64,000 nucleotides of DNA from Thermoanaerobaculia bacterium. Lineage in GTDB: Bacteria; Acidobacteriota; Thermoanaerobaculia; Multivoradales; SZUA-115. Position 1 is the stretch's first letter, and each line of letters starts with the position of its first letter. Made by a program: the position numbers and the translations under genes. This document shows, one piece after another, positions 1 through 64,000 of the stretch. The stretch spans positions 307,202 through 371,201 of the forward strand of contig JAXLQX010000003.1 in the NCBI GenBank assembly GCA_046331405.1. Reading direction: 5' to 3'. The notes under the pieces were generated by a model. That model ran no database searches, was not told the DNA's origin, and saw only the letters and a program-made list of their open reading frames with translations.

Positions 1-46
1 GCTGTGGAGCTGCCACGCTTCGGCTCACCACCCCTACCTGGGAGCC

Positions 47-2806
47 GTGGCCGAGGCTCTGCTCGACCCGAATGAAGGCGACGTGAAGGTAGTGCTGGCC
101 TCCCACGCCGCGCTTCTGGCGAAGCTCACGCCGGAACTGCTCGAGGGCCTGGCTGCCGGCCTCGCCGGCACCGCCGCGGGCGACCTCGAAGGCGCGGCGA
201 CCGAGGCTCGCTGCCGGCTGCCGGAGGGCGAGCCGCAGTGGGCGGCCCTGGCGCTCTACAGCCGCAGCTGGGAGCCGTTTCGAGTGGCGGCCCCGCTCGC
301 CCAGCAGTTGCCGCAGCCCCTGGGGGGGCCTCACACGCCCCGAGTGGAGGGAGCCCCGGCCCAGAGCGCCTACTTCCTGGGCCGGGAGGACGAGGTGAGG
401 CGTGGCCTCGCCCTGTTGCGCGGCCACCGGTTGGTTTCCTTCCTCGGCATGGGGGGTATCGGCAAGAGCGAGCTCGCCCTGGCGGTGGCTCACGAGGCCG
501 TGAGCGGGGCGAAGGCCTTCGTCGAGCGCGCGCTCTGGTTTTCCCTCCAGGGCGACCGCGAGGCCGGGCTGCTGCGCTCCCGCCTGGCCGCCCGCCTGGA
601 GGCGCTGCCGCCCGAGGGGGCGCAAGAGCCGGAGCCCCAGCAGCTGGCCCGGCTGGTTCGGGCCGTAAGCGAGAAACGGCTGCTCCTGGTGCTGGACAAC
701 GCGGAGGACCTGCTGCGGGCGGACCTCCCCGGCCTGCGGCGGCTGCTCGAGGCCCTGCTCACGGACTGCGCCGGAGTGCGCCTGCTGCTCGCCAGCCGGG
801 GCCCGCTGGGGCCGGTGGCCGGCCACGAGGAAGCGGAGCTCGAGCTCGAGCCGCTGCGCCCGCCGCACGATGCCGAGCTCTTCACCGCCGCGGCCGGCCC
901 CCGCCTGCTGGCGGCGGAGCGGGAAAGCCTGGCGCTCGACACGCTGGTGCGAGGCCTGGGTGGCCACCCGCTTTCCCTCTGCCTGATGGCGAGCCAGGTG
1001 GGCCGGGGGCTCGGCCTGGAGGAGCTGGGCAAGGGGCTGAGCCAGGGCGTGAGCCGGATCCAGGGTCACGAGCTCCTGGACCGAACTCTGCCCCCGGACG
1101 AAGCCCCCGCCTACCGCCAGCGCAGCCTGGACGCCTCCCTCTGGCTCTCGTACGGGCCTCTCGCCCAAGCCCGCCCGCAGGCCGCCGAGCTCTTCGCCTG
1201 GCTCGGCACCCTGCCCGCCGGCCTGCCCGTGGCCCTGCTGCCCGAGGTTTTCGGCCCGGGGGCGCTCGAGGCCATGGCCGCCCTGGAGCGTTGCTACCTG
1301 GCCGGAAGGCGAGGCCGGGTGGAGCGCCTGCAGCTGCTCGAGCCCGTGCGCCTCTTCGCCCGGGAGCGGGCTCAGGAGCTGGAAGGGCCAAGGCAGCAGG
1401 AGCTCCTGGCCGGAACTTGCCGGGCCTTCGAGAGCTGGCTCCGCGGTGCTCACACTCTGCTGCGCGAGGGCTCCAACCTCCAGGCCGTGGAGCTCGCCCT
1501 CGCGGAGAAAGCCAACTTACAGAGCGTGATGGAACACGTCAAGGCGCACCCCGAACTGTTGGAAGAGGCTAACTTCAAGCTACTCCTGAGCCAAGCTCAT
1601 TACTTCTGGGAAGCGACCCTCCGCTCTGCCTTGGAGCCTGCGACCATGAGCCGGCCCCCGAAAGAATCCGCGAGCTTGGGGCAGCCGCGCCTAGAAAGGG
1701 CCATGCCGGTTTCGGTGGCAATTCTCACGAGCCTCCCCGAAACAATGGAACGGGAGATTAAGCAAGCGCTCGCGACCTTTCCGCAGTTCGAAGCATTCCC
1801 TCGTGAATCGAACACGAACCGAGTCGCCTCCGAGCTCACCTCGACCGAGTCCTCCCGGGTTGAACCCGACGAGGCTGCGGGGCGGGGCCCAATTGGCGAC
1901 AAGACGTTAGCAACTCTATCTGAAACGGCCTATTTGCATCGGCACCACGGCGACGTCCACCGCTGGAACCATCAGTGGGCCGACGCTATCCTCGCCTACG
2001 ATCAGGCCCTCGCCCTCTACCAACTGAATCAAGATAGTGAAAGCGAAGCCTGCACTCAGAACGACTTGGGAGATCTCTACCTGCGAACCGGCAGGCTCTC
2101 CGAAGCGGCCGCCACATACGATCGGGCCCTCGCCCTGTATCAGCAGATCCACGATCCCCTCGGCGAGGCCAACACCCACAAGGCCCTCGGAGACCTCTTC
2201 CTGCGCACCGATCGACTCGCCGAGGCCGAACGCGCCTACCAACAAGCCCTCGCCCTCTTCCAGCAGATCCACGCTGCCCTCGGCGAGGCCAACACCCTGG
2301 CGGGCCTGGGGCAGCTGGCGTTGGCTCAGGGCTCCCCGGCCCGGGCGTTCGAGCTCTTCCAGCAAGCGCTCGACCGGCAGCGGGGGATCGAAAACCGTCT
2401 GGGCGAGGCCGGCTCCTGGGGCTACCTCGCCCGCAGCGCCCTGGCCGCCGGGCGCCCGGAGCGGGCTGCCGTGCTGGGCGGGCGGGCGCTCGGGATCCTC
2501 GAGGAAGTGCAAAGCGCTTTCGGCCAGACGCTGGCCCTGAGCGACCTCGCTAGCGCCTTCTTCGAGCTGGAGCAGTGGGGGCCCGGCATAGCGGCTCTCT
2601 ATCGGGCCTGGGTGATCGCCGTGCAGATCCAGGACCCTTCTGCCCCCCGGCAAGCGGAGGTTCTCGGCCAGCTCATCGAAGGCTTCGACCCTGCGACCGC
2701 CCCGCCGGAAGCCGCCGAAGCGGCCCGGGAGGCGATTGCGGCAGCTCTCGCGCAGCTGGAGGAGGCGTTGGCGGCGCGGGGGGAGGAGCTGCTCTCGCCG
2801 CTCTAG
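47..2806 (+). CDS. STAND-class P-loop NTPase (NB-ARC-like) with C-terminal TPR repeats; may extend 5' beyond the window
   Basis: Walker A GMGGIGKSELA, Walker B LLLVLDNAEDLL and a GxP-like GGHPLSLCLMA motif, followed by at least six TPR-like repeats (YDQALALYQQ..., LGEAN...). The GTG at 47 has no upstream in-frame stop back to position 2, so the true start may be outside the window. Confidence 0.7.
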   Translation: MAEALLDPNEGDVKVVLASHAALLAKLTPELLEGLAAGLAGTAAGDLEGAATEARCRLPEGEPQWAALALYSRSWEPFRVAAPLAQQLPQPLGGPHTPRVEGAPAQSAYFLGREDEVRRGLALLRGHRLVSFLGMGGIGKSELALAVAHEAVSGAKAFVERALWFSLQGDREAGLLRSRLAARLEALPPEGAQEPEPQQLARLVRAVSEKRLLLVLDNAEDLLRADLPGLRRLLEALLTDCAGVRLLLASRGPLGPVAGHEEAELELEPLRPPHDAELFTAAAGPRLLAAERESLALDTLVRGLGGHPLSLCLMASQVGRGLGLEELGKGLSQGVSRIQGHELLDRTLPPDEAPAYRQRSLDASLWLSYGPLAQARPQAAELFAWLGTLPAGLPVALLPEVFGPGALEAMAALERCYLAGRRGRVERLQLLEPVRLFARERAQELEGPRQQELLAGTCRAFESWLRGAHTLLREGSNLQAVELALAEKANLQSVMEHVKAHPELLEEANFKLLLSQAHYFWEATLRSALEPATMSRPPKESASLGQPRLERAMPVSVAILTSLPETMEREIKQALATFPQFEAFPRESNTNRVASELTSTESSRVEPDEAAGRGPIGDKTLATLSETAYLHRHHGDVHRWNHQWADAILAYDQALALYQLNQDSESEACTQNDLGDLYLRTGRLSEAAATYDRALALYQQIHDPLGEANTHKALGDLFLRTDRLAEAERAYQQALALFQQIHAALGEANTLAGLGQLALAQGSPARAFELFQQALDRQRGIENRLGEAGSWGYLARSALAAGRPERAAVLGGRALGILEEVQSAFGQTLALSDLASAFFELEQWGPGIAALYRAWVIAVQIQDPSAPRQAEVLGQLIEGFDPATAPPEAAEAAREAIAAALAQLEEALAARGEELLSPL

Positions 2807-2818
2807 GGGCCCGGGAGG

Positions 2819-4822
2819 CTAGCCGGGCTTGGCCGCCCCCTCCACCTTGGCCAGGGCCCGAGCCGCGGCAGCCGGGTCCCCCGCGTGCTGGGTGGCATGG
2901 CGGAGCACCCGCAGGGCTTCGGCTTTCTGGCCCAGGGTGAGGAGGGATTCGGCGAGGCCGAGGGCGGCCTGGGTGTGGGCGGGCTCGAGGCCGAGGCAGC
3001 GGCGGTAGGCCTCCACGGCTTCGCTCGGGCGGCCGAGGGCGGCTCGGGCCGAGGCCAGGTAGTACCAGGCGGCGCCCAGATTGGGGCGCTCCTCGATGGC
3101 TTTCTCGAGCAGAGGCAACGCCCGTTCCGGCCGGCCCTCGCCGAGCTCCAGGCGAGCCAGGTTGAAGCGGGCTTCAGGCTGGAAGGGGGCCGGCTGGCCG
3201 GCCTCCGGGGGTCGCAGGGCCTGCTCCAGGGCGGCGCGGGCTTCCGCCCGCCGGTCCTGGCCGGCGAGCGCCGCACCCAGCCAGGCGAGGGCCTGGCGGT
3301 CCCCGGCATCCCGCTTGAGGAGCTCGCGGGCCACGGCCTCGGCTTCGCCGTTGCGGCGGGTGAGGAGCAGGGCCTCGAGGAGGTCCAGGTAGGGGGCCCG
3401 CTGCGGCTGGGGGTGGGCTGCCAGCTGGCGGGCGAGGGCGTCCACCGCCTCCTTCTGGCGGCTGGTGCGGGCCACGGCCAGGGCCCGGTAGAGGGCCGGG
3501 CCGGGCGGGGGCACGGTGGCCGGCTCGAGAGGGAGGGCGTCCACCAGCACCGGGTCCCTTTCGCTCCGGGGAGCCAGGAGGTCCACGCCGGGGGCGGGGG
3601 GGCGCTGAATCTTGTGATCGGTCATCACCACGTGCACCACGTCCTGCGGGCGGCGGCGGGGCATGTGGCAGGAGGCGCAGTCCCCGCCGTCCGGGTGGGC
3701 GGCGGCCTCGGGGCGCTTGCACTGGGCGAGGCTGTGGCAGCCCAGGCAGGCGCTGCGTACTTTGGCGGCGAATTCCTCCGCCGGCGGCTTGCGGTGCGGA
3801 TCGTGGCAGGTCAAGCAGGAGAGCTTGCCGGCGCTTGCCGCGAAGCAGCGGCTCTGGCGCAGGCGGTAGGCGTGGTGGTTGATCTCGAAACGCTCGCCGG
3901 GCGCCACGCCTTCCTCGGTGACGTCCATCCCAACCAGGTAGGAGGAGAGGGCCTCGCCGGGGCGGGAGGAGAAATCCCCGCGCTCGAAGCGCCGCAGCCC
4001 CGGCAGGGCCACCGAGGGCTGGAGGTGGCAAGCGTTGCACACGTCGTCCCGCCGGTCGGGGGCGAGGCGGCCCGGCACCACGATGGCCTGCTTGGCGGCT
4101 TCGGTGTCCGTGCCGCCGGTCACCACCCGGCGCACGTGCTCCGCCCCCGGCCCGTGGCAGCGCTGGCAGCCCAGCCCCTCGGGCAGCTCGTGGGGGAAGA
4201 GCGGCGGCTCGCCGTAGGCATCCGCCCCGGCGGCGAGCTCCGGGTAGGCGTCGTGGCAGAACAGGCATTCGCGGCGCACCCGGCGCATCACGCCCTGATG
4301 GTCCGGGCGGTCGTAGCCGGGAGCCATGCCCCAGCTGCGGCTCTGGCCGTACCAGGCGATCGGCAGCTGGTAGAGCTCGCCGGCGGGGGTCTGGTAGAGG
4401 TAGGTGCGGGCGTGGTTGCCGGAGCCGAGAATCCAGTCCACCGCCACCTCGAAGCGGTGGATCGGCTGGCCCTGGGCGTCCCTCTGGTAGCGGCGGAAGA
4501 TCAGCTTGCCGCCTTCCGCGGCGAGTTCGAAGGTCTGCCCGGAAGGGGCGTGCACCACCCGCGCCGTCGCGAGATCCTCGATCAGCGCGCCGACGTCCGC
4601 CCGGCGGAAGGCGCGGGCCATCGCCACCTGCTGGTAGGAGAGGTAGATCGCCCGGTGACACATGGAGCAGGTGCCGTCCGGCACGTAACCGGGCGCCGCC
4701 CCGGCGCTCACCCGGATGCCCATCGCCGCCAGCGGATCCGCCGGCGGCTCGGCCCGGCCGGCGGCCACCAGGCCGGCCAGGCCGACCAGAGAGAGCCCCC
4801 AGCCGATGTGCGAAGCCTTCAC
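2819..4822 (-). CDS. secreted multihaem c-type cytochrome (7 CxxCH) fused to a C-terminal TPR domain
   Basis: N-terminal signal peptide. CxxCH motifs: CSMCH, CLFCH, CQRCH, CNACH, CLTCH, CLGCH, CASCH. The C-terminal third is TPR-like repeats. Confidence 0.75.
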   Translation of the reverse strand: MKASHIGWGLSLVGLAGLVAAGRAEPPADPLAAMGIRVSAGAAPGYVPDGTCSMCHRAIYLSYQQVAMARAFRRADVGALIEDLATARVVHAPSGQTFELAAEGGKLIFRRYQRDAQGQPIHRFEVAVDWILGSGNHARTYLYQTPAGELYQLPIAWYGQSRSWGMAPGYDRPDHQGVMRRVRRECLFCHDAYPELAAGADAYGEPPLFPHELPEGLGCQRCHGPGAEHVRRVVTGGTDTEAAKQAIVVPGRLAPDRRDDVCNACHLQPSVALPGLRRFERGDFSSRPGEALSSYLVGMDVTEEGVAPGERFEINHHAYRLRQSRCFAASAGKLSCLTCHDPHRKPPAEEFAAKVRSACLGCHSLAQCKRPEAAAHPDGGDCASCHMPRRRPQDVVHVVMTDHKIQRPPAPGVDLLAPRSERDPVLVDALPLEPATVPPPGPALYRALAVARTSRQKEAVDALARQLAAHPQPQRAPYLDLLEALLLTRRNGEAEAVARELLKRDAGDRQALAWLGAALAGQDRRAEARAALEQALRPPEAGQPAPFQPEARFNLARLELGEGRPERALPLLEKAIEERPNLGAAWYYLASARAALGRPSEAVEAYRRCLGLEPAHTQAALGLAESLLTLGQKAEALRVLRHATQHAGDPAAAARALAKVEGAAKPG

Positions 4823-4854
4823 GATGGGGCTACTCTAAGCCAGGAGCCCCGCCC

Positions 4855-6174
4855 TCAGCGCAGCACCTTCACCACGTGGTAGGACTTCTTGCCCCGCCGC
4901 AGCACCACGAAACGCCCGGCGAGCACATCCGCCTCGGCCACCAGGTAGGCCGGGTCGTCGATGCGCCGGTTGTTGAGGTAGACGCCGCCGGAGGCAATCG
5001 CCGTGCGCGCCTGCCCCTTGGACGGCACCAGCTGGCTCGCGGCCAGCAGGCCGGCGAGCGAGGCCTGGGGCGTGCCGAGGGCGGAGGCCGGGAGCTCGGT
5101 GGAGTCCCAGCTGGCGAAGGCCTCGGCCATCTGCTCGGGGGAGAGCTCGGCGAGCTCCCGGCCCTCGAACAGCACCTCGGTGGTGTGCTGGGCGCGGGCG
5201 AGGGCGGTGGCGCCGTGCACCAGGCGGGTCACCTCCGCGGCCAGGCGGTGCTGGGCGGCGCGCTCCTGGGGCTTCTCGGCCACGGCGTGGTCCAGCTCGG
5301 CGAGCTCGGCGAGGGGCAAGAAAGTGAAGTAGCGCAGGTAGCGGCCTGCGTCGGCGTCCGTGGTGTTGAGCCAGAACTGGTAGAACTCGAAGGGGCTGGT
5401 GAGCTCGGCGTCCAGCCACACGTTGCCGGCCTCGGACTTGCCGAACTTGCTGCCATCCGCCCGCGTCACCAGCGGGTTGGTGAGCCCGTAGGCGGTCGCG
5501 CCGCGCAGCCGGCGAATCAAGTCCGTGCCGGCCACGATGTTGCCCCATTGGTCGCTGCCGCCCATCTGCAGCCGGCAGCCGTGGCGGTCGTAGAGCTCGA
5601 GGAAATCGAACGCCTGCAGCAGGGAGTAGCTGAACTCGGTGTAGGAGATGCCCTGCTCGCGGGACTCCAGGCGGTTCTTCACCGAATCCCGCGCCACCAT
5701 GGCGTTCACCGAGAAATGCTTGCCGATGTCGCGCAGGAAGGCCACCAGGTTGAGCGAGCACAGCCAGTCCGCGTTGTTCACCAGCAGGGCGCCGTTCTCG
5801 CCCGAGAAGTCCAGGAACCGCTCCAGCTGGGAGCGGATGCCTTCGAGGTTCTCGGCCAGCTTGGCCTCGGTGAGCATCGGCCGCTCGCTCTGCTTGCCGC
5901 TGGGGTCGCCGATCAACCCCGTGCCCCCGCCCGCGATGGCGATCGGCCGGTGCCCGGCCTGTTGCAGCCGCACCAGCTGGAGGATGGGCAAGAGGCTGCC
6001 CACGTGCAGGCTGGCGGCCGTGGGATCGAAGCCGATGTAGGCGGTGACGCGCTCCCGCAGCATCAACTCGCGAAGCTCCGGATCGGTCACCTGCGAAACC
6101 AGCCCCCGCTCCGTGAGGCCGGCCACGAAATCCACGCTCATGACGCCACTCTCCCAGAAAGTACCCGGCGCCAA
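4855..6174 (-). CDS. tyrS: tyrosine--tRNA ligase
   Basis: HIGH-type motif (AASLHVGSL), KMSKS-type KFGKSEAGNVWL and a C-terminal S4-like domain. Start is TTG at 6174 or the internal ATG at 6141. Confidence 0.9.
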   Translation of the reverse strand: MAPGTFWESGVMSVDFVAGLTERGLVSQVTDPELRELMLRERVTAYIGFDPTAASLHVGSLLPILQLVRLQQAGHRPIAIAGGGTGLIGDPSGKQSERPMLTEAKLAENLEGIRSQLERFLDFSGENGALLVNNADWLCSLNLVAFLRDIGKHFSVNAMVARDSVKNRLESREQGISYTEFSYSLLQAFDFLELYDRHGCRLQMGGSDQWGNIVAGTDLIRRLRGATAYGLTNPLVTRADGSKFGKSEAGNVWLDAELTSPFEFYQFWLNTTDADAGRYLRYFTFLPLAELAELDHAVAEKPQERAAQHRLAAEVTRLVHGATALARAQHTTEVLFEGRELAELSPEQMAEAFASWDSTELPASALGTPQASLAGLLAASQLVPSKGQARTAIASGGVYLNNRRIDDPAYLVAEADVLAGRFVVLRRGKKSYHVVKVLR

Positions 6175-6396
6175 GCCGGCGCCCGCGTGATGCTACCAGG
6201 GCCCAACCCCACAACGCCCCGAGGGGGCCTCGGCCCGGGCGGGCTACGAGGAGCGGAGCCACCCCGAAGGGGTCGAGGGCGAGCACCGCAGGAGCCCGAT
6301 CGGACGAGGCCCTCACCGGCCCAACGCCCCGACCGCCTGATCCACACGGGGTTCGAGCTCGTAAACTCTTGCGAATACTTCCGCCGAGGAGAGCCC

Positions 6397-7503
6397 ATGG
6401 CCTTCTGGATCGCCGCTGCCGTCTGCTTCCTGGCCTTCGCCAACGGAGCCAACGACAACTTCAAGGGAGTCGCCACCCTCTTCGGCAGCGGCACCGCCGG
6501 CTATCGCATCACCCTCGCCTGGGCCACCCTCACCACCGCCGCCGGCTGCCTCCTCGCCCTCTGGCTCGCCCGCGGGCTCGTCGAGGCCTTCAAGGGCAAA
6601 GGCCTCGTGCCCGCCGCCGTCGCCGCCGAACCGCGGTTCCTGCTCGCCGTCAGCCTGGGCGCCGCCGCCACCGTGCTCCTCGCCACCCGCTTCGGCTTCC
6701 CCGTCTCCACCACCCACAGCCTCATCGGTGGCCTGGTAGGCGCCGGCTGGCTCGCCTCCGGGGGGCAAGTGGCCTTCCGCGCCCTCGGCACCGCCTTCCT
6801 GCTCCCCCTGCTCTTGAGCCCGCTGCTCGCCCTCCTCCTCACCCTCAGCCTCTACCCCCTCGTGAGCCGCGCCCGTCGCGCCCTCGGCATCACCCGCGAA
6901 AGCTGCCTCTGCGTGGGCGTCGAAACCTCCGTGCTCGCCCTTGCCCCCGGCGGCGCCGCCTCGGCAGCACCCGTCCTCAGCGTCACCCAGGGCCAACGAA
7001 CCGCGTGCGCCGAGCGCTACCAGGGCCGACTCCTCGGCCTCGACGCCGGCCGACTCCTCGATGCCGTCCACTTCGCCAGCGCCGGCACCGTGGGCTTCGC
7101 CCGCGGCCTCAACGACGCGCCCAAGATCGTGGCCCTCCTGATCGCCGCCGAAGCCCTGAGCCCCAGCCTCGGCCTCCTGGCCGTGGCCGCCGTGATGGCC
7201 CTCGGCGGGCTCCTGAGCGCCCGCCGCGTGGCAGAAACCCTCAGCCGGCGCATCACCACCATGAACGCCGGCCAGGGCGCCACCGCCAACCTGGTCACCA
7301 GCCTCCTCGTGCTCCTCGCCAGCCGCTACAGCTTGCCCGTCTCCACCACCCACGTCTCCGTGGGCGCCCTCTTCGGCATCGGCACCGTCACCGGCACTGC
7401 CCGGCGCGACGTGGTGGTTGCCATCCTCCTCGCCTGGGTCACCACCCTGCCCCTGGCTTGCCTGCTCGCCGCCACGGCCTACCGCCTCCTTCCCCCCGGC
7501 TAG
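6397..7503 (+). CDS. inorganic phosphate transporter, PiT (PHO4) family
   Basis: Duplicated GANDNFKGVATLFGSG / GLNDAPKIVALL motifs and multiple TM helices. ATG at 6397 is in frame with the long track ORF 4876..7503, whose 5' part is antisense to tyrS. Confidence 0.7.
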   Translation: MAFWIAAAVCFLAFANGANDNFKGVATLFGSGTAGYRITLAWATLTTAAGCLLALWLARGLVEAFKGKGLVPAAVAAEPRFLLAVSLGAAATVLLATRFGFPVSTTHSLIGGLVGAGWLASGGQVAFRALGTAFLLPLLLSPLLALLLTLSLYPLVSRARRALGITRESCLCVGVETSVLALAPGGAASAAPVLSVTQGQRTACAERYQGRLLGLDAGRLLDAVHFASAGTVGFARGLNDAPKIVALLIAAEALSPSLGLLAVAAVMALGGLLSARRVAETLSRRITTMNAGQGATANLVTSLLVLLASRYSLPVSTTHVSVGALFGIGTVTGTARRDVVVAILLAWVTTLPLACLLAATAYRLLPPG

Positions 7504-7597
7504 CAGCCGAAGCACCCCTTCCCGGCTAGAATGCGCCTGGCTCGCGGGGCCCTCTGGCCGGCCCCGCCGGGCTCGCCAACCCGGCCGAGGAAATTCT

Positions 7598-8734
7598 GTG
7601 CCCTACGCCATCGGCATCGATGCCCGCAAGCTCTTCGATTTCGGCATCGGCACCTACATCAAGCACCTGATCGAGGCCCTGGCGGCCATCGACGCCGAGA
7701 ACCGCTACTTCCTGCTCACCACGGGCGAAGGCCGGGACGCCCTCTCCCACCTGCCCGAGAACTTCAAGCCCGTGGTGGAGCGCTCCCAGGTGTACTCCCT
7801 CTCCGAGCTCCTGCGGGTGTCCCAGAAGCTACGCCGGCTGGGCGTGGACCTGTACCACTCCACCCACTACGTGCTGCCCGCCTTCCTGCCCTGCCCGGCC
7901 GTCGCCACCATCCACGACATCATCCACTTGCTCTATCCGGACTTCCTGCCCAACCGCCTCGCCCTGCTCTACGCCCAGCGCATGATGCGCAGCACCCTCT
8001 CCCGGGCCGAGCGCATCCTCACCGTGTCCCGCAACACCAAGAGCGACCTCATGGAGTTCTTCGAGGTCGACCCGACGAAGATCGAAGTGGTCTACAACGG
8101 CGTCGACGATCGCTTCCGCGGCCGCCTCGACCCGGCCGAGATCGACCAGCGCCTGGCCCGTCTGGGGGTTTCCCGCCCGTACCTCCTCTTCGTGGGCAAC
8201 CCCAAGCCGCACAAGAACTTGAACACCGTGATCCAGGCCTACGCCCACGCCCTCTCCGTGGCCCCGTTCGAAGAGCCGCTGGTCTGCGTGGGGGCCCGCG
8301 AGGGAGCGGAGTTCAAGCTGCGCCAGCGCGCGGAGCATCTGGGCATCGGCGATCGCCTCAAGCTGGTGGGCTACGTGGACGACGCCGACCTGCCCGCCCT
8401 CTACCAGGGGGCCACCCTCTTCCTCTACCCCACTCTCTACGAAGGCTTCGGACTGCCGGTGGCCGAGGCCATGGCCTCCGGCACCGCGGTCGTCACCTCC
8501 AACACCTCCGCCCTGCGCGAGATCGCCGAAGGCTACGCCTACCTGGTGGACCCCCACGACGTGGCCCGCATGGGCGAGGCCATCGCCGTCTGCGTGTCGG
8601 ACCCCGAGCGCCGCGCCGGCCTGGCCGAGCTCGGCCTGCGGCGGGCCGGTGAGTTTCGCTGGCAGAAGGCGGCCGAGGAGACCCTGGCGGTGTACCGCCG
8701 CGCCCTCGAGGGCCGCAAAGCGAGCAGGCCATGA
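7598..8734 (+). CDS. glycosyltransferase family 4
   Basis: GT-B fold with the EGFGLPVAEAMASGTAVVTS motif. GTG start at 7598 follows GAGGAAA. The N-terminal 60 codons of the track ORF are low-complexity read-through. Confidence 0.8.
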   Translation: MPYAIGIDARKLFDFGIGTYIKHLIEALAAIDAENRYFLLTTGEGRDALSHLPENFKPVVERSQVYSLSELLRVSQKLRRLGVDLYHSTHYVLPAFLPCPAVATIHDIIHLLYPDFLPNRLALLYAQRMMRSTLSRAERILTVSRNTKSDLMEFFEVDPTKIEVVYNGVDDRFRGRLDPAEIDQRLARLGVSRPYLLFVGNPKPHKNLNTVIQAYAHALSVAPFEEPLVCVGAREGAEFKLRQRAEHLGIGDRLKLVGYVDDADLPALYQGATLFLYPTLYEGFGLPVAEAMASGTAVVTSNTSALREIAEGYAYLVDPHDVARMGEAIAVCVSDPERRAGLAELGLRRAGEFRWQKAAEETLAVYRRALEGRKASRP

Positions 8735-9891
8735 GCGAGCCGGCCGCCCCCTGGGCCCCCCGGTCCACCGCCCTGGTGCACGACTGGCTGAACGGCATGC
8801 GCGGCGGCGAGAAAGTGCTCGAGGCGATCGCCGAGCTCTTCCCGGGGGCGCCGATCTTCACCCTGCTCCATCGCCCGGGAAGCCTCTCCCCCGAACTTGC
8901 CGCCCACCCCATCCACCCGAGTTTCCTGCAGCGGGCTCCCGGCATCCAGCGCTGGTACCGCCACTACCTGCCGCTCTTCCCGGCGGCCATCGAGAGCCTG
9001 GACCTCGGCGCCTACCCGCTGGTGATCAGCTCCAGCCATTGCGTGGCCAAGGGAGTGATCCCGCCGCCCGGCTCCTTCCACCTCTGCTACTGCCACACCC
9101 CCATGCGCTACGCCTGGGACCAGGAAGCGGTGTACTTCCCCAGACGCAAGGGGCTGGTGGCGAGGCTCCGCGGCCTCGCGCTCTCCTCGCTGCGCAGCTG
9201 GGACGTGGCCTCGGCATCGCGCGTAGACCTCTTCGTGGCCAACTCCCGGTTCGTGGCGGAGCGCATCCGCCGCTACTACCGGCGCGACGCCCTGGTGCTC
9301 GCGCCGCCGGTGGCGACCGAGTTCTACACCCCGCTCGAAGAGGGCCGGGAGCCCTCCCGCAGCTACGCCCTGGTGGTGGCCGCCCTCGCCCCTTACAAGC
9401 GGGTGGACGAGGCGATCGCCGCCTGCGTCCGGCTGGGGCTGCCGTTGACCATCGTGGGCACCGGTCCGGAAGAGGCGCGCCTGCGCAGCGGTGCCGGCCC
9501 CTCGGTGCGCTTCCTCGGCCGGGTGCCGGATGCCGAGCTGCGCGAGCTCTACCGCCACGCCGCCTGCCTGCTGCAGCCGGGGGTGGAGGACTTCGGCATC
9601 GCGCCTGTGGAGGCCCTGGCCTGCGGCACGCCGGTGGTGGCCCTCGGCCGGGGCGGCGTTCTTGATATCGTGGCGGACGGCCGCCACGGCGTGCTCTACC
9701 CCGGAGAGGGCTCGGTTCCCGCGCTGGCGGCGGCGATTGACAAGGGCCGGCAAATTCGCTTCAATGCCAATGACCTCCGTGCCCATGCCGAATCCTTCTC
9801 GAAGATGAGCTTTCTTGAGCGCTTTGGCCGGATTCTCGAGCAGCATCTGCCCGCGGCCGAGGGGGCCCGGGCCGGGAGGGTGAGCCCTTGA
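8731..9891 (+). CDS. glycosyltransferase family 4
   Basis: HDWLNGMRGGEKVLE N-terminus and C-terminal GT1/GT4 motifs. ATGA overlap with the upstream GT4 gene. Confidence 0.8.
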   Translation: MSEPAAPWAPRSTALVHDWLNGMRGGEKVLEAIAELFPGAPIFTLLHRPGSLSPELAAHPIHPSFLQRAPGIQRWYRHYLPLFPAAIESLDLGAYPLVISSSHCVAKGVIPPPGSFHLCYCHTPMRYAWDQEAVYFPRRKGLVARLRGLALSSLRSWDVASASRVDLFVANSRFVAERIRRYYRRDALVLAPPVATEFYTPLEEGREPSRSYALVVAALAPYKRVDEAIAACVRLGLPLTIVGTGPEEARLRSGAGPSVRFLGRVPDAELRELYRHAACLLQPGVEDFGIAPVEALACGTPVVALGRGGVLDIVADGRHGVLYPGEGSVPALAAAIDKGRQIRFNANDLRAHAESFSKMSFLERFGRILEQHLPAAEGARAGRVSP

Positions 9892-11336
9892 TCGCCCGTC
9901 GCCACCGCTGGAGTGCCGGTGCCTACGTCGCAGCCGACCTCGCCGCCGTCTGCCTGGCCTACTTCACCGCCTGGTTCCTCCGCTTCGAGGCGGTGATCGT
10001 TCCCTTCACCAAGAACCCGCCGGAAGAGTTCACCCGCTACATCCAGCTGGCGCCGGTGGTGCTGCTCCTGTGGCCCACGGTGTTCTACTTCCACGGCCTC
10101 TACCAGTTCAAGCCCGGGCGCAGCCGGGTGGACGAAGCCCTGACCATCCTGATGGCCACCGTGCTCGCCACCCTGATCCTCTCCGGCCTGATGAACTGGG
10201 TGCGCCTCGAAGGCGTGATGCGGCCGGACGGCACCTTCGAGTACTTCACCTTCAGCCGCGTCTTCCAGGCCCTATTCGCCCTGCTCTCACTGCCGGTGGT
10301 GGTGCTGGCGAGAACCGTGGTCTCGGCCCTGCTGCGCCGCCGCCGGGCCCGGGGCGCCGGGCTGCAGCGCATCCTGGTGGCCGGCGCCGGGCCGCTCGGC
10401 GAAGAGGTGGTGCACAAGATCAGCCACCATCCCGAGCTCGGCTATAAGGTGGTGGGCTTCCTCGACGACGACCCTGCCAAGCTGGGCCAGGACATCGCCG
10501 GCGTGCCGGTGGTGGCCCAGCTTCGCCAGGCGAGCGAGGTGCTCGAGCGCGAGCAGATCGACCAGATCTTCGTCAGCCTGCCTCTCGACGCCCACAAGAA
10601 GATGCTGCGCCTGCTGCGCGAAGTGGGCCAGGAGTGCGTGGAGGTGAAGCTGGTCCCGGACGTGCTCCAGTACGCCACCCTCAAGGCCACCCTGGAAGAC
10701 CTCGACGGCACCCCGGTGATCAACCTCTCCGAAGTGCCGCTCCAGGGCTGGAACACCCTGGTGAAGCGGGCGATGGACATGGCCCTCTCGGCGATTCTAA
10801 TCCTCGCCCTGCTGCCCTTCCTGCCGATCGTGGCCCTGGCCATCTGGCTCGAGGACCGCGGCCCGATCTTCTACCGCCAGGAGCGCATGGGCCTGGACGG
10901 CCGGCCGTTCATGATCCTCAAATTCCGCTCCATGAGGGTGAACGCCGAGGCCGCCACCGGGCCGGTCTGGGCGGTGGCGGAGGACCCCCGCTGCACTCGG
11001 GTGGGAGCCCTGCTACGCAAGTGGTCCCTGGACGAGTTTCCCCAGCTGTGGAACGTGCTCCTGGGCGATATGTCGTTGATCGGCCCCCGGCCCGAACGCC
11101 CGGCCTTCGTGTCCGAGTTCAAGCACAAGATTCCGCAGTACATGCTGCGCCATCGAGTGAAGGCAGGCATGACCGGCTGGGCCCAGGTGCACGGCTGGCG
11201 GGGCAACACCTCGGTGAAGAAGCGGCTGGAGTACGACCTCTACTACATCGAGAACTGGTCGGTGGGGCTGGATCTCAAGATCCTGTGGATGACCGCCATG
11301 ACCTTCGCCTTCGACCTGCGCCAGAACGCTTACTGA
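9888..11336 (+). CDS. undecaprenyl-phosphate sugar phosphotransferase (WbaP/EpsE-like polyprenyl glycosylphosphotransferase)
   Basis: N-terminal TM helices, central CoA-binding-like region and C-terminal bacterial sugar transferase domain (DRGPIFYRQERMG...KFRSM...DEFPQLWNVLLGDMSLIGPRP). TTGA overlap with the preceding GT gene. Confidence 0.85.
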   Translation: MIARRHRWSAGAYVAADLAAVCLAYFTAWFLRFEAVIVPFTKNPPEEFTRYIQLAPVVLLLWPTVFYFHGLYQFKPGRSRVDEALTILMATVLATLILSGLMNWVRLEGVMRPDGTFEYFTFSRVFQALFALLSLPVVVLARTVVSALLRRRRARGAGLQRILVAGAGPLGEEVVHKISHHPELGYKVVGFLDDDPAKLGQDIAGVPVVAQLRQASEVLEREQIDQIFVSLPLDAHKKMLRLLREVGQECVEVKLVPDVLQYATLKATLEDLDGTPVINLSEVPLQGWNTLVKRAMDMALSAILILALLPFLPIVALAIWLEDRGPIFYRQERMGLDGRPFMILKFRSMRVNAEAATGPVWAVAEDPRCTRVGALLRKWSLDEFPQLWNVLLGDMSLIGPRPERPAFVSEFKHKIPQYMLRHRVKAGMTGWAQVHGWRGNTSVKKRLEYDLYYIENWSVGLDLKILWMTAMTFAFDLRQNAY

Positions 11337-11354
11337 GCCCGCCTAGCCCGGGAC

Positions 11355-11696
11355 CTAGCCGCGGAAGATGAAATACACCGCCCCCAGCAGGCAGAGGGCG
11401 GCCCAGAGGAAATTCAGCTTCACCGGCTGCCGCATGTAGAGCAGCGCGAACGGCACGAAGACCGAGAGGGTGATCACCTCCTGGAGGATCTTCAGCTGGT
11501 CGAGCCGCAGCTCGCCGTAAGAAAGCCGGTTGGCCGGCACCTGGAGCAGATACTCGAAGAGGGCGATGCCCCAGCTGGCGAGGGCGGCGATGTACCAGGG
11601 GCGATGCTGCAGGTTGCGCAGATGGGCGTACCAGGCGAAGGTCATGAAGACGTTGGAGAGAGCGAGCAGCAGGACCGTTCGCAGGAGGGTGGGCAT
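11355..11696 (-). CDS. small DMT-superfamily membrane protein (DUF486-like)
   Basis: 113 aa with 4 predicted TM helices. Resembles DMT family half-transporters. Confidence 0.55.
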   Translation of the reverse strand: MPTLLRTVLLLALSNVFMTFAWYAHLRNLQHRPWYIAALASWGIALFEYLLQVPANRLSYGELRLDQLKILQEVITLSVFVPFALLYMRQPVKLNFLWAALCLLGAVYFIFRG

Positions 11697-11789
11697 CGGC
11701 GGGCCGGAATCCTAGCAGCCTGGCTCTGCTAGAGTCGCCGCCGGCTCGACCCGCGACGCTGGATGAATCTCACAAGGAGGCAGGCAACG

Positions 11790-12311
11790 ATGACACGCAC
11801 TGTGGCAATGGGCTTGGTGTTGAGCGCTTTCCTCGCGCCGGCGGCGTTCGCTGCCGATGCGCCGGGCGGCAAAGTACAGGCCGAGTTGGTGAGCAGCCTC
11901 GAGGAGGCCGTGAACAAGGTGGTGCAGCTCGCCGAGGCGATCCCGGCCGAGAAGTTCGCCTGGCGCCCGGCTCCCGGCGTGCGCTCGGTGATGGAGGTGG
12001 TGGGCCACGTCAGCGGCGGCAACTACCTGTTCAGCAAGCTGCTGGGCAACCCCAACCCGGCCGCCGGCACCGACCCGGAGAAAGAGACCGACAAGGCCAA
12101 GGCGATCGCCGCTCTCAAGGCCTCGCTCGAACATCTGAAGAAAACCGAGCTGGCCGTTTCGGATGCCGACCTCGACAAAACCGCCGACTTCTTCGGCCGC
12201 CCGGCCACCCAGCGCTCCCTGATGGTGCGCGCCGCCGGCCACGCCCACGAGCACCTCGGCCAGCTGATCGCCTACGCCCGCAGCAACGGCGTCAAGCCGC
12301 CCTGGAGCTAG
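11790..12311 (+). CDS. DinB/YfiT-like (DinB_2) family protein with signal peptide
   Basis: His-rich motifs (VGHVSGG, AAGHAHEHLGQLIAY) typical of the DinB_2 four-helix bundle. AGGAGG lies 9 nt upstream of ATG 11790; the track ORF starts at 11763. Confidence 0.55.
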   Translation: MTRTVAMGLVLSAFLAPAAFAADAPGGKVQAELVSSLEEAVNKVVQLAEAIPAEKFAWRPAPGVRSVMEVVGHVSGGNYLFSKLLGNPNPAAGTDPEKETDKAKAIAALKASLEHLKKTELAVSDADLDKTADFFGRPATQRSLMVRAAGHAHEHLGQLIAYARSNGVKPPWS

Positions 12312-12326
12312 AACCTGCAGCCCCCA

Positions 12327-12351
12327 CCCCGGGAGCACCACGTTCCCGGGG
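12327..12351. terminator. bidirectional hairpin between convergent genes (CCCCGGGA-N9-TCCCGGGG)
   Basis: Perfect 8-bp GC-rich inverted repeat in the 51-nt gap between the DinB-like gene (+) and the small secreted protein gene (-). No U tract. Confidence 0.35.
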
Positions 12352-12362
12352 TGCCCCCACCG

Positions 12363-12725
12363 CTACTGCGAAGCGTCCTGGCAGCCGAGCAGGATCTTGT
12401 TGGTGATGGTCCACTTCTCCTTGCCGGCGCAGATGTCCACGTTCGACACCACACACTCGTCACCGTCCTCGTCGATGAGCTTGACGTCGTAGGTATCGCA
12501 AGGGATGTCGGTCAGGGTGAAGGACTCGCCACTGCTGATCACCGCCTCGCCCAGCTGATCCGGGCCCCACTGCTCTTCGTCCGTGCTGGAGAGGTAGAAG
12601 TGGTGGATCTCCCAGTCGCTCTCGTTGACGATTTTGACCGAGGCATTCTTCGCCCAGGCGGCCGAAGAACCCAGCAAACCGAGGACAAGCATCGACAAGA
12701 CAGAGCGCAAGAGCCATTTATTCAT
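12363..12725 (-). CDS. small secreted Cys-containing hypothetical protein
   Basis: Signal peptide MNKWLLRSVLSMLVLGLLGSSAAWA and 4 Cys. Sits in a lower-GC islet with AAT/AAA/TTG codons. GGAGG lies 6 nt upstream of ATG 12725. Confidence 0.5.
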   Translation of the reverse strand: MNKWLLRSVLSMLVLGLLGSSAAWAKNASVKIVNESDWEIHHFYLSSTDEEQWGPDQLGEAVISSGESFTLTDIPCDTYDVKLIDEDGDECVVSNVDICAGKEKWTITNKILLGCQDASQ

Positions 12726-12796
12726 AATATTCCTCCACACTGGAAAGCTAGGATTCTAGCACCCCCCGCCTTTGTGCCCTGGCATAACATCCCACC

Positions 12797-14971
12797 GTGC
12801 CGGCGCAAGAACAGCTGGAAGGAGCGGTGGAACGCATCCTCTTCCTGAACGAGGAGAACGGCTGGAGCGTGGTGAAGCTCGCGCCGGCCGAGGGTGGGGA
12901 AGCGATTACCGTGGTCGGCCACCTGGGAGACGTGCAGCCCGGCGAGAGCCTCGCCCTCTCCGGCCTCTGGCAGGAGGACCGCAAGTTCGGCCGGCAGTTC
13001 AAGGTGGATTCCCACCGCTCGGTCCTGCCTACCCAGGTGGATGCCATCGAGAAGTACCTCGGCTCCGGCCTGATCCCCGGCATCGGCAAGGCCATGGCGC
13101 GCCGCCTCGTAGAGCGCTTCGGCGAGGCCACGCTCGAGGTGATCGACCGCTACTCGGCCCGCCTGCTCGAAGTGCCGGGCATCGGCGCCAAGCGCAGCGC
13201 CGCGATCCGCGAGGCCTGGGTGGAGCAACGCGAGATCCGCGCCGTGATGCTCTTCCTGCAGGGCCACGGCATCGGCACCGCCCATGCCCTGCGCATCTGG
13301 AAGGCCTATGGCAACGCCGCCGTGGCGGTGCTCGAGAGCAACCCCTACCGCCTGGCCGCCGAGATCCACGGCATCGGCTTCAAGACCGCCGACCAGATCG
13401 CCGCCCGTCTGGGCCTGCCCCGAGACGCCCCGGAGCGCGCCGCCGCGGGCCTCCTCTACCTGTTGGCCGAGGCGAGCGAGCAGGGGCATTGCTTCTTGCC
13501 CCGGGCTCAGCTGCTCAGCCGCAGCCAGGAGCTGCTCTCGCTGCCGGCGGCTCCGCTCGAAACGGCCCTCGAGCGCCTGGCCGAGGGCCATCGGGTGAAG
13601 GCCGAGCCGGACGAGGCCGGGGAGGTAGCGATCTATCTGCCCGAGCTCCACCGCGCCGAAACCGGCCTGGCGGAGGATCTCGCGCGGCTGCTGCGGGCGC
13701 CAGGCCGCCCTCTCGAGCTCGACCTCGAAGCCGAACTCGCCTGGTTCGAGGCGCGAGAGCGGATCACCCTCGCGGCGGCCCAGCGGGAGGCCATCAAGAG
13801 GGCTCTGCATGCCCGCGTGCTGGTGGTGACCGGCGGCCCCGGCACCGGCAAGACCACCCTGGTTCGCGGCATCGTGGCCATTCTCGTCCGCCGCGGCCGC
13901 CAGGTGCTGCTCGCCGCGCCGACCGGCCGCGCCGCCCGCCGGCTGGCCGAGGCCACCGGTGCCGAGGCCCGCACGGTGCACCGGCTGCTCGAGTGGAGCC
14001 CTCGCTCCCTGGGCTTCGAGCGCCACCGGGACCGCCCCCTGGAAGCCGACCTGGTGCTGATCGACGAGGCCTCGATGCTCGATGCCCCGCTCGCCGCGGC
14101 GATCGCCGAGGCCCTGCCCGTCGACGCCCAGCTGGTGCTGGTGGGGGATGTCGATCAGCTGCCTTCGGTGGGCCCGGGCAACGTGCTCGCGGACCTGATC
14201 GGCTCCGGGGCGGTGGCGGTGGTGCGGCTCACGGAAGTCTTCCGCCAGGCCCAGCAGAGCCGCATCGTGGTCAACGCCCACCGCATCCGCCAGGGGCAGA
14301 TGCCGGAGCTCGAAGCCCGCGAAGAAGGCTCGGATTTCTTCTTCATCGAGAGGCCGGAGGCCGAGGGCCTGATCGCCACCCTGGGCGAAATGGTGGCCCG
14401 GCGCATCCCGGCCCGCTTCGGCTTCCACCCGCTCGAGGACATCCAGGTGCTCTCGCCGATGAACCGCGGGCCGCTGGGAGTGATCCAGCTCAACCGCCAG
14501 CTGCGCGAGCTGCTCAACCCGGCCGGCAAGGAGCTGGTGCGCAACGGCCGCGTGCTGAGGCTGGGCGACAAGGTGATGCAGGTGCGGAACAACTACGAGC
14601 GGGAGGTCTTCAACGGCGACCTCGGTCGGATCACCGCCCTGGACGAGGAAGAACAAGAGCTCGAGGTGTGCTTCGACGGCCGCCCGCTCCACTACTCCTT
14701 CAAGGACTTGGACGAACTCGCCGCGGCCTACGCCTGCTCGATCCACAAGAGCCAGGGCAGCGAGTACCCCTGCGTGGTGCTGCCGGTGCACAGCCAGCAC
14801 TACGTGATGCTGGAGAGGAACCTCATCTACACCGCCTTGACCCGCGCCCGCCGGCTCGCCGTGCTGATCGGCGAGAAGCGGGCGCTGGGGATCGCGGTGC
14901 GCAACGTGCGCAACCGACGCCGCCACTCGGGGCTCCTGGCCCGGCTCCAGGCCCTGGCCGCCGAGGCCTGA
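12797..14971 (+). CDS. recD2: RecD2-type SF1 ATP-dependent DNA helicase
   Basis: N-terminal HhH region, Walker A VVTGGPGTGKTT, helicase motifs and C-terminal SH3-like domain. About 724 aa, typical of RecD2. Confidence 0.85.
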   Translation: MPAQEQLEGAVERILFLNEENGWSVVKLAPAEGGEAITVVGHLGDVQPGESLALSGLWQEDRKFGRQFKVDSHRSVLPTQVDAIEKYLGSGLIPGIGKAMARRLVERFGEATLEVIDRYSARLLEVPGIGAKRSAAIREAWVEQREIRAVMLFLQGHGIGTAHALRIWKAYGNAAVAVLESNPYRLAAEIHGIGFKTADQIAARLGLPRDAPERAAAGLLYLLAEASEQGHCFLPRAQLLSRSQELLSLPAAPLETALERLAEGHRVKAEPDEAGEVAIYLPELHRAETGLAEDLARLLRAPGRPLELDLEAELAWFEARERITLAAAQREAIKRALHARVLVVTGGPGTGKTTLVRGIVAILVRRGRQVLLAAPTGRAARRLAEATGAEARTVHRLLEWSPRSLGFERHRDRPLEADLVLIDEASMLDAPLAAAIAEALPVDAQLVLVGDVDQLPSVGPGNVLADLIGSGAVAVVRLTEVFRQAQQSRIVVNAHRIRQGQMPELEAREEGSDFFFIERPEAEGLIATLGEMVARRIPARFGFHPLEDIQVLSPMNRGPLGVIQLNRQLRELLNPAGKELVRNGRVLRLGDKVMQVRNNYEREVFNGDLGRITALDEEEQELEVCFDGRPLHYSFKDLDELAAAYACSIHKSQGSEYPCVVLPVHSQHYVMLERNLIYTALTRARRLAVLIGEKRALGIAVRNVRNRRRHSGLLARLQALAAEA

Positions 14972-14990
14972 GCCCGGGCCGCGCAGTCGC

Positions 14991-16646
14991 TCAGCCTGGC
15001 CGAGTCTTCTCCTCGCTCTCGTCCTCGGCCGGAGGCTCGCTCGGCGAGTCCGGTTCCGGCTCAGGGGGCTCGGGCGGCTCCGGCTCGAGCGGCGGCATGG
15101 CGAAGGTGGGCCCTGGCTCCGGCTGGCTCCAGGCCGGCTGAGGTGGCGCCGGCACCGGCGGCTCGGGTACCACGGGGATGCCCCAGCGGTCGCCTCCGTT
15201 GGGCGGTCCTTCCCCCTTCAGGGGCCCTCGGCGGCCAAAGCGGGTGAGCACCACCGAGCCGAGGCCGAGGGTGAGGGCGACGAAGCGGATCATGCTGCCG
15301 AGCCCCAGGAACATCCAGCCGGGCAGGCGCATGCAACCCGAGGAAACCAGAAGCAGGGCGCCCAGGAGCGTGGTGGCTTCGATCACGGCGAGACCCGCGA
15401 CCAGAGTGCCGAAGCCGGAGGGGATCCGCAGGCCGAAGCGTTCCTTGAGCCACTCGCCGAGCTCCTTGGCCACGCCGGCGTAGCCGAGCAGCAGGGCAGC
15501 CGCGAGAGCGAAGGGCACCACGATCAAGAGCGGCACGATCAGCAGGCAACCGACGATGGTGATCAGCAGGGCGAGGATCACCACGCCGAGGGCCGGCAGG
15601 AACAGGATCCAGACCAGAAGCCCCACCAGGCCGGCCTTCCACCACTCCCGCTCGAGATTGGCCTGAACCCGACTGACAGCCCGCGGTACCGCGAGCCAGA
15701 TGGCCGAGAGCAGGATCGCCGCCAGGCAGAGCTTGAACAGACGCCAGAACAGGGCCCAGAGGTGGCCGCCGGAGCCGAGAAAGGGACCCAAGCCCACCAG
15801 CCAGGCTAGGCCCGGAGCTTCTCCGTGCCGGCCCATGGCGCCGAGCGGCACTTCCGTCTGCGAGCCCTGCACCTCCGAGCCGGCTGCCCGCTCCACCCGG
15901 CCGCCGACCGCGGTGACGCCGTTGCCCACGCGGGCATGGGGCCCGAGCTCCACTCCGCCGTAGACCGAGGTCACCTCGCCGCCCACGGTGCCTTCCACCC
16001 GCACCCGGCCGAAGACCGCCAGGGCGTCCCGGCGGACCTCGCCGAGCACCGTCACGTCGCCGAAGACGGCGGTGGCGGCGCTCGCGGTCTCGTCCGGCCC
16101 GATCTCGAGATCGTCGAAGATGGTGAATTGATCCCCCACCCGGCGCAGCCTGGTGGGCGCCTCGGGTGCAGGAGTCTCCTCGGGCTCGGCGGGAGTCGAA
16201 GCTTCGGGAGTTTCGGCCGCCCCGCTCGGAGGGCTCGGCGGCGGAGGCGGAATGGGGGCCGATGGCGCGGCGGTCGGGGGCAGGGAGACGAGATCCCGCG
16301 CATCGAAGCCGAAGAGCTTGCGCTGCTCGGCCGCCGGCAGCTTCGAAAGCTGCAGCACGGGCGCTGCGGCGGCGCCGATCCACTGCACCAGCACGCCTTC
16401 GGGAACCTTCGCGCCATTGACGCGAATCTCGGCGCCGGCCACCGCGATGTTGTCGACCCCCGGTTGCGCGGCGCGGAACTTCAACGTCACGCCGCCCGAG
16501 GAGGGCTCGACCTGGAATTGCCTCTCGAGGTCCGCTCGGAGGGTGGATGGAGGCTGGGTCCAGGCCGGAGAAAGAAAGACGAAAAGCGCCGCGGCAGCGA
16601 GCAGCAGAGCCCGAGCCGCGGGCAGGGATCTTCTAGAGTCGAGCAT
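14991..16646 (-). CDS. secreted/membrane protein with Pro-rich linker, bactofilin-like beta-helical repeat region and multi-TM C-terminal domain
   Basis: Signal peptide, then a PPPPSPP linker, then repetitive G-V-x-V-x-G segments (FGDVTVLGEVRRDALAVFGRVRVEGTVGGEVTSVYGGVELG), about 6 TM helices and a Pro/Glu-rich tail. Overlaps the upstream anti-sigma gene by 14 nt. Confidence 0.5.
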   Translation of the reverse strand: MLDSRRSLPAARALLLAAAALFVFLSPAWTQPPSTLRADLERQFQVEPSSGGVTLKFRAAQPGVDNIAVAGAEIRVNGAKVPEGVLVQWIGAAAAPVLQLSKLPAAEQRKLFGFDARDLVSLPPTAAPSAPIPPPPPSPPSGAAETPEASTPAEPEETPAPEAPTRLRRVGDQFTIFDDLEIGPDETASAATAVFGDVTVLGEVRRDALAVFGRVRVEGTVGGEVTSVYGGVELGPHARVGNGVTAVGGRVERAAGSEVQGSQTEVPLGAMGRHGEAPGLAWLVGLGPFLGSGGHLWALFWRLFKLCLAAILLSAIWLAVPRAVSRVQANLEREWWKAGLVGLLVWILFLPALGVVILALLITIVGCLLIVPLLIVVPFALAAALLLGYAGVAKELGEWLKERFGLRIPSGFGTLVAGLAVIEATTLLGALLLVSSGCMRLPGWMFLGLGSMIRFVALTLGLGSVVLTRFGRRGPLKGEGPPNGGDRWGIPVVPEPPVPAPPQPAWSQPEPGPTFAMPPLEPEPPEPPEPEPDSPSEPPAEDESEEKTRPG

Positions 16647-17217
16647 GGGTCTGTCTCCTCGGCCCGTAAACCGACTGCGCAGCGACTCGCAAGAGGAAAG
16701 CGCCGAGGGCGAGAGCGACCGTCGCTCCGCCGGCCGCCACGGGAGTGTTGACCAGCCCAGCCAGGCCGGCGACTACGCCATCCAGCCGTTGACCCCAGAT
16801 CAGCGTTTCCGTCAAGCCGGCCGTGGCAGAACGGACCATCTCGGCCAGCACGGCCATCAAGCCGGCCCAGCCGAAGTCGGCCCAGCCGAGCTTCTCGGCG
16901 AGCCCCGGCAGAGTGGCAGCGATCGCCACCGAGCCGAGCGCCAGCGCCAGCACAGCCGCCGCCGAGAGCCAGCGCAGCCAGCTCGGGGCGCGGCGCCTCT
17001 CGGCTTGCCGCGCGCCGGCCGAGAGCGCCTGCCACCGCTCGGCGGTGCGTGCGGCGAAACCCTCGGGCACGGGCAGAACCGGGCTCTGGGCGAAGAGCGC
17101 CGAGAGGGCGCTTTCGGCCATCTCGTCCGCACCGACCTGCTCGGCGGCGAGCCAGGCTTCGAGCTCGCGGTCGAAGGCCGTCGGCTCGGTGCGCGATGGG
17201 TTGCGGCGCTCTTCCAC
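16633..17217 (-). CDS. putative anti-sigma factor (single-pass membrane protein)
   Basis: Immediately downstream of the ECF sigma gene. Cytoplasmic N-terminal helix region, one TM helix (WLRWLSAAAVLALALGSVAIAA), periplasmic C-terminus. Confidence 0.5.
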   Translation of the reverse strand: MEERRNPSRTEPTAFDRELEAWLAAEQVGADEMAESALSALFAQSPVLPVPEGFAARTAERWQALSAGARQAERRRAPSWLRWLSAAAVLALALGSVAIAATLPGLAEKLGWADFGWAGLMAVLAEMVRSATAGLTETLIWGQRLDGVVAGLAGLVNTPVAAGGATVALALGAFLLRVAAQSVYGPRRQTHARL

Positions 17218-17265
17218 GGGTTGTTGTCTCCTCTCGAGACCGGTCGCTGCCGGGCTCGCCCTGCC

Positions 17266-17877
17266 CTACGGCGAGTCTCCGCGTTCGGTTTCGCCGCTCG
17301 GCCGATAACCGCGCCGGCGCATCCCCGCCGCCAGCTCCTTGCGGGCCCGGTGGATGTAGGTCTTGACGGTGCCCAGGGGGAGCGACATCACTTCGGCGAT
17401 CTCTTCGTAGGCCAGCCCTTCTTGGAAGCGTAGCACGATGACTTCGCGGTACTCGGGCCGCACTTCGGCGAGGGCGCCCTCGAGCTCACGGCCCAGATCG
17501 CGGTTCTCGGCGTCCGCTTCCGGGGTCGCGGCGCTCTCGTCCTCGAGCCGCTCCGCCCGGCTCGTCTCGCCTTCCTCGCTGCTGTCGAGCGAAACCGTCT
17601 GGCGCAGCTTCTGCTGGCGCAGGGCGTCGAGCGCGGTGTTGTGGGCGATCTTGAACAGCCAGCTCGAGAAGCGGTGTTCGGGCTCGAAGCGGGAGAGCGC
17701 CGAGAAGGCCTTGAGGAAAGCCTCCTGGGCGATGTCCTCGGCGAGGCTCGGGTCCTTGACCATGCGGACGATCAAGCTCCACACCGGTCGCTGGAAGCGC
17801 TCCACCAGCGCCCGGTAGGCGAGCTCCTCGCCCTCGAGCGCTCGCCTTACGAGCTCTGAGTCTGCGAGCTCTCGCAC
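17266..17877 (-). CDS. ECF-family RNA polymerase sigma factor
   Basis: Sigma-70 region 2 (VWSLIVRMVKDPSLAEDIAQEAFLKAF) and region 4 (LAYEEIAEVMSLPLGTVKTYIHRARKEL). GTG start preceded by GGAGG. Confidence 0.85.
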   Translation of the reverse strand: MRELADSELVRRALEGEELAYRALVERFQRPVWSLIVRMVKDPSLAEDIAQEAFLKAFSALSRFEPEHRFSSWLFKIAHNTALDALRQQKLRQTVSLDSSEEGETSRAERLEDESAATPEADAENRDLGRELEGALAEVRPEYREVIVLRFQEGLAYEEIAEVMSLPLGTVKTYIHRARKELAAGMRRRGYRPSGETERGDSP

Positions 17878-17903
17878 GATTCTCCTCGGCCTCGGGCGTC
17901 TGG

Positions 17904-17928
17904 TACGCCGGGGCCGCTCGGGGGTTTC
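17904..17928 (-). promoter_or_regulatory. candidate ECF-type autoregulatory promoter (GAAAC-N16-CGTA)
   Basis: On the minus strand, GAAAC then 16 nt then CGTA, about 25 nt upstream of the sigma factor GTG. Resembles the ECF -35 GGAAC / -10 CGT consensus. Confidence 0.25.
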
Positions 17929-18175
17929 AGGTCGGCCGCCGCCCTCGCTCCTCGAAGGCTCGCAGCCGCGCCGTGGCTCGAAGATCCGAATACCGCTGCT
18001 ACACTACCGCTACTCTACCGACGGGCGACCACGGCCGAGCGAGGGTTGGAAGGCCCCTTGACAGGATGGGCGAGGGCTCGACGGGCCGGGCGCTGCTCTC
18101 CCGGGTCCACGAGCGCCTTCGCCCCCTCCTTCGTGCCGCTGGCGGCCCCGAGGATCTCGTATGGAGACGAAAGAC

Positions 18176-18733
18176 ATGAAGAAATCAGCTTTGGCCCTCC
18201 TTTTCGCCCTGGCCCTTCAGAGCCCGAGCTTCGGCGCGACCTTGAACGGCGTCACTCTGGCGGATACCTCCAACGCCGGCGGCCAGGACCTGGTGCTCAA
18301 CGGCATCGCCCTGCGTACCAAGCTCTTCTTCAAGATCTACGTCGGCGGGCTCTACCTCCCGGCCAAGGAGAAGGACGCTGCCAAGATCCTGGCCACCGAC
18401 GGCCCCCGACAGATGGTGATGCACTGGATCTACGAGGTGAGCAAAGCCAAGAGCTGCGAAGTCTGGGAGGAAGGGCTCGAGGCCAACACGCCGAACCCCA
18501 GCCCGGAGGTCAAGCAGGGCTTCGCCAGCCTGTGCAGCTGGATGATCGACACCAAGGAGGGGGACCGCTTCGTGTTCACCTACGTGCCCGGCACCGGCAC
18601 CACGGTGGAGGTGAAGGGAGAAAGGAAGGGCGTGGTGGCCGGCAAGGCCTTCGCGGACGCCCTGTTCGCCGTGTGGCTGGGGCCCAAGCCGTCGGCCGGC
18701 GGCGATTTCAAGAAGGCGATTCTCGGCGGCTAG
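18176..18733 (+). CDS. chalcone isomerase-like (Chalcone_3) family secreted protein
   Basis: Signal peptide, then NGVTLADT...LVLNGIALRTKLFFKIYVGGLYL, characteristic of bacterial chalcone-isomerase-like proteins. GGAGA lies 8 nt upstream of ATG 18176. Confidence 0.6.
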   Translation: MKKSALALLFALALQSPSFGATLNGVTLADTSNAGGQDLVLNGIALRTKLFFKIYVGGLYLPAKEKDAAKILATDGPRQMVMHWIYEVSKAKSCEVWEEGLEANTPNPSPEVKQGFASLCSWMIDTKEGDRFVFTYVPGTGTTVEVKGERKGVVAGKAFADALFAVWLGPKPSAGGDFKKAILGG

Positions 18734-18757
18734 ACGGTGCCGGGAACGCCCTGCCGC

Positions 18758-18790
18758 AAAAAAAGAGAGGAGCGCTTGCCGGCGCTCCTC
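18758..18790 (-). terminator. intrinsic terminator oriented for minus-strand transcripts (9-bp GC stem then U7)
   Basis: GAGGAGCGC-ttgccg-GCGCTCCTC hairpin is preceded on the plus strand by A7. On minus-strand RNA this reads hairpin + UCUUUUUUUG. Confidence 0.45.
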
Positions 18791-18800
18791 CGCGGGAGGG

Positions 18801-20858
18801 ATGAGAGGAGGATGCTGCCTCCCCGACTCCGTACACTACAGCACCAATAGCCACGTGTCAATAAGAAAAACGAGCCTGCGGCGTCTCTTCCTCCTAGCCA
18901 GCGTTCTGGCGAGCTTTTCTGTTTCTCCATTGATGGCGGCCGAATGGCGGCTTCCCGAGGGACTCGGCAAGCCTGCGCGGATCGCCTCCTACACCCTGGC
19001 CGCCCGGCTCGATCCGAAAACCCACACGATCCTCGGCGAGGGCCGGATCCACTGGCTGAACAGCTCGCGAGAGCCGGCCTCCGAGCTGCGCTTCCACCTC
19101 TATTTGAACGGATTTCGCAACTCCGCTTCGTCCTACCTCCGCTTCCAGGCAGGTCAGGACGTCGAGACGCTCGAACGGGGGGGCTGGGGGTCGGTCGAGA
19201 TCACGGCGCTCCGGCTCGTGGGCGGGCCGAGCCTGCTCGCGAGCCTCGAGCCGATCGCGCCGGACGACGGCAACCCGGCCGACCGCACGGTGGCCCGGGT
19301 GCCGCTGCCCCAGCCGGTGCCTCCCGGGGGCGAGATCGACCTCGAGGTGGGCTTCCGCTCCCGCTTGCCGCGGGCCGTGGCCCGCACCGGCTTCGCGAGG
19401 GATTTCCACTTCGCGGCGCAGTGGTTTCCCAAGCTGGGCGTGCTCGAGGCGGATGGCCACTGGAACTGCTCGCAGTTCCGCCATCACACCGAATTCTTCG
19501 CCGACTTCGGCGACTACGACGTGACCCTGACGGTGCCCCGCGGCTTCGTGGTGGGCGCCACCGGCGAGCGGGTGGAAAGCCACGAGGGGACGGACGGGAC
19601 TTCGAGCTACCGGTACCGCCAGCAAGGGGTGCACGACTTCGCATGGACTGCCTGGCCTGGCTTCGTGGAGCGTACCCGGACCTTCCGCCATCCCGGGCTG
19701 CCCGAAGTCGCCCTGCGCTTGCTCCTGCGCGGGGAGACTACCGGCTTCGCCGAACGCTACTTCGCCGCACTCGAGCACGGGCTCACGCTCTACGGCCAGT
19801 GGTACGGGCCCTACCCCTATCCGACCCTGACCATGGTCGACCCGCCCTGGGGCGCCGACGCCGTGGCCGGCATGGAGTACCCCACGCTGATCGCCACCGG
19901 TACCAACCGCTGGAGCCCCGCGGAATCGGGCAGCCCGGAGGGTGTGACCCTCCACGAGCTGGGCCACGAGTGGTTCTACGGCCTCTTGGCGAGCGACGAG
20001 TTCCACGAGTCCTTCCTCGACGAGGGCGTGAACACCTACGCCACGGCCCGGGCCCAGCGCCTGGCCTACCCGCCGCGAGCCTGGGTGTACCGCCTGTGGG
20101 AGGTGCCGCTGCAGTTCGGCACCATCCGCCTCGACAGCCCCCTGGACACCGCCGCCCGCTACTTCCGCCAGCCGTCCACGGACCCTTTGGCGCGAGTGGC
20201 CTACGGCTACCTCGACAGCTCGGCCTACCGCGCCCAGACCTACAGCAAGATGGCCTTGCTCATGGAGCAGGTGGAGCGCACCGCGGGCTCGTCGGCGATG
20301 GAACGGGCGATGGCGGCCTACGGCAAGGCTTTCCGCTTCCGGCATCCGCGCACCGCCGACCTCGCGCGCACGCTGGTGGCCGAGACCGGCATGGACCTCT
20401 GGCCGTTGCTGCGCCAGGCCCTGGCGGGCTCCGAAGTGCTCGATTACGCCGTGACCACCACCAAGAGCAGCCGGGATGGCGGTGTGACGGGCCTGGTCGA
20501 GCAGAAGGGTGCGCTCGCGGAGGTGAGCGGAGAGGGCCAGGGCGACTTCTATCGCAGCGAGGTGGTGGTCTCCCGCCTCGGCGGAGTTCGACTGCCGGTG
20601 GAGGTGGAGCTGGCCTTCGCCGATGGCCGCCGCCAGCGGCTCGTCTGGGACGGCGAGGAGACCTGGGTGCGTTACCGCATCGAGGGCCCGAGGCTGCTCT
20701 GGGCCGAGGTGGACCCGGAGCAGAAGATGGTTCTCGACGTCAACCGCCTCAACAACAGCCGGCGCGTGGAATCCGACCCCCGGGCTTCGCGGCGCTGGTC
20801 GCAGCGAGCCCGGTTCTGGATCCAGAACCTGCTCGAGACCTTCGCGAGCCTGGCATGA
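18801..20858 (+). CDS. M1-family zinc metallopeptidase (gluzincin), secreted
   Basis: HELGHEWFYG...E zinc-binding motif and signal peptide RRLFLLASVLASFSVSPLMA. Start uncertain: 18801 per the track, or GTG around 18856. Confidence 0.65.
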   Translation: MRGGCCLPDSVHYSTNSHVSIRKTSLRRLFLLASVLASFSVSPLMAAEWRLPEGLGKPARIASYTLAARLDPKTHTILGEGRIHWLNSSREPASELRFHLYLNGFRNSASSYLRFQAGQDVETLERGGWGSVEITALRLVGGPSLLASLEPIAPDDGNPADRTVARVPLPQPVPPGGEIDLEVGFRSRLPRAVARTGFARDFHFAAQWFPKLGVLEADGHWNCSQFRHHTEFFADFGDYDVTLTVPRGFVVGATGERVESHEGTDGTSSYRYRQQGVHDFAWTAWPGFVERTRTFRHPGLPEVALRLLLRGETTGFAERYFAALEHGLTLYGQWYGPYPYPTLTMVDPPWGADAVAGMEYPTLIATGTNRWSPAESGSPEGVTLHELGHEWFYGLLASDEFHESFLDEGVNTYATARAQRLAYPPRAWVYRLWEVPLQFGTIRLDSPLDTAARYFRQPSTDPLARVAYGYLDSSAYRAQTYSKMALLMEQVERTAGSSAMERAMAAYGKAFRFRHPRTADLARTLVAETGMDLWPLLRQALAGSEVLDYAVTTTKSSRDGGVTGLVEQKGALAEVSGEGQGDFYRSEVVVSRLGGVRLPVEVELAFADGRRQRLVWDGEETWVRYRIEGPRLLWAEVDPEQKMVLDVNRLNNSRRVESDPRASRRWSQRARFWIQNLLETFASLA

Positions 20859-21832
20859 GCCGGCGCAAGCGCCTGGCGACCGCGTTCACCCAGGGCCTCG
20901 CCGCCGCGGCTGGCCGCGCCCACGTGGTGGGCGGCCTGCTGCTGGTGAACCTGCTGGTGGCCTGGGTGCTCGCCGCCCCGTTGAAGGGCGTGCTGGCCGA
21001 CAACCTCGACCTCAACCTCTACAGCGACACCATGGCCACGGGTGCTTCCTGGCGCTGGTTCGACACCGTCGATCGGTTGAACCCGGCCGCCTTCGGCAAC
21101 CTCGATGCCTGGCAGGGCCTGCTGTCGCCGGAGGGCGTCAAGGCCTCGGCCCTCGGCAAGCTCTCGGGAACCGCCCTGGCGGTGGTCCTGGCCGGGCTGT
21201 TCTTGTTCTGGGCGAACGCGGTGTTCCACTGCGGCTTCCTCGCCACCCTGCAGCCGGCCGAGCGCCGGCTCGGATTCGGCGCCAGCTGCGCCCATCTCGC
21301 CCTGCCGGCCAGCGCACTGAGCTTCTTCGCGTTGCTCTCCTACCTCGGGGTCTACGCCCTCTGCTACGTCCAGACCGGCAAATGGCTCGAGCCCTGGCGC
21401 GGCGAGCTGCCCTCCGAGGGCGTGGCGATCGCCCTGACCTGGGCGCGCCTGGCAGTGACCGGCCTCGGCCTCCTGGTGGTGAAGACCCTCTTCGACCTCG
21501 GTAAGATCGCGCTCGCCACCCGCGGCAACTGGAACTGGCCCTGGGCCTTCTTCGTGGCGGCGAGCGAGCTCGCGCGGCGCAGCCCGGGCTATCTGCTGCT
21601 CTCGCTCGGCATGGGCGCGTTGGTGCTGCCGCTCTCCGCCCTCTGGTGGGCGACCGGCGGCCTACTCCACCCTCAGGGCTCAATCGGCCTGCTGATCCTC
21701 TTCGTGCTCCACCAGCTCTTCGTGGCGGCCCGCATCTTCCTGCGCCTCGCCCACCTGGGGGCCGCGCACAGCTACTTCCAGCAATCGCGCACGGCGCGGG
21801 CGAGCCTGCCCTACAAGGTGGATCCGGCCTAG
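20855..21832 (+). CDS. polytopic membrane protein of unknown function
   Basis: ATG 20855 overlaps the peptidase stop (ATGA). About 8 TM helices, no recognisable motif. Confidence 0.5.
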   Translation: MSRRKRLATAFTQGLAAAAGRAHVVGGLLLVNLLVAWVLAAPLKGVLADNLDLNLYSDTMATGASWRWFDTVDRLNPAAFGNLDAWQGLLSPEGVKASALGKLSGTALAVVLAGLFLFWANAVFHCGFLATLQPAERRLGFGASCAHLALPASALSFFALLSYLGVYALCYVQTGKWLEPWRGELPSEGVAIALTWARLAVTGLGLLVVKTLFDLGKIALATRGNWNWPWAFFVAASELARRSPGYLLLSLGMGALVLPLSALWWATGGLLHPQGSIGLLILFVLHQLFVAARIFLRLAHLGAAHSYFQQSRTARASLPYKVDPA

Positions 21833-21902
21833 GCCGGGCTCGGCCTTGCCTTCTCGAGATCCGGGCTAGAATCCCCCGCTCGGAAGGAAAGGAAGGTCTG
21901 CA

Positions 21903-23459
21903 ATGCCGCCGATTCGCCGCGCCCTGCTCTCCGTCTCTGACAAGACCGGCCTGGTCGAGCTCGCGCGGGCCTTGACCGAGCTCGGGGTGGAGCTGACCTC
22001 GAGCGGTGGCACGCATCGAGCCCTCGAGGATGCCGGCCTCACGGTCGAGCCGGTTTCGAAACGCACCGGCTTCCCCGAGATCCTGGGTGGGCGGGTGAAG
22101 ACCCTCCACCCACGCATCCACGGCGGCATCCTCGCCGACCGCAGCCAGGAGAGCCACCGGCAGGCCCTGGCCGAGCACGGCATCGAGCCGATCGATCTGG
22201 TCGTGGTGAACCTCTACCCCTTCCGGGAGACCGTGGCCAGGCCCGGGACGAGCGAGGCCGAGGCGGTGGAGATGATCGACATCGGCGGGCCGGCGATGAT
22301 CCGCGCCGCGGCCAAGAACTTCCACCATGTGACCGTGGTGGTGGACCCGGCAGACTATCCCCGACTGCTCGAGGCGCTCGCCTCTCACGGCGGCGAGGCG
22401 CCGCTCGAGCTGCGCCGAGAGTTCGCCGCCCGCGCCTTCCGCCACACTCATCGCTACGACGGGGCCATCGCGAGCTGGCTCGAGAGCCGCGTGGAGGGCC
22501 CCGAGCCCGGTGCCGAGCTCTTCCCCCGGCATTTCGAGCTCGAGCTGGAGCGTGTTCTGCTTCCCCGCTACGGAGAAACCCCCACCAGCTGGCGGCCGTC
22601 TATGCCCAGGCCGGCGGGGAGGGGTCTTCGGGGGTTCCGGCAGCTCCACGGCAAGGAGCTCTCCTACAACAACCTGCTCGACGCTGACGCCGCCCGCAAG
22701 CTGGTGGCCCTCTTCGAGAAGCCGGCGGTGGCGATCGTCAAGCACGGCAATCCCTGCGGCGTGGGCCAGGGCGAGAGCCTCAGCGAGGCCTACCAGCGCG
22801 CCCTGGCCTGCGACCCCACCTCCGCCTTCGGCTCGGTCATCGCGCTCAACCGCCCGGCCGATGAGGCGCTCGCGGCGGCCCTGGCGGACCTCTTCGTGGA
22901 GGTGGTGATCGCCCCGGGCTTCGCTCCGCCGGCCCTCGAGCGCTTCGCAGGCCGGGCGGCCCTGCGCCTGCTCGAGTGCCAGGGTTACCGTTTGAAGGAG
23001 CGGGAGATCGAGCTCCGGGGCCTGGACGGCGGCTTCCTCGCCCAGGAGCCGGACGGCCTCGAGGTGGACCCCGCGAGCTGGCAATGCGCCAGCCGCCGGG
23101 AGCCCACGCCCGCCGAGCGGGAGGCCCTGCTCTTCGCCTGGAAAGTAGCGCGTTACACCAAGTCGAACGCCATCGTGGTGGCCGACCGCGAGGGCACTCT
23201 GGGCATCGGCGCCGGCCAGATGAGCCGGGTGGATTCCTGCCGCCTGGCGGTGGAGAAAGCCCAGCGCTCGCTGGCCGGAGCCGTGGCGGCTTCCGACGCC
23301 TTCTTCCCGTTCCGGGACGGGCTCGATGTGCTGGCCGAGGCCGGCATCACCGCGGTGGTGCAGCCTGGAGGCAGCAAGCGGGATGCGGAAGTGATCGCCG
23401 CCGCCGACGAGCGGGGCCTCGCGCTGCTCTTGACCGGCCGGCGGCATTTCCGCCACTGA
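21903..23459 (+). CDS. purH: bifunctional AICAR formyltransferase / IMP cyclohydrolase
   Basis: N-terminal MGS-like domain ([14 protein letters not shown]...GGTHRAL...[12 protein letters not shown]) and C-terminal AICARFT domain. Confidence 0.9.
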
Positions 23460-23547
23460 GGCCGGAGCGAGCGTCCGGGCGCGGCGCTTGCTAGCACGGC
23501 CGAGAGACGCCGAGCGCGTTTTCGCGCCCGATCTCGAGGAGGGTCGA

Positions 23548-24216
23548 ATGGACCGAGCTCGACCACGGATTCCTGTACTGCCTCTGGCCTGGCTGCTCCT
23601 GGGCCTGGCCGGCCACGCTGGCGCCCAGGCGCCGGCAGCGACCCAGGCTCCGGACCCCTGGCAGGCCCTGCGGGAAGTGAGGGCCCGGCTCGCCGCCTCC
23701 GGCCCCCGCTCCGCCCAATTCGAGCAGATCTACATTCCGGTGGGGTTCTCGACCGGGGAGAAGGAGACTGGCCGGCTCGCCCTCTCCTTGCCCGATTGCC
23801 TGCGCTGGGACTACAACCCTCCCTATCCCAAGAGCTTCCTGGTATGCGGCAATCTGGCCCATTACTGGAGCGAGGAAGACAAGGCCGGCAAGCGCCAGCG
23901 CATCGCCAGCAAGAACGAGCCGGGGCTCGACCTGCTGCTGCTCGGCATCGAGGAGCTCAAGAGCCGCTACCGGGCCTCCGCCACCGAGGCCGAGCTCGGC
24001 CAGATCCAGATCCGCCTCGAGCCCCTGCGGGAGATCCCCGAGTGCCGCTACGCCGTGCTCACCCTGGACGCTCGGGCCGGAGTGCTCTCCGGCCTCGAGT
24101 ATCAGGATCGCGAGGGCAACCTCACCCGGTTCCTGATCTCCCGCTACGGGCCGCTCGCCGGCACTGACCTCTTCTCCCCGCCGAGCAAGATCGTCTGGGA
24201 GGAGGTTGCTCCCTGA
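23548..24216 (+). CDS. LolA-like outer-membrane lipoprotein carrier family protein
   Basis: Signal peptide, about 200 aa, LolA-like size and hydrophobic-strand pattern. GAGGAGGG upstream of ATG 23548. Confidence 0.45.
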
Positions 24217-24237
24217 GCCGGCCCCGGGCGGGCGGCC

Positions 24238-24960
24238 TCAGCTCGCCACGACCACCTTGGTATCGGCGATGTAGTCGTGCAGGCAGCGCCGCGGCTCGCT
24301 GAAGATCCACAGCGCGTCAACCAGACCCCAGACCGAGCCGAAGAAGGGGATGAAGCCGGGTAGCGCGCTGACCACCATGCGCAGCCAGAAGATCCGGCCG
24401 AGCGAAGCCTTGCTGCCGTCGAGCCGGACAATCTTGATCTTGCAGTAGCGCTTGCCGAGAGTCTGCCCGTTGGAGGCGAGCAGGCTGAGGTTGTAGATGA
24501 GAAGGCCCAGCATGGCCACGGCGGCCAACGCCGCCAGGACGATGAATCCGACTCCGGGATCCTGCCTCTTGGCCGAGGCCGCCAGCAGGATGAAGCCGGG
24601 GATTAGGAAGATCATCATCGCGCCGACGTAGATCAGCCCGTCGAGGAGGATGGCCACCAGGCGAGTGCCGCGTTCGGCCTGAACCTGCTCGCCGCCGAAG
24701 GGCATGTCCGCCACCCGGGCCGTGGGGGCTCGATAGGGGTTGAACGGCTCACCGCGCAGGGTGGCGAGGTCGGCGGCGATCTCCTCCGGAGTTCGGCCAT
24801 CCGCTGCGCCCGGGAAGGCCCCCGGAGGCGGCGGTGGCGGCGGCTCGTCGGGATCCGCCGGCCGAGCTCGGTAGCGAGCGAAGATGACGCCGCAGGCGGG
24901 GCATTCCTGAATTCCCGCCTCGACCGCAAACCCACACTTCGGACAGCTTGTGACCTCCAT
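24238..24960 (-). CDS. RDD-family membrane protein with N-terminal zinc-ribbon
   Basis: CPKCG...CPACG zinc ribbon, Pro-rich linker, RDD domain TM helices (RLVAILLDGLIYVG...). Confidence 0.6.
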   Translation of the reverse strand: MEVTSCPKCGFAVEAGIQECPACGVIFARYRARPADPDEPPPPPPPGAFPGAADGRTPEEIAADLATLRGEPFNPYRAPTARVADMPFGGEQVQAERGTRLVAILLDGLIYVGAMMIFLIPGFILLAASAKRQDPGVGFIVLAALAAVAMLGLLIYNLSLLASNGQTLGKRYCKIKIVRLDGSKASLGRIFWLRMVVSALPGFIPFFGSVWGLVDALWIFSEPRRCLHDYIADTKVVVAS

Positions 24961-25122
24961 GGCTCCTCCTCGACGCCAAGAGCGGCCGCCGGGCTCGCCG
25001 TGGGCGGGCCCGGATGGCAACTCGATTCAAGCTCGTATTCTCGCGGCTATCGTATCAGTGCTCGCGGAAGTTACGGCGCGTTCGAGCGCTCGATTCCCTC
25101 ACGCAGCGGAATCCCCTGCGCT

Positions 25123-26423
25123 TCAGAGCAGGCCGCCGGCCTTGATGTCGAGATAGCGGTTCACCATGGCGATCGGCAGCCGCTCCGGCTCCACGTCCAG
25201 GGTGAGCACGCCGTGGCCGCGCAACTCTTCGTGGGCCCGCTCGCGGGCCGCGAGGTAGTGGTGACAGGCGGCCACCGCCAGGGCATCCGCCGGCCCGGCG
25301 ATCGGCCGCGTGATCGCCTCGGCCAGAGCCCGCTCGCGCAGGCTCGCCACCAGCACCAGATGCCGCTGGGAGAGCAGGCGGAGGGCCGGCAGCAGCTCGC
25401 CGGCGTCTTCGTCGCGAAGGTTCGAGACCAGGATCACCAGGGCGCGGCGGCGCTCCAGAGAGGCTACCCGCAGGGCGGCCGCCAGGTAGTCCGGTGGCTC
25501 GGAGGAAGTCTCGAGATCGTAGACCGCCGCCAGGATCTGCGACACCGCAGCCGGCCCGCGCCGGGGCGCCAGCCACTTCTCGCTGCCGCCGAAGGTGGCC
25601 AGGCCCACGGCATCGCCGTAGCGAGTGGCGGCATAAGCGAGCAGCAGCACGGCGTTCAGGGCGTGGTCGAAGTGCGCGATGTCACCCTCTTTCGAGCGCA
25701 TCCGCCGGCCGCAGTCCACCAGGAGCAGGATGCGCTGGTCGCTCTCATCCTGGAAGTCGCGCACGATCAGCTTGAGGCGCCGCGAAGTGGCCTTCCAGTC
25801 GATCTGCCGCAGGGTGTCGCCCTGGCGGAAGTCCCGCAGCTCGTGGAACTCCCGGCCCTCGCCCCGGCGCTGGCGGCGGCGAATGCCCATGCGGCCCAAG
25901 CGGTCTTCCACGGCGAGAGCCGCGAAGCCCAGCAGCGGCCGGAAGTTCGGCAGCACCCGCACCGCCTCCTCGCCGCCCACGAACAGGCGTCGCTGCCAGA
26001 GCTTGAGCGGCGACCGCAGCAGGGCTTCGGTCTTGCCGAACCTCGCCTGCCCGCGCTCGCAGGGCCGCACCTGATACTCGAAGGAAGCCCCTCCTCCGGC
26101 CGGCACCAGCAGCCGAAAAGGCAGGCCCTGAACCTCCCAGCCGGTGGGGTGGTGGTCGAAAACGTCGAGATCGAGCGCCGAGCGCCCGCGCGCCAGGAAG
26201 GAAAGGCGAACCCGGCTTCGCACTCCCAGGGGGAGAGAGCCCGGAACCTCGCGCCGGGTCTCCGGCACGGCAGCCCGGCGCACCGCCAGGCCATCCGCCA
26301 GGGCCAGGGCGAGCGAGCCCGCCGCGACGGCGATCCACAGCCCCTGGGCCGCGGGCACGAACGCCGCGAGCCCGCCCAGAGCCAGTCCGACCCCGAGCAG
26401 CCCGAGGGCTCGGCGAGTCGGCC

Positions 26424-26427
<4 letters not shown>
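25123..26427 (-). CDS. DUF58 family protein (vWA-like, MoxR-associated)
   Basis: Two N-terminal TM helices plus a DUF58 core (ILLLVDCGRRM..., vWA-like). ATGA overlap with MoxR. Confidence 0.75.
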
Positions 26428-27421
<994 letters not shown>

Positions 27422-27425
<4 letters not shown>

Positions 27426-28645
27426 AGCGCCCTCCGCACTTCTTCGATGGTCTGAATCATCCTGCTCAAGCCTTCCGGGTCGTCGGGAGCGGGCGAGCTC
27501 ATCGCCCATTCGAGGGTCTCGGGTGGCACTCCGGTCTGGCTCGCCCAGAGCTCGAATTGTCGCCTCCCGGGTGTGCCGCCTCCCTCGGGCAGGCGAGCGG
27601 CGGCGTGCCGCCTGAGCGCCCGGCGAGTGCTCTCGAGCAGCGCGCGGGTCTGGCGACGGCGGCGGAGGAACTCCGCGCTCGCGCCGATGTGCTCGAGGAG
27701 GCTGCGGCGGGCAAGCGGCGGGTCTGGCAGCAGGGGGCCGAAGCGGGGGCCGTTCTTGGCCAGCCAGGCCGCCACCAGGAGCCCGCCCGAGACGAGGGCC
27801 ATCCAGCCGTAGCGGCCGATCAAGCCGAACAGCGAGGGGTAGTCGAGCGCCCGCACCAGGGTCACCCCGAGCGGCGCCGGCTCCCTCTCCACCGCCGCCA
27901 GCAAGAGAGCGGCGTGATCCTCCTCGGCCAGCTCGTCGTTGGTGAGCCAGTCGGTCTCGGTCAGGAGCGCGATCGAGCCCTCGCCCAGGGTGAAACGCAG
28001 CATCACGCCTTGCGAGTCGTCGGTCTCTCCGGCCAGGCGCCAGGTCTCGACCAGCCGAGGCTGGTCGCGGGGCGCCACCCTCACCGTGGGCGAGGCGTCC
28101 TCCTCCGGCTCGCAGGAATCGCAGTCCTCGGGCTCCTCTGGCTCGGGCTCGGAGCTCTTGACGAACTGCAGGCGGTCCCGCCGGTGCAGCTGGACCGCGA
28201 ACGGCGGCTCGTCTCGGCGGACCTCGATCGGCGTCGGCGGCCAGCCCTTCTCGGGAGGTTTCTCGGACTCGGGATCAACCACCACGCCCAGAGCCGAGAA
28301 CAAGCTCTTCTGAGGTGCCGCCAGCACCCGGCCGCCCTGGTGTACCCAGGTCAGGAGTCGGGCGGTCTGGTCCCCCGGCGGCAGACTCTCCGGCCGGAGC
28401 AGCACGAGCAGATGCCCGGCCGGTGGCAGCGGCTCGAGGCGGACCGAACTCTTGGCCGGCACGCCCTGGGCGGTGAGGAATCGCGCCGCGGCGAGGTAGG
28501 CATCCTGCCTCGCTTCGGCGCTCGGGCCCTGGTCCACCTCGATCTCGGCACGTTCGAAGCACACCAAGAAGAGAGCCACCAGGAGGGCCGAGAGGATACC
28601 GGCACCCCAGGACAGCCAGGAGCTCCCACTCGCCCCGCCGCTCAT
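27422..28645 (-). CDS. DUF4350-like protein (membrane-anchored, MoxR operon member)
   Basis: N-terminal TM helix. Operon position matches the conserved DUF4350 slot. ATGA overlap with the DUF4129 stop. Confidence 0.5.
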
Positions 28646-30156
28646 CCCCCACCTCCGAAGCTCTGGCTCCAGGCTTCGCAGAGCGAGATCACCTCGACGC
28701 CGGCCGGGGCGCGATGGGCATAGGCGGCGTCCTGCCAGGTGCGCACCAGCCGCGACAGCAGCTCCGAGCCAGCCCCGGGCACCCGGCTGCGGAGCTCGCG
28801 CAGGCACTCGCTCTCCGTCCAGCTCGGGAGGATCTCGAGCCTCTGGCGGCGAACCAGCACGGCCAGCGCTCCGCGGTACAGCAACGACAGAGCCTCCACC
28901 ACCCTCCCCTCTTCCGCCAGCCGGCGTGCCTCTCCCGGCACGTCGCGGGGCAAAGGCCGCTCGGTCAGCTCAGCGAGCCAGGAGCTCACTCCGGGAGTGA
29001 ACTCGGGCTGCGGCACGGCCTCGGACAGGGCCGGGTCCCCCCGCCGCCGCCAGGCCGACAACACCAGCCAGGCGAGAGTGAGGCCACCGGAGATCCAGAG
29101 CAGCCACTCGAGAAGCGGCCCCAGCCAGGGGAGATCGAGCCCCACCCGCGCTCGGCCGCGGCCGGGCTTGCCGAAGAGGCCCTCGCGGGGCACCCAGGTG
29201 CGCACTTTCTCCTTGTGGTGGAAGTCCGGCCCGTCGGCGATTTCCTTGGCCTTGTCCTGGGCGGCTTGCCGGCTGGGAGTGGAGGCTGTGGGGGGCGGTT
29301 CCTCCGCCCGGCAAGGGGCGGCCAGGGGCCCGGCCAGAAGCAGCGCGAGCAGCAAGCCAGCGGCAGCCTTGCCGGCGCGCGAGGCGCTTCGCCGGTTCTC
29401 CCGGGCCAGCCGCCGGGCCAGTCGCCGGAAGGCGAGCTCGATGTCCCAGCCCTCGAGCGAGGTCCGACGGTTGAGATAGAGGGTGAAGCCGGCCGCCACG
29501 TAGAAGGGCTCGACGACCGAGACCGCCACGAACCAGAGCAGCCCCAGCAGCAGCTCGAACCACGACGGCGTGGGCCCCGAGAACGGGCCGGCGGCCGAGC
29601 CTAGCCAATCGGGCAGCCGCTCCTGAGGCACCAGGAGCAGGGCGAGACTCAAGAGCGCCAGCAACAGCAGGCTCTCCATCATCGAGCAAGCGAAAGTGAG
29701 CGCGGTGGCCTGGCCGCCGCTCGCCCGGCGCAGCACCCGCAGGCGCCTCCAGCGTGCCGCGCCGCCCAGGTCCTCCAGCACCCGCACGGGCAAGTCGAAC
29801 GAGCGAGCCGGATCGAGCCTTTCGAGGAAGAACAGATAGGCCGGAGCCACCTTGAGCAGCAGCCGGGGGAAAGCCGCGAGAGTCTCCTGCGGCGTGGGCG
29901 TAGAGCCGAAGAGGGCCCGGCTCACCACGAAAAGAGGCAGCACGTCCCAGGCCGGCTTCAGCCAGGCAAGCACCAGGAAGCCCCAGCCGGGGTTGTGCCG
30001 AAAGGCCACCAGGACGGCCACCCACACCGGTAGCACCACCGCCAGCCAGGGCAGGTAGATGGCCCGCGCCCAGGCCCGCACCAGCGGCAGCCCGAGGTCG
30101 ATCGCCTCCCAGGCGAGCCGTGGGCGCACTTCCACGGTCACTCGCTCAAGATCCAC
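28642..30156 (-). CDS. DUF4129-like membrane protein (MoxR operon member)
   Basis: Multiple TM helices, then a soluble C-terminal domain. Operon position matches the conserved DUF4129 slot. Confidence 0.5.
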   Translation of the reverse strand: MDLERVTVEVRPRLAWEAIDLGLPLVRAWARAIYLPWLAVVLPVWVAVLVAFRHNPGWGFLVLAWLKPAWDVLPLFVVSRALFGSTPTPQETLAAFPRLLLKVAPAYLFFLERLDPARSFDLPVRVLEDLGGAARWRRLRVLRRASGGQATALTFACSMMESLLLLALLSLALLLVPQERLPDWLGSAAGPFSGPTPSWFELLLGLLWFVAVSVVEPFYVAAGFTLYLNRRTSLEGWDIELAFRRLARRLARENRRSASRAGKAAAGLLLALLLAGPLAAPCRAEEPPPTASTPSRQAAQDKAKEIADGPDFHHKEKVRTWVPREGLFGKPGRGRARVGLDLPWLGPLLEWLLWISGGLTLAWLVLSAWRRRGDPALSEAVPQPEFTPGVSSWLAELTERPLPRDVPGEARRLAEEGRVVEALSLLYRGALAVLVRRQRLEILPSWTESECLRELRSRVPGAGSELLSRLVRTWQDAAYAHRAPAGVEVISLCEAWSQSFGGGG

Positions 30157-31117
30157 GCAACCTCCCCGCCAGGCTGAAGTAGGCGATCACCAGACCCCAG
30201 CAAAGCGCGCCGGCGCCGAGCCTCAGGGGTGTGGGGAAGCCGGAATTCGAAGACCAGAACGCCTCGAGGAAGGCTGCCACCAGGAGCATCGCGATCACCC
30301 CGTAGATCAGCGGCAAGGCCACCCGCGCTTCCTCGTAGAGCGCCCGCGCCCGGCTGCGTTGCCCGGGCGAGAGCAAGGCGAGGCCCAGGCGCAGCCCGGC
30401 GAGCCCGGAGATCACGATCGCCGTGAGCTCGAAGGCGCCGTGGGCCACCACGAACGAGAAGAAGGCTTCCGAGTGGCCGAAGTTGCCCACGTGGCCGGCC
30501 GCCGCGCCGAACATCAGGCCGTTGTAGACCAGGAAGAAGATCGCGCCCAGGCCGCAGATCAACCCCGAAGCGAAGGTCCGGAAGGAGACCGAGATGTTGT
30601 TGTAGATGTAGTAGCCGAACATGTAGACGTCGAGCTTGGAGGCGCGCTCCTTCTGGCCCTCGGGCGAGTACATGTGCTCGAACGACGCCGCTTCCTCCGG
30701 CCCGAGGAACGAATAGGCGAGCTCTGGCTGGGCGTGCACCAGGACCAACGAGAGCAGCGCCGGCAGGTAGAGCAGGCCGGCCGCCAACCAGAACAGGCGC
30801 AGCTCCCGGCGCAGGGCCCGCGGGAAGGTGGAGGCGAAGAATTCCGCGAGGCCGGAGCGAGTGATGGGGCTCGGCGCCAGGTAGAGCTGCTGATGACCGC
30901 GCAAGGCCAGGCGGTTGAGTCGCTCCTCGAGCTCGACACCGTAGCGACGGGCTCGGGCCAAGGCCAGATGGTGGCAGATCTCGCGATAAAGCTCCGGAAA
31001 ACCGTCCAGCTTGAGGCCGGTCTTGATTCCGGAGCTCTGGCCCTCGAGGTGCTCGAGCATCCTCTCGAAGGCTGCCCAGGCCGAGCCGTACTGGCGCTCG
31101 AAGAGCTCGCGGTTCAT
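30146..31117 (-). CDS. SpoIIM/DUF95-like integral membrane protein
   Basis: Cytoplasmic N-terminal domain plus 5-6 TM helices (FASGLICGLGAIFFLVYNGLMFGAAAGH). ATGA overlap with the RDD gene. Confidence 0.55.
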   Translation of the reverse strand: MNRELFERQYGSAWAAFERMLEHLEGQSSGIKTGLKLDGFPELYREICHHLALARARRYGVELEERLNRLALRGHQQLYLAPSPITRSGLAEFFASTFPRALRRELRLFWLAAGLLYLPALLSLVLVHAQPELAYSFLGPEEAASFEHMYSPEGQKERASKLDVYMFGYYIYNNISVSFRTFASGLICGLGAIFFLVYNGLMFGAAAGHVGNFGHSEAFFSFVVAHGAFELTAIVISGLAGLRLGLALLSPGQRSRARALYEEARVALPLIYGVIAMLLVAAFLEAFWSSNSGFPTPLRLGAGALCWGLVIAYFSLAGRLRGS

Positions 31118-31797
31118 TCCCGCCGCCCCACCAGCCAGTTGGCCAGGGCCACCAGCCGAACCACCGCGAGGTCCCCCCGAGCTCCCACCAAGGGCGCCGC
31201 CAGGGAGGCCAGCTCATCCGCCCGCTCCGAGGACCAGCTGGGCAGCCTCTGGGCGAACTCCACCACGGCCCGTTGCTCCTCCCGGCCGAGCGCCACGGGG
31301 GGCGGAGCCGGCGCCGCCGCCGGCAGGTTGCGGGGCCCCTGTTCTTCCCGGGTGTAGACCACCACCGTGCCAGCCACCAGGTCGCCGAGCCGGCGGAAGT
31401 CGCGGGTCAGGAACATGGTGATCAGCCCGAAGCCGTAGCCCACCGGCAGGAAATCCGCGAAGCGCAGCAGATTGCGCATCACCGAGGCCGTCCAGGAAAC
31501 CGGCGTGCCATCCACCGAGAGCACCGCGATGCCCATCAAGCGCTTGCCAGGCGTGGCCCCCTTGACCAGCACCTCGAAGAACACCGGGTAGAACCACTCC
31601 CCCAGGAAGAAAAGAATCAGGAGCAAACCCAGCCCGACCTCGCCCAGCGTGGCGAGAGGGATCGCCAGGGCCCAGAGCAGCACGGTGCGGATGGCGACGT
31701 CCGTGCCGTAGGCGAGCAGGCGCACCGGCGGCCCGGCCATGCGCAGGCCCAGCTCCACTCCTTCGGGCGTCTCGACGGTGCGGTAGGTGTCCAGCAT
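31114..31797 (-). CDS. RDD-family membrane protein
   Basis: RDD domain (YGTDVAIRTVLLWALAI...GATPGKRLMGIAV). First gene of the six-gene operon. Confidence 0.7.
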   Translation of the reverse strand: MLDTYRTVETPEGVELGLRMAGPPVRLLAYGTDVAIRTVLLWALAIPLATLGEVGLGLLLILFFLGEWFYPVFFEVLVKGATPGKRLMGIAVLSVDGTPVSWTASVMRNLLRFADFLPVGYGFGLITMFLTRDFRRLGDLVAGTVVVYTREEQGPRNLPAAAPAPPPVALGREEQRAVVEFAQRLPSWSSERADELASLAAPLVGARGDLAVVRLVALANWLVGRRE

Positions 31798-32065
31798 CGG
31801 TGCGCGGCTAGGTTAGCAGGCCGAGGAGAGCGAAGACCGTTTCCTCGAGCCCAGAGACTACAACCTCACTCTCAATACCTACTTGCGAAATCGCTGCAGA
31901 CTAGCCAGTCTCCTGGGGCGTTGTCAAGGCCGCAGAAGGTTCCTAGGCCCATACCCGGCGCGCTACGAAGGATCTCCGCGCGATCGGCATCTACCTGCAT
32001 GTTGGCGCAACTTGGACCCCGACTCGCCGGCCCTCCACCGGCGGGTCGCACTGAAAGGAGCCCTC

Positions 32066-33085
32066 ATGCCCCGCTTCTCCCGCTGGATCCTCTGGCCCCT
32101 GCTGACCCTCGCTCTGCCTCTCGGCGCGGTCCCCGCCAGCGCCGACGAGGCCTGCCAGGAAACCGCTCTCTCGGCTCTGCGAGCCTGCCGAAGCGGCGCC
32201 CAGGACGAGTACCAGATCTCGGTCGGCAAATGCACCAACCTCGAGTTCGATCCGGCGGAGGCTCGATGCCTGAAGGAGGCAGGGAGCGCTCGCACCGAGG
32301 CTCTTGCGCTCTGCAACGAGCAGTACGACTCGCGGCTGGACATCTGTGACCGTCTCGGCGGCGCGCCCTACGACCCCGACGTGAATCCCTCTCTGTTCGA
32401 CACCGACTTCCAGCATCTGACTCGGCCGAACCCGTACTTCCCGCTCGGCATCGGCAACCGCTGGGTGTTCGACGGCGCCGAGCACGTCGAGATCGAGGTT
32501 CTCGACCGCGCCAAGTCGATCGACGGCGTGCGGTGCTTCGTGGTGCGCGATGTGGTGTCGGTCGACGGCGTTACCCACGAGGACACCGAGGACTGGTTCG
32601 CCCAGGCGAAGAACGGCGATGTCTATTACTTCGGGGAAGAGGTCAAGGACTTCGAGATCTTCCCGGAGGACGAGCCTCCTACGGCCGAGCTGGTCTCCAT
32701 CGACGGCTCCTTCAAGGCCGGCCGCGACGGCGACAAGCCGGGCCTCGCCTTCCCCTACGCGCCGCGCCGCGGCCAGTTCTACCGCCAGGAGTTCTCGCTC
32801 GGCAACGCCGAGGATGTGGCCGACGTGCTCACCACCGCCTACGCCTACGGCCGCAACGCCGAGCTCGACCGCCTGGTGCCGCGCGACCTGGCGCAGCTGC
32901 TCTGCTCCCGGGGCGACTGCGTGGTCACCCTGGAGTTCCAGCCCCTGGCGCCGGGTGTGTTCGAGCGCAAGTTCTACGCACGTGGCATCGGCGGTTTCCT
33001 GGTGATCCACCTGGATACCGGCGAGGTGGTGCAGCTCACCGGCTGCAACGTCGATCCGCGCTGCGCCCGGCTGCCCGCGCCCTAG
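32066..33085 (+). CDS. secreted hypothetical protein (Cys-containing N-terminal region)
   Basis: Signal peptide MPRFSRWILWPLLTLALPLGAVPASA. AAAGGAG lies 5 nt upstream of the ATG. Six Cys in the first 100 aa. Confidence 0.55.
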   Translation: MPRFSRWILWPLLTLALPLGAVPASADEACQETALSALRACRSGAQDEYQISVGKCTNLEFDPAEARCLKEAGSARTEALALCNEQYDSRLDICDRLGGAPYDPDVNPSLFDTDFQHLTRPNPYFPLGIGNRWVFDGAEHVEIEVLDRAKSIDGVRCFVVRDVVSVDGVTHEDTEDWFAQAKNGDVYYFGEEVKDFEIFPEDEPPTAELVSIDGSFKAGRDGDKPGLAFPYAPRRGQFYRQEFSLGNAEDVADVLTTAYAYGRNAELDRLVPRDLAQLLCSRGDCVVTLEFQPLAPGVFERKFYARGIGGFLVIHLDTGEVVQLTGCNVDPRCARLPAP

Positions 33086-33103
33086 GCGGAGCGCCGAGCT
33101 CAG

Positions 33104-33667
33104 CTATCCAGCGGATTCGCCGGCGTCTTCCGCCCCGAGCAGCAGCCGGCAGCGCATCGCCACCCGCAGGCGGAAGACGCCTCCCCGCTTGAGCCGGGCG
33201 GCGAGCGGGCGATCGACCTCGTAGACCTCGCCGCCGGCCCGCACCAGGGGGTGTTGGACTCCCAGAAGGCCGGCGCCGATGGCGATTTCGGGGGCCACCT
33301 CGGAGGTGATCAGCTCCACCTCTCCGGCCTCGAGGTCGGCCCTCGCGAGCCGCCAGCGGGCGAGCGCCGGCCGGACGCGGGCGGTCGAGAAGAGGGCCCC
33401 GCCGACGAGCACTAGCGAGACCGGCCAGGGCACGGTGGCGCGATGGGCAGCGGCGACGGCCGCCAGCGCGAGGAAGCCCAGGGCCAGCAGGCCGAGGCCC
33501 GCGGCGCGCAGAGCGAACCTCGTCGCCGCCCGGGTGAGGAATCGGCGATCGCTTTCGAGCAGGGGCTGGCGCTCGGGCTCCACGGCGGGGGGATTATCCG
33601 TGATCCGGCTCGCCGGGAGAACCGGTCTAGCTGAGCGGAGCAGCCAGGTCGGGCGTGGGCCGCTCAC
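33104..33667 (-). CDS. hypothetical membrane protein (possible membrane-anchored bacterial PH-like domain)
   Basis: Two TM helices, then a roughly 90-aa soluble domain. Confidence 0.35.
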   Translation of the reverse strand: MSGPRPTWLLRSARPVLPASRITDNPPAVEPERQPLLESDRRFLTRAATRFALRAAGLGLLALGFLALAAVAAAHRATVPWPVSLVLVGGALFSTARVRPALARWRLARADLEAGEVELITSEVAPEIAIGAGLLGVQHPLVRAGGEVYEVDRPLAARLKRGGVFRLRVAMRCRLLLGAEDAGESAG

Positions 33668-33713
33668 CCCGGAAGAGCGAGCGGCCCAGGCTCAGAGCTC
33701 GGAGGGCAGCGCC

Positions 33714-34538
33714 TCAGGGGCAGGCGCAGGTGCAGCAGGTGTTGATCGGCCCGGAGCAGTGCTGCTTGAGGGTCACAGGATCCTCGTGGCAGGTCTGGGG
33801 CTCGCACTGGCGCTGGCAGGTGGCCGACGGCAGCGGGTCGGTGGTTCCCGGCACCCAGCCCGGGGCGAAGTTCGAGGTGGCCGGCAGCCGGGTCTCGGCG
33901 ACGCCGTCGCGGTCCGCGTCGACCACCACCGAGGCGATCTGCTTGACCTGAGTACCCTGGGCGAAGCTCCAGGGCAGGGCGCTCGCGGGGAAGGTGAAGC
34001 TGCCGACGAGCTCGAGCGGAGCCTTCACCAGACCGCGCACGGGCACGAAGCTCATCTTGGCGTCCACGGCGAGCGGAGCCACGAAGTAGCCGCCGCGCTC
34101 CTCGGTACGGTAGATGTTCATGGTGGTGGCCCGCTGCTCGCCGGCCAGGGTCACCGAGACGGCGAACTCACCGCAGGAAGTCTGGATCGGCGCCACGCTG
34201 GTGAGCGAAAGGGCCCGGAACTTGATCAGCGTCACGGCCTTGCCGCTGCCGTCGAACACGGCGTCGTTCAGCCTCTCGATCACCGTATCGGTGCCGCGCA
34301 GCTTGCCGGGCTCGGAGGTCTGGAGCGGCACGCCCTTCAACATCACTCGCCCGGTGAACGGCGCCGAGCCCTTGCAGAAGAAGCCGGCCGGGATCGGCTG
34401 GTGGGCGAAGTCGTAGAACGTAGTGCCGTTGCCCAGGGTGGTGAACACGTCGATCCCCTTGTAGATCACCGGGTCGGCCGCCAGCACTGGGAGAGCGGAA
34501 AGCAGGAGCAGGATCGCCAAGATGCCGAGCTTCTTCAT
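33714..34538 (-). CDS. secreted protein with extremely Cys-rich C-terminal tail
   Basis: AGGAGG lies 4 nt upstream of ATG 34538. Signal peptide MKKLGILAILLLLSALPVLA. The last 35 aa carry 9 Cys (CQRQCEPQTCHEDPVTLKQHCSGPINTCCTCACP). The 5' 1.3 kb of the 721-aa track ORF is antisense read-through. Confidence 0.6.
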   Translation of the reverse strand: MKKLGILAILLLLSALPVLAADPVIYKGIDVFTTLGNGTTFYDFAHQPIPAGFFCKGSAPFTGRVMLKGVPLQTSEPGKLRGTDTVIERLNDAVFDGSGKAVTLIKFRALSLTSVAPIQTSCGEFAVSVTLAGEQRATTMNIYRTEERGGYFVAPLAVDAKMSFVPVRGLVKAPLELVGSFTFPASALPWSFAQGTQVKQIASVVVDADRDGVAETRLPATSNFAPGWVPGTTDPLPSATCQRQCEPQTCHEDPVTLKQHCSGPINTCCTCACP

Positions 34539-34726
34539 GAGACCTCCTAGTCCGTTGCAGCGGTTGGCGAACACGCGCAGGAGCACCCCAGCGCGTAAAC
34601 GGCGAGAGCCAGGGAACGAACGCTGAAAAATATTCCTTCTAGCCGAATATGACCTAATGCAAATCATAGTGTATGGGTGGAGCTTTTGCAAGCTCCGAGC
34701 GTCGCCGAGCCGCCCGCGGGCCGGAA

Positions 34727-35617
34727 CTAACGCGCTTCGGGCCGGCCGGCGAGAGCGTCGAGCTTGCGGTAGAAGGCGGAGAGGGGCTCGTCCGGGTTGT
34801 GGAAGGCGAGGAACTCGTCCAGCAGCTCGAGCTCGGGGGCGAGGCCGAGGGTCTCGGTCCACTTGAGGAAGGGCACCAAGAGGGGCGAAGCGCTCTCGAG
34901 CTCGAGCAGGAGCAACCGCGCCGTCACTCCGCCGGCCGCAAGGAAGCCGCTCGAGTCGTAGATGGCGAAGATCTCCTCGAGATCGTAGGGCACGGCCCGG
35001 GGCTCGATCGTGAAGCGTTCTCCGTCGCCCTCGAAGATGGCGTACTGGGCGCGCCGATCGCGGTTGAAGGGCAGGCCCACCGAGCCGACGTTCACCACCG
35101 TGCCACCGGGCAGCCGCCGCACCATGGGGCGGTGGGTGTGGGCGCAGACCAGCAACCTCTCCTCCACCTGCTCGAGCTCCCGGGCGAGTTCGTCGTCTCG
35201 GCTCCAGGGGCCGAGGCCTTCGTTCGCCGAGCGCGTGCTGCCGTGCACCAGGCGCAGCCCCGGTGCGCTCCGCGCCGTGAGCGAGAAAGGCAGGGCGTCG
35301 ATCCGGGCCACGTCTTCCGGGGCGAGTTCGGCCGCCATCCAGCGGGCGGCGGACCATTCCCGGCTGGCCATCGAAAGCCAGTCGGCGGGCACGGCACCGC
35401 GCCGGAAGTCGAGCAGATAGTCCTCGTGGTTGCCCTTCACCGAGGGCCAGCCGAGCTCGGCGATGCGCTGCACCACGGCGCTGCCCTGGGGGCCGCGGCC
35501 TACCATGTCGCCGCCCACCAGGACCTCGTCCACGCTCTGGTCGGCGAGGTCCGCCACCACCGCCTCGAGCGCCGGCAGATTGCCGTGGATATCCGCCAGA
35601 ACGGCGATCCGGCTCAT
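34727..35617 (-). CDS. metallophosphoesterase (calcineurin-like)
   Basis: [13 protein letters not shown] and GNHE motifs. Confidence 0.8.
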
Positions 35618-37686
35618 CGCGGCTCTTCTTCCGGCACGTTCGACTCGAGCTCCGCCAGCCAGGCCGAGGCGTCGGCGTCCGAGGGCGCCCGCCAGTCCCC
35701 ACGCGGCGAGAGCGAGCCGCCGGAACCCACCTTCGGACCGTCCGGCAGGGCCGAGCGCTTGAACTGGCTGGTGGCGATGAAGCGCTCGACGAAGACTCGC
35801 AGCCAGCGCTTGATGGTGGTGAGATCGTAGGCGCGGCGCTCGCCCTCCGGCAGATCAGGGGGCCAGCTTCCGGCCTCACGATCTTTCCAGGCCGACCAGG
35901 CGAGGAAGGCCACCTTGGAGGGCCGGAAGCCGAAGCGGGAGAGGTAGTAGAGGTGGAAGTCCTGGAGCTCGTAAGGGCCGATCTCGTCCTCGGTGCGCTG
36001 GGCCGGCTCGCCGCCCACGGTGCCCGGCACCAGCTCGGGAGAGACCGGAGTGGCGAGAATCGAGCTCAGCACCTCGGCGGTCGCTGCATCCACCCGGCCG
36101 CTCTCGACCTGCCAGCGGATCAAGTGGCGGATGAGAGTCTTGGGAACCGAGGCGTTCACCCCGTAGTGGGACATGTGATCGCCCACACCATAGGTGCACC
36201 AGCCGAGCGCCAGCTCCGAGAGGTCGCCGGTGCCCACCACCAGAGCGCGGTGGAGGTTCGCCAGGCGGAAAAGGTGCGAGGTGCGCTCCCCCGCTTGGAC
36301 GTTCTCGTAGGCGGCGTCGTACTGCGCCGCGCCTTGGGCGGCCGGGTGGCCGATGTCGGCCAGCATCTGGCGCGCCGAAGGACGGATGTCGATCTCAGCC
36401 GCCGAGACGCCCAGGGCCTTCATCAACCTCCAGGCGTCGCGGTAGGTGCGCTCGCTGGTGGCGAAACCGGGGAGGGTATAGGCCAGCACGTGGCTGCGCG
36501 GCAGGCCCATGCGATCGAGGGTCTGGACGGCGACCAGCAAGGCCTGGGTGGAATCGAGCCCCCCCGAGACGCCGATCACCACTCGCTCGAGGCCCACCGC
36601 TTCGAGCCGGCGCCTCAGGCCCTGGACCTGGATCTCGTAGACCTCGAGGCAGCGCTCGTCGCGCCGGGCGGGGTCCGCCGGCACATAGGGAAACCGCTCG
36701 AGGTGCCGCCGCAGGGGGCCGGGTGCTCGCGGCGGCTCGAAGTCGAGCTCGACGCGGCGGAACTCCTCAATCAACGGCTTCACGGTGCGGCCGTTCTCCC
36801 AGAACGAGTTCATGCGCAGGCGCTCGGCCGCTAGACGCTCGAGGTCGATGTCCGCCACGGCCAGCTGATCGTGGTCGGCGAAGCGCTCGGTCTCCGCCAG
36901 CAGAGTGCCGTTTTCGTGGATCAAGGCGTGGCCGTCCCAGGCGAGGTCGGTGGTGGACTCGCCGTAGCCCGCAGCGGCGTAGAGGTAGGCCGCCACCGTT
37001 CTCCCGGACTGCGCGCTGCACAGCAGGCGGCGATAGTCCGCCTTGGCCACGGTGACGTTCGAGGCCGAGAGGTTGGCGAGCACGGTGGCGCCGGCGAGCG
37101 CCGCCAGGCTGCTCGGCGGCACGGGCACCCAGAAGTCCTCGCAGATCTCGACATGGAGCACGAAGGCGGGCCGGGAAGAAGCGGTGAACAGCAGGCGAGG
37201 GCCGAAGGGCACCTCACGGCCGTGGAAGCGCACGGACGAGAAGCTCGCTCCCTCGGCCGGCGTGAAGTGGCGGGCTTCGTAGAACTCCCGATAGTTCGGC
37301 AGATAGCTCTTGGGCACCAGACCCACGAGGCGCCCCCGGTAGACCACCGCCCCGCAGTTGAAGAGCCGCCCCTCAAACAGGAGCGGCGCCCCCGCGAGGA
37401 GCACCGAAGGCAGATCCGCCGAGGCCGCGATCAAGTCCTCGAGAGCTGCTTCGACCGCTCCTTCGAGCGCTCCCTGGTGCACCAGATCGCCGATCGCGTA
37501 GCCCGAAAGGCCGAGCTCGGGAAAAAGCACCACCGCCGCCCCCTCGGCTCCGGCCCGGCGCGCCAGCTCCAGAGTGCGTTGCAGATTGGCCTGCGGATTC
37601 GCCACGGCCACCCGCGGCACGGCCACCGCCAAGCGCAGGAAGCCCTGGGTGTCGATCGAGCAAAAATCCCGCGTCGCCTCGTTCAC
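35614..37686 (-). CDS. nadE: glutamine-dependent NAD(+) synthetase
   Basis: N-terminal CN-hydrolase (nitrilase) domain plus C-terminal NAD synthase domain with PP-loop [10 protein letters not shown]. About 690 aa, as in long-form NadE. Confidence 0.85.
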
Positions 37687-37753
37687 GAGCCCATTCTAGT
37701 GCGCAATCTACCCGCCCCGGCGCGGTTACAATCTGGGTCCCAAGGAGGGAAAC

Positions 37754-38992
37754 ATGCGTCTCTATGCCTTTCAGGGCCTGCGCTACAACCGACCTGCCGA
37801 CGAGATCGACCCCCTGATCGCGCCACCGTACGACCAGATCGACGACACGCTTCGCGACCAGCTCCAGCGCCGTTCCCCCTACCAATTCGCCTGGCTGATC
37901 AAACCTCTGCCGGGAGCGAGCGGCGACCCCTACCAGGAGGCCGCCCGCCTGCATCGCCAGTGGTTGGCCCAGGGCACCCTGGTGCAGGACGCTGAGCCGA
38001 GCCTCTACCCCTACGTGATCGAGCTGGCCGACGGCGGCCATCGCCTGGGCCTCGCCTGCCTCGCCGGCGTCGAGGATCCCGCGGCCGGCATCATCCGCCC
38101 CCACGAAGCCACGCTCGACAAGCCTCTGGCCGACCGCGTGGCCCTGCTCGAGGCCACTCGAGTGGATCTCGAGCCGGCTTTCTTCCTCTCCGAGGACGGC
38201 GGTCAGCTCGACCACCTGCTGCTCGAAGATGTGACGGGGCAGCCGCCCGTGGCCACCCATCTCGACCCCGAAGGCAACCGCCATCTGCTCTACCGGGTGA
38301 GCGATGGGGCCCGCATCCGCCGCTACCAGGACCTGCTCGGCCCGCTTTCGGTGGCGATCGCCGACGGCCACCACCGCTACAAGACCGGCCTCACCTTCGC
38401 GCGCAAGACCGGCGCTCCAGCCGGCACCGCAGCCGCCGCCAAGCTCACCGTGGTGACCAGCATCGCCTCTCCGGGCCTCGCCATCGACCCGATCCACCGC
38501 GCCCTTTCGCGCGAGCTCGACCTCTCCCCCGCCGCTCATCTCGCCCTTTCTCGCACTACCGTGGACGCCGCGAGCGGCCCCGAAGTGGCGGCCGCCGTGG
38601 CCGCGGCCGAGCAGCCGGCCATCGCCTTCTGGCCCGCCGGGGGCAAGGCCGAGATCTGGCGGCTCGACCCCTCTCTGGGCCCTCCCGAGCTCGCTCCGGG
38701 GGCGCGGAGCCTGGCCGTGGCCTTGCTCCATTCGGCCGTACTGCCGGCGCTCGGTTTCGCCCCGGCCGCGGCTACCGACGGCACGGTGATCTACCGCTCG
38801 AGCCCGGAGAAGCTCGCCGCCGAGCTCGCAGCCGGCAGCCTGAAGCTGGGCATCCTGCTGCCGCCCATGAAGCCGGACGCTTTCAGCGCGGCGATCGCCC
38901 ACGGCGACATGTTGCCGCCGAAGTCGACACGCTTCCTGCCCAAGGTTTTCTCCGGCCTGGTCTGGGCCTCGCACGATTCGAAGCTCGCTTGA
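37754..38992 (+). CDS. DUF1015 family protein
   Basis: MRLYAFQGLRYN...PPYD N-terminus and overall 410-aa architecture typical of DUF1015. Confidence 0.6.
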   Translation: MRLYAFQGLRYNRPADEIDPLIAPPYDQIDDTLRDQLQRRSPYQFAWLIKPLPGASGDPYQEAARLHRQWLAQGTLVQDAEPSLYPYVIELADGGHRLGLACLAGVEDPAAGIIRPHEATLDKPLADRVALLEATRVDLEPAFFLSEDGGQLDHLLLEDVTGQPPVATHLDPEGNRHLLYRVSDGARIRRYQDLLGPLSVAIADGHHRYKTGLTFARKTGAPAGTAAAAKLTVVTSIASPGLAIDPIHRALSRELDLSPAAHLALSRTTVDAASGPEVAAAVAAAEQPAIAFWPAGGKAEIWRLDPSLGPPELAPGARSLAVALLHSAVLPALGFAPAAATDGTVIYRSSPEKLAAELAAGSLKLGILLPPMKPDAFSAAIAHGDMLPPKSTRFLPKVFSGLVWASHDSKLA

Positions 38993-39432
38993 GGCGGCAG
39001 CGGGGCTCGATGGTGCGAGACCGCCTCGGCAGCATCGAGCCGAGCTTCGACCCGGAGCTCGAGATCTCGCCCTTCGCGCTCTACCGCGAGCTCCAGGAGG
39101 GCCGGCCCCTGTGGCTGGTGGATCTCGAGCCGCGCCGGGGCCGCTTCACGCTCCAGGGCGCCGAGCCCTGGCGGCCGGGCCTCGCCCCTCGGCCCGGCTC
39201 GACGGTGTTCTTCGGCCAGGCCGCGAGCGGCTGTCGCGAACGGGTTCGGCGCCTGCGCGAGCGAGGCTGGGAGGGTGCCCGTGCCCTCTACGGCGGGCTG
39301 GCGCTCTACCGGCTGGCGATCGACGCCCAAGTGGTCGGCGAGCCGACCTTCCTCATTCCGCGCCGTACGGCGCCGGAGTCTCCGCCACCCAGGAGATCGC
39401 CCCCGCCCAGAGCTCGAAACCGGCCGCGCTGA
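38989..39432 (+). CDS. rhodanese-like domain protein
   Basis: LWLVDLEP...TVFFGQAASGCRER pattern. Start is TTG 38989 overlapping the DUF1015 stop, or ATG 39010. The 3' end overlaps the convergent PIN gene by about 80 nt, so the true stop is uncertain. Confidence 0.4.
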   Translation: MRRQRGSMVRDRLGSIEPSFDPELEISPFALYRELQEGRPLWLVDLEPRRGRFTLQGAEPWRPGLAPRPGSTVFFGQAASGCRERVRRLRERGWEGARALYGGLALYRLAIDAQVVGEPTFLIPRRTAPESPPPRRSPPPRARNRPR

Positions 39433-39802
39433 AGTGGCGGTCGAAGCTGAAGGCCTTCTTCAGCCGATGGCGGCGCATCAGGGCGAAGGAGAGACAGTCC
39501 GTGAAGCTGACCTGCTGATCTGCCAGCTTCTCGAACCAGACCAGGGCGGCCTGCTCGTCCTCGGCGTCGGCGTGGAGGATCTGCAGCCGGCTCGAGGCCA
39601 GCAGAGTCCGCCCTTTGGCGGCGGCGAAGGCGTAGCTCGCCCGCCGGCCCAAGAGCGTGAGGGTCTCGCTCAGAACCAGGTTGGTGGTGAGCATCGGCCA
39701 TCGGTTCCGCTCCAGATCCCGCCAGGAATCGACGGCCAGTTGGTGGTACTGGTCCCGTGGCAGGTAGCGGGCGATCAACGGGCCGGTATCGACGAAGATC
39801 AA
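39353..39802 (-). CDS. vapC: PIN-domain ribonuclease toxin (VapC-like)
   Basis: MIFVDTGPLIA N-terminus with conserved acidic residues (D5, E46, D99-like positions), about 149 aa. Confidence 0.75.
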   Translation of the reverse strand: MIFVDTGPLIARYLPRDQYHQLAVDSWRDLERNRWPMLTTNLVLSETLTLLGRRASYAFAAAKGRTLLASSRLQILHADAEDEQAALVWFEKLADQQVSFTDCLSFALMRRHRLKKAFSFDRHFSAAGFELWAGAISWVAETPAPYGAE

Positions 39803-39876
39803 GGCTGGTCACCTCGGACCGTCTGCGCTCCGAACCCGGGCGAGGGGGCGCGGGCAGCGGCTCTCTCGCCCGGCGT

Positions 39877-40110
39877 CTAGCGCCCGTAGAGGTAGTCGTC
39901 GTGGCGCAGGGCGAGGTCCGCCGGGGTCTCGCCTTCGAAGACTTCCGCGTCCGCGAAAAGCGGATCCCGCTGGCTCGAGCGCGCGGCAGCCGCGACTTCT
40001 TGTTCGAGGCTCCGGCGGATCAGCTCGGAGAGGGAGATCCCCAGCTGTTCAGCGCGGCTGGAAGCCTCCCGTTTGAGCTTGGGCGGCAGCATGATGGTGG
40101 TGCGATCCAT
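39877..40110 (-). CDS. vapB: ribbon-helix-helix (CopG/VapB-like) antitoxin
   Basis: MDRTTIMLPPKLKREASSRAEQLGISLSELIRRSL is a classic RHH N-terminus. The track ORF starts at 40143, but the shorter start places the palindromic operator upstream. Confidence 0.6.
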   Translation of the reverse strand: MDRTTIMLPPKLKREASSRAEQLGISLSELIRRSLEQEVAAAARSSQRDPLFADAEVFEGETPADLALRHDDYLYGR

Positions 40111-40115
40111 GGCGT

Positions 40116-40147
40116 CCATATGGCGCCACCAGTATGGCGCCATATGG
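40116..40147. promoter_or_regulatory. perfect 13-bp inverted repeat operator (CCATATGGCGCCA-N6-TGGCGCCATATGG)
   Basis: Read directly from the sequence. Lies immediately 5' of the RHH antitoxin start, typical of TA autoregulation. Confidence 0.6.
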
Positions 40148-40190
40148 ACTAGGCGTCAAGTCCTGTTCGTCCTCGCCTGCCGAGCCCTGC

Positions 40191-41645
40191 TCAGCCGGCG
40201 AGCTCGGTGAGCGTCGCCTTGAGCAGGTGGTAGAAACGGGGCACGGTGGCGATCTCTACCCGCTCGTCGGGAGAGTGCGGGAACTGGATCGTCGGACCGA
40301 AGGAGATCATGTCCATGCCCGGGATGCGCTCGCCGATGAGGCCGCACTCGAGCCCGGCGTGGATCGCCCCAACCTTGGGCGCGAAGCCCAGCACCTGCTC
40401 GTGGGTGCGTTTCATCACCTCGAGCAAGTGCGAGGAGAGGTCCGGTTTCCAGCCCGGGTAGCCATCGCCCTCGGCGACGCTCGCCCCGGCGAGCCCGGCC
40501 GCCGCCCGCACCTTCTGGCGCAGGGCCAGCAGAGCGCTCGCCACCGAGCTGCGGTTGCTCAAGGCGATCGCCAGCTCGGCTCCTTGCACGGCCACGGAAG
40601 CCAGGTTGGTGCTGGTCTCGACCAGATCCGGCAGGTCGTAGCTCATCACCTGCACGCCGTGGGGCAGGGCCTCGAGCAGCTGGAGGGCACGCCGGCTCGA
40701 CTCCTCGCTCCAGGCCGCAGACGGGCAGGGCACGGCCGCGAACGTCCAGGAGAGCCCGGGGTCGGCCACGGCGATCTCGGCCGCCACAGCCCGCAGCTCA
40801 TGCTCCAGGCGGGCCTCGACCTTCGCCAGCTCGGAAGCGGGCGCCACCAGGGTGGCCCGCACCTCGCGGGGGATGGCGTTGGTCTTGTCGCCGCCGGCGA
40901 GCGCGGCGAGGCGCAAGGGAGTCTCCCGCGAGGCGGCGTGGAGGCTGCGGGCGAGGATCTTGATCGCGTTGCCTCGCTGCAGGTGGATGTCGACGCCCGA
41001 GTGCCCGCCCTTGAGCCCAAGGACGGTGATCTCGAGCGCCCCCGAGCCGGGCGCCACCGAAGTCATCTCGAGCGGCAGGCGGAGGCGGCTGTCCGCCCCG
41101 CCGGCGCAGCCCACGGTGAGCACGCCTTCTTCCTCGGAATCGAGGTTGATCAGCATCCGCCCGCGGATCAGCGCCGGGTCGAAGTTCTTGGCGCCGGTCA
41201 GGCCGCGTTCTTCGTCGATCGTGAAGAGCAGCTCGAGGGGGCCGTGGGCGAGCCCGCTCTCTTCGGTCAGGGCCAGCATCGAGGCCACCCCGATGCCGTT
41301 GTCCGAGCCCAGCGTGGTGCCATTGGCGCGCAGGAACTCGCCGGCGCGCACGGGCTGGATCGGATCCCGGTCGAAGTCGTGCTGGGTATCACGGTTCTTC
41401 TCGTTGACCATATCGAGGTGGGCCTGGAGCACCACCACCGGCGCCTGCTCACGGCCCGGGCTCGCGGGAATGGCGATCACCAGGTTGCCGGTGGCATCGC
41501 CCCGCACCTCGAGGCCACGCTTCTCGCCCACCTCGCGGACGAAGGCTCTCATGCCGCCCTCGTTGCCGGAGCCGCGGGGAATGGTGAGGATGCGGTCGAA
41601 ATGGCGCCAGAGAATCTGCGGATCGAGCTCGGAAACGAAGGTCAT
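40191..41645 (-). CDS. pepD: aminoacyl-histidine (Xaa-His) dipeptidase, M20C family
   Basis: 484 aa with HLDMV, GSDNGIG and LFTIDEERGLTGA motifs. Confidence 0.8.
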   Translation of the reverse strand: MTFVSELDPQILWRHFDRILTIPRGSGNEGGMRAFVREVGEKRGLEVRGDATGNLVIAIPASPGREQAPVVVLQAHLDMVNEKNRDTQHDFDRDPIQPVRAGEFLRANGTTLGSDNGIGVASMLALTEESGLAHGPLELLFTIDEERGLTGAKNFDPALIRGRMLINLDSEEEGVLTVGCAGGADSRLRLPLEMTSVAPGSGALEITVLGLKGGHSGVDIHLQRGNAIKILARSLHAASRETPLRLAALAGGDKTNAIPREVRATLVAPASELAKVEARLEHELRAVAAEIAVADPGLSWTFAAVPCPSAAWSEESSRRALQLLEALPHGVQVMSYDLPDLVETSTNLASVAVQGAELAIALSNRSSVASALLALRQKVRAAAGLAGASVAEGDGYPGWKPDLSSHLLEVMKRTHEQVLGFAPKVGAIHAGLECGLIGERIPGMDMISFGPTIQFPHSPDERVEIATVPRFYHLLKATLTELAG

Positions 41646-41702
41646 GGGAGGGCTCCGGAAAGCGAGGTTCGTCGACCGGTCGATGGGCCGATCAGGGCAA
41701 TG

Positions 41703-42773
41703 CTAGCCGCTTCTCGAGCCTTCTTCCAGGGGCCCCGAGCCGGCCAACGCGAAGCTCTGGGGAACCTTCGCCGGAGACCCCGGCACCTCGCGCACCAGCT
41801 TCGGCACCAGGTAGCCCGGAAGGGTCGCCGCGAGCTCGGCCATCAACGCCCGCGCGGTGTCGAGCGCCACCTCGAAATGGGCGGCCCCGGCCACCCGGTC
41901 GAGCAGGTTGAGGTAGTAGGGCAGCACGCCGGCGGCGAAGAGCCGCTTCGAGAGCTCGGCCAGGGTGGCCGCCCGGTCGTTCACGCCGGCGAGCAGCACC
42001 GCCTGGTTGAGCAGAAGGGCACCGCTGGCGCGCAGCCGGCCGAGGGCCGCGGCCACGACGCCGTCGATCTCTTGAGGATGGTTGGCGTGGATCACCACCA
42101 CCGTGGGCAGGGGCACGGCGCCGAGCCAGGCCAGCAGCTGTCGATCCACGCGGGCGGGCAGGACTACGGGTAGGCGAGTGTGGAGGCGCAGCCGCTTCAC
42201 ATGGGGAATCGCCACGATCTCCCCGACCAGGGAGGCCAGCACCTCGTCCGGCAGGGCCAGGGGATCACCGCCCGAGAGGATCACCTCCTCGACGCTCGAG
42301 TCCGCCGCGATGTACTCCAGCGCCTCCCGCCCCTGGCGGCCGCCCAGCTGCTCCTGCTGGTAGGGGAAATGCCGGCGGAAGCAGTACCGGCAGTGCACGG
42401 CACAAGCACCCGTGGTGATCAACAGCACGCGCCCGTGGTACTTGTGCAAGAGGCCCCGGCCACCCTTCGCCGCGGCCTCGTCGAGGGGGTCCGGCCCATA
42501 GCCAGCGCCTGGCTCGAGCTCCTGGCCCAGGGGCAGCACCTGGAGCAGCAGAGGGTCCTGCGGGTCGCCGGGCCGGATCCGCGCCAGATAGCTCGGCGGC
42601 ACCAGCAGGGGGAAGCTCGCGGCCGCCGCCCGCGCGGCCGGCAGCAGCTCCCCGGGCAAGGCCAGGCGGTGGAGCAGCTCGGCCGGTTCCCGCACGGCGC
42701 GGGCCAGCTCGGCGCGCCAGCCCTGGCTTGCAGAGGGCGCCTCGCTTGGCTTTTCGAGCTCTCGGGTTATCAT
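41703..42773 (-). CDS. epmB: EF-P beta-lysylation protein, lysine 2,3-aminomutase family
   Basis: Radical-SAM [11 protein letters not shown] motif of KamA/YjeK-type aminomutases. Divergent from efp. Confidence 0.8.
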
Positions 42774-42896
42774 TTGCGGCTGCCTCCACCCCGGGTGGCA
42801 GGGAATCGTATGCCGTTTCCGCGGGCCAGGGGGCCCGGCCGGGCGACGGCGTGCCGGCTTCCCCAGGCAGCGAACCGAATTTCCGCGAGGGAACCG

Positions 42897-43466
42897 ATGG
42901 CAACATTCTCCACCAACCAGTTCAGGCCGGGCCTCAAGATCCTCCTGGACGGCGACCCCTACAGCATCGTCGAGAACGAGATGGTCAAGCCCGGCAAGGG
43001 CCAGGCCTTCAACCGGGTGCGCGTGCGCAACTTGAAGACCGGACGGGTGATCGACAAGACCTTCAAGTCCGGCGACACCGTCGAAGCGGCCGACGTGATC
43101 GAGATCGAGATGCAGTACCTCTACACCGACGGCGAGAAGTGGTACTTCATGAACCCTTCCACCTACGAGCAGGTCGAGACCGACGAGGCCGGCGTGGGGG
43201 ACGCCGGGCAGTGGCTCAAGGAGCAGGACCCTTGCTCCGTCACGCTCTGGAACGGCCTGCCGATCACCGTCACCGCCCAGGCCTTCGTCGAGCTCAAGAT
43301 CGTGCAGACCGACCCCGGCGTGCGCGGCGACACCTCGAGCGGCGGCACCAAGCCCGCCACCCTCGAGACCGGCGCCGTGGTGAAGGTGCCGCTCTTCGTC
43401 CAGGAGGGTGAAGTGATCCGGGTCGACACCCGGATCGGCGAGTACATCTCGCGCGTGGGCAAGTAG
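42897..43466 (+). CDS. efp: translation elongation factor P
   Basis: [24 protein letters not shown]...KPGKGQAF with the modifiable Lys in the KPGKGQ loop. GAGGGA lies 5 nt upstream of ATG 42897. Confidence 0.9.
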
Positions 43467-43496
43467 CCCTCCCGACCTTCACCTCCCGAGGCCGGC

Positions 43497-44480
43497 ATGG
43501 CATCGAGCCCCAGCACCGTGCCGGCCTGGCAGCCCACCGCCAGCCTCGAAAACCTCCGCCGGCGTGCCGCCCTGGCGGCCGAGATCCGCCGCTTCTTCGC
43601 TGAGCGGGGCGTGCTCGAGGTAGAGACCCCCCAGCTCGGAGCCGCTACCGTCCCCGATCTCCACCTCGCGAGCCTGGAGGTTCGCCTCGACGCCCCCGGC
43701 CTCGCCCCGACCGCCAAGTTCTACCTCCAAACCTCCCCCGAACTCGCCATGAAGCGCTTGCTCGCCGCCGGCAGCGGGCCGATCTTCCAGCTCTGCAAGG
43801 CCTATCGGAACGGCGAGGCGGGGGCCCGGCACAATCCGGAATTCACCCTGCTCGAGTGGTATCGGCCGGGCTTCGACCACCACCAGCTGATGGACGAGAT
43901 GAGCGAGCTGCTCGGCCGCACCCTCGGCGCGCCACCCGCCGAGCGCCAGAGCTACCGCGAGCTCTTCCTCGGCCGGCTCGGGCTCGATCCTCTCGAGGCC
44001 GGGCGCGAGGAGCTGAGCGCGGCGCTCACGGCTGCCGAGGTACCGGAGCCGGCCGGGCTCGACCGCGACGGCGCGCTTCAGCTGCTCCTGGCCTGTGCCC
44101 TCGAGCCCGGGCTCGGCTGGCAGCGCCCCTACTTCCTCTACGACTTCCCTCCGAGCCAGGCGGCGCTCGCCCGCATCGACCCCGGCCCGCCGCCGGTAGC
44201 CCAACGCTTCGAGGTCTACGTCCGCGGCCTCGAGCTCGCGAACGGTTTCCACGAGCTCGCCGACCCGCTCGAGCAGAGGCGCCGCTTCGAAGCCGACCTC
44301 GAAGCGCGAGCCCGCTCCGGCCTGCCCCGGGTAGCGCTCGACCAGGCCTTCCTGGCCGCCCTCGAGGCCGGCCTGCCGGCCTGCTCCGGCGTGGCTCTGG
44401 GCTTCGACCGCCTGGTGATGCTGGCGACCGGAGCGCGATCGATCGACGAGGTGCTGAGCTTCCCGATCGAGCGCGCCTGA
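43497..44480 (+). CDS. epmA: EF-P--(R)-beta-lysine ligase (class II aaRS-like, PoxA/GenX)
   Basis: Lysyl-tRNA-synthetase-like catalytic core (FQLCKAYRNGEAGARHNPEFTLLEWY). Confidence 0.85.
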   Translation: MASSPSTVPAWQPTASLENLRRRAALAAEIRRFFAERGVLEVETPQLGAATVPDLHLASLEVRLDAPGLAPTAKFYLQTSPELAMKRLLAAGSGPIFQLCKAYRNGEAGARHNPEFTLLEWYRPGFDHHQLMDEMSELLGRTLGAPPAERQSYRELFLGRLGLDPLEAGREELSAALTAAEVPEPAGLDRDGALQLLLACALEPGLGWQRPYFLYDFPPSQAALARIDPGPPPVAQRFEVYVRGLELANGFHELADPLEQRRRFEADLEARARSGLPRVALDQAFLAALEAGLPACSGVALGFDRLVMLATGARSIDEVLSFPIERA

Positions 44481-44710
44481 AGCGGGAGGAAGAGGCCCGG
44501 CGACGGCGCGGAGGGCTCGCGGATCAGCCGGTCGAGGAGCGTGATATCTTTCTGCCATCTATCGCCCGCTCGAGTCGAGCTACGATCGGAGGAGGTTCCC
44601 CGGCCATGGGCCAGGAAATTGGCTCCCGATCCACCAGGCTGATCGGCACGGCCCGTAGCCGATTGCCGGAGGCTCGTTTCCCTCGAAGGGCTGGAGGGGG
44701 AGAATTCGCC

Positions 44711-46810
44711 ATGAAGAAGCCCACGAAGTTCGGGTGGATCGCAGCCATGCTGAGCCTCGGGCTCACCTTACCCGTGCTGGCCCAGGACAGCCCTCCTGCC
44801 AAGCCAGAGGCGCAGGCCCAGACGAGCGAAGGGGATCAAGCGGCCCAGGACGAGGCCAACGTCGCCGAGACCGTGGTGGTCACCGCCTCGCGGTCCGAGC
44901 AGCGCCTCCAGGACGTGCCGGCAGCCATGACCGTGATCACCGGCGCCGAGCTCGAGAAGGCGCCGGTCGACGACTACGGCGACGTGCTGCGCAATGTGCC
45001 GGGTCTCAACGTCTCTCAGATGAGCGCCCGCGACATCCAGATCACCGGCCGGGCCGCCACCAACAGCCTGGCGGCCCAGGAGCTGGTGCTGCTCGATGGC
45101 CGCACCGTCTACCTCGACTTCTTCGGCTTCGTGATGTGGGATCTGCTGCCGGTCAACCCCCGGGACATCAAGCAGATCGAAGTGGTCCGCGGCCCCGGCA
45201 GCGCGGTCTGGGGCGCCAACGCGCTCTCCGGCGTGATCAACCTGATCACCAAATCCCCCCGCGAGTCGGCCGGCACCAGCATCATCGCCGGCGTGGGCCA
45301 ACTCTCCACTCTCTACGGCAGCGTCAGCCACGCCGGGGCGAGCGAGAAGCTGGGCTACAAGCTCTCGGCGAGCTACTACGAGCAGGACCCCTACCCCCGC
45401 CCCACCGGCCTCATCCCCGGCACTCAGACGCCCTATCCAGCGTTCAAGAACCAGGGCACCAAGCAGCCCAAGGTGGATCTGCGACTGGACTACGACCGCC
45501 AGCCCGGCGAGAAGTGGAGCGTGAGCGGCGGCTATGCCGGCACCGACGGCATCATCCACTCGGGCATCGGTCCCTTCGACATCAACAGCGGCACCTCGAT
45601 GTCCTACGGCAAGGTCTCCTGGTTCAAAAACACCCTCCAGGCCAACCTCTTCGCCAACATCTTGAACGGCGAGGCCAAGAACCTGCTGACGGTGGGCGCA
45701 GACGGCAAGCCGCTGATCCTCGGCTTCGACAGCGACACCTACAACCTCGACGTCAACAACACCAGCGTGGTGGGCAGCCACCACCTCTTCACCTACGGCG
45801 GCAACGCCCGGCACAGCGACTTCGATCTGTCGATCGCCCCCAAGGGCGACGCGCGCGACGAATACGGCGCCTTCGTGCAGGACGAGATCTCCTTCGGCTC
45901 GAACTGGCGCTGGCTGCTGGGCGGCCGCTGGGACAACATCGATCCGATCGGCTCGGTCTACTCTCCGCGCACCAGCCTGATGTGGTCCCCGACGCCGGAC
46001 CACACCTTCCGGGTCTCCTACAACCGGGCCTTCAAGGCTCCTTCGGTGGTGCAGAACTTCATCGACATCGTCATCCTGAACGCTGTCACCCTGCCCACGG
46101 GGCTCTACATCTTCCCCAGCCGGGCGGCCGGCAACCCCAAGCTCAAGGAAGAGCGCCTCGACGCCTTCGAGGTGGGCTACGTGGGCAATTTCGGCCACGC
46201 GGCCACCTTCACCCTCTCGCTCTACCGCAACAAGACCCGCGACTCGCAGGACTTTTACACCTCCGGCTACTACACCGCCGCCAACCCGCCGCCACGCTTC
46301 CCGCTGCCGGCCGTGGTGCTCAACGTGCCGCCGCCCCGCGGCCTCGCCGGGGTGCTGCCCTCGGGCTTCAACTATCGCAACATCGGCGAGATCGTGGACA
46401 AGGGCGCCGAGCTCTCGCTCAACCTGCGACCGGCGCGGGAATGGCGCCTGGGGCTCACCTACTCCTACCAGGCCGACCCGGACGTCTCCGGCATCCCCGA
46501 GAGCGAGGTCAACAAGCCGCCCCGCCATCGCGCCAACCTCGATGTCGCCTGGGATGGCCGGATGCTCTTCGCCAACACCAACATCAACTACGTCGACGAC
46601 GCCTTCTGGACCGACGTGCTCGACGCCCGCTTCCACGGCCCGACGGATGCTTTCACCCAGGTCAACGTCAGCCTGGGCGTACGGCTCCTGAGCGACCGCC
46701 TGCAGCTGTCGGTAATCGGCAGCAACATCTTCGACGAGCGGGTGCAGCAGCACGTGTTCGGCGACATCATCACCCGCAAGATCACGGCCCAGGTGCTGTT
46801 CAGCTTCTGA
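44711..46810 (+). CDS. TonB-dependent outer-membrane receptor
   Basis: Signal peptide MKKPTKFGWIAAMLSLGLTLPVLA, TonB box/plug (ETVVVTASR...VPGL), beta-barrel, C-terminal aromatic F. Confidence 0.85.
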   Translation: MKKPTKFGWIAAMLSLGLTLPVLAQDSPPAKPEAQAQTSEGDQAAQDEANVAETVVVTASRSEQRLQDVPAAMTVITGAELEKAPVDDYGDVLRNVPGLNVSQMSARDIQITGRAATNSLAAQELVLLDGRTVYLDFFGFVMWDLLPVNPRDIKQIEVVRGPGSAVWGANALSGVINLITKSPRESAGTSIIAGVGQLSTLYGSVSHAGASEKLGYKLSASYYEQDPYPRPTGLIPGTQTPYPAFKNQGTKQPKVDLRLDYDRQPGEKWSVSGGYAGTDGIIHSGIGPFDINSGTSMSYGKVSWFKNTLQANLFANILNGEAKNLLTVGADGKPLILGFDSDTYNLDVNNTSVVGSHHLFTYGGNARHSDFDLSIAPKGDARDEYGAFVQDEISFGSNWRWLLGGRWDNIDPIGSVYSPRTSLMWSPTPDHTFRVSYNRAFKAPSVVQNFIDIVILNAVTLPTGLYIFPSRAAGNPKLKEERLDAFEVGYVGNFGHAATFTLSLYRNKTRDSQDFYTSGYYTAANPPPRFPLPAVVLNVPPPRGLAGVLPSGFNYRNIGEIVDKGAELSLNLRPAREWRLGLTYSYQADPDVSGIPESEVNKPPRHRANLDVAWDGRMLFANTNINYVDDAFWTDVLDARFHGPTDAFTQVNVSLGVRLLSDRLQLSVIGSNIFDERVQQHVFGDIITRKITAQVLFSF

Positions 46811-46821
46811 GCTCTCTGCCG

Positions 46822-46845
46822 CCGGGGGGCCAGCCGGCCCCTCGG
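46822..46845. terminator. GC-rich hairpin between convergent TonB-receptor and M23 peptidase genes
   Basis: CCGGGGGGCC-agcc-GGCCCCTCGG, 9 of 10 bp paired, no U tract. Confidence 0.3.
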
Positions 46846-46854
46846 GCGCTCTCG

Positions 46855-47805
46855 CTAGAAAGGCAAAGGCTCGAAGTCCTCGTTCCCGGCTCCGGTGGGC
46901 GGGGCTTCGAGCAGACGCTCGTCGTCGTCCCACTGGTGGTCGGCCACGAAGAGCCGCGGGTCCACCGGTCGCAGCGCGCCGTCCGCGCTCCGTCGTCGCA
47001 CCTCGTAGTAGAGCTGAGGGTTGAGGCACCAGCCGGTCTTGCCCACGGTGCCCAGCGTGTCGCCCCGGCGCACGTGCTGGCCGGCGGCGACGCCCAGGGT
47101 GTCGCAGTGACCGTAGAGAGTCACCGTGCCGCCGGGATGCTCGATCGCCACCAGCTTGCCGAGCTTCCACCACACCGAGGGCCCGCCCTCCGGCAGGCTG
47201 CCGGCGAAACGCACGGTGCCATCTGCGGGCGCGCGGATGGGTGTGCCGGCGTGGGCCGCCAGGTCCACCCCGCAATGGAACTCCTCGGCCAGGGTGAACG
47301 GGTTCTTGCGCCGGCCGAAGCCGCCGGTCAGCACGAAGCTGCCCGCCGGCAGGGGCGCGATGGTGGGAGAGGTGCGCAGGCGCTCGGGCTCGCGCTCGGC
47401 CAGCTCTTCGATCTGCTCCGTCCGCCGGCCGGCGCGCCCGAGCTCTACCTCGATGCGACCGAGCAGAGCGAGCCCTCCCTCGGCGAGCTCCCGTTCCTGG
47501 CCGGGAGCGAGCTTCGAGTCCCGCTTGCGGGGCGCCGGTCCGGGCGCTGGCCGGTCGAGGCCGAGGACGAACGCGAGCTTGCCTAGGGCGAGGCTCAGCC
47601 GCTCCGAGCGGGCGTGGAACGCGTCGAGCTCCTCCACCCGGCTGCGCAGCTCGCGGCGCTCTTCGACGTTGCGGGCCCGCACCTTCTGGTCGTTGCCGGC
47701 GGCGACCAGCGAGAGGGCCGAGGGCAGGCTCAGGAGCCCGGCCAGGAGAAAGGCCAGCCAGAGCCCGAAGAGCGCCTTGGCCCAGCGCAGCTCGCGGCGG
47801 CCCAT
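46855..47805 (-). CDS. M23-family peptidase (LytM domain) with N-terminal TM and coiled-coil
   Basis: C-terminal HxxxD...H LytM pattern (FHCGVDLAAHAGTPIRAPADGTV...LYGH). Start chosen at ATG 47805 (MGRRELRWAKALFGLWLAFLLAGL); the track ORF extends further antisense into the suhB-like gene. Confidence 0.7.
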   Translation of the reverse strand: MGRRELRWAKALFGLWLAFLLAGLLSLPSALSLVAAGNDQKVRARNVEERRELRSRVEELDAFHARSERLSLALGKLAFVLGLDRPAPGPAPRKRDSKLAPGQERELAEGGLALLGRIEVELGRAGRRTEQIEELAEREPERLRTSPTIAPLPAGSFVLTGGFGRRKNPFTLAEEFHCGVDLAAHAGTPIRAPADGTVRFAGSLPEGGPSVWWKLGKLVAIEHPGGTVTLYGHCDTLGVAAGQHVRRGDTLGTVGKTGWCLNPQLYYEVRRRSADGALRPVDPRLFVADHQWDDDERLLEAPPTGAGNEDFEPLPF

Positions 47806-47903
47806 CAACAGGCGGCGCAATCGCCTGGCCGGGTTGGCGGGATGGAACTGCAGCTCGAAATACGGCTCGCTCGCCGTGGCGGCGGGAACGGGCCGGGGCT
47901 CGC

Positions 47904-48734
47904 TCACCGAGCGGCCTCGCCCCGAGGTACCAGGCGATCGAGCAGGGCTTCGCTCGCGTGATGGGCCAGAGCTGCCCTGAGCTGCTCGAAAACGCCCGGC
48001 GCCGCCGCCACCACGTTGCCACTCGCCAGGTAGCGCCGGCCGCCGTCGAGGTCGCTCACCGAGCCTCCGGCCTCTTCGATCAGCAGCGCGCCCGCCGCGA
48101 TATCCCAGGGCGAGAGGCGGAACTCGAAGAAGCCGTCGAACGCTCCGGCGGCCGTGTAAGCGAGGTCGAGGGCCGCCGCCCCGCAGCGGCGGATCGCCCG
48201 CGCCGCCAGGAAGACTTCCCGGAAGGCCGCCAGGTAGGCGTCGAGCGCCTCGTGGGCCCGATAGGGATAGCCGGTGGCGAGGAAGGCGCCCTTGAGCTCG
48301 CGCCGGCCGCTCACTTGCAAGCGCTCCCCGTTCTTGAAGGCACCGCCGCCCAGGCTGGCCGAGAACAGCTCGTCGCGCAGGGGATCGAGCACGGCCGCGG
48401 TGAGCACCGAATCGCCCCGGCGGCAGGCCACCGAGACGCAGAAGAACGGCAGGCCCTGGGTGAAGTTGGTGGTGCCGTCGAGTGGGTCGATCACCCACTC
48501 GAAGTCCTCCCGACCCGCGCTCGCCCCGCCTTCCTCGGCGAGGATGGCGTGATCGGGGAAGCGGCGGCGGATCTCCCCCACCACCGCCGCCTCGCTGTCG
48601 CGGTCGGCGCGGGTGACGAAGTCGTTCTCGGCCTTGGCCCGCACCTCGAGGTCCGCCCGGCCGTACCAGTCGAGCAGCACCCTGCCTCCCGCTCGAGCGG
48701 CGAGGAGGGTGGTGTCGAGGAGCGTCGGCAGCAT
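47904..48734 (-). CDS. suhB: inositol monophosphatase family protein
   Basis: IMPase motifs (DPLDGTTNF, WDIAAG). Confidence 0.8.
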   Translation of the reverse strand: MLPTLLDTTLLAARAGGRVLLDWYGRADLEVRAKAENDFVTRADRDSEAAVVGEIRRRFPDHAILAEEGGASAGREDFEWVIDPLDGTTNFTQGLPFFCVSVACRRGDSVLTAAVLDPLRDELFSASLGGGAFKNGERLQVSGRRELKGAFLATGYPYRAHEALDAYLAAFREVFLAARAIRRCGAAALDLAYTAAGAFDGFFEFRLSPWDIAAGALLIEEAGGSVSDLDGGRRYLASGNVVAAAPGVFEQLRAALAHHASEALLDRLVPRGEAAR

Positions 48735-48773
48735 GGGGGGACGAGAGGCCGGAACCGTGGCGAGCGGATTATT

Positions 48774-50537
48774 TCATTTCAAGCGGGAGAAGAAGCGACG
48801 AACCTCCCCCTCGGCCGGCCGGGAGAGGAACCGGAAATCCGGCCGATCGGCCACCGGCTCCTGGCTGAAGGCCTTCCACACGAACACACCCTTGAGCCAG
48901 CGCTCGCCCTCGAGGGCCTCGAAAAGAGCGCGATAGGAAGCCGCCTGGTCCGCTTCCGAGAGCTCTCCGCCCTCCTCGAAGGGAGCGGTCCAAGCGGCTT
49001 TGCGGGCGGCGAAGCCGACCTCGGTCAACAGCAGCGGCTTGCCGGCGCGGGTCGCGGCGGCGCCCAGGCGGGCCACCACGGCGCGCGCCCCCTCCCGAAG
49101 CTGCCCGGGGCTCGCCGAGGCTTCCGAGCTCAGCGGGTAGTAGGCGTCGATCCCCATGGCGTCGAGCTCGGCCCAGAACGGCACCGCCTCGAGCCCGCCG
49201 TACCAGTTCGCGGCATAGACCAGCCGCCCCCCGTAGAGGCGCCGCACGTCGGCGATCAGCCGTCGCCAGTCTTCGGTATGGCCGAGCGTACCGTCGAGCT
49301 CGACGCCCAGGCAGAGCATCTCGGCTCCCGCCCAGCCGGCGAGCATCGCGTGGTGCAGCAGGAAACGACGGTAGGACGCCCACCACGCGGCCCAGCTCCC
49401 GGGATCCCCGTACTGGAGCGCACCCGGCCAACTGCCGTGCACCCAGATCTGCGGCTTCCACAGCACCTGCATGCCTCGAGCGTGCGCGCAGCGGCTGGTG
49501 TGGACGCAGCCGATGTCGGTCTCCGCCCAGGGCGAGCCGGTGAAGAAGCGCAGATGCGTCTCGCCGGGGCCTCGCTGGCCGGCGAACGGCATGATCGACA
49601 CCGCGTTCGCCCCGAGCGCCGAAAGTCGGGCCAGGCTCTGGTCTGCCACGGGTGCGTGGTAGCCGCCTTCCACCGAGTTCAACATGGCGAAGCTCACCCC
49701 TCGCCAGGGCGAACCCGACCAGGAACCCGCCGTCGCCCGCGGCGGCTCCCGCCGCTCCGGCCCCCGAGCCTCGCCGAGGCGGGCCAACTCGCGCGCCACG
49801 CGCGCTGGGTCAAGCGGAGCGGCGAGCTTCTCGGCGAGCGTTCGCCCCGGCAGGGCCTCCACCAGCGCCGCCGCCACCGGAGTGGCCACCAGGCCCGAGC
49901 TATCCCCTCGCGGCTCGGAAGCCAGCAGCTCCGAGGCCGCGGGCAGGGCATCCGCCGCCACCAGGTCCGGCACCCAGGCGGAGAACGGCCGGCCGTACCA
50001 GTCCCGGGAAAGCCACAAGGCCGCGCCATCCCGCAGCGGTGGCGGCAGCGAGAGGCCCGCCGGCAGGCGATCCACCAGCAGCCGGGCCAGCGCGAAACGG
50101 TAGCCAGGCAGGTCCTCGGGGTGAACCACCAGCACCAGATCCGCCCCACCCGCGGGACCCGCCACCGCCTCCCCCACCCGGCCGGTCAGCTCGGCCTGGG
50201 CCGTGTAGTCCGCTACCTCTTGGATCGTGATCGAAGTCGGAAGCGCAGCAGGAACCCGCCCCGCCATCTCCACCAGAGCCCGCTCGAGCTCCGCCCGTAG
50301 CGCCTCCCGGCTCGAAACGTCGCCTCCCGGCGCGGGGCGGAGGAGGACTGCCCGAGTGCCTGGTGCCGCCGCGGCGGGCTCAGCCGGTCGCCCCCTCGCG
50401 CCGGAAACCAGCAACCACGCTAGTGGCGCGGCCAGGCCGGCCAGGACCAAGAGCCGGCCCTTCGGGCCAGAACCTCCACCCGCAGCCACTTCTAACTCCC
50501 CCGGAGGAAGGCGAGGAGCGATCTCGCGCTGGGGCAC
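48774..50537 (-). CDS. putative secreted glycoside hydrolase (TIM-barrel C-terminal domain, N-terminal about 330 aa unknown)
   Basis: C-terminal region (YYPLSSEAS...LLLTEVGFAA...WLKGVFVWKAF) resembles GH5/GH26/GH113-type hydrolases. The likely true start is TTG 50450, giving signal peptide MVLAGLAAPLAWLLVSGA. Confidence 0.45.
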   Translation of the reverse strand: MPQREIAPRLPPGELEVAAGGGSGPKGRLLVLAGLAAPLAWLLVSGARGRPAEPAAAAPGTRAVLLRPAPGGDVSSREALRAELERALVEMAGRVPAALPTSITIQEVADYTAQAELTGRVGEAVAGPAGGADLVLVVHPEDLPGYRFALARLLVDRLPAGLSLPPPLRDGAALWLSRDWYGRPFSAWVPDLVAADALPAASELLASEPRGDSSGLVATPVAAALVEALPGRTLAEKLAAPLDPARVARELARLGEARGPERREPPRATAGSWSGSPWRGVSFAMLNSVEGGYHAPVADQSLARLSALGANAVSIMPFAGQRGPGETHLRFFTGSPWAETDIGCVHTSRCAHARGMQVLWKPQIWVHGSWPGALQYGDPGSWAAWWASYRRFLLHHAMLAGWAGAEMLCLGVELDGTLGHTEDWRRLIADVRRLYGGRLVYAANWYGGLEAVPFWAELDAMGIDAYYPLSSEASASPGQLREGARAVVARLGAAATRAGKPLLLTEVGFAARKAAWTAPFEEGGELSEADQAASYRALFEALEGERWLKGVFVWKAFSQEPVADRPDFRFLSRPAEGEVRRFFSRLK

Positions 50538-51091
50538 CGAGCCTCGACCTCGGCAGGATTCAGGCGCTCGAGGAGCTCGAAGGAAGTTCTGCCTTTCCCA
50601 TACTTTCGATCGCCGCAGGCGGCAGTAGCCCGGTCCAAGGCGTCCAGGACTTCGCTCTTAGCCACTGCTTCGAGGTCCGGCCAATCGGGAAGGTGGCGCT
50701 CTCGGAGGTCCGCCCCAAAATACGATCGTAGGCAGCCGCGGTCGGCCAGGAACCAGGTCTCCATCACCTGGACCATCAGGTGAAGCTGCTCTTCCTTGCA
50801 GCCGTGAGGTGGAGTCCAGCCATCGTGTTCCTTGAGATGGTGCCAGCGGCTTCGGCCCGGGCGCACCGCCTTCTCGCTGTCGACGAGGAGGGCCGGGGCT
50901 TGCTCCGGGTTGGCCTCCTGCACCGCTCGGGCGAAAAGATCGAAGGCTCGCTCTCGACTACCGCCTCGAACCACTCTCGGCATTCGACCGCCGAGGCCGG
51001 CAGCCTTGAAAAAATGGTTCCAACCGGCACGGAACTCGACGTCCGCGAGCTCTCCCTTGCCGCCGCCTTCGATGTAGAGCTTCACCCTCAC
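50492..51091 (-). CDS. DUF4276 family protein (candidate TOPRIM-like nuclease partner of the upstream ATPase)
   Basis: VKLYIEGGGKGE N-terminus and LLVDSEKAV acidic motif, about 200 aa. GTG 51091 overlaps the ATPase stop (GTGA). The track ORF starts at 51154. Confidence 0.6.
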   Translation of the reverse strand: MRVKLYIEGGGKGELADVEFRAGWNHFFKAAGLGGRMPRVVRGGSRERAFDLFARAVQEANPEQAPALLVDSEKAVRPGRSRWHHLKEHDGWTPPHGCKEEQLHLMVQVMETWFLADRGCLRSYFGADLRERHLPDWPDLEAVAKSEVLDALDRATAACGDRKYGKGRTSFELLERLNPAEVEARCPSARSLLAFLRGS

Positions 51092-52248
51092 CAGCGATTG
51101 CCTCCCACCTCGCCCATGCTCCAGAGCTCGCCTAGGCTGTACTTCTCGAGCCACGTCGTCAGGCGGGTGCTATCGAGCCGTTCAAAACGAGACTGCCCCT
51201 TCTCCTGGCTACAAACCACCACCGAGGAAGAGGACTCCGATAGGGCATCGATCAGCAGACGAGAGTGGGTGGTCACCACCAGCTGGGTCCGTGTGGAGGC
51301 GCCGACGAGAAGCTCAGCGATATAGGGGATTACATCCGGATGGAGGCCGAGCTCCGGCTCTTCGATCGCCACCAGGGGCGGAGGCTCGGGGTGCAGCAGG
51401 ATCGCCAACAGGCAGAGGTAACGCAGGGTGCCGTCGGAGAGTCGAGTCGCCGGGATTTCCCGCCCGCTCGCCTCAGCCAGGAAGAGCAGAACGTTGCCGC
51501 CGTCGATAGTGAGATGAACGTCTTCGATCCCGTCGTAGAGCCGGGCCAGGGACTCCAGCAGCTCGCGCTTGACCCTGGGGCGGATCTTCGACAGCACCAG
51601 GGCCAGATTGTCACCACCGTCGTTCAGCTGGTCGCTCCGGCCATGGGTGCTTTGCTCGCGCCTCAAGGGCGCTCCCGGCCCGAACCACCAATTGCGATAC
51701 AGCCGGATGGCCTCGTAGTGCTCTTGAAGAAAGGCGAGAACTGGATAGCGTTCCGGGTCTCTCACTTGCGAGAGGATGGACTGCTCCGGCTTGACGCTCT
51801 CGCGCTTCAGCCCCCGTTCCTTCTTCGAGAGGTCGTTGAGCACCGGGTGGCCCTGCTGGAACCTGTAGTAGAAGTACGGCTCCGAGTAGCCCGGCTGGGG
51901 ATCGCGATTCTCGATGCGCTCGTCCAGCACTTCGAAGCGCTCGGCGTGCTCGGCTATTTCGAGGTAGTGACGAAGCGACGGCCCTTTGGCCTGCCGCACG
52001 GTGGCTTCCAGGGTCGCGAGGCGCGGCGAGCCCGGGCCTTTCCACAGCCATTCCCGCACGCCCCCCATCTCCTTGACGGGCTGGGGCAGGTGGGTGGGCG
52101 CCGCCTTGAGCAAGGCGAGCACTTCGAGCAGGTTCGACTTGCCCGAGCCGTTAGGGCCGATCAAGACGTTGAGAGGCTGGAGCTCGAGGTCGATGCCTTC
52201 TGGTCCGAACGAGAGCAGGCCACTTACCCTCAAGCGCTCGATCAGCAT
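51088..52248 (-). CDS. ABC-type ATPase of the AAA_21/SMC-like family (OLD/RloA/AriA-like)
   Basis: Walker A GPNGSGKSN, signature-like LSDGTLRYLCLL, Walker B PPLVAIEEPELGLHP, H-loop LVVTTHS. Start at ATG 52248 (MLIERL...) with AAGGGG upstream. GC about 60% versus about 70% in flanks. Confidence 0.75.
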   Translation of the reverse strand: MLIERLRVSGLLSFGPEGIDLELQPLNVLIGPNGSGKSNLLEVLALLKAAPTHLPQPVKEMGGVREWLWKGPGSPRLATLEATVRQAKGPSLRHYLEIAEHAERFEVLDERIENRDPQPGYSEPYFYYRFQQGHPVLNDLSKKERGLKRESVKPEQSILSQVRDPERYPVLAFLQEHYEAIRLYRNWWFGPGAPLRREQSTHGRSDQLNDGGDNLALVLSKIRPRVKRELLESLARLYDGIEDVHLTIDGGNVLLFLAEASGREIPATRLSDGTLRYLCLLAILLHPEPPPLVAIEEPELGLHPDVIPYIAELLVGASTRTQLVVTTHSRLLIDALSESSSSVVVCSQEKGQSRFERLDSTRLTTWLEKYSLGELWSMGEVGGNRW

Positions 52249-52336
52249 CGGATTACCCCTTCTGTAGGCGAGCCTCGAGCCGCGCAACGGCTCGACAATT
52301 CCCTAGAGTCGGCTCCCAGTGTAGCCCGGCCCCCGC

Positions 52337-53628
52337 CTACAGCACCACTCGCCGGCCGGCGAGGTAGGTGGCTACGGCGGCTCCGCGCAGCTTCCAGCCG
52401 GCGAAGGGGGTGTTGCGGGACTTGCTCTGGAACCGGCTGGGGTCCACCACCAGCTCGCGCTCGAGGTCGATCAGGGTGAGGTCCGCCATATTGCCGCGGC
52501 GCAGGCTGCCGGCCTCGAGGCCGAGCACGCGGGCCGGGGCCACGGTCAGGGCCTCGATCACCCGGCCGAGGGACACCAGGCCGGGGCGCACCAGGCGGTC
52601 CAGCACCAGCGGCAGCGTGGTCTCCAGGCCCACGATGCCGAACGGGGCCTGGGTGTAGTCGCGGTCCTTCTCGTCGGCGTGGTGCGGCGCATGGTCGCTC
52701 GCGATCACCTCGATCGAGCCGTCGGCGAGGCCGGCCACCAGGGCCTCGCGGTCTTGCTCGGAGCGCAGCGGCGGCTTCATCTTGGTGTTCGTGGAGATGC
52801 CGCTCTTGGCCACCTCTTCGTCGGTCAACAGCAGATGGTGGGCCGAGACTTCGCAACTCGCCGCCACGCCTCGAGCTCGCGCGGCGCGCACTAGCTCGAG
52901 CCCGCGGGCGGTCGAGGTGTGCTGCAGGTGGTAGCGGCCGCCGGTCTCCTCGGCGAGGATCAGGTCCCGGGCGATCAGCACGTCCTCGGCCACGCCGGGG
53001 ATGCCGGGCAGGCCGAGGCGGGTGGACCACATTCCCTCGTGCATCACCCCGTTGCCGGTCAGGGCCAGGTCCTCGGCGTGCTGCATCAGCGGTCGGCCGA
53101 AGTGGCGGGCGTAGAGCAAGGCCCGGCGCATCAGATCCGAGTTCGCCACCGGCAGGCCGTCGTCCGAGAAAGCAGCGGCTCCCGCCTCCACGAGTTCGCC
53201 GAACTCGCAGAGCTCGGCGCCCTTCTGCCCTTTGGAGACCGCCGCCACCGGATGCACCCGCGCGTAGCCATGGCGCGCGGCCTGGGTAAGGATGTGCTGG
53301 GTCACCGCCCGGTTGTCGTTCACCGGCACGGTGTTGGGCATCGAAGCCACGGCGGTGAAGCCGCCGGCCGCCGCGGCGCGGGTGCCGGTCTCCACGGTCT
53401 CCTTGTACTCCTGGCCGGGCTCGCGCAGGTGGACGTGCAGGTCGATCAGCCCGGGAGCCACCACCAGGCCGGCGGCCTCCACCACTTCCACCTCCGCCCC
53501 CACCGGGATCGACTCCGCTACCTCGGCGACCCGGCCGTCCTCGATCAGAAGATCGCGCCGGCCGTCGATCCCGAGGCTGGGATCGAGCAGGCGGCCGCCA
53601 CGGATCAAGAGCCTGCCTTTCGCGGGAG

Positions 53629-53632
<4 letters not shown>
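52337..53632 (-). CDS. pyrC: dihydroorotase
   Basis: Amidohydrolase HVHLREP motif. ATGA overlap with the pyrB stop. Confidence 0.8.
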
Positions 53633-54566
<934 letters not shown>

Positions 54567-54570
<4 letters not shown>

Positions 54571-55130
54571 CCGTGGTTCTCCCGGTCGAGCAATTTCACC
54601 ACTTCGGCCCCGTCGTCGGTGGCCGGGAAGCAGACCTTGATCACCTCGTTCGCGCTGGTGGGGATCTCGAGGCCCACCAGATCGGCCTGGATCGGCAGTT
54701 CGCGTCGCCCGCGATCCACCAGCACCGCCAGGCGCACCGCCCGCGGCCGGCCGTAGTCGGTCAGGGCGTCGAGGGCCGCGCGCACGGTGCGGCCGGTGAA
54801 GAGCACGTCGTCGCACAGCACCAGGGTTCGATCGTCGATCGACACCGGGAAGCGGGTGTCCTTGACCACCGGCTGGGGCGCCACCAGGGAGAGGTCGTCG
54901 CGGTAGAGGGTGATGTCCAGGGTGCCGATCGGCACCTCGATGCCCTCCATCGCCCGGATCTCCCCGGCGAGCTTCTCGGCGAGCGGCACGCCGCGGGTGC
55001 GGATGCCCACCAGCACCAGGTCGGTAGTGCCTTGATGCCCCTCCACCAGCTCCCCGGCCATGCGGCGGATCACCCGTCGCATCTGGTCGGCATCGAGCAG
55101 GATTTTCTTGGTGTAGAGGTTGGAAGCCAT
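54567..55130 (-). CDS. pyrR: bifunctional pyrimidine operon regulator / uracil phosphoribosyltransferase
   Basis: PRTase fold ([13 protein letters not shown]...[12 protein letters not shown]), 187 aa. Confidence 0.85.
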
Positions 55131-55298
55131 GGGCGCCGAAAGATCCGCGGCATGCTATTCCCGGCCCCCGGTCTTGTCAAACGGCTGCCCTCCGTGGCCA
55201 CCGGGGCGCGCCGGCCGAGTGGCCGCTCTTGGCCGTGGCGCGGCCTGGGCTGTTAAGATCACCCCCCGGAGCCCCACCCTGACCGAGCGAGCGCGAGG

Positions 55299-55865
55299 AT
55301 GACCGCGAAAGACCCGAAGACCGAAAGCCTCAAGGCGTCAGGCGCCGCTACCGGCTGGCGCCGCTACCGCCAGGAGCTGACCTTCTTGCTGCTGTTCCTC
55401 GGCCTCCTGGCGGCGAGCTTCACCCTCATCTCGCTCAATTGGGTCAACGACCATCTGATCGAGCCCTTCACCGCCGCCATCGCCCAGGTGAGCGGTGTCA
55501 CGCTCAACCTGCTCGGCCAGAACATCCGGATGCAGGACACCTTGATCCTCGGCCAGCGCTTCTCGGTGAACATCAAGAACGGCTGCAACGGTGTGGAGGC
55601 GATGCTGATCTTCTTCTCGGCCATTCTCGCCTTCCCGGCCTCCTGGCGTTCCAAGCTCGCCGGCCTGGGCATCGGCCTGGTGATCATCCAGTTGGTGAAC
55701 CTCGTCCGCGTGGTGGCGCTGTATTTGACCGGCGCCTACTTCCCGAAGCTCTTCGATGCCTCGCACACGGTGGTCTGGCAGAGCCTGGTGATCCTCGCCG
55801 GCGTGCTGCTGTGGATCTACTGGGCCAATCGCTTCGCCGAGCCGCGCCGCCCGGCCGCCGCCTGA
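55299..55865 (+). CDS. possible short exosortase/archaeosortase-family membrane protein (XrtH-like)
   Basis: 5 TM helices. NGCNGVEAML with a candidate catalytic Cys, plus N..R in a later TM (IQLVNLVRVV). Size matches the short exosortase variants. Confidence 0.4.
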   Translation: MTAKDPKTESLKASGAATGWRRYRQELTFLLLFLGLLAASFTLISLNWVNDHLIEPFTAAIAQVSGVTLNLLGQNIRMQDTLILGQRFSVNIKNGCNGVEAMLIFFSAILAFPASWRSKLAGLGIGLVIIQLVNLVRVVALYLTGAYFPKLFDASHTVVWQSLVILAGVLLWIYWANRFAEPRRPAAA

Positions 55866-55890
55866 GGCCGCCCCGAGGAAGGAGCCCGCC

Positions 55891-56472
55891 GTGGCCGCAA
55901 CCTCCAGCTGGGCCTTCCGTTTCAGCCGCAACGTGCTGCTCTGGCTGGTGCCGTGTTTCCTTTTCTGGAGTGTCCTCACCGGCTTCTACAATCGCTTCCT
56001 GACGGTGAGCGCCCAGAACCTGCTGCATCTGGGCGAGAGCCCCAACGTCACCCAGCTGCTCAAAGAGGACCTGCACTACATCGGCGTCTCCCGCAGCGAC
56101 TTCCCTCCCGGCAAGGGCGTGCTCTACCGGATCCGCGTCACCGACGTCCACTTCCACCTCTACCTGCTGTTCGCCCTCTTCCTGGCCGTGCCGGACGTGC
56201 CTCTGAAGGAACGCCTCTCGGCCCTCGGCTGGGCCTGGCTGGTGGCCGTGTTCTTCGAGATCACGGACCTCTTCCTGTGGGTGAAGTTCGTCTACGCCAC
56301 CCAGCTCGGCAGCTGGAGCGCCGAGCACTACAGCTCCTTCGGCCAGAACTTCTGGGGCCTCGGCAAGCACGTCTTCGACCTGCCCTTGAAACTCGCCTTG
56401 CCCTTCGCTCTCTGGATGGCCTTCTTCTACCGCCGCCTGCCCTTCTTCGCCCAGCGCTCGGCGTCGAGCTGA
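55891..56472 (+). CDS. polytopic membrane protein, possibly exosortase-associated
   Basis: Adjacent on the same strand to the putative exosortase. 5 TM helices, no known motif. Confidence 0.4.
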   Translation: MAATSSWAFRFSRNVLLWLVPCFLFWSVLTGFYNRFLTVSAQNLLHLGESPNVTQLLKEDLHYIGVSRSDFPPGKGVLYRIRVTDVHFHLYLLFALFLAVPDVPLKERLSALGWAWLVAVFFEITDLFLWVKFVYATQLGSWSAEHYSSFGQNFWGLGKHVFDLPLKLALPFALWMAFFYRRLPFFAQRSASS

Positions 56473-56583
56473 GGGCCCACGGGCCGGGATGACCCCGATC
56501 CGCCCACGAAATATTGGGGCTCGCATCGCCCTAGGCCCTACAGGTTGTGGTTTCGCGGCGGGCTCTGCTATCGTCCCGGCGAC

Positions 56584-59500
56584 ATGTTGCATCTCGAGCA
56601 GATCGAAATTTCAGGCTTCAAATCGTTTGTGGATCCCGTCCGCCTGGGCTTCCGGCCCGGGGTGACCGGCATCGTGGGGCCCAACGGCTGCGGCAAGAGC
56701 AACCTCTCCGAAGCCATCACCTGGGCCATGGGCGAGCAGAGCGCCAAGACCCTCCGCGGCGACAGGATGGAGGACGTCATCTTCAACGGCTCCGAGCGCC
56801 GCAAGCCGCTCGGGATTGCCGAGGTGACGCTCGTCCTGCGTACCGACACCCCCCTGCCGGCCGCCGAGGAAGGGCGCATCAGCCTCAGTCGACGGGTGTT
56901 TCGGGACGGCGAGAGCCAGTACAAGATCAACGGCAGGAACGCCCGCCTGAAGGACGTCAAAGACCTGCTGATGGACACCGGCCTGGGCATCCGGGCCTAC
57001 TCGGTGATCGAGCAGGGCCGGATCGGCATGATCCTCTCCGGCAAGCCCCAGGAGCGCCGGCGGCTGATCGAAGAGGCGGCCGGCATCACTCGCTACAAGG
57101 TGCGCAAGCGCCTGGCCGAAGTGAAGCTCGAGGAAGCCACCGCGAATCTGCTGCGCCTGGCGGACATCATCGCCGAGGTGGAGCGCAATCTGCGCAGCCT
57201 GAAGCGCCAGGCCTCCGCCGCTGCCCGCTACAAGGAAAAGGAGATCGAGCACCGGGCCCTGCTCGAGCAGGTGCTGACCGGCCGCTGGGGCCGCCTGCAC
57301 AGCCAGCTGACCGCCCTCGCCCGCGAGATCGCCGAGGCTTCGGACGGCGAAACCGGCCTCGCCGCCGAGATCGCTCGCCGCGAGGCCGAGCTCGCCGCCG
57401 GCCGCGAGGGGCTCGAGCGCAGCTCCCGCGAGCTCGCCGCCGAGCACGAGCGGGCGAGCTCCCTGGGAGCCCGCATCGAAGGCCGCCAGGAGTTCGTCAA
57501 GGCTCGCCGGGCGAGCCTCGGCGAAGTGCGCGAGCGGGCCGTCTCCTGCCGCGACCTGGCCGCCGAGCGGGGCCGCCAGCTGGCCGGCTTCGCCGAGACG
57601 CTCGAGACTTTGCGCCGCCGCCGGCTCGAGCTCGCCGAGGAGCTCGCCTCGATCGAAGACCAGGTGGGAGCCGGGGCCGAACGCCTGGCCGACGCCGAGC
57701 AGCTCGCCCGCCAGGCCAACGCCGAGCTCGAGGGACGGCGCCGGGAGCTGCTGGCCCTCTCGACCGAGCTCACCAGCCTGGGCAATCGGGTCCAGCAGGA
57801 GCAGATGGAGCGGGAGCGCGGCACCGTGCGCCTCTCCCACCTCTCCGAGGAGCTCGAGAAGGCGAGCTTCGAGGCCAGCTCGGCCGTGGAAGCCGCCGAG
57901 CTTGCCCGGGAGCTGGTGGCCACCCTGGGCCGGCGAATCGCCGAAAAGGAAGCCGAGATCGCCGGCCAGGAGGCTGCCCTCGCCCGCGCCCTCGAGCAGG
58001 AGGCCGCTGCCGGCGAAGAGCGGCGCCGCCTGGAAGGGCGCCTCGTCGAGCTGCGCTCCCGGCTCAAGCTGCTGGGAGACCTGGCGGAGGCCCACCGCAA
58101 GAGCCGCGCGGCCCTGGAGGAGGCTCTGAGCGCAGCGGGCTTCGCCGAGCCCCATTACCTGGCCGAGGCGCTGCGGGCCCCGGCCGGCTGGGAGCACAGC
58201 CTGGACTTCTTCCTCGGCCGCCTGGAGGACGCGGTGCTGCTACCGGCCGGCGAAGGCGCCCTCGAGGCCGCCCGCACCCTCGCCACGGCCGGCACCGGCT
58301 CGCGGCCCCAGGCCGTGCTCGCAAGCCCGCTCGCCGCCCCGGCCGAGGGCGGGCTGGAGGTCGAGGATGGAGCCATCGTGCTGAGCCTCGCCCAGGCCCT
58401 GGGGCTGGGCCCCGAGCTCGGGGGCACCCTGCCTCCGGCCTATCTGGTGAAGACGGCGGCCGACGCCGAGCGCCTGGCCCGCAGGCACCCCGGCCCGGCC
58501 TTCCTCTCTCCCGAGGGAGTGTGGGCCCAGGGCGGCCTCGTCCATCTCGAAGGTTCCCGGCTGGTGCCCGGCGTGCTCGAGCGCGAGCGCGAGGAGGCCG
58601 AGCTGGCGAGCGCCCTGCCGGACCTCGAGCTCGCCCTCGCCGAGGCGATCGAGGCCCTCGAGGCGCGGATCGACGAGCGCGCCACCCTCGCCCGCGACGC
58701 CCACCGCCTGGATGCCGAGCTCGCCGAGCTCAAGCAGCAGGCTGCGGTGGCCGCCGCCCGGCTCTCGGACGCCGAGGTACGGCGCGACAAGCTGGCCCTG
58801 CTGCGCGGCCAGATCGCCACCGAAAAGGGCGAGCTCGCCGGCCGCCTCGGGGCCCTCGACGAACGCCACGAGCTCACCCGCCAGGAACTCGCGCGGGGCG
58901 AGGAGCGCCGAGCCGAGCTCGCCGAAGCGCTGGACCTCGCCCAGCGTGCCCTCGACGCCGCCAAGGGCGAGCGCGAGCACGTGCGCACGGAGAACGCCGG
59001 GGTGGAAGGCCGGCTGAACCTCGCCCGCGAGCGCCTGGCCTCTCAGGAGCGCGAGATCGCCCGCCTCGAGAGGGACCGCGAAGAGGGCGAGCGGCAGATC
59101 CGCCTCTGGGGCGAGGAAGCGGAGCGCCTCGAGGGCAGGAGCGGCGAGCTCGAGAACGAGATCGCCCGCGCCGAAAGCGAGCTCGCGAGCTTCCTCGCCG
59201 AGCGCGTGACCGCCGAAGACGCCGTGCTGGCCGGCCAGGACAAGGTGGACGAGGCTCGCCAGGCGGTGAAGAGCCTCGAGGAGGCCGTCGCCGGGCTGCG
59301 CGAGCGCCACGACGCCGCCCGCCGCGCGCTCGAGGAGCTGCGCATCCGCGAGGCCGGTCAGGAGCGGGAAGCCGACAATCTCGCCTCTCAGTTCCGCGAG
59401 AAGCTGGGCGCCGAACCGCCCGAGCCCTCCGCCCTGCTCCACCCGCCCACCGACCTCGCCGAGCTCGAGGCCGCCCTGATGCGCACCCGCGAGGCGCTCG

Positions 59501-60135
59501 AGAGGCTCGGGCCGGTCAATGCCCTGGCCGCCGAGGAATACGCCGAGAACGAGGAGCGCTACGGCTTCCTGACCACCCAGCGTGCCGACGTCGAGAACTC
59601 GATCGCCAGCCTGAAGAGCACCATCCGCGACATCAACCAGGCCTCGAGCGAGCGCTTCCAGGAAGTCTTCGCGGAGGTGAACCGCAACTTCGGCGAGATC
59701 TTCGAGCGCCTGTTCCGCGGCGGCGAGGCCGAGATGCGGCTGCTCGACGAAGAGGACATGCTCGAGAGCGGCATCGAGATCCTCGCCCGCCCCCCGGGCA
59801 AGCGGCTGCAGAACATCATGCTGATGTCCGGCGGCGAGAAGGCGCTCACCGCCATCGCCCTGCTCTTCGCCCTGTTCCGCACCAAGCCCTCGCCCTTCTG
59901 CATCCTCGACGAAGTGGACGCGCCACTCGACGACGCCAACGCCGTGCGCTTCGTGGAGCTGCTCAAGGAGATGGCCGGCGAGACGCAGTTCATCGTCATC
60001 ACCCACAACAAGATCTCGATGCGCATCGCCAACCAGCTCTACGGCGTGACCATGGAAGAGCGCGGCGTTTCGAAGGTGGTAGGCGTGGCGATGGACAACG
60101 TGCAACCCGAAGGAGCCCTCGCCGCCACGGCCTGA
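56584..60135 (+). CDS. smc: chromosome segregation protein SMC
   Basis: N-terminal Walker A GPNGCGKSN, long coiled-coils, hinge, and C-terminal LSGGEKALTAIALLFAL...DEVDAPLD. Confidence 0.9.
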   Translation: MLHLEQIEISGFKSFVDPVRLGFRPGVTGIVGPNGCGKSNLSEAITWAMGEQSAKTLRGDRMEDVIFNGSERRKPLGIAEVTLVLRTDTPLPAAEEGRISLSRRVFRDGESQYKINGRNARLKDVKDLLMDTGLGIRAYSVIEQGRIGMILSGKPQERRRLIEEAAGITRYKVRKRLAEVKLEEATANLLRLADIIAEVERNLRSLKRQASAAARYKEKEIEHRALLEQVLTGRWGRLHSQLTALAREIAEASDGETGLAAEIARREAELAAGREGLERSSRELAAEHERASSLGARIEGRQEFVKARRASLGEVRERAVSCRDLAAERGRQLAGFAETLETLRRRRLELAEELASIEDQVGAGAERLADAEQLARQANAELEGRRRELLALSTELTSLGNRVQQEQMERERGTVRLSHLSEELEKASFEASSAVEAAELARELVATLGRRIAEKEAEIAGQEAALARALEQEAAAGEERRRLEGRLVELRSRLKLLGDLAEAHRKSRAALEEALSAAGFAEPHYLAEALRAPAGWEHSLDFFLGRLEDAVLLPAGEGALEAARTLATAGTGSRPQAVLASPLAAPAEGGLEVEDGAIVLSLAQALGLGPELGGTLPPAYLVKTAADAERLARRHPGPAFLSPEGVWAQGGLVHLEGSRLVPGVLEREREEAELASALPDLELALAEAIEALEARIDERATLARDAHRLDAELAELKQQAAVAAARLSDAEVRRDKLALLRGQIATEKGELAGRLGALDERHELTRQELARGEERRAELAEALDLAQRALDAAKGEREHVRTENAGVEGRLNLARERLASQEREIARLERDREEGERQIRLWGEEAERLEGRSGELENEIARAESELASFLAERVTAEDAVLAGQDKVDEARQAVKSLEEAVAGLRERHDAARRALEELRIREAGQEREADNLASQFREKLGAEPPEPSALLHPPTDLAELEAALMRTREALERLGPVNALAAEEYAENEERYGFLTTQRADVENSIASLKSTIRDINQASSERFQEVFAEVNRNFGEIFERLFRGGEAEMRLLDEEDMLESGIEILARPPGKRLQNIMLMSGGEKALTAIALLFALFRTKPSPFCILDEVDAPLDDANAVRFVELLKEMAGETQFIVITHNKISMRIANQLYGVTMEERGVSKVVGVAMDNVQPEGALAATA

Positions 60136-60144
60136 GGAGAGGGC

Positions 60145-60552
60145 TCAGCCAAGAAGCGAGATCACTTCGAGCCCTGGAACACGGCGGAAGTGACGCTCGT
60201 TGCCGGTTACTACAGGCATCGAGTTGGCGAGCGCCGTGGCGGCGATCCAGAGGTCGTTGGCGCCGATCTGGAGGCCGTTGGCGCGCAGATAGCGGTCAGC
60301 CTTGCCGTACTCCCAGCAGACCTCCAGGGTAAGGGGGAGAACCTGAAGAGGAGCCAAGAGGGCTTCCCACCGCACCCTTTGCCCAACGCTGTAGCCAGCT
60401 GCAAGCTCGCCCACCACGGTGGCCGTCGTGAACAGGCCGCTGTGCTGGTTCCTCTCCAAAAAAGTCTGAGCTGGTCCCGCCTCGGTTCTACGGTCCCTCT
60501 CACGCGTGAGCGCGATCAGGAAGCTAGTCTCGAGGATCAGGGCTGGCGCCAC
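60145..60552 (-). CDS. vapC: PIN-domain toxin (VapC-like)
   Basis: LILETSFLIAL...TTATVVGELAAG...DLWIAATALANSMPVVTGNERHF. GTG 60552 start; overlaps the antitoxin 3' end by 16 nt. Confidence 0.7.
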   Translation of the reverse strand: MAPALILETSFLIALTRERDRRTEAGPAQTFLERNQHSGLFTTATVVGELAAGYSVGQRVRWEALLAPLQVLPLTLEVCWEYGKADRYLRANGLQIGANDLWIAATALANSMPVVTGNERHFRRVPGLEVISLLG

Positions 60553-60785
60553 TTGTCCTCCGGGGGCGCATCCCTGCGCTTGAGCTCTTCGATCTCTCGA
60601 ATCCCTTCTTCGGAGAGCAGCGGGCCGCGCTGGCGAACCAGCTTGAGGAACTCCCCGGCGGTGATCGGCTGCTCGGGCCAACGAGCTCGCAGGATCACCT
60701 GGCTGAACGACTCCTCGGGCCTCTGGCGGGCCGAGCGCAAACGCTCGTAGGCAGGCAGGCTGAGCGAGATGGTCTTTGTGGACAT
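60537..60785 (-). CDS. vapB: type II antitoxin (VapB-like, partner of PIN toxin)
   Basis: MSTKTISLSLPAYERLRSARQRPEESFSQVIL, 82 aa. Start ATG 60785; the longer track ORF 60537..61058 is read-through. Confidence 0.6.
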   Translation of the reverse strand: MSTKTISLSLPAYERLRSARQRPEESFSQVILRARWPEQPITAGEFLKLVRQRGPLLSEEGIREIEELKRRDAPPEDKWRQP

Positions 60786-60903
60786 CCATGCACTATGCAT
60801 GCACTGTGTGGAGGCGTCAAGCACCTCGCTTCGCCGATTGGCACCGGGCCTCGTCCTGGGGCAGACTTGGAGGCGTTTGGCCCCAACTGCGAGGAGAACC
60901 CAC

Positions 60904-61836
60904 TTGCTCACCTCTTTTGTCCCGCGACGCACCCTGGCGGCCGGCCTGGTTCTGGGCTGCTTGCTCGCCTTTTCCCCCTCGGCCTTCGCCGCCGAGGCCG
61001 GTCCCAAGATCCTGGTGGTCACCGCCCATCCGGACGACGACGCTCTCTTCTCGGGCACGATCTACAAAGTCACCCACTCGCTCGGCGGCGTGGTGGACCT
61101 CGCCTTGATGACCAACGGCGAGGGCGGCTTCAAGTACTCCATCCTGGCCGAGCCGATCTACGGCCTGAAGCTCACGGACGAAGCCGTGGGCCGCGCCTAC
61201 CTGCCGGCCATCCGCAAGAAGGAGCTGATGGCCGGCGGCGCCATCGTGGGCTTCCGCAACTACTTCTTCTTCGACCAGGTGGACGGCGGCTACACCCGCG
61301 ACGTGGCATCGATCCTGGGCGGCAAGGAATGGGACTTCCCCTACATCCGCAAGCACTTGGCGGACATCCTGAACGCCGGCCACTACGACTTCGTGTTCGT
61401 GATGCTGCCCACGCCGGAGACCCATGCCCACCACGCGAGCGCGGCGATCCTCGGCCTCGAGGCGGTGGCGGCACTGCCCGCCGCCGAACGTCCGATCGTG
61501 CTCGCCGCCTCGCCCCGGCCGCTGCCGCCCCTGCCCACCCCGCCGCCCCCCTTCACCGGCCTCGAGGCCTATCCGGTGACTAAGGTGGCCAAGGGGGCGC
61601 CGAGCTTCGTGTTCGACCGCACCCAGAAGTTCGGCTACGACAACCGGCTGGACTACACCATCATCGCCAACTGGGTGATCGCCGAGCACAAATCCCAGGG
61701 CACCATGCAGCTCTTGGTGGGCAAGCAGACCCACGAGGACTACTGGTACTTCGACCTGAACCCGGAAGAGGGCCGGGCCCGCACCCAGGCCTTCTTCGAC
61801 CGCCTGGCCGCGGCGCCGCCGATCGCCCCGAAGTAG
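60904..61836 (+). CDS. PIG-L/LmbE-family N-acetylglucosaminyl deacetylase, secreted
   Basis: VVTAHPDDDALF motif and H..H later. TTG 60904 start after GAGGAG. Signal peptide LTSFVPRRTLAAGLVLGCLLAFSPSAFA. Confidence 0.65.
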   Translation: MLTSFVPRRTLAAGLVLGCLLAFSPSAFAAEAGPKILVVTAHPDDDALFSGTIYKVTHSLGGVVDLALMTNGEGGFKYSILAEPIYGLKLTDEAVGRAYLPAIRKKELMAGGAIVGFRNYFFFDQVDGGYTRDVASILGGKEWDFPYIRKHLADILNAGHYDFVFVMLPTPETHAHHASAAILGLEAVAALPAAERPIVLAASPRPLPPLPTPPPPFTGLEAYPVTKVAKGAPSFVFDRTQKFGYDNRLDYTIIANWVIAEHKSQGTMQLLVGKQTHEDYWYFDLNPEEGRARTQAFFDRLAAAPPIAPK

Positions 61837-61844
61837 GGCCCGCG

Positions 61845-62579
61845 CTAGGGCACGAAGCGGTAGCCCACGCCGCGCACGCTGTGGATGTGCCGGGGCCTCC
61901 AGGCGTTGGCCTCGAAGGCGCGGCGCAGGGCCACGATGACGTTGTCCACCACCCGGCTGTTCGGGTGGTTGGGCAGCTCCCACACCTCGGCCAGGAGCTC
62001 GCGGCGCGACACCACCTGGTTCGGCCGCGCCGCGAACACCTTCATCACCGAGATCTCTTTGTGCGAGAGCTCCACCTCGCCCGCGAGCGTGCGGGCGAGC
62101 CAGCTCTCGAAATCCACCCAGAACTCGCCGAATTGGAAGCGGCTGCCGCCCGGGGCCGGCTCCGCCGCGGGCTCGCTCTCGACGTCGGCCGGGCCCTCGC
62201 GTAGCCAGTGCTGGCGGCGCAGCAGGCCCTCGATGCGTGCGAGTAGCTCACCCAAGTCGTAGGGCTTCACCACGTAGTCGTCCGCGCCGAGCTTGAGGCC
62301 GTAGACCACGTCGTCCGGCTGGCTGCGGGCGGTGAGCATCAGGATGGGGGTGAAATCCCGCTCCTGGCGCAGCCGCTGGCAGACCTCGAAGCCGTCCACC
62401 TCGGGCAGCCGCAAGTCGAGCAGAATCAGGTCGAAACGACGCGAGTGAGCGAGCTCCAGGGCCTCCCGGCCGTCGCGCGCCACTTCCACCTGATAGCCCT
62501 TGAGCTCGAGGTTCACGGCCAGGCCCTGGGCCAGGGCTTCCTCGTCCTCCACCACCAGAATGGTCTTGGCCTCGCTCAT
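61845..62579 (-). CDS. OmpR-family response regulator
   Basis: Receiver domain (ILVVEDEEALA...LILLDLRLPEVDG...DDYVVKP) plus winged-helix C-terminus (RVVDNVIVALRRA...VRGVGYRF). Confidence 0.85.
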   Translation of the reverse strand: MSEAKTILVVEDEEALAQGLAVNLELKGYQVEVARDGREALELAHSRRFDLILLDLRLPEVDGFEVCQRLRQERDFTPILMLTARSQPDDVVYGLKLGADDYVVKPYDLGELLARIEGLLRRQHWLREGPADVESEPAAEPAPGGSRFQFGEFWVDFESWLARTLAGEVELSHKEISVMKVFAARPNQVVSRRELLAEVWELPNHPNSRVVDNVIVALRRAFEANAWRPRHIHSVRGVGYRFVP

Positions 62580-63502
62580 CGCGACACCTCCACCCGCGGC
62601 AGCTCCACCACCAGCCGCGTGCCCGGCCGGCCCTCGTGGGAGAAGGCCCGCACCGTGCCCTTCATCTCCCGCACCAGCCCGGAGACGATCGACAGCCCGA
62701 GGCCGCTGCCCCGGCGCCGGCCCTTGATCTCCCGGCCGATCTGGTAGAAGCGGTCGAAGATCTTGCCCAGCTCCGCCTTGGGGATGCCGATGCCGTCGTC
62801 CTCCACGGTGATCACCACCCGCTGCTCGACGTCCGCCAGGCTGCAGCGCACTTCTCCTCCCTTGTCCGAGAAGCGCACGGCGTTGTCCAGCAGGTTGGTG
62901 AGCACTCGCTCCAGGGCATCCTCCGTGGCCCGCACCCTCGCCCGGGTCTCCCCCAGCCAGCGCAGCTTGAGGCCGTGGCTCTCCACCCGGCTGCGGGCGA
63001 GCGGCAGGTAGTGGCGGAAGAAGGCCGCCAGATCCACCGGCTCGAGCGGCAGCGCTCGCCGCCGGGCGAGCAGCCGGCTGCTCTCGAGCACGTTGTCCAC
63101 CAGCCGGCTCATGCGCTCCGCCTCGGTGAGGATGTAGCCCACCGAGCGGCCCCGCTGGGCTGGAGAGAGCCCGGGGTTCTCGAGCGTCTGGGCGTGCAGC
63201 TTGATGGCCGCGAGGGGCGACTTGAGCTCGTGGGTGACGTGCGAAACGAACTCCTCTTGCTTCTGCGAATACCGCCGCGCCGCCAGGGCCCCGGCCAGCT
63301 GGTAGGTCAAGCCGCCGATCAGAAGCGCCAGCAGCACACAGCCGAGCGTCAGCACCGGCCAGTCCACCAGCCGGTTGCCCAGGAACGAGACCTCCGACCG
63401 CGCCTGCACCACGTACACCACCCACACCACCAGCAACGTGATCGTCGCCGCCAGCGAGAGCACGTAGGTGACCACCAACCGAATCGAGCGCTGCTTGGCC
63501 AA
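62576..63502 (-). CDS. sensor histidine kinase
   Basis: Two TM helices, H-box HVTHELKSPLAAI, N/G boxes (LLDNAVRF, DDGIGIP, GSGLGLSIV). ATGA overlap with the response regulator. Confidence 0.85.
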   Translation of the reverse strand: MAKQRSIRLVVTYVLSLAATITLLVVWVVYVVQARSEVSFLGNRLVDWPVLTLGCVLLALLIGGLTYQLAGALAARRYSQKQEEFVSHVTHELKSPLAAIKLHAQTLENPGLSPAQRGRSVGYILTEAERMSRLVDNVLESSRLLARRRALPLEPVDLAAFFRHYLPLARSRVESHGLKLRWLGETRARVRATEDALERVLTNLLDNAVRFSDKGGEVRCSLADVEQRVVITVEDDGIGIPKAELGKIFDRFYQIGREIKGRRRGSGLGLSIVSGLVREMKGTVRAFSHEGRPGTRLVVELPRVEVSR

Positions 63503-63705
63503 GAGCCTCCCTTCCCCCGAACAGCCTAGCGCAGCCCAGGCCCGCCAGCCGAACCCGGCCCCCAGGATCAGCGGAGCGGGCCACGAGGAGCGGAGCCACC
63601 CCGAAGGGGTCGAGGGCGAGCGCCGCAGATGCCCGCTCCGCCCATCCCACGGCGACCCCTCTCTCGTGGCAAGATCTCGATCGCCTGCGTTCGAAGGAGA
63701 TTGCC

Positions 63706-64000
63706 ATGAAACGTTCTGCTGCTCTTCTCCTCAGCCTCCTGCTCTCGGCGACCGCCGGCCGGGGTGCCGAGCCGCCTCGTACCCTGCGCCTCGACCTCAT
63801 CCACAGCGGCACCGCCAGCGACGAGCAATTCGCCCTCGAGCGCCTCGTTCTCGAGCCCTTGCCCTGGCCCGGCAACCCCGCTCGGCCCCTGGACGACACC
63901 AACCTCGGCCCCTACTTCTTCGAGGTTATCGACCGCTCCACCCAGCGCCCCGTCTACTCCCGCGGCTACGCCTCTGTCTTCGGCGAATGGCAGACCACTC
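63706..64000 (+). CDS. secreted protein, 3'-truncated by the window edge (possibly peptidase M64-like N-terminal domain)
   Basis: Signal peptide MKRSAALLLSLLLSATAG. The ORF continues to the window end. Confidence 0.35.
   Translation, partial: MKRSAALLLSLLLSATAGRGAEPPRTLRLDLIHSGTASDEQFALERLVLEPLPWPGNPARPLDDTNLGPYFFEVIDRSTQRPVYSRGYASVFGEWQTT

Follow-up and report, generated by a model that had tools for sequence, protein, structure and literature searches.

The locus examined here raises a simple question: why does a near-identical stretch of DNA occur twice, in the same orientation and roughly 57 kb apart, in two intergenic regions of the window, the 64,000-nt stretch that we analysed from the genome of an uncultured Thermoanaerobaculia bacterium? 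The answer that we favour, to which we give a probability of about one half, is that the element is a lineage-private, non-coding, small palindromic interspersed repeat that works like the repeats of the REP/MITE type. The first copy of its 46-nt conserved core, ACGAGGAGCGGAGCCACCCCGAAGGGGTCGAGGGCGAGCACCGCAG, matches exactly at positions 6246-6291 (+ strand). The second, recognised by sequence match, lies at 63583-63628 (+ strand) and carries a single mismatch, a G where copy 1 has A6285. A first-pass annotation of this DNA, made from the sequence alone, had reported a near-identical 46-mer present twice on the same strand with one mismatch, and we found the same repeat; it was matched in 0 of 100 dinucleotide-preserving shuffles of the window. 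That annotation had, however, placed copy 2 at 63593-63638, with a start that is 10 nt off: position 63638 is the end of a longer similarity rather than of the 46-mer. The apical hairpin that it had described, ACCCC-GAA-GGGGT, is present within the core of copy 1 (6261-6273, + strand), and so is the direct repeat, with CGAGGAGCGGAGC (6247-6259) on one side of the hairpin and CGAGGGCGAGC (6274-6284), which reads CGAGG-GCG-AGC, on the other, both on the + strand. In copy 2, the apical loop GAA falls at 63603-63605 (+ strand).

When the flanks were aligned, as the first-pass annotation had proposed, the similarity extended past the 46-mer to a block of about 63 nt with 92% identity, at 6239-6301 in copy 1 and 63576-63638 in copy 2 (both + strand). 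By blastn the copies are 96% identical over 53 nt, and the central 39 nt of the core are perfectly conserved between them. Beyond the 63-nt block, the intergenic DNA around copy 1 cannot be aligned with that around copy 2. A shared 53-63-nt block in otherwise unrelated surroundings is the pattern left by a unit copied recently, not by an old conserved motif. Searches of the 64-kb window with short-word blastn, nhmmer and an unfiltered covariance model revealed no third copy, weak and partial matches included.

A repeat of this kind could be an artefact of assembly, a possibility that had been raised when the element was first noticed. Contigs from independent assemblies, L001 and L015 (GCA_035441885.1) and L014 (ENA ERZ773282), between them reproduce the two copies at 100% identity. 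The tyrS-PiT spacer, element included, is identical on a 1.9-kb contig (L001, GCA_035441885.1), and the kinase-M64 spacer is identical both on an 8.5-kb contig (L014, ERZ773282) and on L015 (GCA_035441885.1). Because both copies recur in independent assemblies, with three assemblies of the same Thermoanaerobaculia population concordant base for base, an assembly artefact is ruled out.

Both copies lie between divergently transcribed genes, and here gene starts and domain annotation bear out the settings first proposed, tyrS(-)/PiT(+) and histidine kinase(-)/M64(+). Copy 1 has tyrS on its left (start codon ATG at 6141, - strand) and a gene for a PHO4/PiT phosphate transporter on its right (ATG at 6397, + strand). 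Copy 2 has on its left a gene for a HisKA/HATPase_c kinase with an OmpR-type regulator (TTG at 63502, - strand), and on its right a gene for a secreted M64_N/Peptidase_M64 protein (ATG at 63706, + strand). The GAA loop is 124 and 128 nt from the two start codons in copy 1 and 100 nt from each in copy 2, which places it 2 nt and 0 nt, respectively, from the midpoint between the start codons. Under a uniform model such placement has a probability of about 2e-4 to 1e-3, a statistic that was formulated post hoc. The simplest explanation would be selection, in that only the centre of these 140-190-nt divergent regions may tolerate an insert, because compact divergent regions must fit two promoters and two leaders. 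The tyrS side also carries a terminator-like hairpin, CCGGCTTGGCGCCGG, with a T-rich tail after it (6165-6179, - strand); it sits about 25 nt upstream of the tyrS start and thus likely in the 5' leader. Rfam finds no T-box at this leader hairpin, which could be an uncharacterised attenuator or a mere leader hairpin.

In both copies, a single long, imperfect hairpin (83-92 nt) carries the conserved core at its tip. The complete hairpin of copy 1 is a 92-nt imperfect palindrome (6223-6314) whose interrupted stem of about 22 bp ends in the outer arms GGGGCCTCG and CGAGGCCCT, which are specific to this copy; the inner arms that it shares with copy 2 are GCGGGC (6239-6244) and GCCCG (6294-6298), within 6239-6301. 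The complete hairpin of copy 2 spans 83 nt (63565-63647) and has a perfect 11-bp basal stem formed by GCGGAGCGGGC (63571-63581) and GCCCGCTCCGC (63631-63641), with GGAT/ATCC outside it. Thus the inner 6 bp of the basal stem (GCGGGC/GCCCG(C)) are alone common to the two copies, and the outer arms differ; at position +/-9 of the common register, copy 2 has a G-C pair and copy 1 a C-G pair.

To score the pairing of the DNA just outside 6245-6293 and 63582-63630, we used an anchored flank-stem test. The flank stem of copy 1 reached -39.2 kcal/mol, a value attained at none of 3000 random positions, and that of copy 2 reached -36.6 kcal/mol, attained at 2 of 3000; the null for the same geometry was -14.5 +/- 5.6 kcal/mol. 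The core's own internal pairing is weak and interrupted. Folded as single-stranded DNA over its exact span, each copy forms one rod-like hairpin on either strand, with only 0-2 of 200 shuffles as stable: copy 1 folds at -30.9 kcal/mol with z = -3.5 (+ strand) and -3.2 (- strand), and copy 2 gives z = -3.0 (+ strand) and -4.3 (- strand). RNA folds of the whole 131-nt region gave unremarkable z-scores; significance is confined to folds of the exact hairpin spans and to the anchored flank test. In an unbiased scan of this GC-rich window for rod hairpins, copy 1 ranked 12th and copy 2 fell outside the top 25. As hairpins of comparable stability occur elsewhere in the window, what distinguishes the element is its identity between copies, its flank stem and its position, not raw stability. 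We also considered a background family of 'empty' GCGGGC...GCCCGC palindromes and rejected it: such palindromes are not enriched in the window and occur at the rate expected by chance (4 observed, 2.8 expected).

Further repeats border the hairpins. That of copy 1 is bracketed by a direct repeat, with GGCCCAAC[CCCACAAC]GCCCCGA (8-nt gap) on the left at 6200-6222 and GGCCCAACGCCCCGA on the right at 6318-6332 (both + strand); a gapped repeat of any such kind is present in 1.1% of Markov-simulated intergenic regions. The bracketing repeat resembles a target duplication; the unit that it encloses, however, exceeds what copy 1 has in common with copy 2. On the 5' side of copy 2, the flank CCAGGATCAGCGGAGC (63562-63577, + strand) directly duplicates, with 13 of 16 positions matching, the 5' end of the element itself, CCACGAGGAGCGGAGC (63581-63596).

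A stable hairpin whose apical part is conserved and whose basal stem varies, situated 100-128 nt upstream of four start codons, would suit a structured RNA transcribed from one strand, either a pair of paralogous sRNAs or a common 5'-UTR cis-regulator. We regard this as quite improbable. Both strands fold equally well, which points to a palindrome in the DNA and not a strand-specific RNA. Comparison with Rfam, another proposal of the first-pass annotation, matched no family: there were no hits at the gathering threshold across the whole window, and at E<=10 the two intergenic regions returned only eukaryotic lncRNA/miRNA noise. With no Rfam match, a known RNA family is rejected. A sigma-70 promoter scan of both intergenic regions found no sites, and no terminator or promoter-like signal tied to the element was found in them. 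The -10-like boxes that we could recognise by eye are on the gene-proximal sides of the hairpin, which would therefore fall outside the transcripts. Moreover, an old functional RNA shows the reverse of this pattern, in which the paralogues are near-identical and conservation in relatives is zero.

The core could instead be a remnant of coding DNA, left by duplication of a gene fragment or by an in-frame insert resembling an RPE. In one stop-free frame of the minus strand, 9 of the 12 A/T bases of the 46-mer occupy codon position 2 (p ~0.01), and the flanks have no such periodicity. The statistic is weak and post hoc, however. The corresponding peptide, A(V/A)LALDPFGVAPLLVAR, occurs in no protein among 5.8 billion clusters, which largely rejects the idea of a coding fragment, and none of the genes in the window contains a further copy at the nucleotide level. 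A coding origin is thus very hard to credit.

We then consider where else the element occurs. A 22-nt core had no match in the GTDB representative genomes, a collection without the source species, so that the result applies to other genomes only: the best M64 match there is 67% identical, which places the source species outside the collection, and the zero count therefore carries no information on the remainder of the source genome. With a 20-nt core, JGI metagenomes gave 7 matches, all confined to the 20-mer itself and thus attributable to chance, and viral contigs gave none; plasmids and phages, searched by blastn in its distant mode, gave no match. We also fetched 95 loci (1.4 Mb); 80 of these are M64 loci from Acidobacteriota, and the closest relatives are represented by their TyrS loci. 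Blastn, nhmmer and covariance-model searches of these loci returned nothing beyond the known copies; the best other hit of a covariance model built from the two copies scored 26 bits (E ~0.4) and lay inside a coding region. The first-pass annotation had proposed checking whether copies always precede particular gene classes; neither the 80 M64 orthologues nor those of TyrS that we examined have the element upstream. The near-identity of the two copies and their absence from the other genomes searched together point to a recently copied, lineage-private repeat, not to an old RNA or operator.

The TyrS protein encoded beside copy 1 is 100% identical to that of a Thermoanaerobaculia bacterium MAG, and the next relatives are at most 75% identical. 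In the closest of these (L002, L003 and L006, with TyrS 72-75% identical), a co-directional diacylglycerol-kinase-like gene precedes tyrS with almost no spacer; in the window (4855-7503), unlike in those loci, tyrS is divergent from PiT across 255 nt. Likewise, a kinase/regulator adjoins M64 in 0 of the 80 M64 loci. Since relatives have neither the tyrS-PiT nor the kinase-M64 adjacency, both copies stand at junctions unseen in the sampled relatives, and for the same reason an orthologous empty-site comparison is impossible.

The mid-intergenic placement also means that a regulatory role at the level of DNA keeps some plausibility. In this alternative the element would be a positioned regulatory module that co-ordinates the tyrS/PiT and kinase-regulator/M64 gene pairs, acting as a cruciform under negative supercoiling between divergent promoters or bound by a protein, for example the adjacent OmpR-family regulator. 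Besides the loops that lie 2 nt and 0 nt from the start-codon midpoints, several features agree with it: a 39-nt core that is perfectly conserved above a basal stem that pairs through different sequence, with the one G-C to C-G exchange at +/-9; GCG(G)AGC direct repeats inside the element; and the proximity of one copy to a two-component system and of the other to a phosphate transporter. On the other hand, 39-53 nt of contiguous identity far exceeds what an operator requires. The repeats inside the element are spaced by about 27 nt, which misfits a phasing of 10-11 nt, the usual one for OmpR/PhoB sites. Nothing comparable lies upstream of the 80 M64 orthologues or the TyrS orthologues, none of the window's other divergent intergenic regions has at its centre a hairpin that ranks with the top rods, and the midpoint statistic is both post hoc and open to the simple selective account given above. 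We therefore consider such a module unlikely. The shared regulator-binding site put forward in the first-pass annotation fares accordingly: the mid-intergenic placement speaks for it, and the excess length of identity and the absence upstream of M64 and TyrS orthologues speak against it, so that it is weakly supported at best. A bolder version, to which we give somewhat less credence still, sees in the hairpin a positioned piece of DNA architecture instead of selfish DNA: a sequence-specific cruciform or protein-binding module set precisely at the midpoints of divergent promoter pairs. The negative supercoiling that back-to-back transcription creates would there be absorbed or sensed by the hairpin, which would couple the expression of both genes; its basal stem could vary freely provided that it still paired, and its tip of about 40 nt would be held constant.

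We return to the reading that we prefer, a recently copied palindromic repeat private to this lineage. In outline, a short inverted repeat (GCGGGC...GCCCGC) closes a conserved core of about 50 nt, which would have been copied from one site to the other fairly recently, whether transposed by an enzyme that acts in trans from another locus or spread through templated repair or gene conversion. Each copy would form the tip of a long DNA hairpin for having landed in, or created, locally self-complementary DNA. Copies may then have survived at the midpoint of divergent regions as the sole spot where an insert of 50-70 nt spares both promoters. Two copies in one arbitrary 64-kb window would be likelier in a genome that contains many; from their presence we infer a family of multiple copies or else local copying. 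Against the repeat reading stands the fact that just two copies are known, both within the 64-kb window.

REP and MITE elements are the closest known kind, because the element is palindromic, non-coding and intergenic, and its lineage-private distribution is typical of REP/MITE families. The first-pass annotation had suggested a REP/MITE-like repetitive extragenic element, and of that suggestion the general part holds: this is a near-identical, non-coding hairpin repeat at two unlinked intergenic sites. The formal definitions of REPs and MITEs, however, do not describe it. Membership in either class is not established on account of the element's length, tag, location and short inverted repeat, and of the lack of a target-site duplication and of a transposase in the window.

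REPs are 20-40 bp long, carry a GTAG/CGTC tag at one end, lie mostly downstream of genes, between convergent or co-directional ORFs, and reach high copy numbers, often as inverted dimers or clusters; REP/REPIN elements are mobilised by RAYT tyrosine transposases (PMC3733652). Like these, our element is short, GC-rich, non-coding, imperfectly palindromic, intergenic and lineage-specific. Some REPs are embedded in larger 'target' palindromes, as are GTAG-23 of T. roseum, GTAG-15 of A. variabilis and CGTC-1 of H. neapolitanus (PMC3733652); similarly, the core described here is nested in a longer palindrome whose arms lie outside the repeat unit. The differences are as clear. The conserved unit is 46-63 nt long, not 20-40 bp, and belongs to a hairpin of 83-92 nt; the two copies seen in 64 kb are single, without the dimers or clusters of REP/REPIN elements; and both copies lie between divergent genes, not in convergent or co-directional spacers. 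As to the tag, the minus strand of copy 1 reads ...CTCGTAGCCC, with GTAG by the stem, and that of copy 2 reads ...CTCGTGGCCC, with GTGG, so that the motif is not conserved, and there is no CGTC. Nor did the sizeable ORFs of the 64-kb window include a cognate RAYT (Y1/HUH).

MITEs, for their part, measure 70-300 bp and have TIRs of 15-30 bp and a target-site duplication (PMC3733652). Like the bacterial MITEs Correia/NEMIS, ERIC, RUP and Nezha, the element is a small repeat of non-autonomous type with terminal complementarity and a rod-like hairpin, and like them it lies close to promoters, where by analogy it could alter the expression of its neighbours. It differs in that its shared inverted repeat has 5-6 bp (11 bp in copy 2 only) instead of 15-30, in that neither copy has a direct repeat (TSD) at the borders of the shared unit, and in having no known parent IS. 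A third comparison is with the TIR repeat families of TIRYT (RAYT-like) transposases, which occur in Acidobacteria and other groups, some of them carrying GGGGWSAS; TIRYT-associated repeats are moderately abundant and partly self-complementary, and are thought to be mobilised by an HUH/Y1 transposase (PMC3733652). Judged by their published description, these families share a phylum with our element, which has on its minus strand GGGGTGGC, corresponding to 7 of the 8 positions of GGGGWSAS. It departs from them in that it matches GGGGWSAS only inexactly and the window contains no TIRYT gene.

The rarity of the element also fits a humbler history, in which a patch of about 50-60 nt was copied once to a site 57 kb away, without mobility, function or family. 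Such a patch could stem from template switching, from gene conversion, or from filler-DNA repair where a fragile palindrome had broken at its centre. Just two copies were found in all the data searched, the window holds no mobility gene, and the shared unit has no target-site duplication. If only two copies exist, random placement in a genome of several Mb would put them within 57 kb of each other in only about 2-3% of cases, which would favour a local event. Palindrome centres are break-prone positions, and both sites are palindrome centres. A single chance duplication leaves unexplained, however, why the same patch sits at a palindrome centre and at a divergent midpoint at both sites; we hold it to be a serious alternative that is nonetheless unlikely.

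What the repeat means depends on how many copies there are. A multi-copy family would be the first REP/MITE-like repeat described in the poorly studied class Thermoanaerobaculia, would serve as a marker for strain typing and rearrangement breakpoints, and would offer a lead to the mobilising transposase, Acidobacteria having a distinct TIRYT clade. If only two copies exist, the element is a minor genomic curiosity. It is probably an otherwise ordinary, private example of a familiar class of bacterial repeat, with a mildly intriguing placement in the middle of promoter regions. That exact mid-promoter placement is the one feature that could lift it above a curiosity, as it presents a testable case of either strong selection on tolerated inserts or a regulatory hairpin that depends on supercoiling or on a protein.

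Two direct repeats in the same orientation about 57 kb apart could also be the attL and attR sites that bound an integrated element or genomic island. The content of the interval rules this out, and we give the idea almost no credence. Between the copies lie genes for PiT, glycosyltransferases, RecD2, an ECF sigma factor, purH, LolA and a MoxR/DUF58 cluster, and further genes for NAD synthase, EpmB/EF-P/EpmA, a TonB receptor, pyrR-pyrB-pyrC, SMC and two VapBC pairs; this is core chromosome with housekeeping genes. Pfam scans of all sizeable ORFs of the window detected no integrase, transposase (Y1_Tnp and RAYT/TIRYT included), phage or conjugation gene. GC content is uniform across the window at about 70%, and no tRNA was found in it.

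Several other features of the window deserve mention. At its left edge, a gene at 2-2806 (+ strand), which runs past that edge, encodes a STAND NTPase (NB-ARC/NACHT-like) fused to TPR repeats; three 120-nt tandem repeats within it (1980-2282) correspond to successive TPR units. Directly downstream of tyrS, the gene at 2819-4834 (- strand) encodes a protein that combines multihaem cytochrome c motifs (Paired_CXXCH, cytochrome c7/c3) with C-terminal TPR repeats. Two ORFs of about 590 and 210 codons at 14991-17265 (- strand) have coding-like GC3 and no Pfam match; they lie immediately downstream of the ECF sigma factor gene (17266-18003) and may encode its anti-sigma or effector partners. A long run of co-directional genes at 24238-31812 (- strand) encodes RDD, DUF58, MoxR AAA_3 ATPase, DUF4350, DUF4129, SpoIIM-like and RDD proteins, a conserved-looking, membrane-associated MoxR system. 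Two VapBC-type pairs, one of an RHH antitoxin with a PIN toxin and one of a VapB-like antitoxin with a PIN toxin, lie at 39353-40155 and 60145-60800 (both - strand). At 41706-44480, an EpmB-like radical-SAM gene (-) is divergent from the gene for EF-P (+), which is followed by one for an EpmA-like class II tRNA-synthetase paralogue (+). Finally, a gene for an AAA_21/AbiEii-type ATPase with AAA_15 and an SMC_N-like N-terminus (51088-52287, - strand) sits in one of the window's patches of lower GC (0.66 versus 0.70) and is possibly part of a small defence locus.

Follow-up and report, generated by a model that had tools for sequence, protein, structure and literature searches.

The solved structure closest to the protein described here is DynF (PDB 6UBL), encoded in the dynemicin gene cluster of Micromonospora chersina; YceI and the avidins come next. 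All of these are eight-stranded up-and-down barrels, like the predicted core of the family that we report. DynF is a cytoplasmic protein of a biosynthesis cluster, and its function is unproven. The authors of its structure (PMC8725005) describe a soluble barrel whose cavity contains palmitate and report that it lacks close structural relatives. YceI-like polyisoprenoid-binding proteins (PF04264) and avidin or streptavidin obtained a structural score much below that of DynF, and their barrels have no C-terminal His/Cys module. The fold match to the eight-stranded barrel domains of bacterial haemophores and Slam-type surface lipoproteins (haemophilin 6OM5, HpuA, TbpB/LbpB) was weak. The protein described here lacks both a lipobox and a handle domain, and neither a TonB-receptor gene nor a Slam gene is seen nearby.

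The gene was identified in a 64-kb stretch of Thermoanaerobaculia DNA, hereafter the window. Its ORF (34538..33714, minus strand) starts with an ATG at 34538, ends with a stop codon at 33716-33714 and encodes 274 amino acids. A Shine-Dalgarno sequence, AGGAGG, lies 4 nt 5' of the ATG (34543..34548, minus strand), and AAGGAGG occupies the same position before family genes of other genomes. Independent gene calls on three other, identical contigs give the same 274-aa product, and homologues are 261-299 aa long. A 721-aa ORF (33714..35879) reported by a mechanical ORF finder was rejected as an open-frame artefact of high GC; it overlaps the gene of a metallophosphoesterase. By pattern inspection, residues 1-20 (MKKLGILAILLLLSALPVLA; 34479..34538, minus strand) form a putative signal peptide with predicted cleavage before A21-D22. 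The N-terminus is arranged in n-, h- and c-regions like a Sec signal peptide, with MKKLGILAILLLLSALPVLA followed by AD and an AxA-type cleavage site. Written as MKK-LGILAILLLLSALPVL-A before the AD, it shows the basic n-region and hydrophobic h-region of a type I signal peptide, and it has no lipobox cysteine. Homologues likewise place basic residues before a hydrophobic stretch, with '..PLAAD' at the cleavage position. The start codon, strong ribosome-binding site and signal peptide noted in a preliminary description of this DNA were thus retained, and the mature protein would be exported by the Sec pathway after cleavage of the signal peptide.

Four parts follow the signal peptide, all on the minus strand. 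Residues ~23-191 constitute the core domain (33966..34472). Conservation and weak Pfam matches delimit a calcium-type loop with an anchor motif at residues 204-230 (VVVDADRDGVAE; 33849..33929). Residues 231-240 form a variable linker (33819..33848), where the pLDDT of a second model was lowest (64) and alignments are gap-rich and length-variable. Conservation and predicted strands mark residues 241-274 as a C-terminal His/Cys mini-domain (CQRQCEPQTCHEDPVTLKQHCSGPINTCCTCACP; 33717..33818).

An AlphaFold2 model of the protein (pLDDT 91, pTM 0.86) predicts a soluble core, an eight-stranded up-and-down beta-barrel closed by an N-terminal segment. In the model, this barrel is superposable on 6UBL, at only 15% sequence identity. 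Neither of two family profiles matched DynF among PDB sequences at E <= 10, and Foldseek returned no match against the PDB at E <= 0.001. Pfam YceI (PF04264) and avidin were likewise not matched by any of 113 family members. The core contains the motifs PIPAGFFC and DTVIERL and the invariant residues G69, D84, T85, R89, G150 and F164. The long strands show one face of small or hydrophobic residues (in strand 100-114, these are A, T, I, F, A, S, T), a feature that is only suggestive of an enclosed hydrophobic cavity for a lipid. As an alternative to a soluble barrel, we considered an integral eight-stranded outer-membrane barrel of the OmpA, OmpW or PagL type. Neither face of the predicted strands is free of charged residues (Lys, Arg, Glu or Asp), and the sequence ends in ...CACP, not in an aromatic beta-signal, which effectively excludes a membrane barrel. 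The best structural match is the soluble DynF, and long soluble surface proteins contain repeated copies of the domain, which also argues against an outer-membrane location.

Following the core, residues 207-215 (D-A-D-R-D-G-V-A-E) fit the pattern DxDxDG as D207-x-D209-x-D211-G212...E215 and are succeeded by TSNFAPGW. In an alignment of 111 divergent sequences, D207 is conserved in 90%, D211 in 76% and G227 in 90%. Weak matches to the Pfam families FG-GAP_3, EF-hand_5 and TSP3 fell in the loop region of some members, all of them below thresholds. The segment shares its DxDxDG pattern with FG-GAP, thrombospondin type 3 and EF-hand-like calcium loops, and true TSP3 repeats co-occur with the core in multi-domain relatives. 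Unlike those calcium loops, the window protein has a single loop rather than a repeat array, and its matches remain below Pfam thresholds. Judging from the motif, the loop may bind calcium.

We next asked how widespread the family is. Searches of a collection clustered at 90% identity yielded 818 homologues at E <= 1e-3, the best of which are all annotated as 'hypothetical protein' from Thermoanaerobaculia or Acidobacteriota MAGs. A profile search of a library clustered at 50% identity yielded 1,684 representatives, 186 of them below 1e-30. Scanning GTDB species genomes with patterns that favoured close relatives gave 268 confirmed matches. The best 79 loci among these came from 41 assemblies, of which 40 are Thermoanaerobaculia or unclassified Acidobacteriota and one is Holophagales. 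Within these 79 loci, single genomes carried up to seven, a sign of paralogue expansion, and 13 of 83 loci contained tandem arrays of two to four copies. Such arrays include L004 6001-9337 (the same as L017), L005 6001-7847 and L090 7001-9197. One 1.5-Mb contig carries four tandem copies (271, 271, 273 and 247 aa), pairs occur on many others, and some of the pairs include a distant subfamily with a helical C-terminal extension.

This is a large, real, unnamed and uncharacterised family with no match in Pfam, NCBIfam or PDB sequences. The window protein had no Pfam match at E <= 0.1, and its tail alone had none at E <= 10. NCBIfam returned only spurious matches to adenine phosphoribosyltransferase, at 18 bits against a cut-off of 243. 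No relevant Pfam or NCBIfam family was found among 113 diverse members, and two family profiles and a tail profile detected nothing significant among PDB sequences. A literature search for a described equivalent found nothing relevant. The cluster names of ten distant representatives were only 'hypothetical protein' and one Planctomycetota label.

Some distant members are multi-domain surface proteins 500-3,100 aa in length, one of them labelled Planctomycetota. They bear TSP3 repeats, hydrophobic/Arg-rich anchors or an IPTL-CTERM signal, which are extracellular features. The unit repeated in these proteins usually spans HMM positions 28-185, often without the calcium loop or the tail. Both are therefore add-on modules, and the core fold does not depend on the tail. 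The same barrel bears another C-terminal module in a subfamily of 16 distant representatives (P0208, P0209, P0215, P0216, P0219, P0224, P0225, P0227, P0230, P0231, P0235, P0236, P0253, P0254, P0256 and P0259). Here the Cys tail is replaced by a histidine motif, H-F-T/V-x-x-P-C, and a conserved helix-like C-terminal segment, L-x2-L-x3-G-x-I/L...P-x2-V/L-L.

The most conspicuous feature of the window protein is its tail. The preliminary description had counted nine cysteines in it; the string that it quoted is exact, yet contains eight (C241, C245, C250, C261, C268, C269, C271 and C273). Together with two in the body (C55 and C122), these bring the whole protein to ten. Close relatives share the motif C-x2-3-C-E-P-x2-C-H-x6-8-H-C-[ST]-G-[PG]-x3-C-x4-C-P, which can also be given in a form with x-G-P. 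In these relatives, C241, C245, C250, H251, H260, C261, C268 and C273 are invariant or nearly so, while C269 and C271 are extras of a minority clade. Among 120 close relatives, the last 40 residues contain six cysteines in 103, seven in three and eight in 14; the window protein, with its 'CCTCACP' ending, belongs to the eight-cysteine minority. The pattern CH...HC is kept in 115 of the 120, so the cysteine cluster did not arise by chance, and the tail is a conserved functional module. A species-specific extension, which the preliminary description had named as a possible refutation, is not supported by this conservation, and a lineage-specific extension is effectively excluded.

Across the wider family the histidines appear more persistent than the cysteines. 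In a MAFFT alignment of 111 divergent sequences, H260 is conserved in 95%, C250 in 76%, C245 in 63%, H251 in 47% and C261 in 46%, so that H260 equals the best-conserved core residues. In another alignment, of 113 sequences, H251 and H260 are both conserved in at least 90%. The window protein has only three histidines in total, two of which are H251 and H260. Fifteen representatives have cysteine-free tails that keep one to four histidines, typically as Y-H-x3-5-H-x-H-V-x-P. These alignments suggest that the two histidines, which the preliminary description had passed over, are the constant feature of the tail. A substitution of H258 for the CxxC pair was not significant (p = 0.10).

The cysteines follow a different rule, namely that their number is nearly always even. 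Although the count in the mature protein ranges from 0 to 15, 115 of 120 close members and 93 of 104 distant ones have an even number. Where C261 occurs, C250 is present in 49 of 51 cases (Fisher p = 4e-6). C55 and C122 are each 95% conserved and probably form a disulfide in the body. The even parity, the co-occurrence of C250 and C261, the conservation of C55 and C122 and the export of the protein together favour disulfides over thiolate metal sites. We expect five disulfides here and four in most relatives, with a putative pairing. The 'disulfide knot' suggested in the preliminary description agrees with the strongly even parity.

Strands are predicted in the tail at residues 243-246, 249-252, 259-262 and 265-267, with pLDDT values of 81-87. 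A six-residue loop separates strands 249-252 and 259-262. If these two strands form a hairpin, then C250 and C261, and likewise H251 and H260, would be cross-strand neighbours on opposite faces. This geometry of the histidine pair derives from predicted secondary structure only and is correspondingly provisional.

We also analysed the genomic neighbourhood of the family. Upstream of the window gene, on the same strand (34727-37686), are genes for a glutamine-dependent NAD+ synthetase (nadE; CN_hydrolase and NAD_synthase domains, 690 aa) and a 296-aa calcineurin-like metallophosphoesterase. These two genes overlap by 4 nt (35614-35617) and probably constitute one operon, which ends just 5' of the promoter of the studied gene. 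Downstream, also on the minus strand, is an ORF at 33104-33667 with two hydrophobic segments and no family match. This two-helix membrane ORF exists, as the preliminary description had it, and a gene call on an identical contig places its start at a GTG at 33583 (159 aa) rather than at 33667 (187 aa). Farther along the window lies an RDD/SpoIIM/DUF4129/DUF4350 cluster. A convergent gene on the plus strand (31886-33085) encodes an uncharacterised, exported protein of 339-399 aa with a signal-peptide-like N-terminus and a cysteine-containing N-terminal region (ACQETALSALRAC...KCTNLEF...RCLKE...LCNEQ...DIC), which had no Pfam or NCBIfam match.

None of these surroundings recurs. Querying five window neighbours by tblastn against 83 other family loci gave zero matches for each. 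The contexts of distant members added little, as P0125 and P0209 are on short contigs and the flanks of P0236 and P0233 are uninformative or unrelated. Metal-handling genes were not consistently found near family loci. The lack of any conserved gene neighbour rules out the downstream membrane ORF as a partner and makes it unlikely that the tail is the substrate of a modifying enzyme. Both ideas had been raised in the preliminary description; for the former, we checked co-occurrence and found no homologue of the membrane protein beside any other family member in the 83 loci. Gene context therefore offers no functional hint. All-against-all clustering of flank ORFs revealed no recurrent neighbour family except a tyrosinase, found in seven loci (six distinct). 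This secreted tyrosinase (PF00264, a copper enzyme) with DUF7868 is encoded 0.3-2.8 kb downstream on the same strand (L046 5144-7270, L035, L038, L075, L054 and L005/L026, where L005 is the L026 contig). A small DUF7868-like ORF precedes it in most of the seven loci, and the window itself contains no tyrosinase. We judged this to be local synteny of related genomes, although it may reflect a link to copper.

How, then, should the tail be read? The main rival to a binding function is a purely structural disulfide knot, in which the histidines would be buried and contact neither metal nor ligand. The even number of cysteines, the absence of the tail from many internal repeats of multi-domain relatives and the lack of consistently neighbouring metal-handling genes all suit this explanation. 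Conservation runs in the other direction: H260 (95%) is better conserved than C250 (76%) or C261 (46%), and cysteine-free tails retain a His-x-His or a histidine pair. A pure disulfide scaffold would predict the opposite pattern, and we consider this explanation rather unlikely. Less likely again is a thiolate metal site, either zinc-ribbon or C2H2-like (C241, C245, H251 and H260) or resembling a cysteine-rich metallochaperone. Most close members have the CxxC...H...H spacing, two cysteine ligands would leave the cysteine count even, and the best PDB match of the tail profile was the U1-C zinc finger, which aligned C-x2-C and the second histidine, albeit with a non-significant E-value of 0.11-0.66. 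Against it, the protein is predicted to reach an oxidising compartment, the upstream cysteine pair is absent or spaced by 2-8 residues in many relatives, and no Pfam metal-binding or zinc-finger family was matched. The range of cysteine counts with their even parity, the 15 cysteine-free tails and the constancy of the histidines led us to set aside the thiolate metal-binding tail of the preliminary description as a general explanation; for the subfamily of the window protein it is conceivable, if unlikely.

The segment C245-EPQT-C250-H251 (CX4CH) also invites comparison with c-type haem attachment, with H260 as the distal ligand of a minimal, barrel-tethered mini-cytochrome. Like cytochrome c3-type multihaem proteins, this exported protein combines C-x4-C-H with a second histidine about eight residues away, at some 34 residues per site. 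CX4CH is found in 111 of 120 close homologues with the E-P inside it conserved, the second histidine, eight residues on, is invariant, and a Sec signal peptide is what haem attachment requires. Unlike in cytochrome c3-type proteins, the motif spacing is not conserved: in distant members the first cysteine is missing or lies 2-8 residues before the CH, while CH...HC persists. Four more conserved cysteines and the coupling of C250 and C261 suit disulfides better than haem, and there was neither a cytochrome match in Pfam, NCBIfam or the PDB nor a dedicated haem lyase nearby. These findings make a haem site highly improbable. Finally, a cysteine-rich C-terminus and a radical-SAM gene about 7 kb upstream on the same contig could point to a RiPP-like core, cross-linked by a radical-SAM or other enzyme. 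Six unrelated genes separate that gene from the studied one, no window neighbour or enzyme family recurs at the 83 other loci, and the product is a 254-aa folded exported domain instead of a short precursor, which effectively excludes this explanation.

We therefore favour, with a probability of roughly 45%, an exported soluble barrel of the ligand-binding type whose disulfide-braced tail presents a histidine pair; a metal, or the polar end of a bound ligand, is the most likely partner of this pair. The mature protein of about 27 kDa would be exported through Sec as a soluble unit, consisting of a barrel core of the small-ligand-binding type, the DxDxDG loop and the 34-residue mini-domain. The latter may fold as two beta-hairpins clamped by disulfides, three in most relatives and probably four here. 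This clamp would set H251 and H260 side by side across the strands, beside a C250-C261 bridge. The braced pair could then be the working part of the tail: by binding a metal ion, or the polar head-group of a ligand inside the barrel, it would cap or complete the binding site of the barrel. Such a protein might act in the periplasm or extracellularly as a binding or scavenging module. The conserved histidines could instead be structural or pH-sensing.

A more far-reaching possibility, which we consider quite unlikely, is that the family represents a new class of extracellular metal- or haem-handling proteins, in which a lipid-binding-type barrel is combined with a disulfide-clamped bis-His (or CX4CH...H haem c) hairpin. 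If so, it would provide a new metallophore, haemophore or electron-transfer module with many paralogues in Thermoanaerobaculia, a class that includes metal-reducing anaerobes. Nothing yet indicates an unusual mechanism, or contradicts current ideas. The family spans more than 1,600 clusters at 50% identity and occurs in multiple copies per genome in an acidobacterial class that has been little studied. Defining it as a barrel, a calcium-type loop and a His/Cys cap would improve the annotation of many soil and sediment metagenomes. If the histidine pair binds a metal or cofactor, the tail would be a compact new binding module for extracellular chemistry; otherwise, the family would be another domain of unknown function.

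Turning to expression, we examined the 189-nt gap between the gene and its upstream neighbour. This gap contains a dip in GC content with a minimum of 52.7% per 150 nt (34519-34668), where the window as a whole has 70%. Only four dips in the 64 kb fall below 56%, and this one ranks second lowest. The other three are at 1891-2048, 12573-12867 and 18796-18946, and the lowest value is 51.3% at 12606-12755. The fall in GC noted in the preliminary description is therefore real, and so is its GAGCTT hairpin: an inverted repeat, GGAGCTT-GCAA-AAGCTCC (34679..34696, minus strand), folds as a 7-bp stem 30 nt past the metallophosphoesterase stop codon. A candidate sigma-70-like promoter, TTGCAA-17 nt-TATGAT (34663..34691, minus strand), lies inside the low-GC stretch. 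It is the only promoter-like site in 33000-35000, where shuffled sequences give 0.0, and it fits the 'distinct promoter' that had been suggested. The inverted repeat overlaps the -35 hexamer of this predicted promoter and would therefore lie outside the transcript of the studied gene. It may close the upstream nadE-metallophosphoesterase operon; a terminator scan did not call it because it has no T-run.

The 'acquired segment' suggested for the same stretch fared less well. In other genomes, the regions upstream of family genes average 59% GC and the coding sequences 66%, a general difference of about 6-7 points. The dip therefore reflects normal promoter composition rather than acquisition, and the AT-rich stretch is ordinary intergenic DNA bearing a promoter. 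At the other end of the gene, 26 nt past its stop codon, is a terminator-like hairpin (33656..33688, minus strand) with a 15-bp G+C-rich stem, a 3-nt loop and no U-tract. Its folding over an 87-nt stretch gave z = -2.28, and three of 200 shuffled sequences folded equally well. This hairpin overlaps the 187-aa start of the downstream membrane ORF at 33667, which makes the 159-aa start at 33583 the likelier one. A promoter of its own and the terminator-like hairpin would make the studied gene a monocistronic unit.

The leader showed little sign of RNA structure. In the window it folds no better than shuffled sequence (z = -0.71), and a small hairpin beside the Shine-Dalgarno sequence showed mild enrichment only, with almost no covariation. 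Rfam had no match in the locus or the whole window, which contains no tRNAs. Many paralogues in other genomes (loci L008-L086), most of them with a GTG start, share a conserved non-coding sequence about 120 nt upstream. A conserved RNA structure for this sequence was considered and rejected, as the RNAalifold consensus of 17 family leaders reached only -1.2 kcal/mol with four pairs. The sequence may instead be a shared promoter or operator. It occurs in two classes, the first reading ...GCTCRCTTnAGC-n5-GGCGAGCACCnTTGAA-n4-GTAGGCCGCGC...AAACCGTCGTCCAGACAAGGAGG and the second ...GGGTGCTCGCGG-n8-CGTCCTT-n-GGACAAGGAGG. The leader of the window gene (34536-34606, minus strand; GGGGTGCTC...CCGCTGCAACGGACTAGGAGG) can be loosely aligned to the second class.

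Follow-up and report, generated by a model that had tools for sequence, protein, structure and literature searches.

A two-gene cassette at positions 50492 to 52248 (minus strand) of the 64,000-nucleotide stretch analysed here (the window) is probably a stand-alone, horizontally acquired member of HEC-01, in which an SMC/Rad50-type ABC ATPase is paired with an OLD-like Toprim protein, and is presumed to be a defence module. An earlier note had read the pair as an ATPase with a Toprim-like DUF4276 partner and as an accessory defence candidate; this is supported in each part that could be checked. Both the Toprim assignment and the ATPase–Toprim pairing are already published, and the cassette adds a member without opening a new category.

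The cassette and its place in the genome

The ATPase gene (51088 to 52248, minus strand, 386 aa) is followed by the DUF4276 gene (50492 to 51091, minus strand, 199 aa). The two share a GTGA at 51088 to 51091 (minus strand), in which the ATPase stop codon overlaps the GTG start of the DUF4276 gene; this overlap implies translational coupling. Genes, coordinates and overlap are as the earlier note had described them. The longest open reading frame of the ATPase begins with TTG at 52287 (399 aa), but the ATG start was chosen because homologues are 386 to 387 aa long and begin MLI. The native upstream flank is pyrC (dihydroorotase; 52337 to 53632, minus strand; Pfam Amidohydro_1 and DHOase), the final gene of pyrR-pyrB-pyrC, syntenic in 21 relatives. 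The native downstream flank, earlier named only as a glycoside hydrolase, belongs to GH113 (48774 to 50489, minus strand; Pfam GH113, 7.9e-42); IMPase and M23 peptidase genes complete the annotated flanks together with pyrRBC. The GH113 gene likely starts with GTG at 50489, 2 nt past the DUF4276 stop codon (an alternative GTG is at 50537), and its ribosome-binding site, GGGGGAG, sits within the 3′ end of the DUF4276 gene.

The 88-bp spacer from the pyrC stop to the ATPase start (52249 to 52336, minus strand) bounds the foreign segment upstream. It holds a ribosome-binding site, GAAGGGG, and an imperfect hairpin at 52262 to 52308. A promoter and terminator scan of the spacer found neither a sigma-70-like promoter nor an intrinsic terminator above shuffled expectation, and the spacer sequence is not conserved in the other loci compared. 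The cassette is probably transcribed by read-through from the pyr operon.

The pyrC–GH113 slot holds the pair in none of 21 related Thermoanaerobaculia genomes, a comparison that had been proposed as a check and that establishes accessory status. In 20 of the 21 the slot carries a DUF4440 gene for a secreted protein; the window has neither this gene nor a remnant of it. In this soil bacterium the pair takes the place behind pyrC that in relatives belongs to a native DUF4440 gene. The relatives align to the window from 50360 downstream. In another Thermoanaerobaculia genome the pair adjoins an ars operon instead. A sequence scan for insertion scars in the form of direct or inverted repeats on either side of the cassette returned just short, chance-level matches. 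No integrase or transposase was called in the same-organism contig flanks (about 5 kb per side taken together), in agreement with what had been claimed from the sequence. Across stand-alone copies no conserved DNA was found upstream or downstream of the cassette; one hsd-embedded subclade has a common leader of about 45 bp.

The cassette has a GC content of 64.1% and the window one of 70.0%; a value as low as that of the cassette is found in just 0.26% of segments of equal size. The earlier note was right that the segment is lower in GC, though its figure of about 60% was not. GC3 is 0.81 and 0.74 in the two cassette genes and 0.85 to 0.92 in the neighbouring genes. Codons ending in A or T are enriched about two- to three-fold overall, but the emphasis on rare AAA, TTA and AAT codons was overstated: TTA does not occur in frame, and AAA and AAT occur three and five times. 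A GC deficit is general in the family, the cassettes being about 3.6 points below their host flanks (34 of 40 loci, Wilcoxon p 4e-6), and their GC tracks that of the host (r 0.91). Low GC alone is therefore no proof of recent arrival, and we rejected it as proof of recent transfer.

The ATPase and the Toprim protein

The ATPase resembles the head of SMC/Rad50 proteins and lacks a coiled coil. It matches Pfam AAA_21 at 6.1e-34, above the gathering score, and the PADLOC HEC-01A profile PDLC04177 with E 2.9e-156, residues 1–386 aligning to positions 3–393 of 393. Walker A (GPNGSGKS, 52135 to 52158), a signature-like LSDGT (51427 to 51441), Walker B (IEEPE, 51352 to 51366) and the H-loop (TTHS, 51262 to 51273) all lie on the minus strand; the motifs quoted in the earlier note (GPNGSGKSN, LSDGTLRYL, LVAIEEPELGLHP and TTHS) are all present. 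Lys37 of Walker A, Glu296-Glu297 of Walker B and His328 are invariant or almost so among homologues, and the C-terminal tail, residues 366–386, is nearly invariant. Identity of the ATPase across phyla is 71–76%. This is unusually high for a defence sensor and counts against a defence reading.

The DUF4276 protein matches its Pfam family at 1.8e-12, above the gathering score, and the PADLOC HEC-01B profile PDLC04201 with E 7.3e-64 (residues 1–197 on positions 1–197 of 202); it matches no PHROG or NCBIfam family. An alignment profile of DUF4276 found no match among PDB sequences even at E 10; the link to Toprim needed fold comparison. This gave a Toprim fold in which a conserved Glu follows strand 1 and a DxD-type acidic motif follows strand 3, features of the Toprim superfamily. 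Glu8 (51068 to 51070) and Glu111 (50759 to 50761) are invariant in 72 DUF4276 representatives that are 34–52% identical to the query; Asp71-Ser72-Glu73 (50873 to 50881) and Lys166 (50594 to 50596) are conserved in at least 90% of them (all coordinates minus strand). The motifs LYIEGGGKGE and LLVDSEK are both present as quoted. Fold and family-conserved acidic residues together bear out the earlier suspicion that DUF4276 is TOPRIM-like, which is also in the literature (PMC12065111).

HEC-01 and other known systems

The PADLOC check proposed for this locus identified the two proteins, over their whole length, as HEC-01A and HEC-01B; the genes are adjacent and co-directional on the minus strand, as HEC-01 requires. 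HEC-01 (Hma-embedded candidate 01) has the same gene order, with the ABC ATPase gene first and the gene for a small TOPRIM (DUF4276) protein second, and both cassette proteins match its HMMs end to end. The family comprises about 2,200 clusters when grouped at 50% identity and has many HMM subfamilies, of which the window copy falls in that of PDLC04177/PDLC04201. [quoted passage not shown] The window copy differs in standing alone between pyrC and GH113 rather than being embedded in Hma/MADS, BREX or R-M.

The earlier note drew a likeness to OLD, PARIS, AbiL and Septu; the pair belongs to none of these systems proper. For PARIS, which pairs the ABC ATPase AriA with AriB, a DUF4435 Toprim, the cassette partner is DUF4276 and not DUF4435 and has no AriB HMM match, its only matches being DUF4276 in Pfam and HEC-01B profiles in PADLOC (E up to 0.01); the cassette ATPase is also about 100–170 aa shorter, and no homologue of the pair turned up on phages, satellites or plasmids. 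In OLD (P2 Old, BpOLD, TsOLD) and Gabija GajA, ATPase and Toprim are fused in a single polypeptide, in OLD with the ABC ATPase N-terminal and the Toprim C-terminal, whereas the cassette has two separate ORFs. Its DxD-type motif reads D-S-E, with Glu as the second acidic residue, and the match to the PADLOC Old profile is weak and partial (4.3e-14); the UvrD partner of Gabija is missing. AbiLi gives a partial match (4.4e-21) and the partner matches neither AbiLii nor RloB, and PtuA of Septu reaches 25.9 bits where the cut-off is 500, with a Toprim in place of an HNH partner. The combination of a RecF equivalog match with a RecR partner, by which RecF–RecR is recognised, was not found.

Mad3–Mad4 of MADS (Pseudomonas aeruginosa) is a homologous pair of an AAA_21-type ATPase and a DUF4276 Toprim. 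MADS3-4 has been described as ATPase plus TOPRIM (PMC11464382), and mad3 and mad4 are required for full MADS defence, their deletions weakening it (10.1101/2023.03.30.534895). Membership in MADS takes a MAD3 equivalog match above cut-off and the mandatory mad6-8 nearby; the cassette was rejected, with 89.5 bits to NF047739 against a cut-off of 420, over the C-terminal half only, and with mad1, mad2 and mad5-8 absent nearby.

Homologous loci and proposed mode of action

In all 81 informative loci the ATPase gene immediately precedes the DUF4276 gene, and in 75 of 77 homologous loci stop and start overlap by 4–7 nt. In about a fifth of distinct loci (14 of 67) hsdR starts on the same strand at most 250 bp downstream, nearly always 9–40 bp away, and the order is hsdM-hsdS-pair-hsdR where the flank is long enough. 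One locus has two such pairs together with Gabija, HipA and an HsdR-like gene. The 64-kb window has no hsd genes, including any hsdR remnant, and no other obvious defence gene beside the pair. About half of ten distinct annotated contexts are plain housekeeping or metabolic neighbourhoods (pyrC/GH113 in the window, dprA-topA/argS, CoA-transferase/DUF2817 and GDH), an observation that counts against a defence reading; the earlier note had held that homologues in housekeeping contexts would speak against its proposal, and this is so for about half of the ten, with restriction or defence linkage also frequent. Homologues were found in none of the IMG/VR viral contigs, PLSDB plasmids or GenBank phages. 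This too counts against a defence reading and sets the pair apart from PARIS and P2 Old.

The cassette is most likely a nuclease-based defence module. If it works as OLD, Gabija and PARIS do, the two proteins would form a complex in which the ATPase keeps a metal-dependent Toprim nuclease inactive. A phage or foreign-DNA cue, coupled to ATP binding or hydrolysis, would license the nuclease to cut nucleic acid, either DNA (as OLD and GajA do) or tRNA (as AriB does), and thereby stop the invader or the infected cell. From these analogues we infer the complex, its trigger, its substrate and a defence phenotype in this organism.

The same architecture could serve a selfish, toxin–antitoxin-like addiction module, in which the ATPase restrains a Toprim toxin and loss is harmful with no net protection from phage. 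The compact, overlapping unit set flush between housekeeping genes without mobility genes fits such a module, as do the toxin–antitoxin modules that are frequent neighbours of the pair in other loci and the Pfam label of AAA_21, 'putative AbiEii toxin, Type IV TA system'. It also fits, and speaks against defence, that Payne et al. saw no protection from any phage with the HEC-01 they tested (10.1101/2024.01.29.577857). On the other side, E. coli B was protected by a cold-seep HEC-01 from one or more of T4, T5 and T7 (PMC12881386), and mad3 and mad4 contribute to MADS defence. Co-directional placement inside type I R-M operons in about a fifth of loci is moreover a hallmark of defence genes, and we regard addiction as distinctly unlikely; it overlaps the defence explanation because many abortive-infection systems are formally toxin–antitoxin-like. 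An acquired extra pair for housekeeping-type DNA repair or maintenance, comparable to RecF–RecR (ABC ATPase plus Toprim) or SbcC–SbcD/Rad50–Mre11, is very improbable. Least probable of all is that the cassette was once linked to restriction, has lost its R-M partner and now persists in this genome as a decayed or silent passenger without function. In favour of this, members of the closest clade are often embedded among hsd genes whereas the window has none, and no promoter of its own was detected. Against it, neither ORF is broken or shortened and all family-invariant residues are kept, the identical cassette is present in four independent assemblies, and many other stand-alone copies are equally intact. 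The spacer also provides a good ribosome-binding site, and no terminator follows pyrC.

Within the defence reading, prrC in EcoprrI and the rlo genes sit between hsdS and hsdR in type I R-M operons. Many close homologues of the pair sit likewise, at hsdM-hsdS-[pair]-hsdR, unlike the window copy, and with a Toprim nuclease as effector in place of the PrrC anticodon nuclease domain. A rather doubtful possibility is that the highly conserved clade (387-aa ATPase, 198–200-aa Toprim) is a restriction guardian that arose between hsdS and hsdR. Like PrrC and PARIS, it would detect anti-restriction factors of phages, or an HsdR that has been disabled, and then fire the Toprim nuclease; copies of the window type would have escaped type I R-M operons to work alone. 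If so, the need to recognise a conserved trigger would account for the cross-phylum conservation, stronger in the ATPase than in the nuclease, and the flush replacement of a native gene without mobility genes would point to spread of a minimal two-ORF unit by plain recombination. The cassette provides a clean stand-alone example, from Thermoanaerobaculia (Acidobacteriota), of a widespread candidate defence family, and the obligate coupled pairing, the catalytic residues, the ATPase tail, the hsdS-[pair]-hsdR embedding and the absence from phages and plasmids offer experimental handles on HEC-01.

Layout and composition of the cassette

On the minus strand the genes run in the order pyrR, pyrB, pyrC (stop at 52337), an 88-bp spacer, an ORF of 386 amino acids (52248-51088, ATG start), an ORF of 199 amino acids (51091-50492) and the gene for a GH113 hydrolase. 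The GTG start of the 199-aa ORF falls inside a GTGA overlap with the stop of the 386-aa ORF, and the most plausible start of the GH113 gene is the GTG at 50489, 2 nt past the stop of the 199-aa ORF. Pfam assigns the two products to AAA_21 (6.1e-34) and DUF4276 (1.8e-12), as the earlier note had proposed from sequence alone, and all of the motifs it quoted are found in the two proteins. Its figure of about 60% GC was inaccurate; the cassette measures 64.1% against 70.0% for the window, a value equally low in only 0.26% of equal-sized windows, and there are no in-frame TTA codons of the kind it described. GC3 of the two genes is 0.81 and 0.74 vs 0.85-0.92 in the adjoining genes.

The spacer between pyrC and the ATPase gene contains an imperfect hairpin (52262-52308; minus-strand core GTCGAGCCG-ttgcg-CGGCTCGAG) with no T-run downstream, which may be a 3′ structure of pyrC. 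Elsewhere in the window, only 11031-12900 matches the low GC of the cassette; it takes in the 3′ part of a gene for a sugar-phosphate transferase, a 182-aa secreted DinB-like ORF (11763-12311) and the beginning of a gene for a RecD-like helicase. Divergent from pyrR, an exosortase (EpsH family) gene and an XrtH-associated gene (55299-56472) were identified through an identical, Pfam-annotated contig.

Assignment to HEC-01 and the Toprim residues

Both proteins match PADLOC-DB profiles of the candidate defence system HEC-01 end to end, the ATPase HEC-01A (PDLC04177, 2.9e-156) and the DUF4276 protein HEC-01B (PDLC04201, 7.3e-64), and the pair satisfies the PADLOC definition of the system. Every other profile for a defence ATPase (AriA, PDC-M07A, mad3, AbiLi, Old) falls far below HEC-01A on the ATPase; only HEC-01B profiles matched the DUF4276 protein. 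As defined by Payne et al. (bioRxiv 10.1101/2024.01.29.577857), HEC-01 pairs an ABC ATPase with a TOPRIM protein and is embedded in Hma systems; it shares the BpOLD metal site, and in their tests E. coli was not protected. HEC-01 from a cold seep did protect E. coli B against at least one of T4, T5 and T7 (PMC12881386).

The suspicion that DUF4276 is Toprim-like is borne out. The Menshen study counted DUF4276 as a Toprim superfamily member and as the equivalent of Mad4 (PMC12065111). The close clade shows no variation in E8-G-G-G, which follows strand 1, in D71-S72-E73, which follows strand 3, in M-V-Q-x-M-E111-T-W, which follows strand 4, or in Y164-x-K166-G. Across 72 family representatives that share just 34-52% identity with the query, E8, G9, E111 and E141 remain invariant and D71, S72, E73, H85 and K166 are at least 90% conserved. 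This pattern is what should be expected of an active metal-dependent Toprim nuclease. The ATPase tail WLxKYSLGxLWSMGExGGNRW (residues 366-386; window 51088-51153) is near-invariant among 48 homologues despite low AlphaFold confidence (pLDDT about 38-54), and may be a docking peptide for the nuclease or another protomer.

The earlier note had placed the pair in an OLD/PARIS/AbiL-like defence module. The pair would work in a similar way to OLD and PARIS, yet belongs to HEC-01. Its ATPase and Toprim are not fused as in OLD, it has no DUF4435 as in PARIS, and it does not show the defining features of AbiL/RloAB, Septu or RecFR. The Nature paper on PARIS names MADS3-4 and AbiL among ABC-ATPase and TOPRIM systems (PMC11464382), and deletion of mad3 or mad4 reduces MADS defence; membership of MADS was rejected, MAD3 scoring 89.5 bits vs a cut-off of 420 and the other mad genes being absent.

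The pyrC-GH113 slot and other genomic contexts

The exact proteins trace to a Thermoanaerobaculia MAG, and the arrangement is identical in four independent assemblies. Using the GH113 protein as query, 27 related loci were retrieved from species-representative genomes, 21 of which contain pyrC and GH113 with synteny kept (pyrR-pyrB-pyrC-[slot]-GH113-IMPase-M23). Both cassette genes are missing from the slot in all 21, so the junction comparison marks the pair as accessory. In 20 of them the slot is occupied by a secreted protein of about 320 amino acids, which in the copy scanned (locus L008) has two DUF4440 repeats. No DUF4440 gene was found anywhere in the 64-kb window, and the cassette therefore takes the native gene's place in this lineage. 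In one relative (L024) the slot is empty, without the DUF4440 gene; in another (L014:5284-6480) two extra ORFs of 242 and 154 amino acids, neither with a Pfam match, lie between pyrC and the DUF4440 gene in a pyrC-GH113 gap of GC 0.65 vs 0.69 in the flanks. The slot after pyrC is thus variable in the class. As the earlier note observed, no integrase or transposase flanks the cassette, and no flanking repeats were found; the foreign DNA is at most two ORFs and 88 bp. In a second genome of the Thermoanaerobaculia, a pair with 62-69% identity lies at another site, after an ars operon.

An exhaustive HMM search gave 2,245 clusters (50% identity) at E ≤1e-3 and 631 at E ≤1e-30. Among 85 loci from one metagenome scan and contig look-ups, the ATPase gene lies directly upstream of the DUF4276 gene in 81 of the 81 with enough upstream sequence, and 75 of 77 loci show a start/stop overlap of 4-7 nt. 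The two genes are thus obligately paired and coupled in translation. Cassette GC tracks host GC (r 0.91) at a mean 3.6 points lower, and is below it in 34/40 loci (p 4e-6). Searches of IMG/VR, PLSDB and GenBank phages turned up no relative.

Downstream sequence of 300 bp or more was available for 67 distinct loci. In 14 of them a type I HsdR N-terminus lies, in the same orientation, within 250 bp past the DUF4276 stop, nearly always at 9-40 bp. The order is hsdM-hsdS-[pair]-hsdR wherever the flanks suffice, with the genes Pfam-annotated in L119. Two loci (L119:8609-8730 and, approximately, L121:8606-8745) retain only a 40-46-aa HsdR N-terminal remnant 9-12 bp past the DUF4276 stop and have no full hsdR adjacent to the pair; in L119 an intact hsdR lies 3.5 kb on, beyond YhcG and RhuM genes. 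These stubs suggest later insertions, or that the pair moved along with an hsdR 5′ stub. In one dense island (L035:1509-15010) two ATPase-DUF4276 pairs, separate from each other, are accompanied by HipA, by a Gabija-like pair made up of an OLD-Toprim ATPase and a UvrD helicase, and by a long HsdR-like protein that carries a Peptidase_S24 domain; a further pair shares its island with ImmA/IrrE, Phd antitoxins and a Toprim protein of OLD-like type. The window contains no hsd genes, and its pair resembles stand-alone copies among housekeeping or metabolic genes, at dprA-topA/argS and at CoA-transferase/DUF2817 (conserved in three genomes). Another ABC-ATPase cassette set flush amid metabolic genes, encoding a 729-aa AAA_21 protein and a 285-aa protein, lies between CoA-transferase and AMP-binding genes (L033:16082-19125) and is missing from the otherwise syntenic L034.

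Probable function

The ABC ATPase and the OLD-like Toprim nuclease are intact and always co-encoded, and the accessory pair is often co-oriented inside restriction operons. We consider it probable that the pair is a defence system. On the model of OLD, Gabija and PARIS, the ATPase and the nuclease would form a complex that senses an invader cue in an ATP-dependent manner, and this would license the nuclease to cut DNA or tRNA. The ATPase is 71-76% identical to proteins labelled Thermodesulfobacteriota, Verrucomicrobia, Armatimonadota and Acidobacteria, above the nuclease partner (53-62%) and above pyrC among class relatives (62-68%); for a presumed defence sensor, to be more conserved than its effector and than a housekeeping gene is unusual. 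The pair could also be a TA-like addiction module, which we think unlikely; a repair function like that of RecFR or SbcCD is less likely still, and a silent passenger marginally the least likely of the three.

The reasoning of the earlier note was sound, and a defence role remains our preferred reading. The result will not surprise a specialist: the cassette is of the HEC-01 kind, which is only partly validated and is already known and catalogued.
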